Positions 1 to 64,000 of a stretch of DNA of 64,000 bases are shown piece after piece; the first letter of the stretch is position 1, and the number at the start of each line of letters is the position of its first letter. The translations under genes were made by a program, and so were the position numbers. The stretch lies in the NCBI GenBank assembly GCA_964016885.1, contig OZ024740.1, forward strand, positions 169,570,001-169,634,000, written 5' to 3'. The notes beneath the pieces were generated by a model. It was not told the DNA's origin. It made no database searches and saw only the letters and a list, made by a program, of their open reading frames with translations. Source of the DNA: Eledone cirrhosa (Eukaryota).

Positions 1-1467
<1,467 letters not shown>

Positions 1468-1633
1468 GGGAAGAAGACGCACGAGGTGACGGAGGTCATG
1501 AAATCGCTCCCGTAAGTTTTGAATTTTTAACATATTTAAATCATTTGTGAAATAACAACTCTTAGTACAAATGCTACGTAAAGCACCCGGCTTGAGCCCC
1601 AAAAAAATTCGGACCCAAAATATATTGTTATAA

Positions 1634-2271
1634 GGCTCAAATATTCAAATATTCAACTTTGTATTGTACACTGTATATCCAAAAAAATGGCTATAAATGG
1701 AAGAAGAAGAACCCCCCCCCCCCTCCTCTCCTCTGGCTACACTATATAGGACAGCTAAACTCACCAACACCAGAAACTAGATACACCACCCACCCCATCA
1801 TCTGTGTACACTAAACACAACAGCATTTTCACCTTCACCGCCACCGCTCACTACGGCCATCATTACCACCACTATCCCATCACCGCCGCCACCACCCCTT
1901 GACTCCTTCACTGCTGCTGCCACCGCTACAGCACCATCACTACAGTAATACGGCTCAAATATTCAAATATTCAACTTTGTATTGTACACTGTATATCCAA
2001 AAAAAATAAAATGGCTATAAATGGAAGAAGAAGAACCCCCCCCTCCTCTCCTCTGGCTACACTATATAGGACAGCGAAACTCACCAACACCAGAAACTAG
2101 ATACACCACCCACCCCATCATCTGTGTACACTAAACACAACAGCATTTTCACCTTCACCGCCACCGCTCACTACGGCCATCATTACCACCACTATCCCAT
2201 CACCGCCGCCACCACCCCTTGACTCCTTCACTGCTGCTGCCACCGCTACAGCACCATCACTACAGTAATAC
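1634..2271 (+). repeat. Tandem duplication (about 318-320 bp x2) in the family B 5' leader
   Basis: 1634-1951 and 1952-2271 are near-identical; both start GGCTCAAATATTCAAATATTC and end TACAGTAATAC. Confidence 0.96.
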
Positions 2272-2846
2272 GGTCGCATCACCGCCACCACTGCCTCGGT
2301 ATCGACATCATCACCACCACTGTCTCAGTATCGCCAACGCCGCCAGTCTCTGCTGGCTGCCACTTCCACATTATAGAATTCCTACTACTAACAAAGAGGA
2401 AGGCATCAAAATATATAGATAGACTCAAAAGAAAAAAGAAAAAACAAACAACAAAAGCAGCACAGCAACAACAGCAAAAAACGAGAAAAACAAACAGAGA
2501 AAAACAAAAACAAAAAAAGACACCCCAAAAACGTAAAGAAAATAAGAATGAACAGAGAAGCAGGCGGACGGACAGAGAAGAGGGGGGAAAAAGTAAAACT
2601 TAAAAAACAAAAACTAAGTCAGACATTCGAATACTACATTACAATGAAACTTATGCTTATTCATTTTTGGGGCCCTTTCTGCCCGTGTGTTTGTTTGTTT
2701 ATGTGTGTCCGTATACAGCGTGGTGATAATGCCACACAAGGGCCAAGTGGGATGGCGGATCCACAGATGGCTATGTAAACATGCATTCGCCAATCCTCGA
2801 TAAGAGTGTTTAAATATCGAACATAAACAGTTCGAATAACGGTGAA

Positions 2847-5800
2847 ATGGAGACTAGAACGTCATGTGACAGACTCTCACCCAACAGGTGCCCCCTGGCT
2901 CAGCAGCAGGAACCTGACTGTCAACCAAATACTGCTGATGTTGGAGGAAGAAGAAGAAGGAAAGGGGCCAGAACCAACTGGACGAAAGAATTGAATAGAA
3001 CTGTTATGCAATGCTACCTGAAAAGTAACCCCAAGGAGAGGGGCTACAGGAGACGGATGCATAACATCTGGAACGAGATTGGTTTATTTAAATTAGATGA
3101 ACAAAAATTGGCCGGGCAGGCTCGGGTAATAAGAACTAATGGGTGGATAAGCGAGCTGGAACTGGAGGAACTGAGCAGAGAGAATGGCTTGGAGATGGCG
3201 GGTGTAGTATGCCAGACAAGCGAGCCGGCGGGAAATGAAGGTGAGGAGGTCCTGAGAACGGAGGAACCACCCGAAGCAGACAATGATCTGAATACTGAGA
3301 TAAATAATACCTGGAACAGAGATACGGCCACTGAGGAGATGAATGCTGACGGGCTAGGACAAGATTCGGTTGACATCCTAAATTTAGTGGTAGATGAGTT
3401 GAACAATGATAGTGGGAGACCTATGAACCTAAGATTTGTAGACAGGAAAAAGTTAAAAGAAACAACAGCTAAGGTAAACAAAGTCATCCCATACCTTGAG
3501 GCGAGGAGTCTTCACCAGTGCAACAATATCCTCAAAGCAACAGCAAATACGGTGAGGAAACTACTTGGTATAAAAGCGAGAGGAAACAACAGACAAGAAA
3601 GAGCAGAGCCGTGGTGGAAGAAGCGACTGAGTGGGCAAATCGAGGAAATGAGAAATGACATAGGAAAGCTTGAGTCACTACTGAATGGGACACTAAAAAA
3701 CATAGGCACTAAAAATAGACTGGAAATAAAATACAAAACTAGGAGTAAAAAGCTAAATATTATCATAGAGGGATTGAAGCAACGCATTGTAGCAAAGAGT
3801 GCCAAAATCAGGCGATACGAGAACAGAGTCAGTCAGTATAAACAGAACCGCATGTTCGACAACAACCAGAAGATGCTGTTTGGACAGCTTGAGGGGAAAG
3901 AAAGAGGCAACGACTTGATCCCTGGGGCGGAACAAGCTAAAACATTCTGGAGAGGAATATGGGAGCAGGATGTTAGACACAATGCCCAGGCAGGGTGGAT
4001 TGAGACAGTACAGAGGGAGATCGGTGAGCAGGCACAGCAACAGACTGATTTGAGTATCACAGTTGAAACTCTTAAGGGGCAAGCCAAAAAACTAACCAAC
4101 TGGAAATCACCAGGCCCAGATGGTGTGCAGGGGTATTGGATTAAACATTTAACATCCCTCCACCCGAAGCTGACGGCCATGTTCAATGACTGCTTGGTGT
4201 CGGGTGAGGTGCCAGAGTGGTTGACAAAAGGTACCACAGTTCTGATAATGAAAGACCGAATCAAGGGTAATGATGTTACCAACTATAGACCTATCACATG
4301 TCTGCCCGTAATGTGGAAACTGTTGACGAGCATTGTGTCTGAGGAAATCTACCATCACCTCCACACAAACAACTTGTTGCCGGACGAACAGAAAGGATGC
4401 CGAAAGAAGTCACGTGGTACAAAGGACCAGTTGCTTATTGATAAGATGGTAATGGGGAATTGCAGGAGGAGACACACTGATCTTGCCATGGGATGGATAG
4501 ACTACAGAAAGGCATTTGACATGGTGCCTCATTCCTGGATCACCAAAAGCCTGGAGATCTTCAGGGTGGCAGATAACATCAGACAGTTGCTGGGCAGGAG
4601 TATGGGGTCCTGGGAGACAGAGTTGACATCAACTGGAGTATCCTTGGGAAGCGTGAGGATCAAGAGAGGTATCTTCCAGGGAGATAGCCTGTCCCCTCTG
4701 TTGTTTGTCCTTGCCCTGATGCCCTTGACCATTATGCTGCGAAAAGTGAGAGCAGGATACAAGTTGGGAAGGGGAGAGCTTACCATCAATCACCTCCTCT
4801 TCATGGACGATCTTAAGCTCTTCGGGAAAAGTGAGAAGGAGTTGGATGTGCTTGTTGACACTGTCCGTATTTTCAGCAGTGATATATGTATGCAGTTTGG
4901 TATTGGTAAATGTGGAGTCATTGTGATGAGGAGGGGTAGGTTGAGCAGAAGTAACGGGATCCAGATACCAACAGGTGAGATGATAAAGGAAATTGACTCT
5001 GAGGAAGGATACAAGTATTTGGGCGTTCTGGAGGCTGATGGCATAAAGAACAAAAAAATGAAGGAATTGTTAAGAACTGAATACATTCGGAGAGTAAGGA
5101 GCGTATTGAAGTACATCTGAACAGCAGAAATGCCATAAGCGCAGTAAATTCCCGAGCTGTGTCTATTATTAGGTACAGTGCGGGAATTCTGAGATGGAAT
5201 GTTGCTGAACAAAAAGAAATGGATAGGAAGACTAGGAAGCTATTGACTATCTACAACATGTTCCACAAGAGGAGTGATGTCGATAGACTCTACCTAAGGA
5301 GATCTGAGGGTGGAAGAGGTCTTATCAGCATAGAGGACTGTGTTCAGATGGAGAAAAACAACCTATACAAATACGTGACCTATAGTAAGGAGCCAATGTT
5401 CAGAGCTGTACTGAAGGAGGGGACAGTAGGCCAGGGAATATCCAAGGAGGAAATAACATCAAGGAGGAAGAGCAGCCTTAAGGGAAAATCCCTTCATAGT
5501 ACCTTCTTTGAGAAAACTGAATTTAGAGATCCACAGACATGGAACTGGTTGAGAAGAGGAGACCTCAAAAAGGCTACAGAAGGAATGCTAATGGCTGCGC
5601 AGGAGCAGGCCCTCAAAACGAAGTGGTTGAAGCACCATATCTACAAGGAGGAGGCTAGCCCACTGTGCAGGATCTGGGGAGAGAGAGAGGAGACTGTGGC
5701 TCACATTGTGTCCGAGTGTAAACACCTAGCCCAGACCCACTATAAGGGCTGGAGACACGATGTGATGGGCAGGGTGATCCACTGGCACCTGTGCAAAGTA

Positions 5801-6220
5801 AACAATCTACCACATTCTGAGAAATGGTATGAGCATAGGCCAGAGGCGGTGATAGAGCTGTGGGATTTTAGGATACAGACGGACAAAAAACTGGAACACA
5901 ATAGACCTGACCTGGTGGTTGTGGACAAAGAAAAAAGATCGTGCCTGATTGTGGATGTGGCCTGCCCGTTCGACACGAGAGTGCAAGAGAAGGAGAGGGA
6001 GAAAATTAACCGATACCAGGACCTAAAGTGGGAGGTGAAAAGTATTTGGAACTGCCATGAAGTCAAAGTGATCCCGATTGTCATAGGCGCACTGGGGACT
6101 ATCTCCAAAGGTTTCCAGGGATGGTTAAAGAAAATCGGCCCCTTCACGCTTTTTGGAACGCTTCAAAAGGCATGCTTGCTTGGAACGGCAAGAACCCTCC
6201 GATACGTCCTGAATATCTGA
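2847..6220 (+). pseudogene. Family B RT-RLE polyprotein broken by a 1-nt deletion near 5112
   Basis: YRPITCL, GIFQGDSLSP and LFMDDLK RT motifs in 2847-5120; knuckle (second Cys mutated to W), RHD and RPDLVV..VDVACPFD in 5159-6220. The sister copy near 6600 has the extra base. Confidence 0.92.
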
Positions 6221-6326
6221 GGCTGCAGGTAGTGGCTTGATATTCAATCCAACGGACTTTCCAGTTAACCAACATCAATGACTGAGATTCAAGGAATAAC
6301 AATAACAATAATAATAATAATAATAA

Positions 6327-7768
6327 AGGTGTTGGATGTGCTTGTTGACACTGTCCGTATTTTCAGCAATGATATATGTATGCAATTTGGGATTAGTAAG
6401 TGAGGAGTCCTTGTGATGAAGAGGGGTAAATTGAGCAGAAGCAACGGAATCCAGGTACCAACAGGTGAGATGATAAAGGATATTGACACTGAAGAAGGAT
6501 GCAAATATTTAGGTGTTCTGGAGGCTGATGACATCAAGAACAAAACAATGAAGGAATTGATAAGATCTGAATACATTCGGAGAGTAAGGAGCGTATTAAA
6601 ATCACATCTGAACAGTAGGAATGCCATAAGTGCAGTAAATTCCAGAGCTGTGTCTATTATTAGGCACAGTGCGGGAATTCTGAGATGGAATGTTGCTGAA
6701 CAAAACAAAATGGATAGGAAGACTAGGAAGCTATTGACTATCTACATCATGTTCCACAAGAGGAGTGATGTCGATAGACTCTACTTAAAGAGATCTGAAG
6801 GTGGAAGAGGTCTAATCAGCATAGAGGACTGTGTTCAGATGGAGAAAAACAACCTGCACAAATATGTGACTGACAGTAGGGAGCCAATGCTCAGAATTGT
6901 ACTGAAGGAGAAGACAATAGACCAGGGGATGTCCAAGGAGGAAATAACAACAAGGAGCAAGAGCAACCTAAATGAAAAATCCCTTCATAGTACCTTCTTT
7001 GCGAAAACTGAATTTAGAGATCCACAGACGTGGAACTGGTTGAAAAGAGGATACCTTAAAAAGGCTACAGAAGGAATGCAAGCCCTCAGAACTAAGTGGG
7101 TGAAACAACATATTTACAGGGAGGAGGCTAGCCCTCTGTGTAGGATCTGTGGAGAGAGAGAGAGGAGCCTGTGGCTCACAGCTAGTGAGTGTGGTCTAGG
7201 TGTAAACACCTAGCCCAGACTCACTATAAAGGCGGGAGACATAATGTGATGGGCAGGGTGATCCACTCGCACCTATGCAGGGTAAACAATTTACCACATT
7301 CTGAGAAGTGGTATGAGCACAAGCCAGAGTCGGTGATAGAAAACGATCAGGTGAAGGTGCTGTGTAATTTTAGGATACAGACGGACAAGAAATTAGAACA
7401 CAATAGGCCTGACCTGGTGGTTGTGGACAAGGAAAAATGATTGTGCCTGATTGTAGAGGTAGCCTGCCCATTCGAAACAAGAGTGCAAGAAAAGTAGAGG
7501 GAGAAAATTAACCGATACCAGGATTTAAAGTGGGCGGTAAAAAGGATTTGGAACTGCCATGAAGTCAAAGTGGTCCCGATTGTCATAGGTGCACTAGTTA
7601 AAGAAGATTAGTCCAGTCCCGCCTTTTGGAACACTTCGAAAGGCATGATTGCTGGGAACAGCAAGAAACCTCCGATACGTCCTGAATATCTGAGGTTGCA
7701 GGTAGCGGCTTGATATTCATTTCAACAAACTTTCCAGTTAAATAAGATCAATGACTGAGGCTCAAAGC
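6327..7768 (+). mobile_element. 5'-truncated degenerate family B R4-like copy
   Basis: Colinear with about 4835-6290, with stops and frameshifts; TAA repeats on both sides (7769-7836 downstream). Confidence 0.93.
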
Positions 7769-7816
<48 letters not shown>

Positions 7817-7836
7817 TTAATAATAATAATAATAAT

Positions 7837-8743
7837 GCTTTCTTTATTACCCACAAAAGTTTACACAAAGTCAGACATTAAGCACAGTACATGACAATAC
7901 AGGACGGTACAAATGGGTATTTCTGCGTGTAAAAAAATAGGGCGGAGACTTCCGAGTCCATCGTGGAGAAAGCCCATTAAAAAAGGCCACGGTGACTCTG
8001 ACCACCAGGACAAGTGCCCTCTCCCATCTTTCCACCTTCAATTTACAGGCACATACTCAGAGTATACACATTCACTCGGGCCATTCTTGCCTCTCTCACC
8101 CATCTTTCAACAAAATGCTGGGATAGAGCACTTCTTTCTCTACCCTGATTTTCCTTTTCAAATGAAATTTGAAAAAGTTAATCAGGGCATCACCGAAGAG
8201 GTAACTACTCGTCTTCAGCCCTTTTAGACACGTCCACCATATTATCTCTTTCGCCATGGCCACCAGACAGATAAAAACTGCTTGCCCTTCCCGGCTAAAG
8301 GAGGAGGGCGGGACAAACCTCACGATGGACTCAGCTGATAGCCGGATCCGTTCTAAACGCGACAGTAGGTGTTCGACAAAAAACCACAAACCAGCAATGC
8401 TTGGACAATGGACGAGTGTGTGCAGGATGGTTTCGTCGCTCTGCACGCATCTCGGACATGCCTGGCTGACGGCACTTCCATGCCTGTAGAGTTATCCCGA
8501 ACTGGCAAAGCTCCTCGGTAGCACTGCCAAGCCAGGGATTTCTGGAAATTGTCCATAGGCCCAGCCCCGAAAGTTCTTCCGAAAAAATTGGCTAGATGAT
8601 TTTCGTCGACGCCTAGAGTTTTCCCAAGTACGTTGTCGCTCTTCCCCTCCAATAATCCTCTATAGAACGCCAAGGTGGAGTTTCCACCGATCACATTTCC
8701 CGACTGGTCGATGGCTGTGAGCGCCTGAAGACATTCCAGTCTC
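7837..8743 (-). mobile_element. 5'-truncated L1/Tx1-like element (ORF2 C-terminus and 3' UTR)
   Basis: Colinear with 11215-12182; AATAAA then (ATT)n on -; TAA repeat also at the truncation junction (8744-8764). Confidence 0.93.
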
Positions 8744-8764
8744 AATGATAATAATAATAATAAT

Positions 8765-9662
8765 TGAAGAAGACAATAGACCAGGGGATGTCTAAGGAGG
8801 AAATAACAACAAGGAGGAAGAGCAATCTTCATGAAAAATCCCTTCATAGCACCTTCTTTAAGGAAACGGAATTTAGAGATCCACAGACATGAAACTGGTT
8901 AAAAAGAGGAGACCTTAAGAAAGCTACAGAAGGAATGCTAATAGCTGCGCAAGGGCAAGCCCTCAGAACTAAGTGGGTGAAACACAATATTGACAAGGAG
9001 GAGGCTAGCTCACTGTGTAGGATCTGTGGACAAAGAGGGGAGACTGTGGCTCACATTATATCCGAGTGTAAACACCTAGCCCAGACTCACTATAAATGCT
9101 GGAGACATGATATGATAGGCAGGTTGATCCACTGGCATCTATGCAAACTAAACAATTTACCACATTCTGAGAAGTGGAATGAGCATAAGCCAGAGTCGGT
9201 GATAGAAAACGATCAGTTGGAGGTGCTATGGGATTTTAGGATACAGACGGACAAGAAATTAGAACACAATAGGCCTGACCTGGTGGTTTTGGACAAGGAA
9301 AAAAGATTGTGCCTGGTTGTAGATGTAGCCTGCCCATTCGACACGAGAATGCAAGAAAAGGAGAGGGAGAAAATTAACCGATACCAGGATTTAAAGTGGG
9401 AGTTAAAAAGGATTTGGAACTGCCATGAGAACAAGGTCGTCCCGATTGTCATAGGCGCACTAGGTACTATCTCAAAGAGTTTCCAAAGATGATTAAAGAA
9501 GATTAATCCAGCCCCGTTTTTTGGAACACTTCAAAAGGCATGCTTACTGGGAACAGCAAGAACCGTCCGACACGTCCTGAATGTCTGAGGCTGCAGGTAG
9601 TGGCTTGATATTCATTTCAACAAACTTTCCAGTTAAATAACATCAATGACTGAGACTCAAAG
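8765..9662 (+). mobile_element. 5'-truncated family B R4-like copy
   Basis: CRIC..ETVAHIISEC, RHD and RPDLVV motifs; same 3' UTR as the other B copies. Confidence 0.92.
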
Positions 9663-9700
9663 AATAACAACAACAATAAAAAAAAAATAATAATAATGAT

Positions 9701-10350
9701 ATAGACATGACAGAGTTGGCCAATATCTACACTGGGTAATATGTCGGCATTACAAAATCAAAGCTGAAGACAAGTGGTACAATCATCATCCTGAGGCTAT
9801 AACTGAAGGAAAAAAGTAACAATTCTCTGAGACTTTCCTGTATATATGGACAGGACCATAAAAGAAAATAGACCTGACATCATTGTAAAAGATCAACATA
9901 ACAAAGTGTGTTTATTGATAGATATGAGCATCCCATGTGATCACAATATCGCGGCAAAAGAATTTGACAAGTTACGAAAATATAAAGAACTGCTTATCGA
10001 AATTGAGAAAATGTGGCACCTCAAGGCCGTTACAGTACCAGTGATTGTGGGAGGACTGGGAATGTTCAAGAAAGGAACAGAACAATATTTGCGAATGATT
10101 CCTGGTTTACCCACTCTGCACGCGGTGCAAAACATTGTTTTCACTGGTACTGCACACGTATTGAGAAGAGCACCATCTCTGTAAGATTGATATCCCTCCT
10201 TGTATTTACATATGCATATGCACATGTGTATATATGTATACTGTTTTTTTTTTAAATTATAATCAATGTGCTGTATTAACTAGCTTACCAATGCACACTG
10301 TGAATTTATTTGCCCTAGGTGTCAGGAAGACACTCGGCATATATCTCAGA
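9701..10350 (+). mobile_element. 5'-truncated R4-like RLE element, third family (C)
   Basis: RHDRVGQYLHW.., RPDIIV..LLIDMSIP..K..KY and VPVIVGGLG motifs; divergent from A and B, with its own 3' UTR. Confidence 0.85.
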
Positions 10351-10387
10351 AACAATAATGAAAGAAAATAAAAATGACAATAATAAT

Positions 10388-11161
10388 AATATCAGCACAA
10401 GATCAGTGTCTGCCAACAAAATATCATCATGCCAACATAATAAAAAATGGATGCAACCCATTATGCCGTGTATGTCAAAAACAATCAGAGACCATTGATC
10501 ATATGATTTCAATGTGCAGTCCTATAGCTCCAACCGAATACCTAAAAAGGCACGATAGAGCTGCAGAATACATACGTTGGATAATGTGTAAGCATTTTCA
10601 CCTGTCCCATCAAAAGAATTGGTGGGAGCATCAACCACCTCCCGTACTTGAAAAAGATCACATCTTAATCTTGTGGAACTCTGGCATCCAAACAGACCAG
10701 AAAATGATGTAATACTGATGTAATACTGAGGGACTTTAAAAGGAGGGCATGCTTGCTAATTGATATGTCCGTTCCAATAGACAAGAATGTATCTATAAAC
10801 ACATTTAAAAAATTGAGCAAGTATAAAGACCTGGAGACAGAGATTGGAAAAATGTGGAAGTTGAGAACTAAAACAATACCAGTGGTTGTAGGCGCTCTAG
10901 GAATGATACCTAAGCAGTCTAATGATTACTTATCGCAAATCCCATGAAACCCGCGTATAGAAGAAATACAAAAGATAGTCCTAATGGGAACTGCCCATAC
11001 TAAGGAGGATTCTCTCAATATAAGTACATCAAAAGTGTAAACACCTAAAGACACATGTATGTGTGTATATGTGTTCTTTCTTGAACATTGCGGATCTTGT
11101 CGCTCGAGGACTGGTTATGACTTGGTGATAACTCGTATGAACATAAAGCAAGATACATGGA

Positions 11162-11162
<1 letters not shown>
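10388..11162 (+). mobile_element. 5'-truncated, more diverged family A copy
   Basis: ISAQDQCLPTK..CRVC..RHD; colinear with about 21397-22178; followed by (TAA)n at 11163-11214. Confidence 0.92.
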
Positions 11163-11216
<54 letters not shown>

Positions 11217-11479
11217 TTTCTTTATTAACCACAAGGGTTTACATAAAGTAGACATTAAGGACAGTGCAGGACAATGCAGGACGGTACAAATGGGCATTTC
11301 TGCGTGTAAAAAAAACAAAAACAGAGGATGTAACAAAAATAACAATGAAAATAACAATGAAAAAAATTCCCCAATAGGGGGGAGACTTCGGAGGGACATT
11401 TGTGGAGAAAGCCCAGTAAAAAGCCACAATGACCCTGACCACCAAGGCAAGTGCCCTCTCCCAGTTTTCCACCTTTAGT

Positions 11480-14400
11480 TTACAGATATATACTCAGAGT
11501 CGGCCCATTCACTCGGGCCATTCTTGCTTCTCTCACCCATCTTTCAACAAAATGCTGGGAAGAGAGCACTTCCTTCTCTACTCTGATTTTCCTTTTCAAA
11601 TGAAATTTGAAAAAGTCAATCAGAGCATCACCGAAGAGGTAAGTGCTCGTCTTCAGCCCTTTCAAACGTGTCCACCATACTATCTCTTTCGCCATGGCCA
11701 CCAGACAGATAAAAACTGCCTGCCCTTCCCGGCTAAAGGAGGAGGGCGGGGCAATCCTCACGATAGACTCAGATGATAGCTGGATCCGTCCTAAACGCGA
11801 CAGCAGGTGTTCGACATAAACCCACAAGTCAGCAATTTTCGGACACTGGACGAGTGCGTGCAGGACGGTTTCGTCGCTCTGCGCGCATCTCGGACATGCC
11901 CGGCTGACGGCACCTCCATGCCTGTAGAGTTTATCCCGAACTGGCAAGGCTCCTCGGTAGCACTGCCAGGCCAGAGATTTCTGGAAGTTGTCCATAGGCC
12001 CCGGCCCGAAAGTTCTTCCGAAGAGATTGGCTAGTTGATTTTCGTCGACGCCTAGAGTTTCCCCAAGTACGTCGTCGCTCTTCCCCTCCACTAATCCTCT
12101 ATAGAACGCCGAGGTGGAGTTTCCACCGATCACATTGCCCGATTGGTCGAGGGCTGTGAGCGCCTGAAGACATTCCAGTCTCCAGGCGCTCCCTCTCGGT
12201 CTTCGCTTGACCCAGGACTGCAGCTCCGTTAAGGAAACGAGCTGGGGAAAAACGCGTCTAGCAAACGGCGACCACACCTGATCACCGTCGAGGAAGAGGT
12301 GGAGATGTCGTAGCCTGAGCGCGTGCCTGCGCATCATCAGCCACGGCATGCCCAGCCCTCCACGTAGCGGGTGTTGACAACAGATGGACCGCCTGACCAT
12401 CGGAGCACGTCCCTTCCACAAAAAGCGAAAGAGCAAACGCTCCAGCGCAGTCAGGCGAGGCTTAGGACAAGGTACGACGGTTAGGCGGTAGCAGATGACA
12501 GACGCGATGTACGCGTTAGCCACCTCCGCTCGACCTTTCAGGGATAGCTTCCTCTCCGCCCATTTCTGGGTGAGAGAAGCCACCCTGCTCGTCACCTCGT
12601 CCCAGTTTTTGTCCGTCTGGAGGTCCGGACCGAACCAGACCCCTAGCAATTTAACCGGTCCGTCCGTCCAGCGCCCGACGACGCTGTTGGACGGCATGGA
12701 CCTGCCTCTCCAGGTGCCGAGCTGCAGGCCCACTGACTTTTCCTGGTTGATCATTGCTCCTGTCACCGCTTCGTATTCTCTTAGTGTAGTGCCGATCGCC
12801 TCGATGTGTTTGGCGTTCGACACCACTACGGTGACATCGTCCGCATATGCTGACACGGATCTTCCGCATCCTAGTTCGCGCGGGACTCCCCTCAACGTCT
12901 CCAGTTTGTGCAGTAATGGCTCGAGAGTCAATACGTACAAGAGGGACGAGAGGGGACATCCTTGGCGGACCGAGCGCATGATGTTGAACGGTTCCGACAG
13001 GTGACCGTTCACTCTCACCACAGAGCAGATGTCGCTGTGCATGGCAGCGATCCAGCCTCTGAAGACGGGCCCAAAGCCAGCCGCCCTCAGGACTGCCGCT
13101 AGGTAACGATGGTCGACCCTATCGAAAGCTTTCGACTGATCTAAATTGATCAAGGACCCACCCGTGCCAGGTTCCCTAGCTACCCTCTCTACGATGTATC
13201 GCATGAGGTGGAGGTTGTCGTGGATGGATCTGTCGGGAATGGCGCATGTCTGCGCCTCTCCCACCAGACCACCAACGACAAGCGCCAACCTCTTTGCTAG
13301 CACCTTGGCCAAAATCTTAAACTCTGTGTTTAGCAGAGTTATGGGCCGGAAATTGTCTATGTTATCCCCCTTGTTCGGATCCTTTCTCAGCAGTGCCACC
13401 GCTCCTCGGCTCACAGAACTGGGAATTCTCCCGTTCTGTTGCCAGTTGCAGTAGACGTCCGCCAAGAGGCCTCCGAACAAGTCTGGCATCTGTACGTAAA
13501 GTTCATAGGGCAGACCATCCAAACCAGGCGATTTACCCCTTGTGCAGCCAGTCATTGCCTCCCGTACTTCAGCGGCTGTTATCGGCTTTTCGCAACACTT
13601 CGCCTCAGTGGCCGAGAGCCGCGGCAGTCCGTCGAGGTAGACACTAAAGTCCATCCCTCTACCCGGCCCCCCGCTGCCCCCGAACAGCTGAGCGAAGTGT
13701 CGCTGAAAAGCTTCACACATTTGCCCGGGATCGAGTAGCATGCGCCCGTCGTGGTCCACCAAAGACCGGATCGTGGCTTTGTTGCCACGACGCGCCTCCG
13801 CCACTCGGGCCCATTGAACGGCTTTCGTCCCCTCGTGTCTGAGAGCACGCACCCTAGCTCTGACAACGCAGCCTTCGTGCTTTGCATTGAAGAATTGGTC
13901 AAGGGCCAATTTCGCCGCAAGCACGTCGGTCGCAATGCCTTTGCTAAGCGCCTCGTCTAATTTTCTAACTAGTTCTCCCTCTGCTCTATTTTTCTCTATT
14001 GCTAAAGCCTTACTAAACCTAATCGATTCTATTCTAATCGCTCTTTTCAGAGCAAACCACCACTTGTTGTTGACGATGGCCCCCGTCAACGCCCGCTTAA
14101 CTAGTTCGCTAATCCGGTCTCTGTAGGCCTTGCGCGCTGGTAAGGACGCGTTTAGCTTCCAGTAGCCGGGTCCTCGTCTATGAAGCCTATCTAAGTCAAG
14201 CACACAGATCACGAATTTGTGGTCCGTGTAGCTGACTATCTTGAATTGGGGACAGCCTATGCTAGACCTATCTATTTCCCTACAAAATACTCTATCTAGA
14301 TATGATCTGGATGACCCTATGCGGTTTGTCCAAGTCCACATTGGCACATTCGGGAAATCCAATCGGTACCTGTCAGACAGTTCAAAACGCCTGAGCAGGT

Positions 14401-14899
14401 TGGTGAGGCTCTTGCACCCTCCACCCCTATCCGCTAATCCCACACAGTCCCAGCGTGCATCTAAGATCCCGTTCCAGTCGCCCACTAACACTAAAGAGCG
14501 GGACGTTCCAAGAAAGGTCTCCAGACGCCGGAAGAAATCAGGCCGCCCTGCTCCTGTCGGGGCATAGACGGCCACTAGCCTGAAAGCTTGCCCGTCTCCG
14601 CTGGTCACGTCCAGCACCACCAGCTTACCCTCTGGGTCCAGGAAGATGGCCCGTATGGCGAGATCCAAACCTCTCCGAAAAAGCACAGCAACTCCTCCAC
14701 CCGATCCAGGACGGCTGGGAGATGCGTACACATCGTAGCCGCCGAAGATCGGTGCGAAGGCCCGTGCTTCGGAGATTCTGGTCTCGCTGATGGCCACTAC
14801 ATCTATGTTTAGTGACCTGAGGTCGTTGAGCAGGTGACCCTGCTTCCATGACGACCCCAAGCCACGCGCATTTATGCTGCCTATTCTGAGTGAGGTCAT
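11480..14899 (-). CDS. ORF2: APE endonuclease + reverse transcriptase + C-terminal CCHC (1139 aa)
   Basis: SINARGL, ISET, VGDWN, YLDR and TDHK APE motifs; FRPITLLN, RQGCPLS and AYADD RT motifs; CPRC..ETVLHALVQC. Confidence 0.96.
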   Translation of the reverse strand: MTSLRIGSINARGLGSSWKQGHLLNDLRSLNIDVVAISETRISEARAFAPIFGGYDVYASPSRPGSGGGVAVLFRRGLDLAIRAIFLDPEGKLVVLDVTSGDGQAFRLVAVYAPTGAGRPDFFRRLETFLGTSRSLVLVGDWNGILDARWDCVGLADRGGGCKSLTNLLRRFELSDRYRLDFPNVPMWTWTNRIGSSRSYLDRVFCREIDRSSIGCPQFKIVSYTDHKFVICVLDLDRLHRRGPGYWKLNASLPARKAYRDRISELVKRALTGAIVNNKWWFALKRAIRIESIRFSKALAIEKNRAEGELVRKLDEALSKGIATDVLAAKLALDQFFNAKHEGCVVRARVRALRHEGTKAVQWARVAEARRGNKATIRSLVDHDGRMLLDPGQMCEAFQRHFAQLFGGSGGPGRGMDFSVYLDGLPRLSATEAKCCEKPITAAEVREAMTGCTRGKSPGLDGLPYELYVQMPDLFGGLLADVYCNWQQNGRIPSSVSRGAVALLRKDPNKGDNIDNFRPITLLNTEFKILAKVLAKRLALVVGGLVGEAQTCAIPDRSIHDNLHLMRYIVERVAREPGTGGSLINLDQSKAFDRVDHRYLAAVLRAAGFGPVFRGWIAAMHSDICSVVRVNGHLSEPFNIMRSVRQGCPLSSLLYVLTLEPLLHKLETLRGVPRELGCGRSVSAYADDVTVVVSNAKHIEAIGTTLREYEAVTGAMINQEKSVGLQLGTWRGRSMPSNSVVGRWTDGPVKLLGVWFGPDLQTDKNWDEVTSRVASLTQKWAERKLSLKGRAEVANAYIASVICYRLTVVPCPKPRLTALERLLFRFLWKGRAPMVRRSICCQHPLRGGLGMPWLMMRRHALRLRHLHLFLDGDQVWSPFARRVFPQLVSLTELQSWVKRRPRGSAWRLECLQALTALDQSGNVIGGNSTSAFYRGLVEGKSDDVLGETLGVDENQLANLFGRTFGPGPMDNFQKSLAWQCYRGALPVRDKLYRHGGAVSRACPRCAQSDETVLHALVQCPKIADLWVYVEHLLSRLGRIQLSSESIVRIAPPSSFSREGQAVFICLVAMAKEIVWWTRLKGLKTSTYLFGDALIDFFKFHLKRKIRVEKEVLSSQHFVERWVREARMARVNGPTLSIYL

Positions 14900-14933
14900 G
14901 TTTAAATAGAGTGGAAAAGATGGGAAAGACCAC

Positions 14934-17027
14934 TTACCGTACTTTTGGTAGAGGAGGGATGGTTTTTACATCCCTTTTCACTTGATCGTCTGGTGAAGGG
15001 ACCGTTGAATCGTCCCTTCGGCTGGTCGTCGGCTCTTCTAAGAGAATGTCTGAATATACTCTTCGATTGATGGTTCCTCCTAGGTCCCTGAAATCACCAA
15101 CTGCGTTGGGGAATTTCGTTTTAATGTTTGTGTATTGTTTCTGTGCTATTTTTAGCAGTCTTATGTTAGTTGGCGTTTTGATTGGTGCTGGTATTATGTA
15201 GTCCTGTTGTGAAATGTCTGTGTGTTCAATTATGTAAGTCATTAGTTTCTTGTTGTGTGTGTTTATTGCCGTGCATTTGTTTTTCTGGGGGTGGGGTGTG
15301 GTTCTGCTATTTTCTTGTCGTTGTTGCTGGGTGTGTGTGTTTTGTTGTTGTGTTTGCGATGTTGGTGCTTGTGGTGGTGGTGTTGAAGGTGTTGTTGGCG
15401 GTGGGGTTGTCGCCGGTGGTGATGGTGGTGCTGGTGTGGGTGGTGATGGTGTTGGTGGTGTTGCTGCTGTGGGTCTCTTTGCAGTAGACTTTACCCTTTT
15501 CTCATTTCTTTCCTCCCTTTTCAAAGGCGACGATGCGCTGCTTCTGCGTTTGTGCCTTCTTGCGACCTTTTGCCATCCCTCTCCCACCTCACACTCCATG
15601 TCTGATTCTGTAAGGTCGGGGAGGGGTACCAGCTCCACTCTTTCACTTGTTGTTGTTGGTGATGTTTGCACTGGAGTCTCTGTTGCAGCTGCATTTGGTA
15701 TTGCTGTTGTTGTTGTTAATATTTCCACTGCTGCTGCTGTCTTTGATTTCCGTGGAATGGGTATGGGTGCCACGGACCTATCGTTCCTGGTTGCCGCTTG
15801 TCCTGTTGCTGGTAGCCGTGGAGCCGGATTCGGAAGGAGGGGGGTTTTCTCCTTTCTCAGGGTTTTCTCGTTGCAGAAGGCCCTGAGGTGAGTCTTCGAT
15901 CCACAGCGAAAGCATTTCGGGCGTTTGCCCTCAACACTTATGGGCAGTTGAGTGCCGTTATCGAAGTCTATCACATCCGGGATAGCTTCGATGCACTCCT
16001 GGTTGGTTTGGATTAGCATCTCAATGGAGGAGCCGACCCAATCTTCTCTTACTTTTTTCTGTACTTGCAGTACAGTTGTTTTGTCCTCGATTCCGACGAG
16101 GACAGACGCGGCCAGCCAAGAAGGGGTCATTCCGGGGGGGACGTGGGTCAGTTTGACCCTCACAATTTTTTGCCCGCAGTAGGAGGGCACCAACACCATT
16201 TCCTCGCTCCTTAGGGTCACTACTGATTGGGCCTTTGCCTCCTGGGGTGTGGCAAAAAGTACGTCTACGGTGGCGTATTTTTTGCCTCGGGTGATGTGCG
16301 TTTTCCTCTGCCACACAGACCCCAAGGCTTTTTGTATTTGGGCCTCTGTGGCTCTTTCCACCCTACGGGATTTTGTACTTACTGTACGGTACGTGACCGT
16401 ACAGTGCTCTTGGGTTTCGAAAAAATTTTTCGCTGCCTTGCAGATTGCTCGGTGTCCGTTCTTTGTCACCATCTTCTTCGCTTCCTCTAATTCCTCATTT
16501 GTTATGAGGATTGTTTCCAAGTTTTTCGCAATACCTGCAAATGAGATTGGTTTTTCTCTGCTGTTGTTGTTGTCGTCAGAGCTGCTGGTACTTTTGTTGC
16601 TGCAGGTACTACGACTACTGCCTCCGCCGCTGTTGCTGTGGTTGTTGTTGGTGTTGCTGCTGCTAATGCTGTTGTTGTTTATGCTGCTGGTGATGCTGTT
16701 GCGGCTGCTACTGTTGTTTTCATTGTCACTGTTGCTGTTGTTATTACGGCTGCTACTGCTATTATTCCTGACGTCAGACGAATGAACTGGGTTTTCGTAT
16801 TTCCCGCACACCTGTTTCGTCGCTGTCGTCGTCGTCGTGGAGAAACCTTGCACGCTTTGCACGAGACTTTTCTTTTCTTTCGTCGCTTGCGAAAGAGAAG
16901 GGAGGGAGAGAGACACATTTAAAGAAGGGAGGGAGAGAGACAATCTTCTCTCTGCTGTAGTGATGATTGAGGAAGAAGAAGACGGAATGAGTGGGAGTGA
17001 CGTATGAAATTTCTTTTTCGTAGCCAT
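14934..17027 (-). CDS. ORF1: gag-like nucleic-acid-binding protein with CCHC zinc knuckle (697 aa)
   Basis: CFRCGSKTHLRAFC (CX2CX4HX4C) preceded by an RRM-like region; Ser/Asn- and Pro/Thr-rich segments; ends 34 nt before ORF2. Confidence 0.9.
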   Translation of the reverse strand: MATKKKFHTSLPLIPSSSSSIITTAERRLSLSLPSLNVSLSLPSLSQATKEKKSLVQSVQGFSTTTTTATKQVCGKYENPVHSSDVRNNSSSSRNNNSNSDNENNSSSRNSITSSINNNSISSSNTNNNHSNSGGGSSRSTCSNKSTSSSDDNNNSREKPISFAGIAKNLETILITNEELEEAKKMVTKNGHRAICKAAKNFFETQEHCTVTYRTVSTKSRRVERATEAQIQKALGSVWQRKTHITRGKKYATVDVLFATPQEAKAQSVVTLRSEEMVLVPSYCGQKIVRVKLTHVPPGMTPSWLAASVLVGIEDKTTVLQVQKKVREDWVGSSIEMLIQTNQECIEAIPDVIDFDNGTQLPISVEGKRPKCFRCGSKTHLRAFCNEKTLRKEKTPLLPNPAPRLPATGQAATRNDRSVAPIPIPRKSKTAAAVEILTTTTAIPNAAATETPVQTSPTTTSERVELVPLPDLTESDMECEVGEGWQKVARRHKRRSSASSPLKREERNEKRVKSTAKRPTAATPPTPSPPTPAPPSPPATTPPPTTPSTPPPQAPTSQTQQQNTHTQQQRQENSRTTPHPQKNKCTAINTHNKKLMTYIIEHTDISQQDYIIPAPIKTPTNIRLLKIAQKQYTNIKTKFPNAVGDFRDLGGTINRRVYSDILLEEPTTSRRDDSTVPSPDDQVKRDVKTIPPLPKVR

Positions 17028-17242
17028 GTTGTTTTTTGTTTAAAATGAAATTTTGGGTACAAAACCCCAATAACTGATTATTTAACCCCGAAGGGCCAAA
17101 TAACGGACAGAAAGACCCCTCTCACGAGGAGGAGGGTGTCTTTATCAACAATTTGGTTCAAGTTTTAAACAATTTACAATTGTTTTAACGGTTAAAAATT
17201 ACTATACCTTACAGAGCCGAGCCTCCGTCAACCATGGCATTC

Positions 17243-17280
<38 letters not shown>

Positions 17281-17285
17281 GATAA
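17243..17285. repeat. (TAA)n between the head-to-head 5' ends of the Tx1-like and family A elements
   Basis: Directly visible. Confidence 0.97.
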
Positions 17286-20200
17286 GGGAAGAAGACGCAC
17301 GAGGTGGTTGAACGTCACGAAATTGCTCCCGTAAGTTTTTTGATTTTTAACATATTTAAATCAATTGTGAAAGAACAATTCTTAGCACAAATGTTGCATA
17401 AAGGCACCGAATGAGGTCCCATAAAGTTTCGGATCCATATTATATTGTTGTATCGCTCAAATATTCAATTTTGTATGATATATTTTGTATTCAAAAAAAG
17501 AAAATGGTTATAAATGGAACAAAACACCCTCTGTCTACACTATATAGAACAGCGGCAATTTCAATTTCACCAACACCAGAAACTTGATACACTACCTATC
17601 CCATCACACTAAATATAACGGCAACTTCACCGGCATCATAATAATAATTACTATTATTATTGTCTCAAATTTAAAAAAATGTTTAATTCAAATTTTACGG
17701 GAATATGTCAACACAAAATATAATGAAAATATATATTAAACATACGAACACAAACTCATAGATACTATATCAGTAACCACAACACCACCGCTGCCACCTC
17801 CCCACCACATCCATCATCGCCGCCACCACTCATTCAATGCTACTGACACTATTCCCCTGTTAACTTGAGAGAGAAAAGGGAAGGTGGTGGTAGCACTAGA
17901 CAAGAGAGAGGCTAGCAAAAGATATAAATAGATTGACTTGGTGACCTTGCCACGGACAAACGTCTACATCAACAATTATGGGACTGCTGGCTCACCCCTT
18001 CCTCACCAACAATATAAAAAGCCCCGGCACCACCACCGACATAGCCAGCAGCAATAACAGCCAACTACAACAAAAAGTATATTATATTATTGTAATGCAC
18101 TGGGTGATTGCTGGCCTTGTCCCTGGAGTGGAGACAATTATTAATAATTTCATTCTTAAGCCACGCAATGCTCACATTAAGGTACCACTCATGATAATAA
18201 CAATTTAAAAAAAACAACAAAAAGAAAACCCCGTGACCAAGAAATACCGGGATGGCGGCCGGCGGGGAATAGCCATGTCTCTAGGGGAGAACGACCCCTC
18301 TAGTCTTGGTTGACACTCGTTCTAGAAGTGGTAACACGAAAAGATTACCCCTTGGCGGTTAAGGATAAAACGCGACAAAATAAGGTAGATGTCTAATGAT
18401 GAAATCTCATACCGGATCGGCCGTCACCCGGGTAAAAAAGGGCCGCGTCCCTCAGAGAGGAACCAGACTGGGGTCGAAAAATCAGCTAATGGTTCAAACC
18501 TTCCCATCACTTCGGAGCTGGAGACCTCCCATAACCGGAATACTCCTACTGTTGGCCCTCCATGCTCACCACCAAGAAATCCAAAGAAAAAGAGAGAAAA
18601 ATGGTCAAGGGAAGATAATAAAGAAGTCCTTGAGGCTTTCTACACTGCCATGTACTACCCATCAAATACATCGAATACAGAGCAAACATATATCAACTGG
18701 AAAAAGAAACATCCCGAAAACAGAGGCTATATTGACAGTAACAAACTAGCCAATATACGAAGAAATATTGTAAGAAAAAAGTTACTAACTGATATAGAAA
18801 TTGATCAGATCAAGCTAGTAGCACAAAGTCAGCGAAGGGAAAATGAAGCATGTGTCAGTGAAAACGAGGTAAACTGTAACACTTCGAATCCCAGAGTTGG
18901 GGCGGAATCACTGGCAACAGAACAAATTAAAGAAAGGAGCGAAAAAGTGGAGGGAGTGCATGCTCAGGATGAAACTCCAAATGAAAATAATGAGATCGTA
19001 AATGATAAAGAAATGAATGAGAATGAACTTGCCAACTTGAAGGATGAAATTATGATCGAATGGATGAAAATAAAAGAATCTGACATGGGGGAACGAGACA
19101 CCCTCCATAAGATCCAGAACTCCAAACAGAACCAAAAGATAATACACAAGACTAACATAATTCTCAAAAACATTATCATCACAAACAAAATAAACATTAC
19201 TGACTTAAATCATCTCTATTATGCATCGGCTAAAGTCACCACTCACTTATGTGGAGTGAAGATGAAAAAACAAAGGAATTCCCACAAGAAATCTACTTGG
19301 CAAGATAACATCAATCGCCAAATAAACCTTCTCCGATCTGACATAGATATTTTAACAAACTATAAAGTAGGTGAACATGTTAAACAAACTAAACTTAGAA
19401 AATTGAAAAAAAAGTACAGTATAAGATCAACATGTGACATAGACATGCTGATAGAAACAATCAAGCAAAAAGTGTCGGCCAAAGCTGCTCGTATAAGGCG
19501 CTTTGAAAAACGATCTAGATTCTATAAGGACAATAATATGTTCAAAAACAACCAAAGAAACTTCTACAGAAAAATTGGTAAGTCAACAATAACTGCTAAA
19601 TCAATACCACCCAAGGAGGAAGTGCAAGAATTCTGGGAAAAGATCTGGGCCGAAGAAAAAGTTCATAACATACATGCCCCATGGATAGACAGACAAATGA
19701 AAGAAACAGCTCACCTTGAAGAACAAACATGGGAAAATATAACAGTTGAACAGCTGCGCTTGGCTCTAAGAAAAACCAGCAAATGGAAATCCCCAGGAAA
19801 AGACAAAATACAAAACTTTTGGATAAATGCCTTCACAGAGTCTCATGAGCTGTTAGCCCAACTTTACAATGAAATAGTTAAGGAGCCAGAAAAGATACCA
19901 TCATGGCTAGTTAACGGCATTACATTCCTGCTACCGAAGAATGATGAGACAAACAATCCCAAAAATTACAGACCGATAACCTGCTTGACCACAATGTATA
20001 AAATTTTAACATCAGTCCTAACTGAATACACATATGACCACCTGATAACAAATGACCTATTTCCCATTGAGCAGAAAGGGTGTAAACGAGGCTCATATGG
20101 CTGTAAGGATCAGCTTCTGGTTAACAAAATGATACTGGAAGATTGTCATAATAGACACAAAAATCTATCGATTGCTTGGATAGATTATAAAAAAGCATTT

Positions 20201-22179
20201 GATAGTTTGCCACACAGTTGGATTGAAAAATGTTTAGAGATTTTCAAAATATCCCCCGTTGTCAGGAGGTTTTTGTCATTCAGTATGAGGACATGGAGAA
20301 CGACACTCCTTTTGAATAGTGAAACAAAATCACTGGAAGCTGGAGAAGTTAACATTAATTGTGGAATTTTTCAGGGTGACTCTTTATCACCGCTTTTATT
20401 ATGCATCGCACTTATACCATTAAGTAAAATGCTCAATGAAACAAAACATGGATATAGAGTCTATGACAAAACCATTAATCACCTGTTCTACATGGATGAC
20501 CTGAAACTATTTTCAAAAAATGATGAACAATTGCAAGGGCTATTATCCACTGTGAAGCAGTTCAGTGATGACATTAAAATGGAGTTTGGACTGGATAAAT
20601 GCGCCAAAGCAACGTTCACCAGAGGAAAGCTGCTGAAGAGTTCAGACATTAATCTTGATCGGGGGAACGTGATAAGAGAGCTTGATCAAGAACAAACTTA
20701 CAAATATCTAGGTGTTTGTGAAGGAGACGGAATCAAGCACTCGACAATGAGGGAAAGGATAAGGAAGGAATGTTACCGCAGAGTCAGAGCAATCTTAAGA
20801 ACGGAATTGAATGCAAGGAATAGGATCGATGCCATAAACACGCTTGCCATACCAGTAGTAACCTACAGTTACAATGTCATCAACTGGTCAAGCACAGAGA
20901 TCCGTAGGCTCGATACAAAAATCCGAAAATTCTTAACCATGCACAGAATGCATCACCCTAAGGCAGACATAGATAGAATATATCTCCCTAGGAAAGAAGG
21001 AGGACGTGGGTTAATCCAGTTAGACATTGCGTTGAAAACTGCAACAATTGGATTATCCACATATCTAAGGGAATCACATGATTGGATGATCAAACTCGTT
21101 TTGAAACACGAAAGCACCAAAAGATCATATTCCATTACAAAAGATGCACAAAGATACAGTAATGGACTACAAATTTCAGAAGTCCCATTTACTGCTGAAA
21201 TGGAAAACACAGAAAAAGCAAAGCAGGTAAAAGTAACTGCAAAGAAAGAACTGCTACAGAAACTGGCTAAGAAATGGCAAGAAAAGCCTCTGTATGGAAA
21301 ATACCCAGAGCGAGCTAACAATCCTGATGTTGACAAAACTTTAACCCATCAGTGGTTGGCATCCTCTGGACTGAAATCGGAGACTGAAGGACTGATTATA
21401 TCCGCACAAGATCAGTGTCTGCCAACAAAAAATTACCAAGCCAACATAATAAAAAATGGGTGCAGCCCACTATGCCGTGTATGCAAAAAACAACCAGAGA
21501 CCATTGACCATATAATTTCAATGTGCAGTCCTATAGCTCCAACCGAATACCTAAACAGGCATGACAGAGCTGCACAATACATACATTGGATAATGTGTAA
21601 GCATTTTGACCTGCCCCATCAAAAGAATTGGTGGGAGCATCAACCACCTCCCATACTTGAAAAAGATCACATCTCAATCTTGTGGAACTTTAGCATCCAA
21701 ACAGACCGAAAAATAGATGCAAATAGACCTGATATAATATTGAAGGACTTTAAAAAGAGGGTATGCCTGCTAATTGATATGTCTGTTCCAATAGACAAGA
21801 ATGTATCTATAAAAACATTTGAAAAATTGAGCAAGTATAAGGACCTGGAGATAGAAATTGGAAAAATGTGGAAATTGAGAACTAAAACAATACCAGTGGT
21901 TGTAGGCGCTCTGGGAATGATACCTAAGGGGTCTAACGACTACTTATCGCAAATCCCAGGAAACCCGCGTATAGGAGAAATACAAAAGATAGTACTAATG
22001 GGAACTGCCCATATACTAAGGAAGATCCTGTCAATATAAGTACATCACAAGTCTAAACACTAAGGATGCATGTGTGAATATGTGTGTTCTTTCTTGAACA
22101 TGGCGGACCTTGTTGTCTCTTGAGGTCACTGGTTGTGACTTGGTGATAACTCGTATAAACATAAAGCAAGATAAATGCA

Positions 22180-22181
<2 letters not shown>
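17286..22181 (+). mobile_element. Full-length, apparently intact R4/Dong-like element, family A (about 4.9 kb)
   Basis: Same 5' terminus as family B, 1.1-kb leader, single intact ORF, 3' UTR, then TAA/GAT repeats at 22182-22301. Confidence 0.94.
18389..22039 (+). CDS. Single-ORF RT + CCHC + restriction-like endonuclease (1216 aa)
   Basis: YRPITCL, GIFQGDSLSP, FYMDDLK; CRVC..ETIDHIISMC; RHD; RPDII..IDMSVP; K..KY. No APE domain or N-terminal zinc fingers, as in the R4 clade. Confidence 0.96.
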   Translation: MSNDEISYRIGRHPGKKGPRPSERNQTGVEKSANGSNLPITSELETSHNRNTPTVGPPCSPPRNPKKKREKWSREDNKEVLEAFYTAMYYPSNTSNTEQTYINWKKKHPENRGYIDSNKLANIRRNIVRKKLLTDIEIDQIKLVAQSQRRENEACVSENEVNCNTSNPRVGAESLATEQIKERSEKVEGVHAQDETPNENNEIVNDKEMNENELANLKDEIMIEWMKIKESDMGERDTLHKIQNSKQNQKIIHKTNIILKNIIITNKINITDLNHLYYASAKVTTHLCGVKMKKQRNSHKKSTWQDNINRQINLLRSDIDILTNYKVGEHVKQTKLRKLKKKYSIRSTCDIDMLIETIKQKVSAKAARIRRFEKRSRFYKDNNMFKNNQRNFYRKIGKSTITAKSIPPKEEVQEFWEKIWAEEKVHNIHAPWIDRQMKETAHLEEQTWENITVEQLRLALRKTSKWKSPGKDKIQNFWINAFTESHELLAQLYNEIVKEPEKIPSWLVNGITFLLPKNDETNNPKNYRPITCLTTMYKILTSVLTEYTYDHLITNDLFPIEQKGCKRGSYGCKDQLLVNKMILEDCHNRHKNLSIAWIDYKKAFDSLPHSWIEKCLEIFKISPVVRRFLSFSMRTWRTTLLLNSETKSLEAGEVNINCGIFQGDSLSPLLLCIALIPLSKMLNETKHGYRVYDKTINHLFYMDDLKLFSKNDEQLQGLLSTVKQFSDDIKMEFGLDKCAKATFTRGKLLKSSDINLDRGNVIRELDQEQTYKYLGVCEGDGIKHSTMRERIRKECYRRVRAILRTELNARNRIDAINTLAIPVVTYSYNVINWSSTEIRRLDTKIRKFLTMHRMHHPKADIDRIYLPRKEGGRGLIQLDIALKTATIGLSTYLRESHDWMIKLVLKHESTKRSYSITKDAQRYSNGLQISEVPFTAEMENTEKAKQVKVTAKKELLQKLAKKWQEKPLYGKYPERANNPDVDKTLTHQWLASSGLKSETEGLIISAQDQCLPTKNYQANIIKNGCSPLCRVCKKQPETIDHIISMCSPIAPTEYLNRHDRAAQYIHWIMCKHFDLPHQKNWWEHQPPPILEKDHISILWNFSIQTDRKIDANRPDIILKDFKKRVCLLIDMSVPIDKNVSIKTFEKLSKYKDLEIEIGKMWKLRTKTIPVVVGALGMIPKGSNDYLSQIPGNPRIGEIQKIVLMGTAHILRKILSI

Positions 22182-22220
<39 letters not shown>

Positions 22221-22260
22221 CGACGACGATGATGACGATGATGATGATGATAATGATAAC

Positions 22261-22302
<42 letters not shown>

Positions 22303-23068
22303 TTTTAGAATAGGCACATGGTCACACAATTGACTATTGCGAATCACATTAAATCGACCACATAGTGCTTAAACTGCTTTAGGAATTCTGGGAAGAAGGA
22401 AGGCAAGTCAAACTCAGAAGGATCTTAAATCAGAAGGCAAAGGGACGTAACAGAATACCTCAAATTGTTTACTCCACCATTTTATGTTTTTATGAGAAGC
22501 TTATACATATGATATCCAGTTATACTTTAATCTTGATTATGAAAAATAAAATAAAACCGAATAAATAAGTGGTATTATGATTGCATTTTCTGGATACATA
22601 TAAAAAAAAATAATGTTCATTGTCTATTAAGGTTTATTATATGTCAAATGATTTCACTGTCTGTGCTTTTGAACGTATTGATTGTTTTTCTTCCTTATTT
22701 ATACATTCCATCACTGCTGTTATTTCTGATTCTTTGGTACACATATTTGTTTCATTTTTTTATACAGTATACTTACAACAACGCAAGGACGAATGCTGTA
22801 ATAAGATGAAGTTTTTCGACATCACATATCCGACAAAGTGGGAACTATATTAAATATTTTGGTGGGGTTGGGTTGAGTTTAGTTGGTTGTTATTTGTATA
22901 TGATTTATATTTGTATTATTGTTCCTGCAGATGTTCGTCTTATTCGGTGGACATCGGGTACAGTGATTAGTGATTATGAGAAATTCCAGCTGATGGCAGC
23001 TTTGTGTCACGGTGGTAGAATTATATTGTTTTTCTTTTTTTCTTTCTTTCTTTCTTTCTTTCTTGCTT

Positions 23069-23138
<70 letters not shown>

Positions 23139-23189
23139 TATATATATATATATAACGTGGAAACGTATTTACATTGCAAGTGTGTATGG

Positions 23190-23298
23190 TTAAACAATTG
23201 TATAATCAGTGGTATATTTATTGTTTAGTCTTTCAAGAGTGATTCTGGCTGGTGGTTCTGGTGGTAAAAGTCCAGGATCTTTGACTGGTCGGTAGTGT
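23190..23298 (-). CDS. Dscam: Dscam last coding exon: (R)HYRPVKDPGLLPPEPPARITLERLNNKYTTDYTIV*
   Basis: Acceptor ctctctttccag; phase 2 matches the upstream exon; C-terminal YTIV resembles the DSCAM PDZ-binding YTLV. Confidence 0.8.
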
Positions 23299-23519
23299 CT
23301 GGAAAGAGAGATATGTGTTTATATATATATAGTAACAGATAGGTAAAAAAATCCAAGGTACAGAGCAACTCAAGTCCGTAAGGTGAGTTTGAATATACAT
23401 ATTAAGGACAGTTACTACACCGGCGCCATACCGGGTACATTCATTTCATTGGTCCTGAGGACCAACATGTTCAACCTGTGCCGATGAAAATAAACAGGAC
23501 ATTGTTCGTGTAGGTGTCT

Positions 23520-23755
23520 CGAAAAAAAGCACCAAGCCCACACTGTAAAGTGGGCGTGTAAAGTCATGGCAAAAAGCACTCAGCACACTGTAAAAGTGGT
23601 TGGCACTAGGAAGGGCATCCAGCCGTAGAAAACCAGTAGAAACAGTCCTATATGAGCGAGACCTGATCCAATTTGCCTCTAAATGGGACAAACCCATCTA
23701 ACCCATGTTAACGTGGAAGATAGACATTAAACGATGATGATGGTGATGATGATGA
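23520..23755 (+). mobile_element. SINE/RTE-type retroposon 3' fragment with (GAT)n tail
   Basis: AAAGTGGTTGGCACTAGGAAGGGCATCCAGCCGTAGAAA segment, recognised as a common interspersed-repeat motif, ending in GATGAT repeats; family not assigned. Confidence 0.5.
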
Positions 23756-23854
23756 TATATATATATATACACACAATTATATATAGATATATACAATTAT
23801 ATATACGTATGTAATTGTATATGTATATACAATTACATACATATATATATACAC

Positions 23855-23943
<89 letters not shown>

Positions 23944-23959
23944 CGTATATATACAATTA

Positions 23960-25929
23960 CACCGTGTAACAAAAAAAATAATTTTTCTCTGTTCCTGGCT
24001 TGTAATCACTTTTTTTTGTGTTGCTTAGGTACCAAATAAATAAAAAAAAGTGCTATTAAGCAGTTAAAAGTTTAGGTTTGTAAAAATTCTAAGCTATTCA
24101 CTAGAATTATTTGTATGCTGGATTTTACGTTGTATGTAAGTTTAATGTGCTTATGTTAAATGATTTTTTTTATATGTTTCAGGTTAAATTAAAATTATAA
24201 AATAAAGAGTAATACCTAAAGAAAATTATAAAAGTGCAATAAAGTATAAAATTGTTAAAAAGTGGATTAAAGAGATTTATTGATACTGGATTTTCGCACT
24301 CCAAATAAAGGGTAAGTTGTGTTTTATGCACGAATTTTCATTATTATGATTAGTGTTGTCTTTTATATTATTTAAATATGTATTTCCCTTTCCTATATTT
24401 ATTTTGTATTGCATATCAAATTTATTTCCCAAGACAAGTGTTCTGATGAAGAGGAGGAAATAGATGCTGAGGACTTGGACTACCTGCCTGAGGTACCAGT
24501 AAAAGTTCCTCACTTCCCAAACCAAAAAGAAGTCAATGACTTGGTCAGGGATATGGATCTGACCAAGTCCAATGCAGAGCTATTCGTCTCCAGGATGAAG
24601 CAGTGGAACTTGGTCAAGGAGGAAGTGCAGGTGACAAGTCAGAGAAGTCGACACGAATCTTTCTCAGGCTTTTACGCTCTTAGGGATGGCCTCTGCTTCT
24701 GCCCTGACGTGCCTGGACTGTTTGACATTATTGGGGTGCCGTTTGTACCCAAATAGTGGCGGCTATTTATAGACAGCTCCACCACCAGTTTGAAGGCTGT
24801 CCTCCTCCACAATGGAAACAAGTTCCCGACACTGCTCCTAGCTCATTCAGTCTGCCTGAAGGAAGATTACTACAGTGTGAAAGTCCTCTTGGAAGCTCTG
24901 CAATACAACCAGTACAATTGGGAAATCATTGGAGACTTCAAGATGGTGGCTTTCCTGCTTGGACTCCAAGGAGGCTTTATCAAATTCCAATGATTCCTCT
25001 GCCTTTGGGACAGCAGAGCACTACAAAAGAAAGAACTGGGAGCAGCGAACAAAATTTGTAGTTAGGACTTGGAACGTCATGTGGGAGCCACTGGTTGGTC
25101 CCAGGATTGTGCTCATGCCACCACTGCACATTAAGTTGGGGTTGATGAAGCAGTTTGTGAAGGCTCTCAACCAAGAATCAGCCGCTTTAAAGTACCTTCC
25201 TGAGTTCTTCCCCAAGTTATCTGAGGCCAAAATCAAAGGTGGAATTTTTGTTGGACCTCAGATAAAGAAGGTGTTTGAGTCTACCAAGTTCTCCAATAAG
25301 CTCAATAGGATTGAGAGAACAGCAAGGAACTGTTTCAAGGCAGTTGTTAAGGGTTTCCTGGGCAACTACAGAGCTGAAAACTACCAGCAACTGGTGCAGG
25401 ATCTGATAAAGGCTTTTGGCGCCATGGGATGTAGGATGTCGCTTAAACTCCATATGCTGGACGGCTCACCTGGAAAAATTCAAGGACAATATGGGCGCCT
25501 ACTCAGAAGAACGATTCCACCAAGATGTGAAAGAGATAGAGCGGAGGTATCAGGGCCACTACAATGAAAAAAGGATGGGGGACTATATCTGAGGGCTAGT
25601 GCGGGAATGCGACCTGGACTACAACCGCAAATCCAGGAAATCCAGTCATTCCTGACGTGTATAGGTTGTTTATAAGTGTTATTTGTTTTTACTTGTTGGC
25701 TTTTGATAAGCTTGTGTAATAAAATAAATATATACTCTGTTGATGTAATTATATGAACTCATAAATTTAAAACAAAATGTATTTTTTCTTGAAAAATATG
25801 AAATATCAAACTCCTAACCACAAACCCAAACTTCTGATTAAATAATAGTGACTTTTTAAATAATAATGGGGTATAACAAACCATGAAATGCCACTTAGAA
25901 CCGGGGAACAAAAAATATGTTACACGGTG
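23960..25929 (+). mobile_element. Chapaev3-like (CMC) DNA transposon with degenerate transposase
   Basis: TIRs CACCGTGTAACA / TGTTACACGGTG with TTA on both sides (TWA TSD). Broken ORFs in about 24420-25650 include NDLVRDMDLTKSNAELFVSR, WRLFIDSS..LKAVLLHNGN and PPLHIKLGLMKQFVKAL. Confidence 0.8.
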
Positions 25930-25945
25930 TTATATATATATATAT

Positions 25946-26376
25946 AGTTATACTGGGTGGGGGGTCATATTTGTGTAATATTGCCAGAATTAATAACAGA
26001 ACACACTCACTGTTTGGTTGGTTTTCGCTTTTCCCTTCTGTGTCTTTTATATCGGTAATCTAATTTATTCGGTCCTCAATGTCGCCATTGACTGACCAAC
26101 GGTCAAAAATAATACAGATACCAGATAGACACATCTGCAATATCGTTGTGCAGCGAAAGAACTTTGATAAACTATATATATGTGTTTGTGTCTATATTGT
26201 ATCTGTATTATTTTTGACCGTTGGTCAGTCAATGGCAACATTGAGGACCGAATAAATTAGAACACCGATATAAAAGACACAGAAGCGAAAAGCGAAAACC
26301 AACCAAACAGTGAGTGTGTTCTGTTATTAATTCTGGCAATATTACACAAATATGACCCTCCCCAAGTATAACAATA
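25946..26376. repeat. Fold-back palindrome (arms about 180 bp), PLE-terminus-like
   Basis: Left arm is the reverse complement of the right arm; a related dispersed copy lies at about 27385-27630 on -. Confidence 0.9.
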
Positions 26377-26415
26377 TTTGTTTCGACACACGATTTCATA
26401 TCAAAAACCTCGCAA

Positions 26416-26449
<34 letters not shown>

Positions 26450-26677
26450 AAAAAATGAAACGAAATTTCATTTCTCACTCTTAGTACGGCTGTTACTTAA
26501 ATATACGCAACTTCCATATTGTGCAGACAAGTGCTCCATGGATATGAAGAAGATACCATAGCTATAAACATAAGTTAAAATGGTCATACACGCCGAGACG
26601 ATGGTTAAGAAGCCATTAACCACCATAGCCAAAAAAGCGAACAAGCTAAACGGGGCAAACAAAATGAGATATGATTG

Positions 26678-26743
<66 letters not shown>

Positions 26744-26882
26744 CTGTGTGTGTGTGTGTATGTGTGTGTGTGTGTATGTGTGTGTGTGTGTGTGTGTGGG
26801 GTGTGTATTTTATATATTCTGCAATATGTACATCGCTAGTCACAGAAAACATAAGTACACCAAAACAAAATGTTCAACTTAC

Positions 26883-27036
26883 CTGTCAAGTATACTGATG
26901 TTATCGTGTTCAATTGAGGGAGCTGTTAGTGATGTTTGGTTTGTCATAACCAGAGGTTTACATTCATCAGTACCTGGCGTATCAAGGTTGATGTCATATC
27001 GAACTCGCGAGTGGGGAGTAATTCGACCATTTTGAG
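26883..27036 (-). CDS. Dscam: Dscam cytoplasmic exon: (A)QNGRITPHSRVRYDINLDTPGTDECKPLVMTNQTSLTAPSIEHDNISILD(R)
   Basis: tttctag acceptor, gtaagt donor, open frame; phase 1 to 2 fits both neighbours. Confidence 0.78.
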
Positions 27037-27581
27037 CTAGAAATTACAAATCAAATGGTTAATTAGTGAACGATATGCTTAGATAATGACGTTGTCAATA
27101 TATTTAAAGTAAAAATTATTTCTATTGCACTCATACGTCATTGTCGTAATTCTTAAGTAAATTTACTTGAATTTTATACGGTTACTGTTTGAAATATTTT
27201 AGCACAAATTAATTTGTTGTTTTTCATGTGAACGAGGTTTCTGAATAATTTAATTCAGATACACAGTTATCACCCCATCGGTAACTAATGTGAAGGATGT
27301 GAAGAATATTTCTTGCAGGTGATCTTAGAAATCCAGAAATATTTTCCATTTTTGTCGAAATGATTAAAATAGTTCGTTTCTGAATTTGTTTAGCAAGATT
27401 CTTTATCTGAAAACGTGTGTTGAAACCGATATTGTTATACTTTGGGAGGGTCATGTTGCCAATAAGAAATACACGCACCAGTTGCTTTCACTTCAATTTA
27501 TTATAATAAATTTATAAATTTAGGAATTTATAAATTTCCGGTTGGTTGGTTGGTTCCACAACCAGATGATTGTTTATATAT

Positions 27582-27626
27582 TGTCAAAGTTCTTTCGTCA
27601 CACATTCTGTGACCTCTTCAGTGACT
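27582..27626 (-). ncRNA. Degenerate type I hammerhead-like motif
   Basis: GTCA-CTGAAGA-g-GTCACA(gaatg)TGTGAC-GAAA-gaac-TT-TGAC; one extra G before stem II and a minimal stem III. Confidence 0.5.
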
Positions 27627-27835
27627 GGGGATTCTTTTCTTTGTTTTTGTGCCTCTCCTTTGTTCTGTCCTACGCCATCTTGTTTTTATTGTGTGATTAA
27701 AATAGTATTAGTTTTTTCCCCATAGCATAAATTAATTATTTTCACTACACCGGATATTTTAGCAATAATTTCATTTCTTTTCATGTGAATGGCATGATAT
27801 ACTTCCTAAATGATTACTGCCATTGCATACATAAT

Positions 27836-27896
<61 letters not shown>

Positions 27897-27899
<3 letters not shown>

Positions 27900-28596
27900 A
27901 TATCTTTTTCGCCTTAACTCTCCCGCTCTGAGCCAGTGCTACAGTAAAGCCAGAGTCCTGGCGTTTCTCCAGTGCAAGGCGCATACAATAGTCCACTACG
28001 ATGATAAAAAGGTAGGGAGCAAATGTATCTCCCTGGAACACTCCAGCCAGTATCTCAAAGAACTCTGTCATCCCATCAGGTGTAATGACTTGGGCTTTGG
28101 TGTTGGTGTAGAGCAGTGATATCAGGTCCACTATCTTCTTGGGTATTCCATAAGCCTGTAAGATCTTCATCAGGCAGTGACGGTCCACAGAATCAAAGGT
28201 CTTCCTAAAGTCAATGAAAACCATCACCGCTGGAAGGCACTTTGCTCTAGCTCCCTCTAATATCCTACTCAGCATCAGGATGTGACTGGTGGTTGATCTT
28301 CCCTCTCTGAAGCCATTCTGGTTGTCCCTGAGCTTCTTCTCCATCTCAGGCTGGATTCTGTTAAGAATCATCCTGTTGAGTGTCTTTCCCACAAGTGACG
28401 TTAATGAGATCCTCCTGTAGTTGTTGGTGTTAGAGAGATCTCCCTTCTTTGGCACTGGGACGATGTTACTGATCCTCCACTGATTCGGGGCAACTCCTTT
28501 CTCCAGTGTCTGGTTACAGAACCCCAGGATGATATCATCAAAATCACAGCACTTCATCACCTCTGATGCCACTCCATATTCTCCATGAGAAGGCAA
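27897..28596 (-). pseudogene. LINE (RTE-like) reverse-transcriptase fragment
   Basis: VPVPKKGDLS..NYRRISL, QNGFREGRST, FIDFRKTFDSV, GVFQGDTFAPYLF; truncated by (TA)n. Confidence 0.88.
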
Positions 28597-28642
28597 GGTA
28601 AAGGAAAAGAGAGTGCTCTATGTATGCTACAGAGCTTTTTAG

Positions 28643-29059
28643 TTATGTAATAAACAACATAAGATAATTCATTCATTTACCAAAGGTTTCATGAAGACAG
28701 ACGAGCTTGACATTTACGTCTGCCTTCAATCATCAGAAAGAATGTATTAAAATGGAGGAGAGATATGGATTTGTAAACAAAGTTTGAGATAAATGAAAGT
28801 GAGGCTGAAATAATATAACGGACATAAAATGAAGGGGAAAATAATAATAATAAAACGTATATGTAAATATACAAACACACATACATACACAAACTCATGC
28901 ATATACGTAAACTTATACATTAACACATAAGTATTTGTGCGCCTACATGGAAATACAAATACACACATATGCATGCGTTCTTTCGCTCACATATGCGTAC
29001 ACGCAAGCACATACACGTACTCAAAAATAACGTGCAAATACACATACACACAACTCCAT

Positions 29060-29096
<37 letters not shown>

Positions 29097-29857
29097 CACA
29101 TCCACAAATACACACACATATATATAAAACATACAGACATACATATATTCATGCACTTATACACAGACATACATATGCTCACACATACGCACGCTTACAG
29201 ACAAGTATACACACAGATGTAATCATAAGGATACATATGCAAAAACACATACATGCAAACATGCATACAGGTACACGTATGGGCATGAAACCACATACGT
29301 ACATAAATACATATACAAAAACGCAACACACGCATATATAAATTTGAATAGATAAGTAGCGAGAACAGACGTGGAAATAAATAAAAACAAAATAAAAAAA
29401 TAAAGACAAAAAAGAACAGGTTGACAATGAAAGGGGGAGAGAAAATAAAAATTGAAAATATATATATACACACATATATACATAAATATATATATAGATA
29501 CATACATATATATATGTACACACACGTACGAACACTCGTATTTAAATATAAACACGCACACGTGTGAATGTATAAGTTTACGTATATTTACGTATATGCG
29601 TGAGTTTGTGTATGTATATGTTGTTTGTATATTTACGTATAAGTTTTATTAATATTATTTTTTCCCATTTATTTTATGTCCGTTATTTTATTTCAGCCTC
29701 ACTTTCATTTATCCTAAACTTAGTTTTCAAATCCATATTTGTCCTCCAGTTTAATAAATTCTTTCTGATAATCGAAGGCAGACGTAAATTTGAAGCTCGT
29801 CTGTCTTCATTATACCTTTGGTAAATGAATTAATTATCATATGGTGTTTATTACATA
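28643..29857. repeat. Inverted repeat pair (28643-28921 and 29567-29857), PLE-terminus-like
   Basis: Arms of about 280 bp are reverse-complementary with divergence; each carries a hammerhead-like motif. Confidence 0.88.
28670..28744 (-). ncRNA. Type I hammerhead ribozyme motif with canonical core
   Basis: CATTCTTT-CTGATGA-t-TGAAGGCAGACG..CGTCTGTCTTCA-t-GAAA-CC-TTT-GG-TA-AATGAATG. Caveat: U.U at the base of stem II. Confidence 0.65.
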
Positions 29858-29923
29858 AATAAATGTATATATATATATATATATATATATTTAAAAGAAT
29901 AGAGGTGTAACACACAAGTTATG

Positions 29924-30299
29924 ATATATTGGTAAACGGAAAAGAAAATGCTGACAAATTGTTCACAGTGAAAAATAGTTTAATTAGGAATAAGTGAGAA
30001 TTAGTAATAGTATTGGTTAGTATTCAGTTTTGGTTTTAAGTTTTACCGGTTGCGCATTTCTAATGCTTTTCAAAAATAATTTTGAGATAGAGCGTCCGTG
30101 ATGTTTGCTCTAATCTGATTCGAGCAAACATCACGGACGCTTTATCTCAAAATTATTTTTGAAAAGCATTAGAAATGCGCAACCGGTAAAACTTAAAACC
30201 AAAACTGAATACTAACCAATACTATTACTAATTCTCACTTATTCCTAATTAAACTATTTTTCACTGTGAACAATTTGTCAGCATTTTCTTTTCCGTTTA

Positions 30300-30307
<8 letters not shown>
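29924..30307. repeat. Near-perfect palindrome (arms about 185 bp, 11-nt loop)
   Basis: Centre ..TTTGCTC-TAATCTGATTC-GAGCAAA..; the arms are almost perfectly complementary. Confidence 0.96.
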
Positions 30308-30365
<58 letters not shown>

Positions 30366-30385
30366 TATACATATATATATATACT

Positions 30386-30417
<32 letters not shown>

Positions 30418-30458
30418 CATATATATATACATATATATATACACATATATATATACAC

Positions 30459-30489
<31 letters not shown>

Positions 30490-30542
30490 CATACATATAT
30501 ATATACATATATATATATACATATATACATATATATATATAC

Positions 30543-30636
<94 letters not shown>

Positions 30637-30668
30637 CTCATATATATATACATACACACATACAGATA

Positions 30669-31105
30669 CGAGGTGTGTCAGAAAAGTTCCAGGACTGATG
30701 TGTCACAAAAGATTTATTTCAAACCCAAACTTTACACTAAGAGTTTTCTCCTTCAAAGTAATCCCCCTGGAGTCTAATGCACTTTTCCATCCTATTCTGC
30801 CCCGCTTGCATGCAATCCTGGAAGGATTCTTCCGGGATTCTCTTCAGTTCCGTCGTCACGGCCTTTTTGATGTCCACGTCTTCAAAACGTGTCCCCTCCG
30901 GGACGTATTCGAAGATCCATGACTCATCACCGGTGATGACTGTCCCTAGCAAGTCTGGTTCGGTTTCAAGACGCTCGAAGATGTCCTGGCACACTTGCAT
31001 GCGTCGACCCTTTTGGTCATCGTTCAGCAGTTTTGGCACTATCTTCGCGCAAACTTTCTGCATGTCCAAATCTTCAGTGAGAATCTTCCAGACGCTGTCC
31101 CGATT
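30669..31105 (-). mobile_element. Internally deleted mariner relic
   Basis: TA|CGAGGTGTGTCAGAAAAGTT TIR-like end; [24 protein letters not shown] fused to [20 protein letters not shown]. Confidence 0.88.
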
Positions 31106-31202
31106 CTAAATAGCATGCAATATATATTCACATATGAATTCATTACTTGTATATACACACACGCTTATAGTGATTGACTATTATTATGGCATCTTACGTT
31201 GG

Positions 31203-31292
31203 GACGACTGAATTTCAAAGTTCAAATTTTCCCAATGGTTCTTTAGGGAACTTGATGCCTATACCCACACACACACACAGACACACACACAC

Positions 31293-31344
<52 letters not shown>

Positions 31345-31369
31345 CAGGAGAGAGAGCGGGAGAGAGAGC

Positions 31370-31439
<70 letters not shown>

Positions 31440-31702
31440 TATGCAGGTTGCCTGATGGAGTATTGGGGAAATTTGAAATTTGAAATTGAATCGCCCCAAT
31501 GTAAGATGTCATAGTGAAGTCAATCGCTATAAACGATAAACAGTAATTGAAAAAATCTGGTAAAGTACTTCTAAGAACGGAAAAAGGGAGCATAGGTTCT
31601 TGTTTATTTATTCCATTTCCAGGGAAACTTTAACCGATTCCCTCGACTGATATTTCTGGTCATCTTTTATTATAGTTATTTACAAACCCTCCTTCACAAC
31701 AA

Positions 31703-31775
<73 letters not shown>

Positions 31776-31789
31776 TGTGTGTTTGTGTG

Positions 31790-31822
<33 letters not shown>

Positions 31823-32102
31823 TTGTGTGCGTGTGTGTTTGTGTGAGTGAGACCCGGGTTCAACCGGGGTAACCACAGTAAGTAAGGTACTCAATACCTT
31901 AGTAGAGTGTATACAACAAATTTAATATAGAAATGGCTTATACATGACTAGAACTGGCTTTCCTGATGATTTCCTGTAGAAGCCATTTCTATATTAAATT
32001 TGTTATATATATATATATATATGTGTACGTGTGTGTGCGTGTGTGTATATTTAGGCCGCAGGGTGCCTAGGGAACCATTGGGAAAATTTGAAATTAAGTC
32101 GT
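31203..32102. repeat. Nested inverted repeats (31203-31260 with 32053-32102; inner hairpin about 31912-32008)
   Basis: TTCAAATTTTCCCAATGGTTC versus GAACCATTGGGAAAATTTGAA; ACAAATTTAATATAGAAATGGCTT versus AAGCCATTTCTATATTAAATTTGT. Confidence 0.8.
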
Positions 32103-32415
32103 GTGTTTATTAACCATACACACAAATATAAGTATATATTTGTATGGTCTCAAATGCTTGATCATATCTAAAATAAAACAACTAAAACTTGTTGCAATGT
32201 AACCAGCTCTTATTCTGCTAAAAAGAACAACCCAAAAACTGAAGCGCTTTCTTATAGCCTTATATGCATACCTACAGTTATTTAGAGATGTATAATAATT
32301 CCAAATATCTAATAAGTTGATCAGTTAACAGATGTGTTATTCCTTAACTTACTGATTTATCCATAAACTGTTTTAAATCTCTGTTGGTTTTTTTCCGTGT
32401 TTGTGCATGTCTTAC

Positions 32416-32627
32416 CATTGTTTCTAGAAAATATAGGACTTGGTATACTGGATCTGGATTTATTCAGGTTATCTGCATCTAATTCTACGTCGGAACACGT
32501 ATGTGTGTCGCAAGAATAAGGAATATAATTTTCTAGTGGACTTCCAGGATTAGGATAATCTCTCCCACAGAAAGCATATGTTACTTCCTCGCTGTTAGTA
32601 CTGGTAGTGCTTGTACGGCTGTGTGTC
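32416..32627 (-). CDS. Dscam: Dscam cytoplasmic exon: (R)THSRTSTTSTNSEEVTYAFCGRDYPNPGSPLENYIPYSCD..SPIFSRNN
   Basis: ctttag acceptor, gtaag donor, 212 nt open; phase 2 to 1. Confidence 0.82.
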
Positions 32628-32861
32628 CTAAAGGGTTAGAAAGAGTGCAAGCAGATTGTATTGGAAATCAGAAAAAAGCAGTAGCAGCAGAAGCAGAAGC
32701 ATACACACGTTAATAATAATTATATTATTTAAATAATCAGGTTATAACAAAAAGAAATTTTAATGTTATAAAATATTTCATATCAGTGGTATTAGTTATA
32801 CTGTATAGATTATTTCAAGTATAATATATATATATATATAATATATGTATATATATTATAA

Positions 32862-32896
<35 letters not shown>

Positions 32897-32972
32897 TTCG
32901 CTCTGGCAAGCCACATTAATTAGCATTAGAATAATTGAAATAAAAATATTTCTCTGAATTCAGACATATAAT

Positions 32973-33157
32973 TGTTTCTACTTTAGGCACAAGGCCAGCA
33001 ATTACCCACTGCATCACTGGTACTTTATTTTATCGACCCCGTAAGGATGAAAGGCAAAGTCAAACTCGGCGGGATTTGAACTCAGATCGTAAAGGGACGT
33101 AACTATGCTGGAAAGCATGGCGTCCGACCCTCTACCGATACTGCCAATCCACCGCCC
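32973..33157 (-). mobile_element. tRNA-derived SINE with 14-bp TSD
   Basis: B-box GAGTTCAAATCCC on -; TTCAGACATATAAT at 32959-32972 and 33158-33171; close sister copy at 52231. Confidence 0.88.
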
Positions 33158-33548
33158 TTCAGACATATAATATTATATAACTGAGGATACAAAAAATTAA
33201 ATGGAACCTAAAAATTAGTTACTATGTAATTGTATCAATATTCCCCAAGGCAGATTCAACATTCATATATCGTGCATAAACTATGCTTTGATGTTATACG
33301 ATATTTTCTTTTGAGTGTGTATCATTAATTTAAAAAATTCAAAATTCTTATATCTCATAGAGTGTTGCAGTCTTTACTCGGAGACTACATTGATTGGTGG
33401 TTATATTAAAATATGTAGTGGTTATTACCTGTGTTTCAGGATATATAGCATTATAATTATACTGAATAAGAATGTGACAAGCAATGTATAATTCCTTTGC
33501 AACAGTAAAGTGCATGCCATTACAAAGTGCATGCCATTATGAATATAT

Positions 33549-33640
33549 GTATTTTGCAATACACTGTATGCTTAATTAAAAGCGTAAGGTCTTAAAAATG
33601 CTTTTAATGAAGCATACAGTGTATTGCAAAATACACTATA
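33549..33640. repeat. Small palindrome related to the 45.5-46.4 kb repeat
   Basis: GTATTTTGCAATACACTGTATGCTT..AAGCATACAGTGTATTGCAAAATAC; the same arm occurs at 45902. Confidence 0.85.
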
Positions 33641-33646
33641 TATACA

Positions 33647-33701
<55 letters not shown>

Positions 33702-33820
33702 TGTATATATATATATATTTTCATAATTCTTCGGCTCTGTTTACATTGAGCTATACCTTTTACTGTCATTTCTATAATACGAAGAGGGTGTTTAACTCCA
33801 ACACGCTCCAGTATTTTAAT

Positions 33821-33906
<86 letters not shown>

Positions 33907-33966
33907 GTTGTTGGATGCTTAAAGCGTCCGTATGCGGTAGGTCGTATGAGCACTCGATGCCCTGGT

Positions 33967-34216
33967 AGAAAAAAGAGAATCAGTGTTGCGCCGAAAGGAA
34001 TTTATTGGACATATTACAATTGTTTGTCGGGCGACCAGCTCGAGGCACGATCGATGTGGTGATCAAACCTGACTCTGAAATCGTGCGGTCCTCGGATACG
34101 TCTCGATTCTACTAAAATCTGCTTCGTAGAATCGAGACGTATCCGGGGCCCGCGCGATTTCAGAGTTATAAATTCCAATAAATTCCTTTCGTCGCAACAC
34201 TGATTCTCTTTTTTCT

Positions 34217-34217
<1 letters not shown>
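33967..34217. repeat. Two-tier fold-back repeat
   Basis: Outer arms AGAAAAAAGAGAATCAGTGTTGCG../..CGCAACACTGATTCTCTTTTTTCT; inner stem around CTAC-TAAAATCTGCTTC-GTAG. Confidence 0.88.
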
Positions 34218-34258
<41 letters not shown>

Positions 34259-34718
34259 TAAAATTGTCGGAATCTCAAACGCATAAATAGCTGTAATACA
34301 CCCGGCTACTATGATGAATAGCAAAGAGTTGGGTTAAAATATAACTTTATAGGAATGGAAGAACAGACAGAAAAGAAAAGAGAGAGGGAGAGTGTGAGTG
34401 AGAGAGAGAGGGGGAGAGTGAGTGAGAGTGAGAGAGAGAGAGGAAGAGAGAAGACGAAAGGAATAGAGCGTAAAGCAAATGATGAGAGAGGAGGAAAGAG
34501 GGAATTAGAGTGATAGAATATGACAGTTGACACGGTGAATTAAATCATATGCTCTCTCCGTTTTTCTTTGTCCACTCTTCCGTTTATAAGAGGTTATATT
34601 TTAACCCGACTCCTTGCAATTTATTATAGCAGCTCGCTTTTTACAGCTATTTCTATGTATAAGATTCCTACAATTTCATGAACATTTTTTACACACTCAT
34701 CGCTCCAATTCATTTTAT

Positions 34719-34768
<50 letters not shown>

Positions 34769-34794
34769 CATATGTATGTATATTGCCATCTTAC

Positions 34795-34954
34795 CTAGGA
34801 ATGATTCCTAGATTTCGTTTACTCACAACCTGACCCTTCTGTTTCCCCTTGTGCCGTCCCCTGACACGACGTGGTGGACTGCGTTCCCTTGTGTGCGCCA
34901 TCTCACATTCCGTTGTATCACTCTCAGCGTCAAATTCTTTAGGGCGCCGTCGTT
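34795..34954 (-). CDS. Dscam: Dscam cytoplasmic exon: (Q)RRRPKEFDAESDTTECEMAHTRERSPPRRVRGRHKGKQKGQVVSKRNLGIIP(R)
   Basis: tttctacag acceptor, gtaag donor; phase 1 to 2; GC-richer than the flanks. Confidence 0.82.
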
Positions 34955-35734
34955 CTGTAGAAACGAAAGACAATGCTAAGAGTCACCCACGTAAACAGTG
35001 GTAGATGATAAGGATGAAATCAGTGTTGGTAATGATGATGATGACGATAACCGCGATAATGATGATTCTTGTCATATCCAACTTGATCATTATTATCCCT
35101 AAACATGATCATGTAGACACAATATTGTTTGTGATTTTGAAAAATAAATGAGAAATGGGAAGGTGGGCGAAGAATCGAAACAAATTAACAATTTGTAAAT
35201 TCCATTGATTCCTAGTATATGTCTTATATTATTTTCAAATTTAATGAATTTCTCAAAATCCTCTGTATTGACACATCGCTACTTGCACAGGTTTCGTTAT
35301 GGCCCTTAGATGGATACTTTATTCTACATGCTTAGCTTATTTAAATGCTGGTAAAAGATAGTGGAATTTCTTGAGACATTTAGTACTGATAAACAACATT
35401 CATTAGGAATGGAAGTTGTTTGGACCCAGATTAGAATTAGGTGCTGGTATTATATAATCTAAGGGTTTATGGAAGGATTAATTTCATTATTTTCAATTTT
35501 TATGAAAACAATATTTTATAAACTGCAACAGTGGAGCAAACACAACTTGAGTTTCCATGTTTAAAGTTTGCTGATTTGAACTTAAGATTTTATCCCTGAT
35601 CAATGAAATAGGTTTCGATAATATAATGTCAATATTATTACCTTTTCTAAAACAATTTGTCTCGAGTTATCTAGAAATTGTTTAAGTGATCACCTGATCC
35701 ACTCAAATTACGCCTCGCCTCCTTAAAAAGTAAG

Positions 35735-36068
35735 GGTAAAGACCCTCTTCAGTCACGAATGACCATGGGATTTGCACCTAGAAAGTTCCCCTCTGAGGCA
35801 CAAATCTGGACAAGGTTGTTTGTGGAAGACCAGAAGCCCCTCATGCATACCAGTATCCCCTCTCCACACCACCGATATTGTCCATGGGAAAGAGAAAGGT
35901 TGATACAGCTTGGAACCAGTGAGTTCGCGACTTCGCGACTAGAGCTGAGTAAACTGGAATAACGTGAAATAAAGTGTCTTGCTCAAGAACACAATGCAAA
36001 TCCCTGTTCAAGAATTGAATCACAACCTAACGATTGTAAGCCCGACGCTCTAACCACTAAGCCATAGG
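35735..36068 (-). mobile_element. tRNA-derived SINE with CORE-like central segment
   Basis: A-box TGGCTTAGTGGTTAGAGCG, degenerate B-box, then GTGTTCTTGAGCAAGACACTT. Confidence 0.75.
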
Positions 36069-37699
36069 ATACATTTGTCAGTGTAATCTTAGATATACCA
36101 TAAAATGTTCGTTACGCATGGAACTCCTTTGACCACAAGTCTGTTTAATAATCATATGAGAAGCAATAATTTGTCCTGATCCTAGTATATATAAAAAGTC
36201 AATATCAATTTCACTAAAATATTAATAACATTGGTATTAATAGATATCACAACACGTACTCCGTGACAGTGAATTACTAGCTTTTCATTTATCAGTCAAT
36301 TTGCCAATAAAGACGTTTATTATAACCTGAAAGTGCAGTAACATCACACATATCCATCATCCCTCTATGTATAGCTACACATTATAAAATCACTCATCTT
36401 CCATAGCACGTATGCATACTACACGGATTCAGACAAGGACATTCATCCGAAAGCGTGATTATTTCAAACAAAATCCTCTCCAGACGTGTCATTATAAATA
36501 TCATTCAAAAATGCAAAACTTATGACTCCATTTCTCACCATCCACTTTCACACAACATAGTGAACACCTCTCCAAGAAATAACTCGAAATGCTGATAGAA
36601 ACTACCATTCAGAGTCAACATGTCTAAGTAGTATACAGCAACAATAATATATTTAGAACATATAACTTTCCAAAAGACGTATCCCAAGGATCTATTCTCC
36701 AGCTGAATTTGTTCAAACTTTGCATATCTCAAATCAAATGCAACATCCTACAGAAAAAGCGGCACGATATGTCAGTTTCTTAGTGATCTGGCTTCAAAAC
36801 AACAGACATACAGTAACAGTTGGCGAATAGAGCAATACACTTTTTGTCTGTATCACAAAAGAACTACAAGTATAACCGACCTTAACACCCAGCAGCATAA
36901 ACACACTGCATACACAAATTCAGAAATGCTTTGCATTATATTTCACGCTTCTAATTCATAGCACCCGTTTAATACATAGTGTATATAGCAAAATGGAGTA
37001 CAAACATACTTAGAACTCCAACATACTCTAATATACACAATTTACACAAAAAACTCCTTTTCACAAGAAATTATATCCAACTACAGGTAACGCACAAGAG
37101 GGCCTTTATTATCCTTCCAATCAGCAGTTAGAAAAAAAAATCAGACACAGACATTTTGAACAAACAAACAATATACTAAAACTTAAAGCTATGCCACAGG
37201 AGCTGTTTGTTATTACTATAATATCCAACCCATACATAGTTTGGCATTACATGCACTATCACTTCTAAAATAATATACTCTTCTACGACACTTTCAAATA
37301 ATACTACAACACTATGCTAAAAATACTAACTATGTGGCTTAGTGCATACAAACATATAAACGCTCTAATACACAAGGATAGCAACAATAAGTACATAGGA
37401 GCCATATTTGCCACGTTTGAACCAAATAAACATTGCCCTGCTTCACTGTGGTTTCACTAGAATCGGTATACATAAAATAAATGGAGGGGGCTCCGTATGG
37501 TCGCTTCAAGTTTTAACTCACCATATTAAATAAAGAAAGAATACAATAAATAACGTAGTTGTGTATGTCCATAAAAAACGGGATGGGCATTGCTGGTATA
37601 CCTTTGATCATAGATATATTCAACCGTGTTCAAGGACACAGAAATGTGGAAAGTAACAGTTATTTTCTAGGTTATTTTCTAGTAATTTCATCAATGCTT

Positions 37700-39036
37700 C
37701 AAGCAAATTGAATTAAGCGGCTTAATTTGAACCCCGAAAGAGTCTTCTGTATTTTTGGCCTCCAATCATATTAAAAATTGTACTTCCTTCTGAAACTCGG
37801 ATAAACGTTTATTGATTTTTTTTAAAAAACGATTTACATCCTTTTGTCTCTACGAGCAAGCCTCTGATACTTCGAAAGGATACGAAATAATTCCAAGGAA
37901 TGCGTCTGTATCAGAATATATGCAAAACAAAAGATAACCTTTCCAAGATGATTTTAGAATATTTCCATTTACATGATGGCAACAAACATCGGTCAATTCC
38001 AATTGATCACTTTAGTAGTTTGAAAGAGCAGTATGAAACGATCACTCTAGTCCTGGAGAAGATGATGTATCAAAATCATTAATTTGCTACATAATTAATT
38101 TGTTTAAAGCTAAAATTGTAGAACGTTTTCTTTGTTCTCAGAATATCCTGTTTTGTTTTTATGATTTGGGAAGAGTAGAGTCAGTACTGAGCAATGAAAA
38201 ATATGGTAGCGGGAAACATACTATCAGTGAACCTGATAGCCACTTAATTCAATTTGCTTGAAGCATTGATGAAGGTATTTCTCCCGTAACCATTTCATAT
38301 CAAGATTGTCTTAATGAAGCAATGCTTTATACCCATGAAGAAAGAACATGACCAGTTTGTCACCTTATGTAATAGATATCCTGAACTAAGAATAGAAAGG
38401 TTAAAGAAAGGATTTTGTCTTCAGTTTAGAAATATTATAAACGATCTACTTTTCTTAGATTCAATATTCAAGACTGTGTCCTATGTATGGTTTTCATTTG
38501 TTATAGTCGTTAAAAACTTCCTTGGTAACCTTAAGGCCAAAATCTAACCAGAATTAATAGAAATAAGGCTTTACAATCTCAATAAACATAGCTGTAATAT
38601 ATCCATTAAGTTTTATTACTTCTCCAATCATTTAAATTGCTTTCCGAATACGCAACGCTAATTTAAATGAAGATCAAGGAAAATATTTCATCGGGATATA
38701 AAACCAACGGAAGAGTGTTACCAGGAAAAGTAGGTAGACATGTGGAGTTAGATTACTGCTAGAAATTTCAGCAGGACTGTATTGGAAAATGTTACCCTCG
38801 AAAATCATGTGTACCATGACAATTTTATGTAGAGTTTTGAGTAGTGTGGTATGCACTTGTTTCAAAAGCACGTAATATATGCATAGCGATAATAATATTA
38901 TGCAGCAGATGTGTAGATAATTAATTAATTACAGCTGATTCGGCAAATGTGATGCTGCTTTTTGGAATCAACACTCCAAATATACGAAAATGTGTGTTGT
39001 CAAATGCAGCATTGGAATAATTAATATTACCAAGTG
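37700..39036 (+). mobile_element. Old, heavily decayed Chapaev3-like transposase relic
   Basis: HLHDGNKHRSIPI..LKEQYETITLVLE, FHIKIVLMKQ and VVKNFLGN match, in order, motifs of the 24-25.9 kb transposase; boundaries approximate. Confidence 0.62.
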
Positions 39037-39304
39037 TTTCCCTAACTTGCAAAGCTGAATCAAATTCTTCCTATAGTCGTGCAAAAAGCAACGAAACACC
39101 ACTTCAGAACTCTTTTCTACATTTGTCTTCATAAGTATTTATATTAGATTATCATATTGGCAAATTAGTCAGGGTGTATTTGTTCCGTCACCTTATGTTC
39201 TGTTTACAAATCCCACCGAGGACAACGTTGTCTTTCATTTCAAATAAGTTGTCAGTTAAGTACGAGATCGATTGTCTATCCCCCAAAATCTGAGAAATAA
39301 ATTC

Positions 39305-39505
39305 AAGGGCGGTGGATTAAGTGTAATTAGGTTGTTGTAACAAATATTTCTGGTATTTAGTTACAACCTCTTTACGTTCAGTGTTCCAAACGCACGAAGG
39401 TCAACTTTGCTTTCTCCTTCACGTATTTGATAAAATATAGTAATAGTTAAGTACTGGACTCGATATAATCGATTGTCTTTCCCCAACTGAATTTCTGGTT
39501 TTATT
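39305..39505 (+). mobile_element. Decayed SINE of the 32973 family (further relics near 22340, 39180, 43040, 52995, 62790)
   Basis: GGGCGGTGGATT head and GGTCAACTTTGCTTT body motif. Confidence 0.6.
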
Positions 39506-40459
39506 ACAAATCGTGATCATTATTTGAGAAAATTAATGCACTTTGCATGCTGTTGCACACTTTGCATCCTAAATATAAAAACAAAGCCCAGGGTATTCCT
39601 TCGCTTCGTTTATAAAATATATCATGTAGTATAAACGTAACAAGACGATGGAAACTTTGAAATAATATTACGTTACGTTCAGTCAATGACTAATTGTTCC
39701 AATAACACTAATACAAGTTTCCAGTTTTGCTAGAAACACTTTTGAATCAAATGGTGGTAACTTATTGTTAAAGCTACCTGCAGTGGTGACACCATATTTA
39801 TATATGTAAAGCTGTTGGGGTCGTAACATTTATAATTTCGGAATTAGTTCTGAATAGTGTGTTAGTATTTATAATTTAAAAGAAAATACATATTTCCAGC
39901 GCAGTGATTGACTCAGCATAAATGACAAGTGAAGGAATTGCTTTCTTGTACGTTATAAGTTTAAAAAGAACAACTTCAGTAGCAGGAACAACTTCAACAG
40001 CAGTTGAAGCAATAAAGCAACAGCAGCAAAGCACCAAAGCAACAAAGCAACAACAATAGAAAAATAGGAATAAAAGCGACAGGAGTAGCAGTATGAGTAG
40101 AAGAAAGATTTTCATTCTCAAATAGCAGTAAAAAGAGATTGAAAAAACTGATAACCCGCAAACATAAAGCTTACATGCTGTGCATGTGAATAAGCAAAGA
40201 GAAACGTGTGTGTGTGTGTTTTCACTTCGTTAATCTATTGTGTGTAAAGCTGTTTGTTTATTTTAATTAGTTAGATTCAGTGTTTTCCTGTTGGTTATTT
40301 TTGAGTGAGATACCTCGATCAAAAGAAACAATGTTTGATGAAATATAGTCATAATATTAATATGCTTAACGAGGATTTCATCTATACAATTATCATTTAT
40401 AAAATTATCATATATGCAATTATGTTTATAATTAGGCTATACAAGAATTTGATACTTAC

Positions 40460-40711
40460 GTTCGTAATGTGGTACTTCACACGACGCCTCACGACGTTCG
40501 TCTGGTTTTGGTGGTGATTGTGTGAATTCTCGGATTCCTGGTTCTGTAGCACTAGAACTATCTGTTGGCTGAGAACTAAAATCCGGATGAGTCTCGTAAA
40601 CAATTGGTTGCGTTCTTTGAGACCTTTTAGCATTCTCGTAGGCTTCGAGAAGTTCGTCTCTGCTAGACGAAACTGTTGTTATACTAGATATTACACTATG
40701 GCGTTGACTTC
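40460..40711 (-). CDS. Dscam: Dscam cytoplasmic exon: (G)SQRHSVISSITTVSSSRDELLEAYENAK..TDSSSATEPGIREFTQSPPKPDERREASCEVPHYE
   Basis: cag acceptor, gtaagt donor, 252 nt open, phase 1 to 1; resembles vertebrate DSCAM EELARAYEHAK and ESGICRFTASPPKP (recalled). Confidence 0.88.
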
Positions 40712-41453
40712 CTGGTGTTTCACAAAGACAGAAGAAATATAGTTACTAAAATAAGTAGAATTTAGAATTGGATATTCTTCATAGTTTACAGATTCAGAAA
40801 GAAATTGTCTAAGTGACTGAGTTAAATAGAGTGATAGAGATGTTGCATATAAATATTTCTAATCATTCCAGTTACATTAAATACAATGATTAAGGTTTCC
40901 TCTCATAATTATAACAGAAAATTCTGTCCATTTAACATTTAGTAAAATACAGTTGGATATTTTGTTATAGTTAATCTTTAGCTAGTAATAATAGTGAAAT
41001 GGCCAAGTATATATATATATTGTTTATGTTACCATTTATGTATTGTCATATAAATGGTATATTTTGATATACATAACTTTTAGATGCACTTGTCTTTATA
41101 AAACAATACATTATCATAATATGCTGAAATGTTACTTGATTAAATCATGGTGTTTAAAGTCAGATCCTAAAAGTCAGATCCTTAGAAACCTGATAATATA
41201 AGGTAGGGCACTGAACAACCAAGTTTCAAAAAACTATATACGAACCATGAAATAAAGACCTTTAAAGATAGCAAAATTATTTAAACCGTGGGGATTTTGA
41301 AGTTCTCAGCATATATTTGATTGTATACATAAACACACACACACATATATATATATATATAACTACAAACATGCATAAGCAAGCATCGATAGACATACAT
41401 ATGTTCTGGTGTACGTGCATTTCTGTATACATCTGTATACGCATGTGTGTGTT

Positions 41454-41566
<113 letters not shown>

Positions 41567-44500
41567 GATTCCACGTGTGTAGGTGTATTCTTGTCTGTAT
41601 TTGTCGTAGTTTATATTTGTCCTTTTTCATTAATTCTTTGGACATCATTAATGTACAAAACAATCGTTTTTATGACATTTTAACATACAATTTCTACTGA
41701 ATGAAAGATAGAACGTATCATAAGACATGCATAAAATGTAAAAATACATCTTTTAAAACATAACAAACAGCTCAAAAACGACATTCAATTTTCTATAACT
41801 TTGATATGAAATTATGCAGGATATCAAGGGCGTCAGTATTTCTATTCTCGAATCACATGTGGTGGTTACAGGCCCAACAAGTAAAAAAAAAGAATTCTTG
41901 TCAACATCTTATATGAGTGACGAGAATTGTTGAGTGTATCGTTGGTGCCCGAGTAGTGGTGGTATGTCACTAGTCAACTTCAAAGAGCAGAGGTCACTGT
42001 AGTAGCTATAGAAAAGTGAGAGAGGAAATATCTTATGTTTGGGCCAGAGTTGCCTTAGTTCATAAGGAATTTCAGGTCAATCAGTGGCCTTTCTTTGCAA
42101 GCGGTCAAGATTTCTCTGTGAATTGCATCAGCCAGCAGGATCACTTCAGATGTGGGAACAGCAATACATTGTGAGAACATCAATATGGCTCTCACTTAAG
42201 ATTTGTTGAGATTTAGTAGTTTTGGAGTGGACTGAATTTTTTTTATTGGTTAAGAAGAGGAGGACCAAACTTAGAAATAAAGCTGTTCCTATGTCAAGGA
42301 TATGCGTTCAAGGTGATAGCAAGGCATATCATTCGAAACGACCGCAATTAAACGGTATTTTTGTTTAGTAAGCAGCAAGAGGTACGGTAATGTTTTCTTC
42401 CATGGATTGCTTTTTAAGTGCAGGAATTGAGTCTTTTTGCGTATAAAATCAAGTAAATCGAGGTGTGTTTACAAGTACAAATGCACAGTTAATATACACT
42501 AGCTTTACCTTTTCTCTGGGAAACAAGGGCTATGTACATTTCATTGAAAAACGAGACTGTATTGTTGAAGTTCATTTAGAGAACCAATGCTAAACTTTCA
42601 ATTATTATGGTTTTCTATTAATTCATTTATATATCAATTGGGCCTATGTAATCGGAAAGAAACAAATTATTCCAGATATTCTCTCTAGATAAATATGTTT
42701 ATTATTGAATACTAAAAAGAAAAATGGAGAGGTTTATATGGTCAAGATTTATTTAAACAGCGAGAAAAATTGTATGTTGTATTAATAGTTAATATATTAT
42801 TTCTAGTAAAGATATGGTTGAGATTTCAATAGTGTTAAACTGCAGACTGATATTTTGACGGTTGTTAATGTAAAGGAAATATTAATTTTGTTTGATTAGA
42901 TACAGAGTTGATGTGTAAAAGGAAAGAAAAATATATCTTGGAACGATGATATCCCTACAAGAGGATTTTAGCCTTGATCGCAAAATAAGTGATTCTGACT
43001 GTAAATGGAAACCGATTTGTGGAATCGGTACTCCAAGGTTTATCATCTCCTATACAGCAGTGTTAAACTCGTTAAGACATCGGACAAAATGCTTTGTGAC
43101 AATTGTTCCAGCTCTTTATGTTGCAAGTTCAAATTTTGCCAAGGTCAACTTTGTCTTTCATCTTTCAGAGATCGATGAAATAAAGTAACAGTCAAGTGCC
43201 CGGGTAAATATCATCAATATTCCTCATTTTTCAAAATTAGACGGCATTATCTGCTATATATGCACGTGAGAAAAACTACCACAAAATATAATATAGCATA
43301 ACTATTTTGATAACGGTAACAACTCTGCGATGTAGCATGAATTCGGCGTTGAACTATTGCATACGATTAAATACCTAATACTTCTTACATGCTCTGTGCT
43401 GCGTTGGCTTGTTCCTATTCATAGGAGTGTAGCACTGGCAAAACTAAGTTCCCGTAAGTACAGGTTAGTAAAGGATTGGCTTCACTAGGCTGAAATGCTT
43501 AAGAAATAATATATCAGGTTGAAGTCAAGTGTGTGATATTCTCATGAATAAACGATTATGGAAAACCTTGAGATCCAAAGCTACACACATAGAGGTAAAA
43601 GTTAAAGTTACATTAAAGAATAAACAATATTACAATATGCCGACATAGCAATATAACTCAAGTAGCAAGTATTACATTACAAGTAACAATGTAATGGGTG
43701 AAATGTACCACTTTAATATTGCCGAATTTGAATTGAAGTTCAATTTCCTATTTTACTAAATATAGCCAGAAAAGAAATTAGAGTGAAAACATTCTTGAAA
43801 CCCCACAAGAATCAAATAGAAAATTGATTCATTCCATCTAAATTCGTACATGCAATACGATTTGTTTGTCCATACGTAGACAAGTGCCCCCTATCCACAC
43901 AAGCAAAACACATACATACACACACGCACAATCACAAACAAATACAGACATTTTTGGTTTCAACACACTTTCCTATCCACTGAGGTTGCTTTCAAACTAA
44001 GAATCATTGAATTTTGTCGCCAGTATTTAGAGCAGGATTGAAAGTGCTGTCAATAGAAACAAAGGATGAAAAAGAGAATACAAGAAAAGATAAAAAAAAC
44101 ACGAATGATACATTTACTCTTATACTAGAGAAAATAACACGATATATTCAATTTGCCAACAAGGTATTTTACTGAAATAAGATAAAACTTTAATTTAGTA
44201 ATTGCAATGAATTGTAATTATTTTTTACTAAATGAAAGAAAGATGATAAAATGGATGTGCATATTTGAGGAATAAATATTAGAAAGAATATTACAGCTGA
44301 AACGCAACAAAATTTGATTTGAATAACTTTTAAGTGGAACAATAACTAAATGCGATTATCCTTAATTTTATCAGAGAAAAAGAAACACCCACAAAAAACT
44401 GTAGTAGGCTATGTCTCGTGCAAAAAAATTAAGAGAAATGAGGCAGTTCAATGAATTTAATAACAGTATTTTATCCTTAAAGAAAGAGCTGCACTATAAA

Positions 44501-45447
44501 AATAATGTTTCCTGGGATTTCTGTGTTGTTTGATCAAACTGCTAGAAATACTTATTCATACCAACTATTCATACCCTGGAAAAATACAGTTTATAAAATG
44601 GGAGATATCCATTAGTGGAAACCGCCACCATTTTCATCATTCCACGCCTTCACCACCATATAGAAATGAATTATGATCCAATGTAAGAGGCTATGTATAA
44701 TCACTCAACTTGCTAGAAATAGCAAATAAATTCCTGATAAATCATATCCCACTCTATTTGAAACGAATTGGGACACAATGCATAATATAGTCTTAGATGC
44801 AATGTTCGAAAATAGGGAGAGTCGCCGCTGGAATAACTTTTATGATCGGTCTGTTCGATCGTTCCTTGCCAGGAGTTAAATATCCTGACTGTATATGTAT
44901 TTTAACACAGACTTTTAACATAACAACACAGGCTTTTAACTTACGGTAGAGTTTCTCTAAATAATTAGAATTCTTTATGCTAACCATTCGTTCGGTATTA
45001 AATCAAATATGGGACAGGTTCTCTAAATGATTATATATCTCCTTCACCACTCGATTTTGCAGTACGGTACTGTCCATTTGAATATGGAAGTTGGAAATAT
45101 TGCTAAGTTTATCTTTAACCTTGTTTCCCAGAGTCAGTAAATCAACGCGGTTTCAATTACATATCTCACCTTTTTCACTAGAACTCCCACCTAAACCCTG
45201 TTTAGCTACATTTAGATCAGGTATATTGTCACATCTTGGGGAAGTTGAAAGTTGGATACATGTCTCGTTAGAACTGATATATTTATGAAGAGTCATCAAA
45301 ACATCTAAAATAGAACAAATGTTGCCGTTCCTTTTAAATGACGTTAGAATATCTAAAAGGAAATCATAATGAAAACAGACATTCATACACACATACTGAG
45401 ACATATTCATAATAAATCCAGCCATCTCTCTCTCTCTCTCTCTCTCG

Positions 45448-45505
<58 letters not shown>

Positions 45506-45689
45506 AAATATAAATTCAGCGAGAATCGCATTTCGGCATTTAGAAAAAGCGATATATATTTATATACATATATATACATATACATATATATGAATGTATA
45601 TATAATTAAAAGCATTTCGAAGACCTTATGCTATTGTTTTAGAGTAGTGACAAACTCACTTACTTTAATTTCAGCAAACAAGGGGAGAT

Positions 45690-45740
45690 AAAGCTGACAA
45701 GGCCTTGTTTCGCATTTATTGATGCTTATCAAAGACAACT
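45690..45740 (-). ncRNA. Minimal hammerhead motif, U3-A8 core variant (copy 1)
   Basis: gtct-TTGATAA-GCAT(caataa)ATGC-GAAA-CAAGGCCTTG-TC-agct; stem I is weaker than in copy 2. Confidence 0.55.
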
Positions 45741-46013
45741 ACTCCTCCTGTTTGCTGAAATCATCGATGTTTGGTTCTTATAGAATTGTAGTAAATAATC
45801 AGGAACTGATTATACAGAGCGGTTGTAGGTCAAGCAGAAATTGAAAATTAGAATTGGTGCTCTGAAATAGCGATATATATATGAATGTATATATATATAG
45901 TGTATTTTGCAATACACTGTATGCTTAATTAAAAGCATTTCGAAGACAGTATGCTATTGTTTTAGAGTAGTGACAGATTCACTTACTTTAATTTTCAGCA
46001 AACAGGGGGAGAT

Positions 46014-46063
46014 AAAGCTGACAAGGCCTTGTTTCGCATTTATTGATGCTTATCAAAGCCAAC
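46014..46063 (-). ncRNA. Minimal hammerhead motif, U3-A8 core variant (copy 2)
   Basis: GGCT-TTGATAA-GCAT(caataa)ATGC-GAAA-CAAGGCCTTG-TC-AGCT; GUC cleavage triplet and palindromic stem III. Confidence 0.68.
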
Positions 46064-46359
46064 TACTCCTCCTGTTTGCTGAAATCATGGATGTTTGGTT
46101 CTTATAGAATTCTAGTAAATAATGAGGAACTGATTATACAGAGCGGTTGTCGGTCAAGCAGAAATTGAAAATTAGAATTGGTGCTCTGTCAGCTTTATCT
46201 CCCCCTGTTTGCTGAAAATTAAAGTAAGTGAGTCTGTCACTACTCTAAAACAATAGCATACGGTCTTCGAAATGCTTTTAATTAAGCATACAGTGTATTG
46301 CAAAATACACTATATATATATACATTCATATATATATCGCTATTTCAGAGCACCAATTC

Positions 46360-46439
<80 letters not shown>

Positions 46440-49318
46440 TATATATATACATTATTTATGCGCGTGATTATATATGCTCGAACGTGTATCTGAAGGCAAC
46501 CTTCCACATGAAAACAATCTAATTAAAATAGGCTAATCATACTTAACGAAGTGATCCTAAACTATTTTTTACGCAATTGAAATTATATCCGGAATGAGAA
46601 GAACATCCTTCGCTTCAATGAAACAGTTATGGCGATTTTTTAATATATACATGCATAATGCTGAGGCTGTCCTCTTATCGCTGATCTAAAAAGTAAGAAT
46701 TTTGTTTTGTGTATCGTGGTTTAAACCTTCCTTCGGTCATTTCGATGTGGTATCTTAATTCAGTTATACTAATATATTAAGAAAAAGGTGGAGAAGTAGA
46801 CGATATACAGGCACATCGTTTAGAAAACGTTTTTATATCATAAACCCAAATTGCAGAGCTATGGAAAAAACGATATAATGACAGTGTTAGTAGGCTGCTA
46901 CCAACATAAAGAATACAACCTATGACATACCTGGGATCTAACCCAACATACAACGCATATCCAACTCATGGCTCTATGACAGGAATCCTTATTAATTGTA
47001 ATGTTGTATAATTTTATTTCAGGGAAAATATACTTTATTTGACATGAATGTGGTTGATGTATGTAAAATTATTCCCAACTTAATATAATTTGAGTTAATA
47101 TAATTTAATGTCATGTATTTTCATTCCTTAGAGATGAGTTCAGACGACATCAATTTGATTTATATCATGATAACAAAAGGATGAATGATAATAGAGTAGA
47201 CATGATAAGATATTTTAAATAATTATAATAGAATGGTTAATTACTCAAACGTATATAGTCTCGTTGAAATTAAAGTTAAATAATTTAAAAATAATTACAA
47301 AATTGATGTAACCTTAGAATTAGACCCAATGCTATTTAGACCCTATCACAATCTTAACGAGAATTTAAATTACATGCATATACTACCCAGCCACATTAGC
47401 ACTGATATCAACTGGATAGTTAGACAAGTCTAATTTAGGATTTCTAAACTCACAGCAAATGAAGATATTAGCTAATTCTGGGAACTGAGAAAGCAATCAT
47501 CTACATACAAGTAACACTAAATAACCCAGGCGCCCAGATCCTCATCATAGTTATAACAGCTAAAGAAAGAAATATAAACTCCTAAAGCAAATCTGACGGA
47601 TACTTTGACCAGATTTCTTCGTCGGCATATATTTACCTAAACAACGGATTTGGAAATAGGTGCCAACCGAAGACTAAATACGGAACTTTAAATTATGACA
47701 TTAACCTAGAATCAGAAAGATAAAAACGAAGAGTAGAAAACAAGAGGAAAACTCCTGCAATAAGACAAGTTAAGCCCAACATACAACAATGCTTGAGAGA
47801 ATAACAACACAAGATACCCTAAAAATCAATAGATATCACCCAAAAAGAGAACTAGACGTAGAAAATCTACCTGGATTAATTTTCCAGACAATGCAGATGT
47901 CCAACACACACAAATTATTCTGTGAGATTATGCAGAAAGTTTCCCCTCCATCATATAGACACCATAGAATAATTAAAGGAACACTTTAGTTTTCTTATTC
48001 AACAACACCTAACTTGATAGACAATATAGGATTTAATAACCATAGGGAAATGGAAGGAAATATATATACATAAACACTGGTAAATGTAATATAACATCTA
48101 AAACAGCCAAACAAGTAGGCGTAGTCTCTAATAGCTTAAATAATGAAGGGCCTGATACGCCGCTCAGATCCTGTCAGCCTGACAATCTGGGACTCCGATT
48201 AATGAGAAAAAACTGTACCCTCTTGAACAATATGTAAGTGCAGGATCCCAGATAATTACCGACTACAGGAGAAATGTTTTATGAAATATATCGTGTATAA
48301 ATGTAAAGCATTTACTGAAAATGAAAACAAGCTCTAACTAGGGGCTATTGCTAACTGTTTTAAAACAAAACAGTTTTTACGCGTATTTGAACTTTTTCAG
48401 AAAGGAAAATATAAAACGTACTATGTGTAATGTCCAGAATTTACCTGGACATTACAGAATTCGAAGGTAAGGTATAATTTAATCTGGTCCATTATTGATT
48501 TGGTTTGTCTATATGAATGGGGAAGATGGAGGAAACTGTTCTGCCGATGCTCTGAAGAACTTCTCAGAAAAACCTTGTTTAAACCGGAGACAAAAAAATT
48601 ATCATATGTTGCTCGCATAAGATTCTGAGAACATTACCATGGCTCGTGTGTGATCCAAAGTAGATACAATTACCTCTATAAATTAGATAGGAAAAATTCA
48701 TAACCTTTAATGTTCTCTTTAATTTAGAACTATTACAGACCTTTTAATAGTCATATCCCCAGTAAATAGAAATTGAATTACGTATTCTTACGTCGTACAA
48801 ATATACTCGAGTAATTTCGTCTGCCCCGAAAACGTGAAAAATAACCCTACTATTGATTAACACAATAAAGTTGTATGCATTATCTAAGTTAATATTTGAT
48901 AGTAATCTGTTGACATCGATCTATAATAATTTTCAGTTGGTCCACCATAATAACCTTCTCTCCCTTACAAATGGGTCTAAACATTTTTATTCTAGATTTT
49001 TTTTCTCTCACTGGTTTTCATTACATGGCATTGTGTATTATTTGAAATACGGCATTCTTTTAAACAGTACATGTTCCAACCATGCCAGAATTATTTATAA
49101 GACGACCTTGATGCTATGACGAAAATCATTTAAATTTCCCTGAATAAGTAAACATATTCTGAATCACATGCCATACTGTATGAAATATATGAAAGTAAGT
49201 ACACACACACACACACACACACACTCACACACAGTTCATTAACCAAGTGACAAAAGGCTTTTTTTTTTTAGTGGTGACAGTTCCACGTATTTGAGAACAT
49301 GTGGGTTTGTACATATAC

Positions 49319-49398
<80 letters not shown>

Positions 49399-49825
49399 GC
49401 GTGTGCGTGTGCGTGTGTGTGTGTGTATGTGTGTATTTAATGTTTGGGTGATATGTGTGCGTTCCAACGTTAACAACTATAAATGATAGCTGAGAAATTG
49501 GGTAAAATAGTTCTGAAGGCTGAGAAAGGTGGACAGAGGCACCTGAATGAATCAAAACGCACATCTTTCAGATGCTAGCCTCTGTTTACTAATTCTCAAT
49601 TTTTAGAAGAGTTTAAGTGAACAGCTAGAACTATAGACAACACGATTCTTCCAGGAAGCACTGGAAATTTGGAATTTGAAATGTAAGCGTGTCAGTGCAA
49701 TTCCAAATGCTTCGTAAGTCAACCGATTTAATTTCAATATTTCTAAAGAATAGAGATTTTATAAAAATTGCTATAAAATGTCAGATCAAGCAAGATTAAA
49801 CGAACAACAAAAATATGTGTTTTAC

Positions 49826-49928
49826 CTTTATTTTCAATACCTTCCTTTTTCTTTCTCGGGGGTTTAGAAAGAGACGAGGTGTTTGGATATGGCATTCTTG
49901 GCCGCATCTTCAGTGGCGGGCCACGTAT
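49826..49928 (-). CDS. Dscam: Dscam cytoplasmic exon: IRGPPLKMRPRMPYPNTSSLSKPPRKKKEGIENK
   Basis: cttag acceptor, gtaaa donor; phase 0 to 1 links the exons at 51068 and 40711. Confidence 0.75.
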
Positions 49929-50639
49929 CTAAGTGTATAACAATAAATAAATAAATAAATAACTAAATAAATAAACATATTATTAAGAAGTTCGTTGAAA
50001 GTTATGTAAAAGGTTGAATACTCCATCAGGAAACAATCACAATTTTTAAAGAAAGAGAAAGAGTAAACAATTATAAAACAGTTAAGAAAAATATAAATGA
50101 AATGTAATAGTTTTTAGTCAGCATATATTTATTGTATGCTTTCTCTGGGCTACAGATTCCAAGACTGTGTTCCTTAGTTATGTGCAATGTCTTGTTTTTA
50201 TATATTCTACTATTAATATTTAGTTTGGCGGAACAGTTAGAGTGTGAGACAAAATACCTATCTCTTATGGTATTTATTTATGGTGGTTTAGATCTTTTGT
50301 TCATATCTGATTCAAGTCAACTTTGTTTTCACCTTTCATGATAGATACTGCCAGTCACGTACTGTGATCGATTTAATCGACTAAACGATTTTCCAAGATT
50401 TCTAATCTGGTGCTTATATTAAAAACAATTATTATTATTTAGCAAGTGTAGTGAATTGGCAGAATCTCCGAGCTAAACACTGTTGAGTAAAATTATTCCA
50501 AAGACCCTTCTAAGGAACTCAATTTTAACCATTTTATTCGCGATCATATGCTTTCTATCATTATTCAAGATTCAAAGAGTTGGCACGAATACTAAATTGA
50601 AGATAGCGAGTTTGGCTTTTGCCCCTATCTCCCTTCTGA

Positions 50640-50935
50640 TAAACGGATGCTGAAGCTGGTGCATTACTACACCCGTTTCTGCAATTCTTGCACTTAATTC
50701 CGTTTCCTGCCCTCAAACGCGCGTGAACACGTCCCCGAGATACTTGAACTTCTCCACCTGCTTCAGTAGAACTCCATTTACATGTAGAGTGCACTGCGCA
50801 GGCTTTCTTGAGAGGACGCAGCACTGATTTTCCTTTCTGCCATACAACACTAGGCAACAAACCTATCAAGTGCATGTCGGACATAACCTCCAGACGAGTT
50901 AAGTAGTACAACGTCGTCTGCAAATTTCAGCTGAC
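50640..50935 (-). pseudogene. LINE RT relic
   Basis: LKFADDVVLL and LKQVEKFKYLGDVFT motifs, separated by stops. Confidence 0.75.
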
Positions 50936-51067
50936 AAATCCTACACTCGCTAGTTGTGATACCTCTTCCAATAAATCTCAATGGTAACATAACAATAGGT
51001 AACTAAAAATATAAATAATATAGAATATTAAACAAATAACCATGTAATTCCTAGAAGGGTAACTGAC

Positions 51068-51204
51068 CTGTCTTTGAGCAACAACCTTTTCTAAACCCAC
51101 TGGATCCTCGTCAGAAGATTGTGAGTTCGTATGAAGACCTTGTTTTGATGGGTTGATTGTGATGCTTAGCTGATTAATGGTGGCATAAGGGTTTGTGTCA
51201 TCAA
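51068..51204 (-). CDS. Dscam: Dscam cytoplasmic exon: DDTNPYATINQLSITINPSKQGLHTNSQSSDEDPVGLEKVVAQRQ
   Basis: tgtttag acceptor, gtcagt donor, phase 1 to 0; PYAT motif as in invertebrate Dscam tails. Confidence 0.8.
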
Positions 51205-52230
51205 CTAAACAATGGGGAAACATGTCAAATCTTATTTAATATATCAATATGAGTAAGCATGTAAAAGTAATGATGTAGCGCAAAACCTCCATTTCATAAA
51301 GATAATCCAAGTTAATTAATGGTTTAACTGGGAATTAAAACTAACCTGTGACAAGAGTTTAAATCCAAATTTAAGATGTTACTTATAAAAATCTATAATG
51401 TTTATGAACCGTTAAGATTTTCGTATAAAAACTAAATTATATTAAACATTTATGAACAACAATATGATATTGATTTTCAAATGTATATTTCCCAGTGTTG
51501 TATTCCAATATTTAAATAGATAATGAATATTTAGGAATTTTACATATATACATATTAATGTGTGTGTGTGTATAAGTTTCCTTATATAAATTGCCATAAT
51601 TACTTTAGTTACGATTTTGAGGTAAACATATAGCTCGTGAAAGCTAATATCTACATAAACGAAACAACTTTCAACTGAAACCAAGAAATATGTTGTTTTT
51701 TTCTTATCAATAACCATGAATCCATCATCGCAGTCATAGTTCGTGTATAACACCAGCGGCACAGGCGATTCTATAAACAATATATCATAATTACTTGCCT
51801 GGTATTCAAAACTATAATTTTACGGTACAAGCAAAGTGAGCACATGGATAGAGGCACATTACGTCTTTTATGGGAAAGTTACTGGAGATCTGTGATATTA
51901 AGCTTTTTACTTGGACAGTATCAACACCATTGATTTGAAATACTTTCCAGACAAATATGAGCTTGCCCCCTTTTTAACTAGTTAGAGAGTAATCTATTTT
52001 AAGGGGAACTGTTACATTTTCAAGTGAAACTAAAGTGAATTTACAATAATGGAAGTAAGATTGGGCAGAATTTAAGAACATATGAACGAGAAAATGTTGA
52101 TTAATTTGACGAAGTGTATGACCAGCATTCACAGTAGAATGAATTAGGGCATACATAGAATGTGTCGGTAGCTTTTATCTTTTCTACACTGATACCACCT
52201 GACTTCAGAAACGAAATATTTAAAGCCATT

Positions 52231-52422
52231 AGGCGGTGGATTGGAGTATCGGTAGAGGGTCGGACGCCATGCTTTGCCACATAGAGTTACGGCCCGTTAC
52301 GGTCTGAGTTAAAATCCAGCCGAGGTTAACTTTGCCTTTCATCCTTACGGGGGTCGATAAAATAAAGTACCAGTAATGCACTGGGATAATTGCTGGCCTT
52401 GTGCCAAAAGAAGAAACAATTA
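52231..52422 (+). mobile_element. tRNA-derived SINE, sister of 32973-33157
   Basis: Highly similar to the reverse complement of the 33-kb copy along its whole length. Confidence 0.88.
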
Positions 52423-54350
52423 TTTAGTGTTCCATTTTATCGCTTTTGAGTAAACTAGGGACTAATCTAGAGTAACTGCTTAGATGGACACATTTGTTTC
52501 TGATGTTACTGCATAAATCCGTTTTATTTAAAAAATAAAAATAAAATCCAAAAAAAAAAAACATTCACAAAAGAAAAACAAAACAAAACAAAAGCAATAA
52601 AACAAGACAAAATATCATTTCACAGTCTAGAACTTTGTTAGTTGTAATGTTGATATTACATAATGAATTGATAATTATTTCAATGTGTGGAAACCAAAAT
52701 AAAAAGAAAGAATATAAAAGTGTGCAGCTCTCTAATTTGGACCGTGTTGCATTAAGTTTATCATCTTAAAATGTCTTTTTAATTCTTTTATTTTAGGAGT
52801 TTTGTTAATCCTGTGTTAGTATTACAGCATTAGATAAACAAATAAGAACGTTCAAATGGCACAGTCCATTTACAAATAGGAACGTTTAAATGGCACAGTC
52901 CATTTACAAATCTATTCAACGATGTGATGTTATTCATCGATACAATCAGCAAACAATTAAACATTTACAGAAGAGTATATTTGAATGACAACGGGTGATT
53001 TGGCTGAGTAGTTAGAATTTCGGACACCGAGTTCAAATTCGGCTGAGGTCAACTTTGCCTTTCATCCTTTCGTGGTCGATTATAAAAGTATCAGTCCATT
53101 ACTGGGTCGATTTTTCCTCTAATTCTCTTTCTCATCTCCTATATGTCACTGTCTCTCGCCCTCTCGGCTGTGATCAGAACTGGAGAGGGCATGGGCTCCG
53201 TTAGGTTTAAAGTACACTTGAAACACCATTTCTCACAACCCTACGACTACATCAGGAGACAGATTCTTACATATATATCCGAATGAATCTACTAATGGAT
53301 TATACTTCATTTCTCGTTTATGTAGGTATAAATTGCATATAGTTGAAATGATTTGAATTCAGAGCACAGTATTGAGGTTTCCACACAGAGTTTAGTTAGA
53401 CGAAATAAAATATTGTAAGATATTTCATATGCTCTACAATTTTTGTACCTCTATCTCAAGCACTCTATAATTTGCAAGTATTTTGTTAAGATTATCAAAT
53501 ATCAGGTAGGGGGCTGAGTTTGTTAGGCTAGCTTCTCGTAGACTAGCAATGACATGAACAGTCAACCTCTTGTGACTATACTCATTGAGTTATACAATTC
53601 CCATGTTTATCTTTATTTCCTTTTCAAGAAAACAGATATGAGTACATCTAGTAAGTTGATATTCAGTTAATAGCAACGTATCCTGGTTGGCAAGCTATAA
53701 GTAATATTTAGGTCTCGGAAATATTTTAAGTGTATTGTATATTGAATACGAGTGAAGGCATCGAATATATATTATATAACCAGAAATAGTGATAAGCGAG
53801 GAATGAACCCGAATCTTCAAATAAGTGTCCCACAAACAAGGAGTTATGGGGTTGTGTCTCGCTTGGTGCATGCTCATGTATTTTAACTCATGTTTTTCTT
53901 TTCTATTTTTGATATTTTAAATATATATTCTTTGAAAGATCTAGTTAAATAATAATAAAGTAGTTTGTTATTGTTTCTTTTTAATATTTTCATGGCATAC
54001 GTGTTCAGAATAATGTTACATAATGCATTTAAACAACTAACAATTTGTTATACATATAATTTTGAATTAGTACAGAAATATTTTGTAGTGGTTAAATAGA
54101 TTTAGGTTCTGAAGAAAACATCTCTATTTCTAACTAACATTTCATTCAATATCACAACAATTAAAAATGAACAGTGCTGTTTGGCAAGACAAAGCGCGAG
54201 GAAAGCGAGAGCAAAGCGAGGGCAGGGATATATATATATATATACACACACAAACACACACGCATACATATATATATATCTACTTATATATACATATATA
54301 ATTACATATATATATATATAATGTATATATATACACGCATATCTATACAT

Positions 54351-54386
<36 letters not shown>

Positions 54387-54627
54387 GTGTGTATTCTTAT
54401 ATGCATGTGTGTGTATATGTGTTTGTATGTGTGTTAATGTCCTTAAAGCGGTTAGAATGTACATAAGTTAGAAGTTGAAAACATATTAGTTATAAGTAAG
54501 GATTATAAAGGGGGTGCTTTTGACCATGAGGAAATTGTTTGCGGTTCTTAGCCATATGGCGCTGAGTAGCAGCAGCAATAGCAGAAGAAGGCTGGGAGTG
54601 TTCACCTAGAGTTACTGATTAGCAGCT

Positions 54628-55139
54628 CTAGGTGATACCCAAAGCAGAGAAACCCAACAAATAATAAGGCAGATTAAGCTTCTCACATGCGTCGACTGAA
54701 ACCGATGCGTAGGGCGCGGTGGTGTCATAAACATTACTGGTATACGGCTTTGTATTGTAGGATGTGGCTGTTTTAGGGGCAGTGTTACTGACATAGCAAT
54801 TAGAGAGAGTCGCAGCATATGGCGAGGACCAGGGATGCACTGCGATACCAGCTCGATTCGGGGCACAACAAATGTCACCGGAATTCTTGCCTCCTTCCCT
54901 TGATGGGTAGGCGGTATGATACAACCAAGAAGTATGCTCGCTGCCTGCTGACCCATTCATTCTGCCATTGTTAGCCATCAATTCGGGCAGCGTTGCAGAT
55001 GTCAGTAAACTTAGATTGCGTTTGCAGAACGAGTCCGGCATACCTCCTCCACAGTCCATATCAAGGTTCAATCGTTTGTCCAAGTCGTTCATTAATGATG
55101 TCTCCGCTGTGATGTCCCGACGTAGGTTTGAAGCCGTTT
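54628..55139 (-). CDS. Dscam: Dscam first cytoplasmic exon: (E)TASNLRRDITAETSLMNDLDKRL..; 3' boundary unresolved
   Basis: tttccag acceptor in phase 1 after the TM exon; frame is open to TAG at 54628; several phase-1 GT donors lie inside. Confidence 0.78.
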
Positions 55140-55440
55140 CTGGAAAGTGAAACTCTGTCAAAAGTCACATGGATAGAAAAATGCGACAGTTCAACTAATC
55201 ACAATTCAAACATTGCATAAATTTGCAAAATCTCTCTTTATTTTTCATATACACAGTCAAGCCCAGGTGCATGCACATACAAGTCCAGACACACGCACAC
55301 ACGCACACGCACACACAAACACAGACACAACTCCCTAATTTTTTTCTTTCTCAGTTTTAAATTACATTGACAATGCATTCTTTCAATTTATTCCAAACGT
55401 AAACATGTAGCATGTTGTCTCATTTAATCACACATTCGTA

Positions 55441-55718
55441 ATACATACATACATACATACATACATACATACATACATACATACATACATACATACATAC
55501 ATGTATACTACATACATCCATACATACATCCATACATACATACATACATACATCCTTACATATATACATACATACATACATACATTATTTCTTACATACA
55601 TACATCCTTACATATATACATACATACATACATACATACATTCATAATACATACATACATACATACATACATACATACATACATACATACATACATACAT
55701 ACATACATACATACATAC
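55441..55718. repeat. (TACA)n microsatellite
   Basis: Directly visible. Confidence 0.97.
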
Positions 55719-56309
55719 TTATTAATTTACACGTGCAAACATAAGTAATTATATTTACATATTTATATACACACATGAATATATTAACACATTAATTACA
55801 TTATTAAGGCAACATAAGTGATATAATATTTTAGATTACCATAGACTTTAGTAATAGAGATAAACAGGAAGAGTGTGAACAAATTAAACAGAGGGTAAAT
55901 TTTGATAAACATAGACATTTATCACGCATGAAAAAGATAGGGTAAATGTGCAAGAATACACAGACATATATGTAGATATCATATGACGGAGATACCGAGA
56001 TAGATGGATAGAGTGTGAAATAGATGCACAGACAGATATGAAATTAAAAAAATGGACTGACAGTTAGGATTTAAAAGACATCGAAATAGTGAGGGGAAGA
56101 GATAGAAATATATAGTGCAGAAGATTTAGACTGCAAAGAATTAATATGAGAGATATAGACAAAAAGAAATAGCAACAAAATCTCCTAGAGTAAGACGGTA
56201 CCATTTAGAAATATATGGAGCATATTTAACAAAATGATAATTACTGGAATCCCTTTAGTTTTGGGATTAATCGATCAGAGCTAAGCATCAACATTTTTTA
56301 CACAACACT

Positions 56310-56632
56310 TCCAACAAGGGTCTTTGGAGTAACGTTGCTCGGTAAAGTGCGTAATTCGGAGATCAGAGAGTCACTCCAGATAGAGACACTACTTCTCCGA
56401 ATTGAGAGATCACAGCCCCAATACTATGGCTATGTGGTTAGAATGTCTCAGGATAGAATCGCTGGAGGTATTTTACGGGCAAAACCGGCAAGATGCTTGG
56501 ATGACATCCATGGTCATGCTTGGGGATCAAGCCGGATCAGTCGGAGACGGTTGTTTCGGACAGGACCCGCTGGAGGGAGTTTGAGGACTCTTCCTCCAAG
56601 ATGCTCTCAGGAATATGTGGGCAAAGAAGAAG
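56310..56632 (+). pseudogene. RTE-like LINE 3' fragment
   Basis: VTLLGKVRNSEIRESLQIETLLLRIERSQPQYYGYVVRMSQDRI resembles the RTE C-terminal LRWFGHV.RM region. Confidence 0.72.
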
Positions 56633-56756
56633 ATAGTTTTCAATGTGCAAACGATGAAGCGTTCATAAGAGAGAATGTAATGAGAGAAGGGAAAGCAATA
56701 TATCTTAAGTGTATATAGTACAAAAGAAGAATATATGAAAACCCCAATATATATAC

Positions 56757-56918
56757 CTTTAAACCGAAGTCTTTCACTGCGTCTCCGGCACCACAGAAGG
56801 ACAGCCACGGCAGCAACTAGAATGAGGACAATTCCTGTACATAGGGGTAACATGACGTAAATCTTCTCGTAGAATTTACCTTCTTTGCGATGTACTACAT
56901 ATAATGGGCGGATTGTAC
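56757..56918 (-). CDS. Dscam: Dscam transmembrane exon: (S)TIRPLY..IYVMLPLCTGIVLILVAAVAVLLWCRRRSERLRFK
   Basis: Hydrophobic span followed by a basic stop-transfer; ag/gt boundaries; phase 1 to 1. Confidence 0.9.
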
Positions 56919-56977
56919 CTAGATAAAACGGAAGTGTAATGTTTACATGGTTACCTTCAATAAAAAGCCACATATGA

Positions 56978-57030
<53 letters not shown>

Positions 57031-57198
57031 ATTAAGAATGGTTTTCCGAAGAGGAACGGGAGGGAACCACAGTTAAATAGGGTACTCAATACATTAGTAG
57101 AGAAGTTGCATATTTAGTTTATATAGAAATCACTTTTACAGGACTAGAGCATTTGAAATTAGCAGTTGTAGTCTTGTAAAAAAACATATATATATATA

Positions 57199-57758
57199 TG
57201 GTGGCTGCCAACTCGTTTTCGAGTACGGCCACTACTTTATATCCATGTAGGAGAACACCTACCGATGCGCTGAACGAGTGTGACTTTTTAGTCCAGCCAG
57301 CGACTTGAAAACTCTGGTACAAACACTACACTTGTAACAATTATTGACACATAGTGCTGGGCCCATGTGACGACAAGTGCAGAGAGATATCCAGATATAA
57401 AGCAATGCCTGTGCCGTGAAGCTTTTATAGTGAACAAAGGCACTGCACAAAGCCAGTCCTACTCTCTTAACCAAGATGATATTTACCAAAAAGAAGAACA
57501 AGTCAACATCATTGTATACCATCAGAGTTGCAGGTGTTATATCAGAGTTTTCCTTCTCCTAGAATTCTGCCTTGACAAAGGCTAAGAGTTCATCTCTCCC
57601 GGTGATTTTGGATGGCCATTGACTCTTAAGAGCTCCTTTGCCCTTTGACAAGTTTTGTTTTTAGTCCTGCAGGATGTCGAAAGTCACCCTCCTCACCAAG
57701 AAACCTTGGTGGCGTTGCCAGTTTAGTCGCCAACGACCCGACCATGAGACAGGTTGTA
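57199..57758 (-). mobile_element. Short non-autonomous RTE derivative (5' UTR joined to C2H2-coding 3' end)
   Basis: RTE-type leader motif CTAGGAGAAGGAAAACTCTGA, then CSVCTRVFKSLAGLKSHTRSAHR* and tail GGCCGTACTCGAAAACGAG..GCAGCCACC. Confidence 0.72.
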
Positions 57759-57910
57759 TATATATATACATACATACATACATACATACATACATACATA
57801 CATACATACATAATAAATAATGGCTGCCCCCTCGTTATCGAGTATGGCCATTGCACGAGGAGAAAGAAAAAAAAAAATAAAAAAAATAATAATAATAATA
57901 AATAAATTTA

Positions 57911-57961
<51 letters not shown>

Positions 57962-58149
57962 CATATATACACACACACACACACACACATACATTAATAA
58001 CAATAATAATAATAATAATAACAACAATAATAATAACAACAATAATAATAACGACAACAACAATAATAATATACATATACACATATATATACACACACAC
58101 GCACACATATAAGCATATCTACACACACACACACACGCGCGATAGCAAC

Positions 58150-58712
58150 TAACAGCGCTGAGATCGAATGTGGCTTTTTAGCCCAGCCAATGATCTAAAA
58201 TGTCTTGCGCAGAGTCGGCATCCAAAACATTTACTGGGAATAGTCGGCTGTGGTTGGAGTTCATATACTTTTGCATGTCGTTTGAGCCCTCCTGCTGATT
58301 TACATTCTCTACCACATGTATGGCATGCATGATGAGTAGCATCTCCAACAGCAGCCTGGTAGTCAACCACTGGTCTTTCTTTATGACTGCGAAGATGACT
58401 TTCGAGTCCAGCTTTGCTTAGGCAGAGTCTCGCACATACGCTGCATGTCAGCACCATAGGAGGACCCTCGCCGTCTGGAAGTGCAACAGCAATGCCCTTC
58501 CTCACATCCCGCTTTACTTTCTCGTTTGCGATTCGAGATGCCTCAAAAGCAACTTTTCCCTCATATACAGTCTTTCTCCATTTATTACGATCAGCAGCAA
58601 TATTCTCCCATGTATGAGCAGAGATGTTAGCGTCTTTCAGAGAGGCTTTCAAGGAATCCTTATACCTCTTCTTTGGTTTATGTGGCGGTCGTTTTCCTTT
58701 AACCAACTCTCC
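58150..58712 (-). pseudogene. RTE ORF C-terminal fragment with three C2H2-type fingers
   Basis: YGELVKGKRP..PKKRYKDSLKASLK..WENIAADRNKWR; CSVC..SHLRSH, CHTC..RHAKV, CRLC..SHIRS. Confidence 0.85.
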
Positions 58713-58733
58713 ATACATACATACATACATACA

Positions 58734-58767
<34 letters not shown>

Positions 58768-60065
58768 CATACATACATGGTGGTTGCACCCTCGTTATCG
58801 AGTATGGCCATTGCACGATATAACATTATTAATAATTATCAATTTATGCTATCGTGCAATACCTGTGCATGAAGATTTTTTTAAAGTGAGGAAAGACTGT
58901 CCACTGAGCCAATCCCACTCTCTGAGAGACAGTAGTTATAATCCGTAAAGAAGAAAAGATCAACATCATCGGTAACTACATACATACATACATGATGGCT
59001 GCAAACTATGCTAAGAGTTTTGCAATTGCTTGACAGATTATAGAGCGCGATGAAATAATGAGTGAAAGCGAAGAATGTACGCATTTACTAATTTACTTTA
59101 GATCCTTTTATCGAATTTAAATTAAATAAGACATAATTCCTCAAGTTGTTCTTGATTTAGATGATGGCAATAATTGTGATGATGATCATAAAAATAATTA
59201 ATTAATTTAGAACTGTTTATTCACATATTTACTCATCATTCTATTTACTTCTACTTATTAATTCACCTTACACCAACATAATGGTTATCTTTTAGTACTT
59301 TAAACTTTTTCTCATTAACCTGATTTTTCATTTAATTCAAATTACACAGGTATTCTCGATCTAAAGTTTCAACATCTCACTTTGGACGACGACGATGACG
59401 ATGACGATGACGATGATGATGATGATGATGATGATGAGGAGGAGGAGGAGGAGGAGGAGGATGGCGATGATGGTGATGTTAATGACATCAGCTATAATTA
59501 TCATTAACTTAAGATTCTTTCAAATCTCCCAACATCTCTATCATATATATAAAGGTCTTCCCAATAAAACCTTTTGACGGACTTATAGCGGATCGGGATA
59601 GTAATGGCCAACTGCAAGAATGAGCCATGTGAGGCTCTAACAACGCTTCTCCTCGACATCTCTCGCCATAATGCATTTGCCACTTTATCTGCCATGATTT
59701 CCTTTATTCATTAAAAGAAACATTTAATGCATTTCTCAATTTATTTGTTTATTTACATTCACCTATTTATATATTTTAATCATTTATTAAATTTACATTC
59801 CATTCTTCCTATCCCGTCTTATTTCTTGAACTGGAGAATTTGGTCTTCAATTGTTCTCAAAGGCCAGTGCATCAGTTTCATTCAAAATTCTGTCCTATCA
59901 CTCCATATCTACATGGAAGGCAGAAATGTTATATTCATTACTAATAATACCATTCCCTTTACTCACCCCAGCCGTCTCGTGCCTAGTGTTGTAGGAAATA
60001 TTCTTTCTAATAAAAATGGATAGTCAGAAAATATAATGACAGATGTAACATGTATAAAATCTTAC

Positions 60066-60186
60066 TTCCGGCGTAAGTAAGTGTCCCAAAATTAAGTAAA
60101 CTTTCTGTTGATCCTGCTTCGTTGTGGGCAGTCAATTTCATCCAATACCATGTGGCTGCACGCAGGTCTTGAACCGTAAAAGACGT
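60066..60186 (-). CDS. Dscam: Dscam FN3-6 second half: TSFTVQDLRAATWYWMKLTAHNEAGSTESLLNFGTLTYAG
   Basis: L..ATWY....TAHNEAG..F.TLT..G signature; cag/gtaag; phase 0 to 1. Confidence 0.93.
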
Positions 60187-61461
60187 CTGATAATTAAAGA
60201 AATTAATTGTTTGGACGTTAACAAACCACTGAGCCACAAAATTATACTTGTTATGTCAGAACAGGAATAGTAGAAAAGAAAAACATACAAAATTAAAATA
60301 TTTCTAGCATCACTAAAATCATCTATATGTCGAAATGTAATGGTTTTCTAAAATAGATACATTATATCATTTTTATCATGGCTTAGTCAAAAGTTGTAGT
60401 GCATTGGTAAGGACAGTGCTCATGATATTCTATGGAGTTCCTCCCAGATTTATGGGATATATAGAGAAAGAAACGGTGACTCCTGGATTTTCCTCAAGCT
60501 AGCTGCTCGGTGAGAATTCTTGAAACATAGTGGATTCTGCTAATGGCAATTTAAAGCCAAGACGTGCTGCTTGGTCAAAAACAAGTATAGTTTATCCGAT
60601 GGACTTCTGCACATTTTCCGTCTATTCAATTTCAAATGCGCAACCCCGCGACTAAAAAGCAAACATCACAACGATGCAGCCATATATTACATTCCGGAAT
60701 AGTTTTGCTATTATATTAATTCATAAAAGTACCTAAGTTTGTAAAATGGAATAAGGAAGCTGTTCACCATATATTTCTTATATATACATGACACCTCAAT
60801 GTATGATGTCACACTATATGATTCATTAACATATCACATTCCATTTTGTTTTGGAAGATATATTGTGTAAACAGCGAAACATCACATAATTCAATATTGT
60901 TTCTGACATCGAAACTAAAATGACACAAGCCATAAATCAAAGTGGGTTTAATAGAATATTACTGAAGTAAGTTTCAAGTGAAAAACATTAAATAATCAAT
61001 TTTACTTCATGATATGCATTCAAAATGAATGATAGTTTCATCAATCTTAGCCTAAATAAACATTGCTGATACGGTACTAATAGACGTCGAATCTAAGAAG
61101 GTGCAATTAGCAGCTATATATCTCCGTCACTTGATTTGGTTTAACGCATTTTGAGTTGATTCTAGCAGTGGAATTACCGAAACATTTTACGACAAAATAT
61201 CAAAAGAATTAGTTTTTGAATGATTGTGAGGCAAACAATTTCAAATACTGTCTTAAAAGGAAAGTATATGTTGGATAATATAGCTTTGGATACATTTTAC
61301 CTTAAAAATTCATGAGGATAATGTCTTAATACAAATTATCACATACCTAGTCAATCAGTTCCCATTTGGGGTTAAAAGTAACTGAGTGTTAAGTAGAATT
61401 GTATTAAATGTAATTAAGAGTTTAACTTTTTAATTGACTGCGATGCAATATAAAATCTTAC

Positions 61462-61637
61462 CCTATTGCCATCAACGTGATTTGAAACTTCAACCCATTC
61501 AGTATGTTCATTCCAACGATATTTCACAGTAAAAAAATTGATAGGGCATCCACCTGATCTCCAGGCTGACAGATCCAGTTTAACAAATGTTGAGTTCACG
61601 GACTTCAGTGTTAACTCTTGTGTTGGCATTACGGGAG
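61462..61637 (-). CDS. Dscam: Dscam FN3-6 first half: (S)PVMPTQE..VNSTFVKLDLSAWRSGGCPINFFTVKYR..W..VSN
   Basis: NST...L.L.AW..GGCPI..F motif characteristic of Dscam FN6; phase 1 to 0. Confidence 0.94.
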
Positions 61638-62374
61638 CTTTAAGATGAAAGTGTTAGAAAGAATTAGTATTCTGACCTTTGCGGGAGCAAAATAGATGTG
61701 TGTGTGTGTGAGAGAGAGAGAGATAGATAGAGAGAGAGAGAGTGTGAGAGATAGAGAGAGAGAGAGAGAGAGAGAATTGGTAGCAACAGTAAATAGATAA
61801 CTAGTACTTAAATATGAATTCATTCTATGATTCACATTTGAAAATTGTCTGAAGAAAAATAGATCAAAATTAGTTTTACCCAAAATATTCAAGTTGACCC
61901 AATACGTTATTGGAATGTGAGTGAAAGTATTGTCAGTATACTAGAATATACAGTGCTGCATTGTGTATAGAACCTAGAGACATATCTCCTCTAATAATCA
62001 AATACACTTTTGTCTAATCAGACATTTCTACAAATATCACCAGCTATTTTAATCTTATTTGTAGGTATTTGCCTTTAGTTCAAATCCCCTATTCATCAGC
62101 TGCCATCACTGCCGTATCACATGGTTGTCATCTCTATATTTTCTTTTTGAGTTACAAAGTCCTGTTTTGTTTTGTTATGATATCGTCTCACGTACAACTC
62201 ATCAACAGACCGGTCATCCAATCTGTTGCTCAAACTGTCATCAAATGTGCAGTGCCACCTAATTGCACGAAAGTGTACTGCCAGCAAGGTGGCTGATGAG
62301 GTAGAGATGCATCTGTTGTGTTACATAACTGTGTGCACTTTCTGCTGATACTGATATACTTATATCCACATCTG

Positions 62375-62428
<54 letters not shown>

Positions 62429-62446
62429 TATATGTATATACACACG

Positions 62447-62539
<93 letters not shown>

Positions 62540-62559
62540 ATATACATATATATATATGT

Positions 62560-62611
<52 letters not shown>

Positions 62612-63036
62612 CACTCAGCGGATCTTCAACCCTCTACTAGATGAAGCATCAGTATCTATTCTGGTTACTTTGGCTTATTTGTCATCATTGGCGATGTGCA
62701 GAGTAGACAAGGAAGAGAATTTGAATGCAGGATGTAAAGCACCAGGGCAGATACCACAAAGTATCTTGTCGTAGGCACTGACAATTCTGCTAATCCACCG
62801 CCTTGGGTGGTACTTTATTTATCGATCATGAAAGGGTGACAGGAAAAGGTGACCTCAATGAGATGTGTAGTCATAGCACAGAGACCCGCAAAAAATGACT
62901 TAGAGCAATTAATACTACTTTCTAATACAACGACATACAGTAGAAGCAAGGTAAAATTTAGACAAAGTTGTTTTAGGGTCTGGAACTCATTGGTCAGCTT
63001 GACGATGTAAATCAATTCTAAAATATTTCAACTTAC

Positions 63037-63222
63037 AAGAACCATTGGTTTTAGCACTGATCTGTGCACTGTCATCACTAACACCAATTTTATTGAAGGA
63101 GTTGACCATGAAACGGTATCCTGTTCCACATTTCAGTTCCTTGAACATGTATGTACGGCTTATAGGGTCAGTTTCCAAAGTCTGCCATTCTCCATGTTCC
63201 TTCTTGAATTTAACATAAAATC
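63037..63222 (-). CDS. Dscam: Dscam FN3-5 second part: (G)FYVKFKKEHGEW..LKCGTGYRFMVNSFNKIGVSDDSAQISAKTNGS
   Basis: L.CGT.Y....FNKIG..S....AKT.G signature; tttcag/gtaagt; phase 1 to 1. Confidence 0.94.
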
Positions 63223-63564
63223 CTGAAATATCATTGACAGTTATTTAATAATATACATGTTAATATACAATGCACGCGCCAAACATTTTAATGACGCTTT
63301 GTTCACTAAAGCTGAAGATAGATTTGGGGTACAATGAGACACTACATACTTTTTGAGGTAATGTTTTATAGGCGAATGCTATTCCCAGCACCAACCCATT
63401 AAGTCACCTCTCACGACATGCAGGAATGCGAGTGCACCTATTCTACACAGAATACATACAGGACGTTGTTTAATAAAGATTAACATGAAGTTGAGAATAT
63501 CGTTACGATTGAAATAACATTAGAGAATCTAGAATATATGAAACAATAGACATTTAAATTTTAC

Positions 63565-63663
63565 CTGTTATTTTACTTCCACCATTGTGTCGAGATTTCC
63601 AATTGATCTGTATCGTAGATGCTGTTGTTGAAGCCATCTCTAATATTGGTTCTCGGGGTATAA
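63565..63663 (-). CDS. Dscam: Dscam FN3-5 first part: [32 protein letters not shown](G); gene continues beyond the window
   Basis: ttctag acceptor, gtaa donor; P..P....T.S.I..W..NGGS.I.G FN3 pattern. Confidence 0.88.
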
Positions 63664-63693
63664 CTAGAAGAAACCACCGTACATGTTATTATG

Positions 63694-63767
<74 letters not shown>

Positions 63768-63773
63768 ACACAC

Positions 63774-63830
<57 letters not shown>

Positions 63831-63836
63831 ACACAC

Positions 63837-63886
<50 letters not shown>

Positions 63887-64000
63887 ATATAAACGACCTC
63901 CTCACCAAGCTCATAGTTAATACAAAAACAATGGTTGTTGTTATTAATTTGTGATTGCATAACACACGGCGATTTCGAATAATGGCGTATATAAACTTAT

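Follow-up and report, generated by a model that had tools for sequence, protein, structure and literature searches.

Several APE-type LINEs of the Tx1 group insert into microsatellites, i.e. Kibi into (TC)n, Koshi into (TTC)n and crocodilian families into (TTCC)n/(TTTC)n (PMC4494074; PMC3812793). The Tx1 study counted a preference for repeated targets from >20% of flanks onwards (PMC4494074), and a Type I ORF1 (RRM plus CCHC) in place of Transposase_22 has served to recognise Tx1 elements (PMC5203782). LINEs of this kind may share a target with SINEs, as do Tx1-Mar and SINEU, for which the SINE preference is 13–90% (PMC4494074). L1-clade LINEs that share a 3′ hairpin with a SINE are represented by the plant L1/ZmSINE and the Chlamydomonas L1-1_CR/SINEX-3 pairs, and this clade contributes only 3 of the 58 SINE/LINE pairs surveyed (PMC3747384). 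TAA repeats are the target of Dong (R4 clade), which a review places among APE elements (PMC3812793). The RNA of R2 begins in upstream target sequence, and its annealing explains uniform 5′ junctions (PMC3774820). For Octopus vulgaris, 13 active L1-Tx1 and 5 Dong-R4 families have been described, with no target given in the accessible part of the paper (PMC13282606).

We analysed a stretch of 64,000 nucleotides, referred to as the window, from a genome of 3.0 Gb, possibly that of a cephalopod as judged by its general traits. It contains a full-length LINE and a truncated relative, both embedded in TAA repeats next to RLE elements of opposite orientation (Table 1). A sequence-only reading had placed both LINE copies on the minus strand, with TAA repeats at both ends and without poly(A); these features and the coordinates hold for both copies. 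It was also right in noting that AATAAA runs nearly into (ATT)n and that both ORFs are intact, as both are open over the lengths given in Table 1. Since the truncated copy is only ~90% identical to the full copy, it represents a separate, older insertion. The (AAT)7 at its 5′ side also touches a 5′-truncated RLE element at 8772, so that either element could have made this junction; the claim is carried by genome-wide data, not by that single junction.

Table 1. Elements, coding regions and repeat tracts in the window.
Feature	Position	Strand	Remark
Full-length LINE, subfamily A, 6,028 bp	11215..17242	-	Ends set from 100 genomic copies
ORF1, 697 aa	14934..17027	-	RNA-binding-like region and single CCHC knuckle at 15873-15914
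ORF2, 1,139 aa	11480..14899	-	APE aa 22-210, RT aa 511-754, zf-RVT aa 974-1026
Predicted LINE 3′ hairpin AACC-CTTGT-GGTT	11227..11239	-	Loop common to older LINE relatives and SINE
LINE AATAAA	11221..11226	-	6 nt ahead of first ATT
3′-end target tract of full LINE, (TAA)17 = (ATT)17 on element strand	11163..11214	.	
5′-end tract of full LINE, (AAT)12.7	17243..17280	.	Junction ATT|G
5′-truncated older LINE copy	7837..8743	-	~90% identity to full copy
3′-end tract of truncated LINE copy, (ATA)22.7	7769..7836	.	
(AAT)7	8744..8764	.	Truncated LINE copy on one side, truncated RLE element on the other
Full-length RLE element, R2-like RT	17281..22180	+	ORF 18389-22039; orientation opposite to LINE
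Second RLE family, frameshifted copy	1468..6295	+	
Second RLE family, fragments	6326-7765 and 8772-9663		
First RLE family, fragment	10386-11159		
Partner SINE copy in unique DNA	32973..33155	-	14-bp duplication starting ATTAT
Another partner SINE copy	52233..52418	+	Without clear duplication
Uninterrupted paralogue of degenerate repeat hosting truncated LINEs in L020, L046, L067, L142	57986..58072	.	By-eye comparison

A domain search of ORF2 revealed an N-terminal APE, an RT and a C-terminal zinc finger (zf-RVT), and the nearest solved structure is human L1 ORF2p (E 3e-52; R2, E 1e-21). The catalytic residues of the APE line up with those of human L1 EN, and its specificity loop has the same length as in L1 EN, two residues below that of the LTX chimera. 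A single-sequence fold of this domain (pLDDT 37) was left out of the analysis. ORF1 has no Pfam match at cut-off, and its Atlas neighbours are CCHC, RRM and ZCCHC3-type proteins (0.89–0.94). Like L1-group elements, the LINE combines an APE/RT/zinc finger ORF2 closest to L1 with 5′ truncation and target duplications of variable length; the poly(A) tail and the Transposase_22 ORF1, hallmarks of vertebrate L1, are both missing. Repeat-flanked copies (86 of 100) are well above one fifth of the sample. The target is not that of Kibi or Koshi, as ATT followed by two CTT/GTT units occurs at 36 of 8,028 3′ ends. The LINE belongs to the L1 group and, as judged by its domains, is likely of Tx1 type.

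Counting LINE ends genome-wide by exact patterns yielded 8,028 3′ ends, of which 7,601 continue with ATT and 6,298 with three ATT units, and 2,413 5′ ends of subfamily A, preceded by TTATTATT in 2,340 cases. The three subfamilies A, B and C have distinct 5′ UTRs and ORF1 sequences (38–53% identity in the ORF1 core). The ORF2 sequences of A and B are 96% identical, and the first base after the tract is G in all three. As an unselected sample we took the 100 sites that head the list for contig C1; they comprise 53 full-length and 47 non-full-length copies. ORF2 is intact in 12 of the 53 full-length copies and both ORFs are intact in 8; 10 of 26 subfamily-A copies show ≥99% identity to the window copy. 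At least four ATT units follow downstream in 86 of these 100 consecutive copies (background, 4–11% of ATTAT sites), and the opposite-strand repeat follows in none, which upholds the fixed orientation to the repeat claimed from the window. Every full-length copy has at least five ATT units upstream; only ~1% of random positions have three or more. The full-length 5′ junction reads ATT|G in 51 of 53 copies, and the duplication lengths cover all three phases. Among the listed rows of reads aligned to the LINE 5′ end, none had a loose end at 17242. Metagenome relatives (80 loci, mostly 23–33% identity) were uninformative, with no (ATT)n at the ends of the 38 loci inspected.

Truncated LINEs at unique sites reveal what the repeat is. 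Because their duplications start exactly at the first ATT and no repeat has been added, the ATT repeat is target and not tail, in agreement with the sequence-only reading. In a direct test for a tail, sequence beyond the 3′ tract reappeared at the 5′ junction in 1 of 100 copies, with two units only. Duplications were readable at 19 of 99 non-full-length LINE junctions (all sets), and 18 of them measure 4–19 bp; the remaining row (L111) is tandemly duplicated sequence and does not represent a target duplication. These 19, and likewise 40 duplications of the SINE described below, all start with ATT, followed by A at +4 (LINE 16/19, SINE 38/40) and T at +5 (LINE 18/19, SINE 36/40). It has to be considered that non-tract LINE copies were picked with a pattern requiring ATT (201 matches, 40 examined), so that the first three bases of those 40 are not independent evidence; many of the remaining matches are a tandem satellite on C27. 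Young truncated copies (95–99% identical) also occur at isolated ATTAT with clean duplications. The target is therefore the short motif Y^ATTAT and not the microsatellite alone. Of the proposed (TAA)n specificity, the enrichment in tracts stands, and the actual specificity is this short motif, which is used in unique DNA too.

An ATT repeat at the truncated 5′ junction had been read as a further sign of targeting. It is present at the window copy and at only 15 of the 47 non-full-length copies of the genomic sample by hand sorting (14 by script). Seven other junctions have a short match or duplication starting with ATT, 2 have (CTT)n, 8 are mosaic or interrupted and 8 are unexplained. The remaining 7 meet a truncated RLE 5′ end, and these probably arose by deletion during one insertion. 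Part of the repeat at full-length 5′ ends probably belongs to the 5′ sequence of the element itself. Beside (CTT)n runs, 17 of the 22 listed sites have a single ATT on the LINE 3′ side; this lone ATT is not predicted by Y^ATTAT and counts against our best explanation. Of the full-length copies at such runs, only one shows the CTT duplication that would be expected there, and the duplication of L163 begins with TTTCTTC. A self-perpetuating lineage of ATT(CTT)n copies is unsupported, as the tree requires 17 label changes compared with 18.3 ± 1.3 in shuffles. We also rejected the later insertion of an (AAG)n-tailed family, which is older (70–88% between copies) and has no residual ATT tract behind it.

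The partner SINE comprises 186 bp, with a head that presumably resembles tRNA, and is present in at least 134,138 copies, which are 78–97% identical to a single reference copy. Its last 30 nt resemble the LINE ends (p 0.0003–0.003), unlike the RLE ends (p 0.21, 0.76). Around the loop CTTGT we found the stems AACC/GGTT (152 copies), GGCC/GGCC or AGCC/GGCC (10) and TGGC/GCCW (109). Both arms of the hairpin stem differ among young LINEs, older LINEs and the SINE. The stability of the fold does not exceed that of shuffles (z −0.95, +0.31, −1.22). Duplications of 8–20 bp, mostly starting with ATTAT, flank the SINE at 40 of 104 junctions. At −1 they have C in 24 of 40 cases (background 20%, p 2e-8), where the SINE's own base is A, and never G. 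LINE and SINE thus have in common the 3′ sequence with its hairpin as well as the insertion motif and duplication length, and from these sequence features the LINE likely also mobilises the SINE, although older LINE relatives, whose stem the SINE resembles more, may have moved it. On the other hand, the SINE lies mostly in unique DNA: at least four ATT units were found at 2 of 41 unselected copies, equal to background, and three units follow at 22,237 copies genome-wide (at most 17%, compared with 78% for the LINE).

The RLE neighbours form two single-ORF families closest to R2. We take them to be Dong/R4-like, and they have the corresponding layout of a single ORF with RT, CCHC and RLE together with a TAA target. 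AAT follows 76 of 83 RLE 3′ ends (22/24 and 54/59) and precedes the 5′ ends in 9/9 and 8/8 cases (overlapping sets), counts that are not unbiased since the loci were picked for the LINE. It had been proposed that an APE and an RLE enzyme share one microsatellite and nick different strands. The shared tracts and the opposite orientation bear out the first part; given target-primed reverse transcription, they would place the first nicks on opposite strands.

Taken together, we consider it probable that the LINE, an L1-group and likely Tx1-type element, has amplified recently and enters Y^ATTAT in one orientation with duplications of mostly 9–20 bp, and that the likely cause is an APE nick at AAT^R combined with AUU pairing. 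Motif, duplications, orientation, (ATT)n enrichment and the occurrence of the same motif at the SINEs are observed. ORF2p would bind the 3′ hairpin of the LINE or SINE RNA, and the APE would open the AAT strand first, at AAT^R, with the exact position perhaps a few bases inside ATT. The primer would anneal to the AUU that follows the hairpin at the RNA 3′ end, and the second nick would follow ~15 bp on. Reverse transcription would begin at the base ahead of the first AUU, so that neither poly(A) nor a repeat tail would be copied. If cleaved 10–30 nt past AAUAAA, the LINE RNA would keep several AUU units and thereby prefer long tracts; with no more than about AUUAU available, the SINE RNA could make use of any ATTAT. 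At the other end, because the junction is ATT|G in nearly all full-length copies despite duplications in all phases, some repeat is likely present at the start of the RNA, and such a short leader would anneal in register. A long obligatory leader was rejected, as a hand count over 62 sites gave just 3–5 ATT units between CTT run and 5′ G at 17 of them and no unit at 2; the leader is likely limited to about 3–5 units. One copy (L201) has a 17-bp unique duplication and then 13 units; this and the missing CTT duplications both fit a leader of few units. In the RLE families, the nick would fall on the other strand of the tracts that the LINE uses, and we propose that both groups thereby nest into mixed arrays. 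We put forward more tentatively, with the balance leaning against it, that one APE enzyme serves two RNAs routed by the repeat they carry, the LINE (several AUU) to the (ATT)n tracts that RLE elements also occupy and the SINE (AUUAU) to any ATTAT, the LINE thus driving the SINE.

Alternatively, the endonuclease, with other ORF2 domains, could itself read long (AAT)n as in Kibi and Koshi, with the SINE pattern left by an older, less strict LINE and RNA pairing playing a minor role. The GGC/GCC stem of the SINE, which is nearer to older LINE relatives, the divergence of the SINE copies and the precedent of a weaker SINE preference in Tx1/SINEU (PMC4494074) agree with this. We nevertheless regard it as unlikely, as young truncated LINEs also occupy isolated ATTAT sites with clean duplications and as LINE and SINE have the motif and the duplication length in common. 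It is still less probable that any ATTAT is used and that non-tract LINE copies were later lost by selection or recombination. LINE copies at unique sites are indeed mostly short, and the SINE frequency in tracts equals background; however, 17 of 25 LINE fragments shorter than 500 bp, a length close to that of the SINE, lie in tracts, so that length-dependent selection alone does not explain the gap between LINE and SINE.

There is little room for an element-made (ATT)n tail, with the upstream repeats due to copies landing in each other's tails. A head-to-tail neighbour occurs in 36 of 100 copies, and L163 hints at co-transfer of repeat from the 3′ flank, but the duplications at unique sites and the tail test largely refute this scenario, and some copies continue from ATT into ACT, GTT or CTT runs. 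An artefact of assembly or repeat collapse might be suspected in a region so dense in repeats. We give it practically no weight, because there are thousands of LINE copies with differing flanks and because raw reads under another organism label have the same junction, 4,893 of them continuing into (TAA)n at the LINE 3′ end.

We conclude that the LINE is real and likely represents a new target among the known site-specific APE LINEs, and that the SINE is its likely partner. The group thereby gains a target motif, two endonuclease classes would use opposite strands of one microsatellite in a single genome, and a SINE of >134,000 copies has a likely driver; the survey cited above contains few SINE/LINE pairs of the L1 clade with a common tail (PMC3747384). 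If the proposal is true, the LINE drives one of the most abundant SINEs of the genome and offers a natural system in which to test whether the RNA directs site choice during target-primed reverse transcription. Since intact 99%-identical copies, a five-base motif and thousands of natural junctions are at hand, the respective shares of endonuclease choice and RNA–DNA pairing can be tested directly. In the accessible text of PMC4494074 and PMC3812793, Y^ATTAT/(ATT)n is not given for any APE element; figures and supplements of the former may list further targets. The literature text available to us contained no APE/Tx1 family with this target and no comparable SINE pairing, and Repbase/Dfam may already list the LINE, perhaps with its target (text including PMC4640811, PMC9004415, PMC4758252, PMC4824008, PMC8967140, PMC8869645 and PMC11203168).

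Compared by description, the LINE resembles Kibi, Koshi and the crocodilian Tx1 families in its APE-type endonuclease, Tx1-like layout and microsatellite target, with (CTT)n as a minor flank, but its target is Y^ATTAT/(ATT)n. Dong, an RLE element, uses the same microsatellite and differs in endonuclease class and orientation. Human L1, considered together with Alu, nicks at a T/purine step and makes duplications of similar length; it shares with the LINE the ORF2 homology, the length of the specificity loop and probably the T/purine nick. The LINE differs from it in having no poly(A), AAT instead of TTTT before the nick, a CCHC-type ORF1 and apparently stringent 3′ recognition. Uniform 5′ junctions are common to R2 and the LINE; a search of window positions 1–32000 against Rfam found neither a ribozyme nor any other credible RNA family, and the leader of the LINE is a proposed one. 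Whereas Tx1-Mar and SINEU are linked by target and 5′ head, LINE and SINE here are linked by a 3′ hairpin tail and a five-base motif, the SINE head being of tRNA type. The plant and Chlamydomonas pairs have poly(A) ends, with site specificity not reported in the accessible text (PMC3747384), whereas the present pair is from an animal.

ATT repeats terminate not only the LINE, the L1-group element with its target at ATTAT/(ATT)n, but also older relatives that carry GGCC stems and share 74-77% identity (loci L035, L039, L057, L064, L092, L133 and L135). As judged from these shared ends, the ATT target is older than the current LINE subfamilies. Subfamilies A and B have ORF2 regions that are 96% identical but differ in the 5′ UTR and ORF1 (L031-L130), which suggests that the 5′ part has been replaced repeatedly.

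An old opposite-strand family, which we take to be RTE-like, ends in (AAG)n, and the far end of this tail often holds the LINE, with exactly one ATT (L131, L132, L137, L139, L145, L149-L151 and L038). A SINE occupies the same ATT site within ORF1 of subfamily B at five loci (L086, L107, L119, L131 and L147), with a duplication of 15-20 bp and differing 5′ ends; either the insertion was inherited or the site is a hot spot. The final ~90 bases of the LINE also constitute a tandem satellite on contig C27 of this genome (about 4.79-6.27 Mb), with a period of 96 bp, sometimes 86 bp, and at least 56 units among the matches listed.

Further features of the window are compiled in the table. One of the two RT-type fragments contains C2H2-like zinc-finger motifs, and the 154-aa ORF looks like a host exon. 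The two R2-like RLE families are alike at their 5′ ends (72%; 1468-1833 versus 17286-17631), yet no DNA match was found between them along their ORFs. At L097 and L155, the sequence after the 3′ end of RLE family 2 is (ATC)n or (AAG)n in place of (AAT)n.

Additional features of the window
Feature	Position	Strand	Remark
320-bp duplication	1630-2273		within 5′ UTR of RLE element at 1468
RT-type element fragment	27814-28557	minus	
154-aa ORF	54628-55092	minus	
RT-type element fragment	58149-58826	minus
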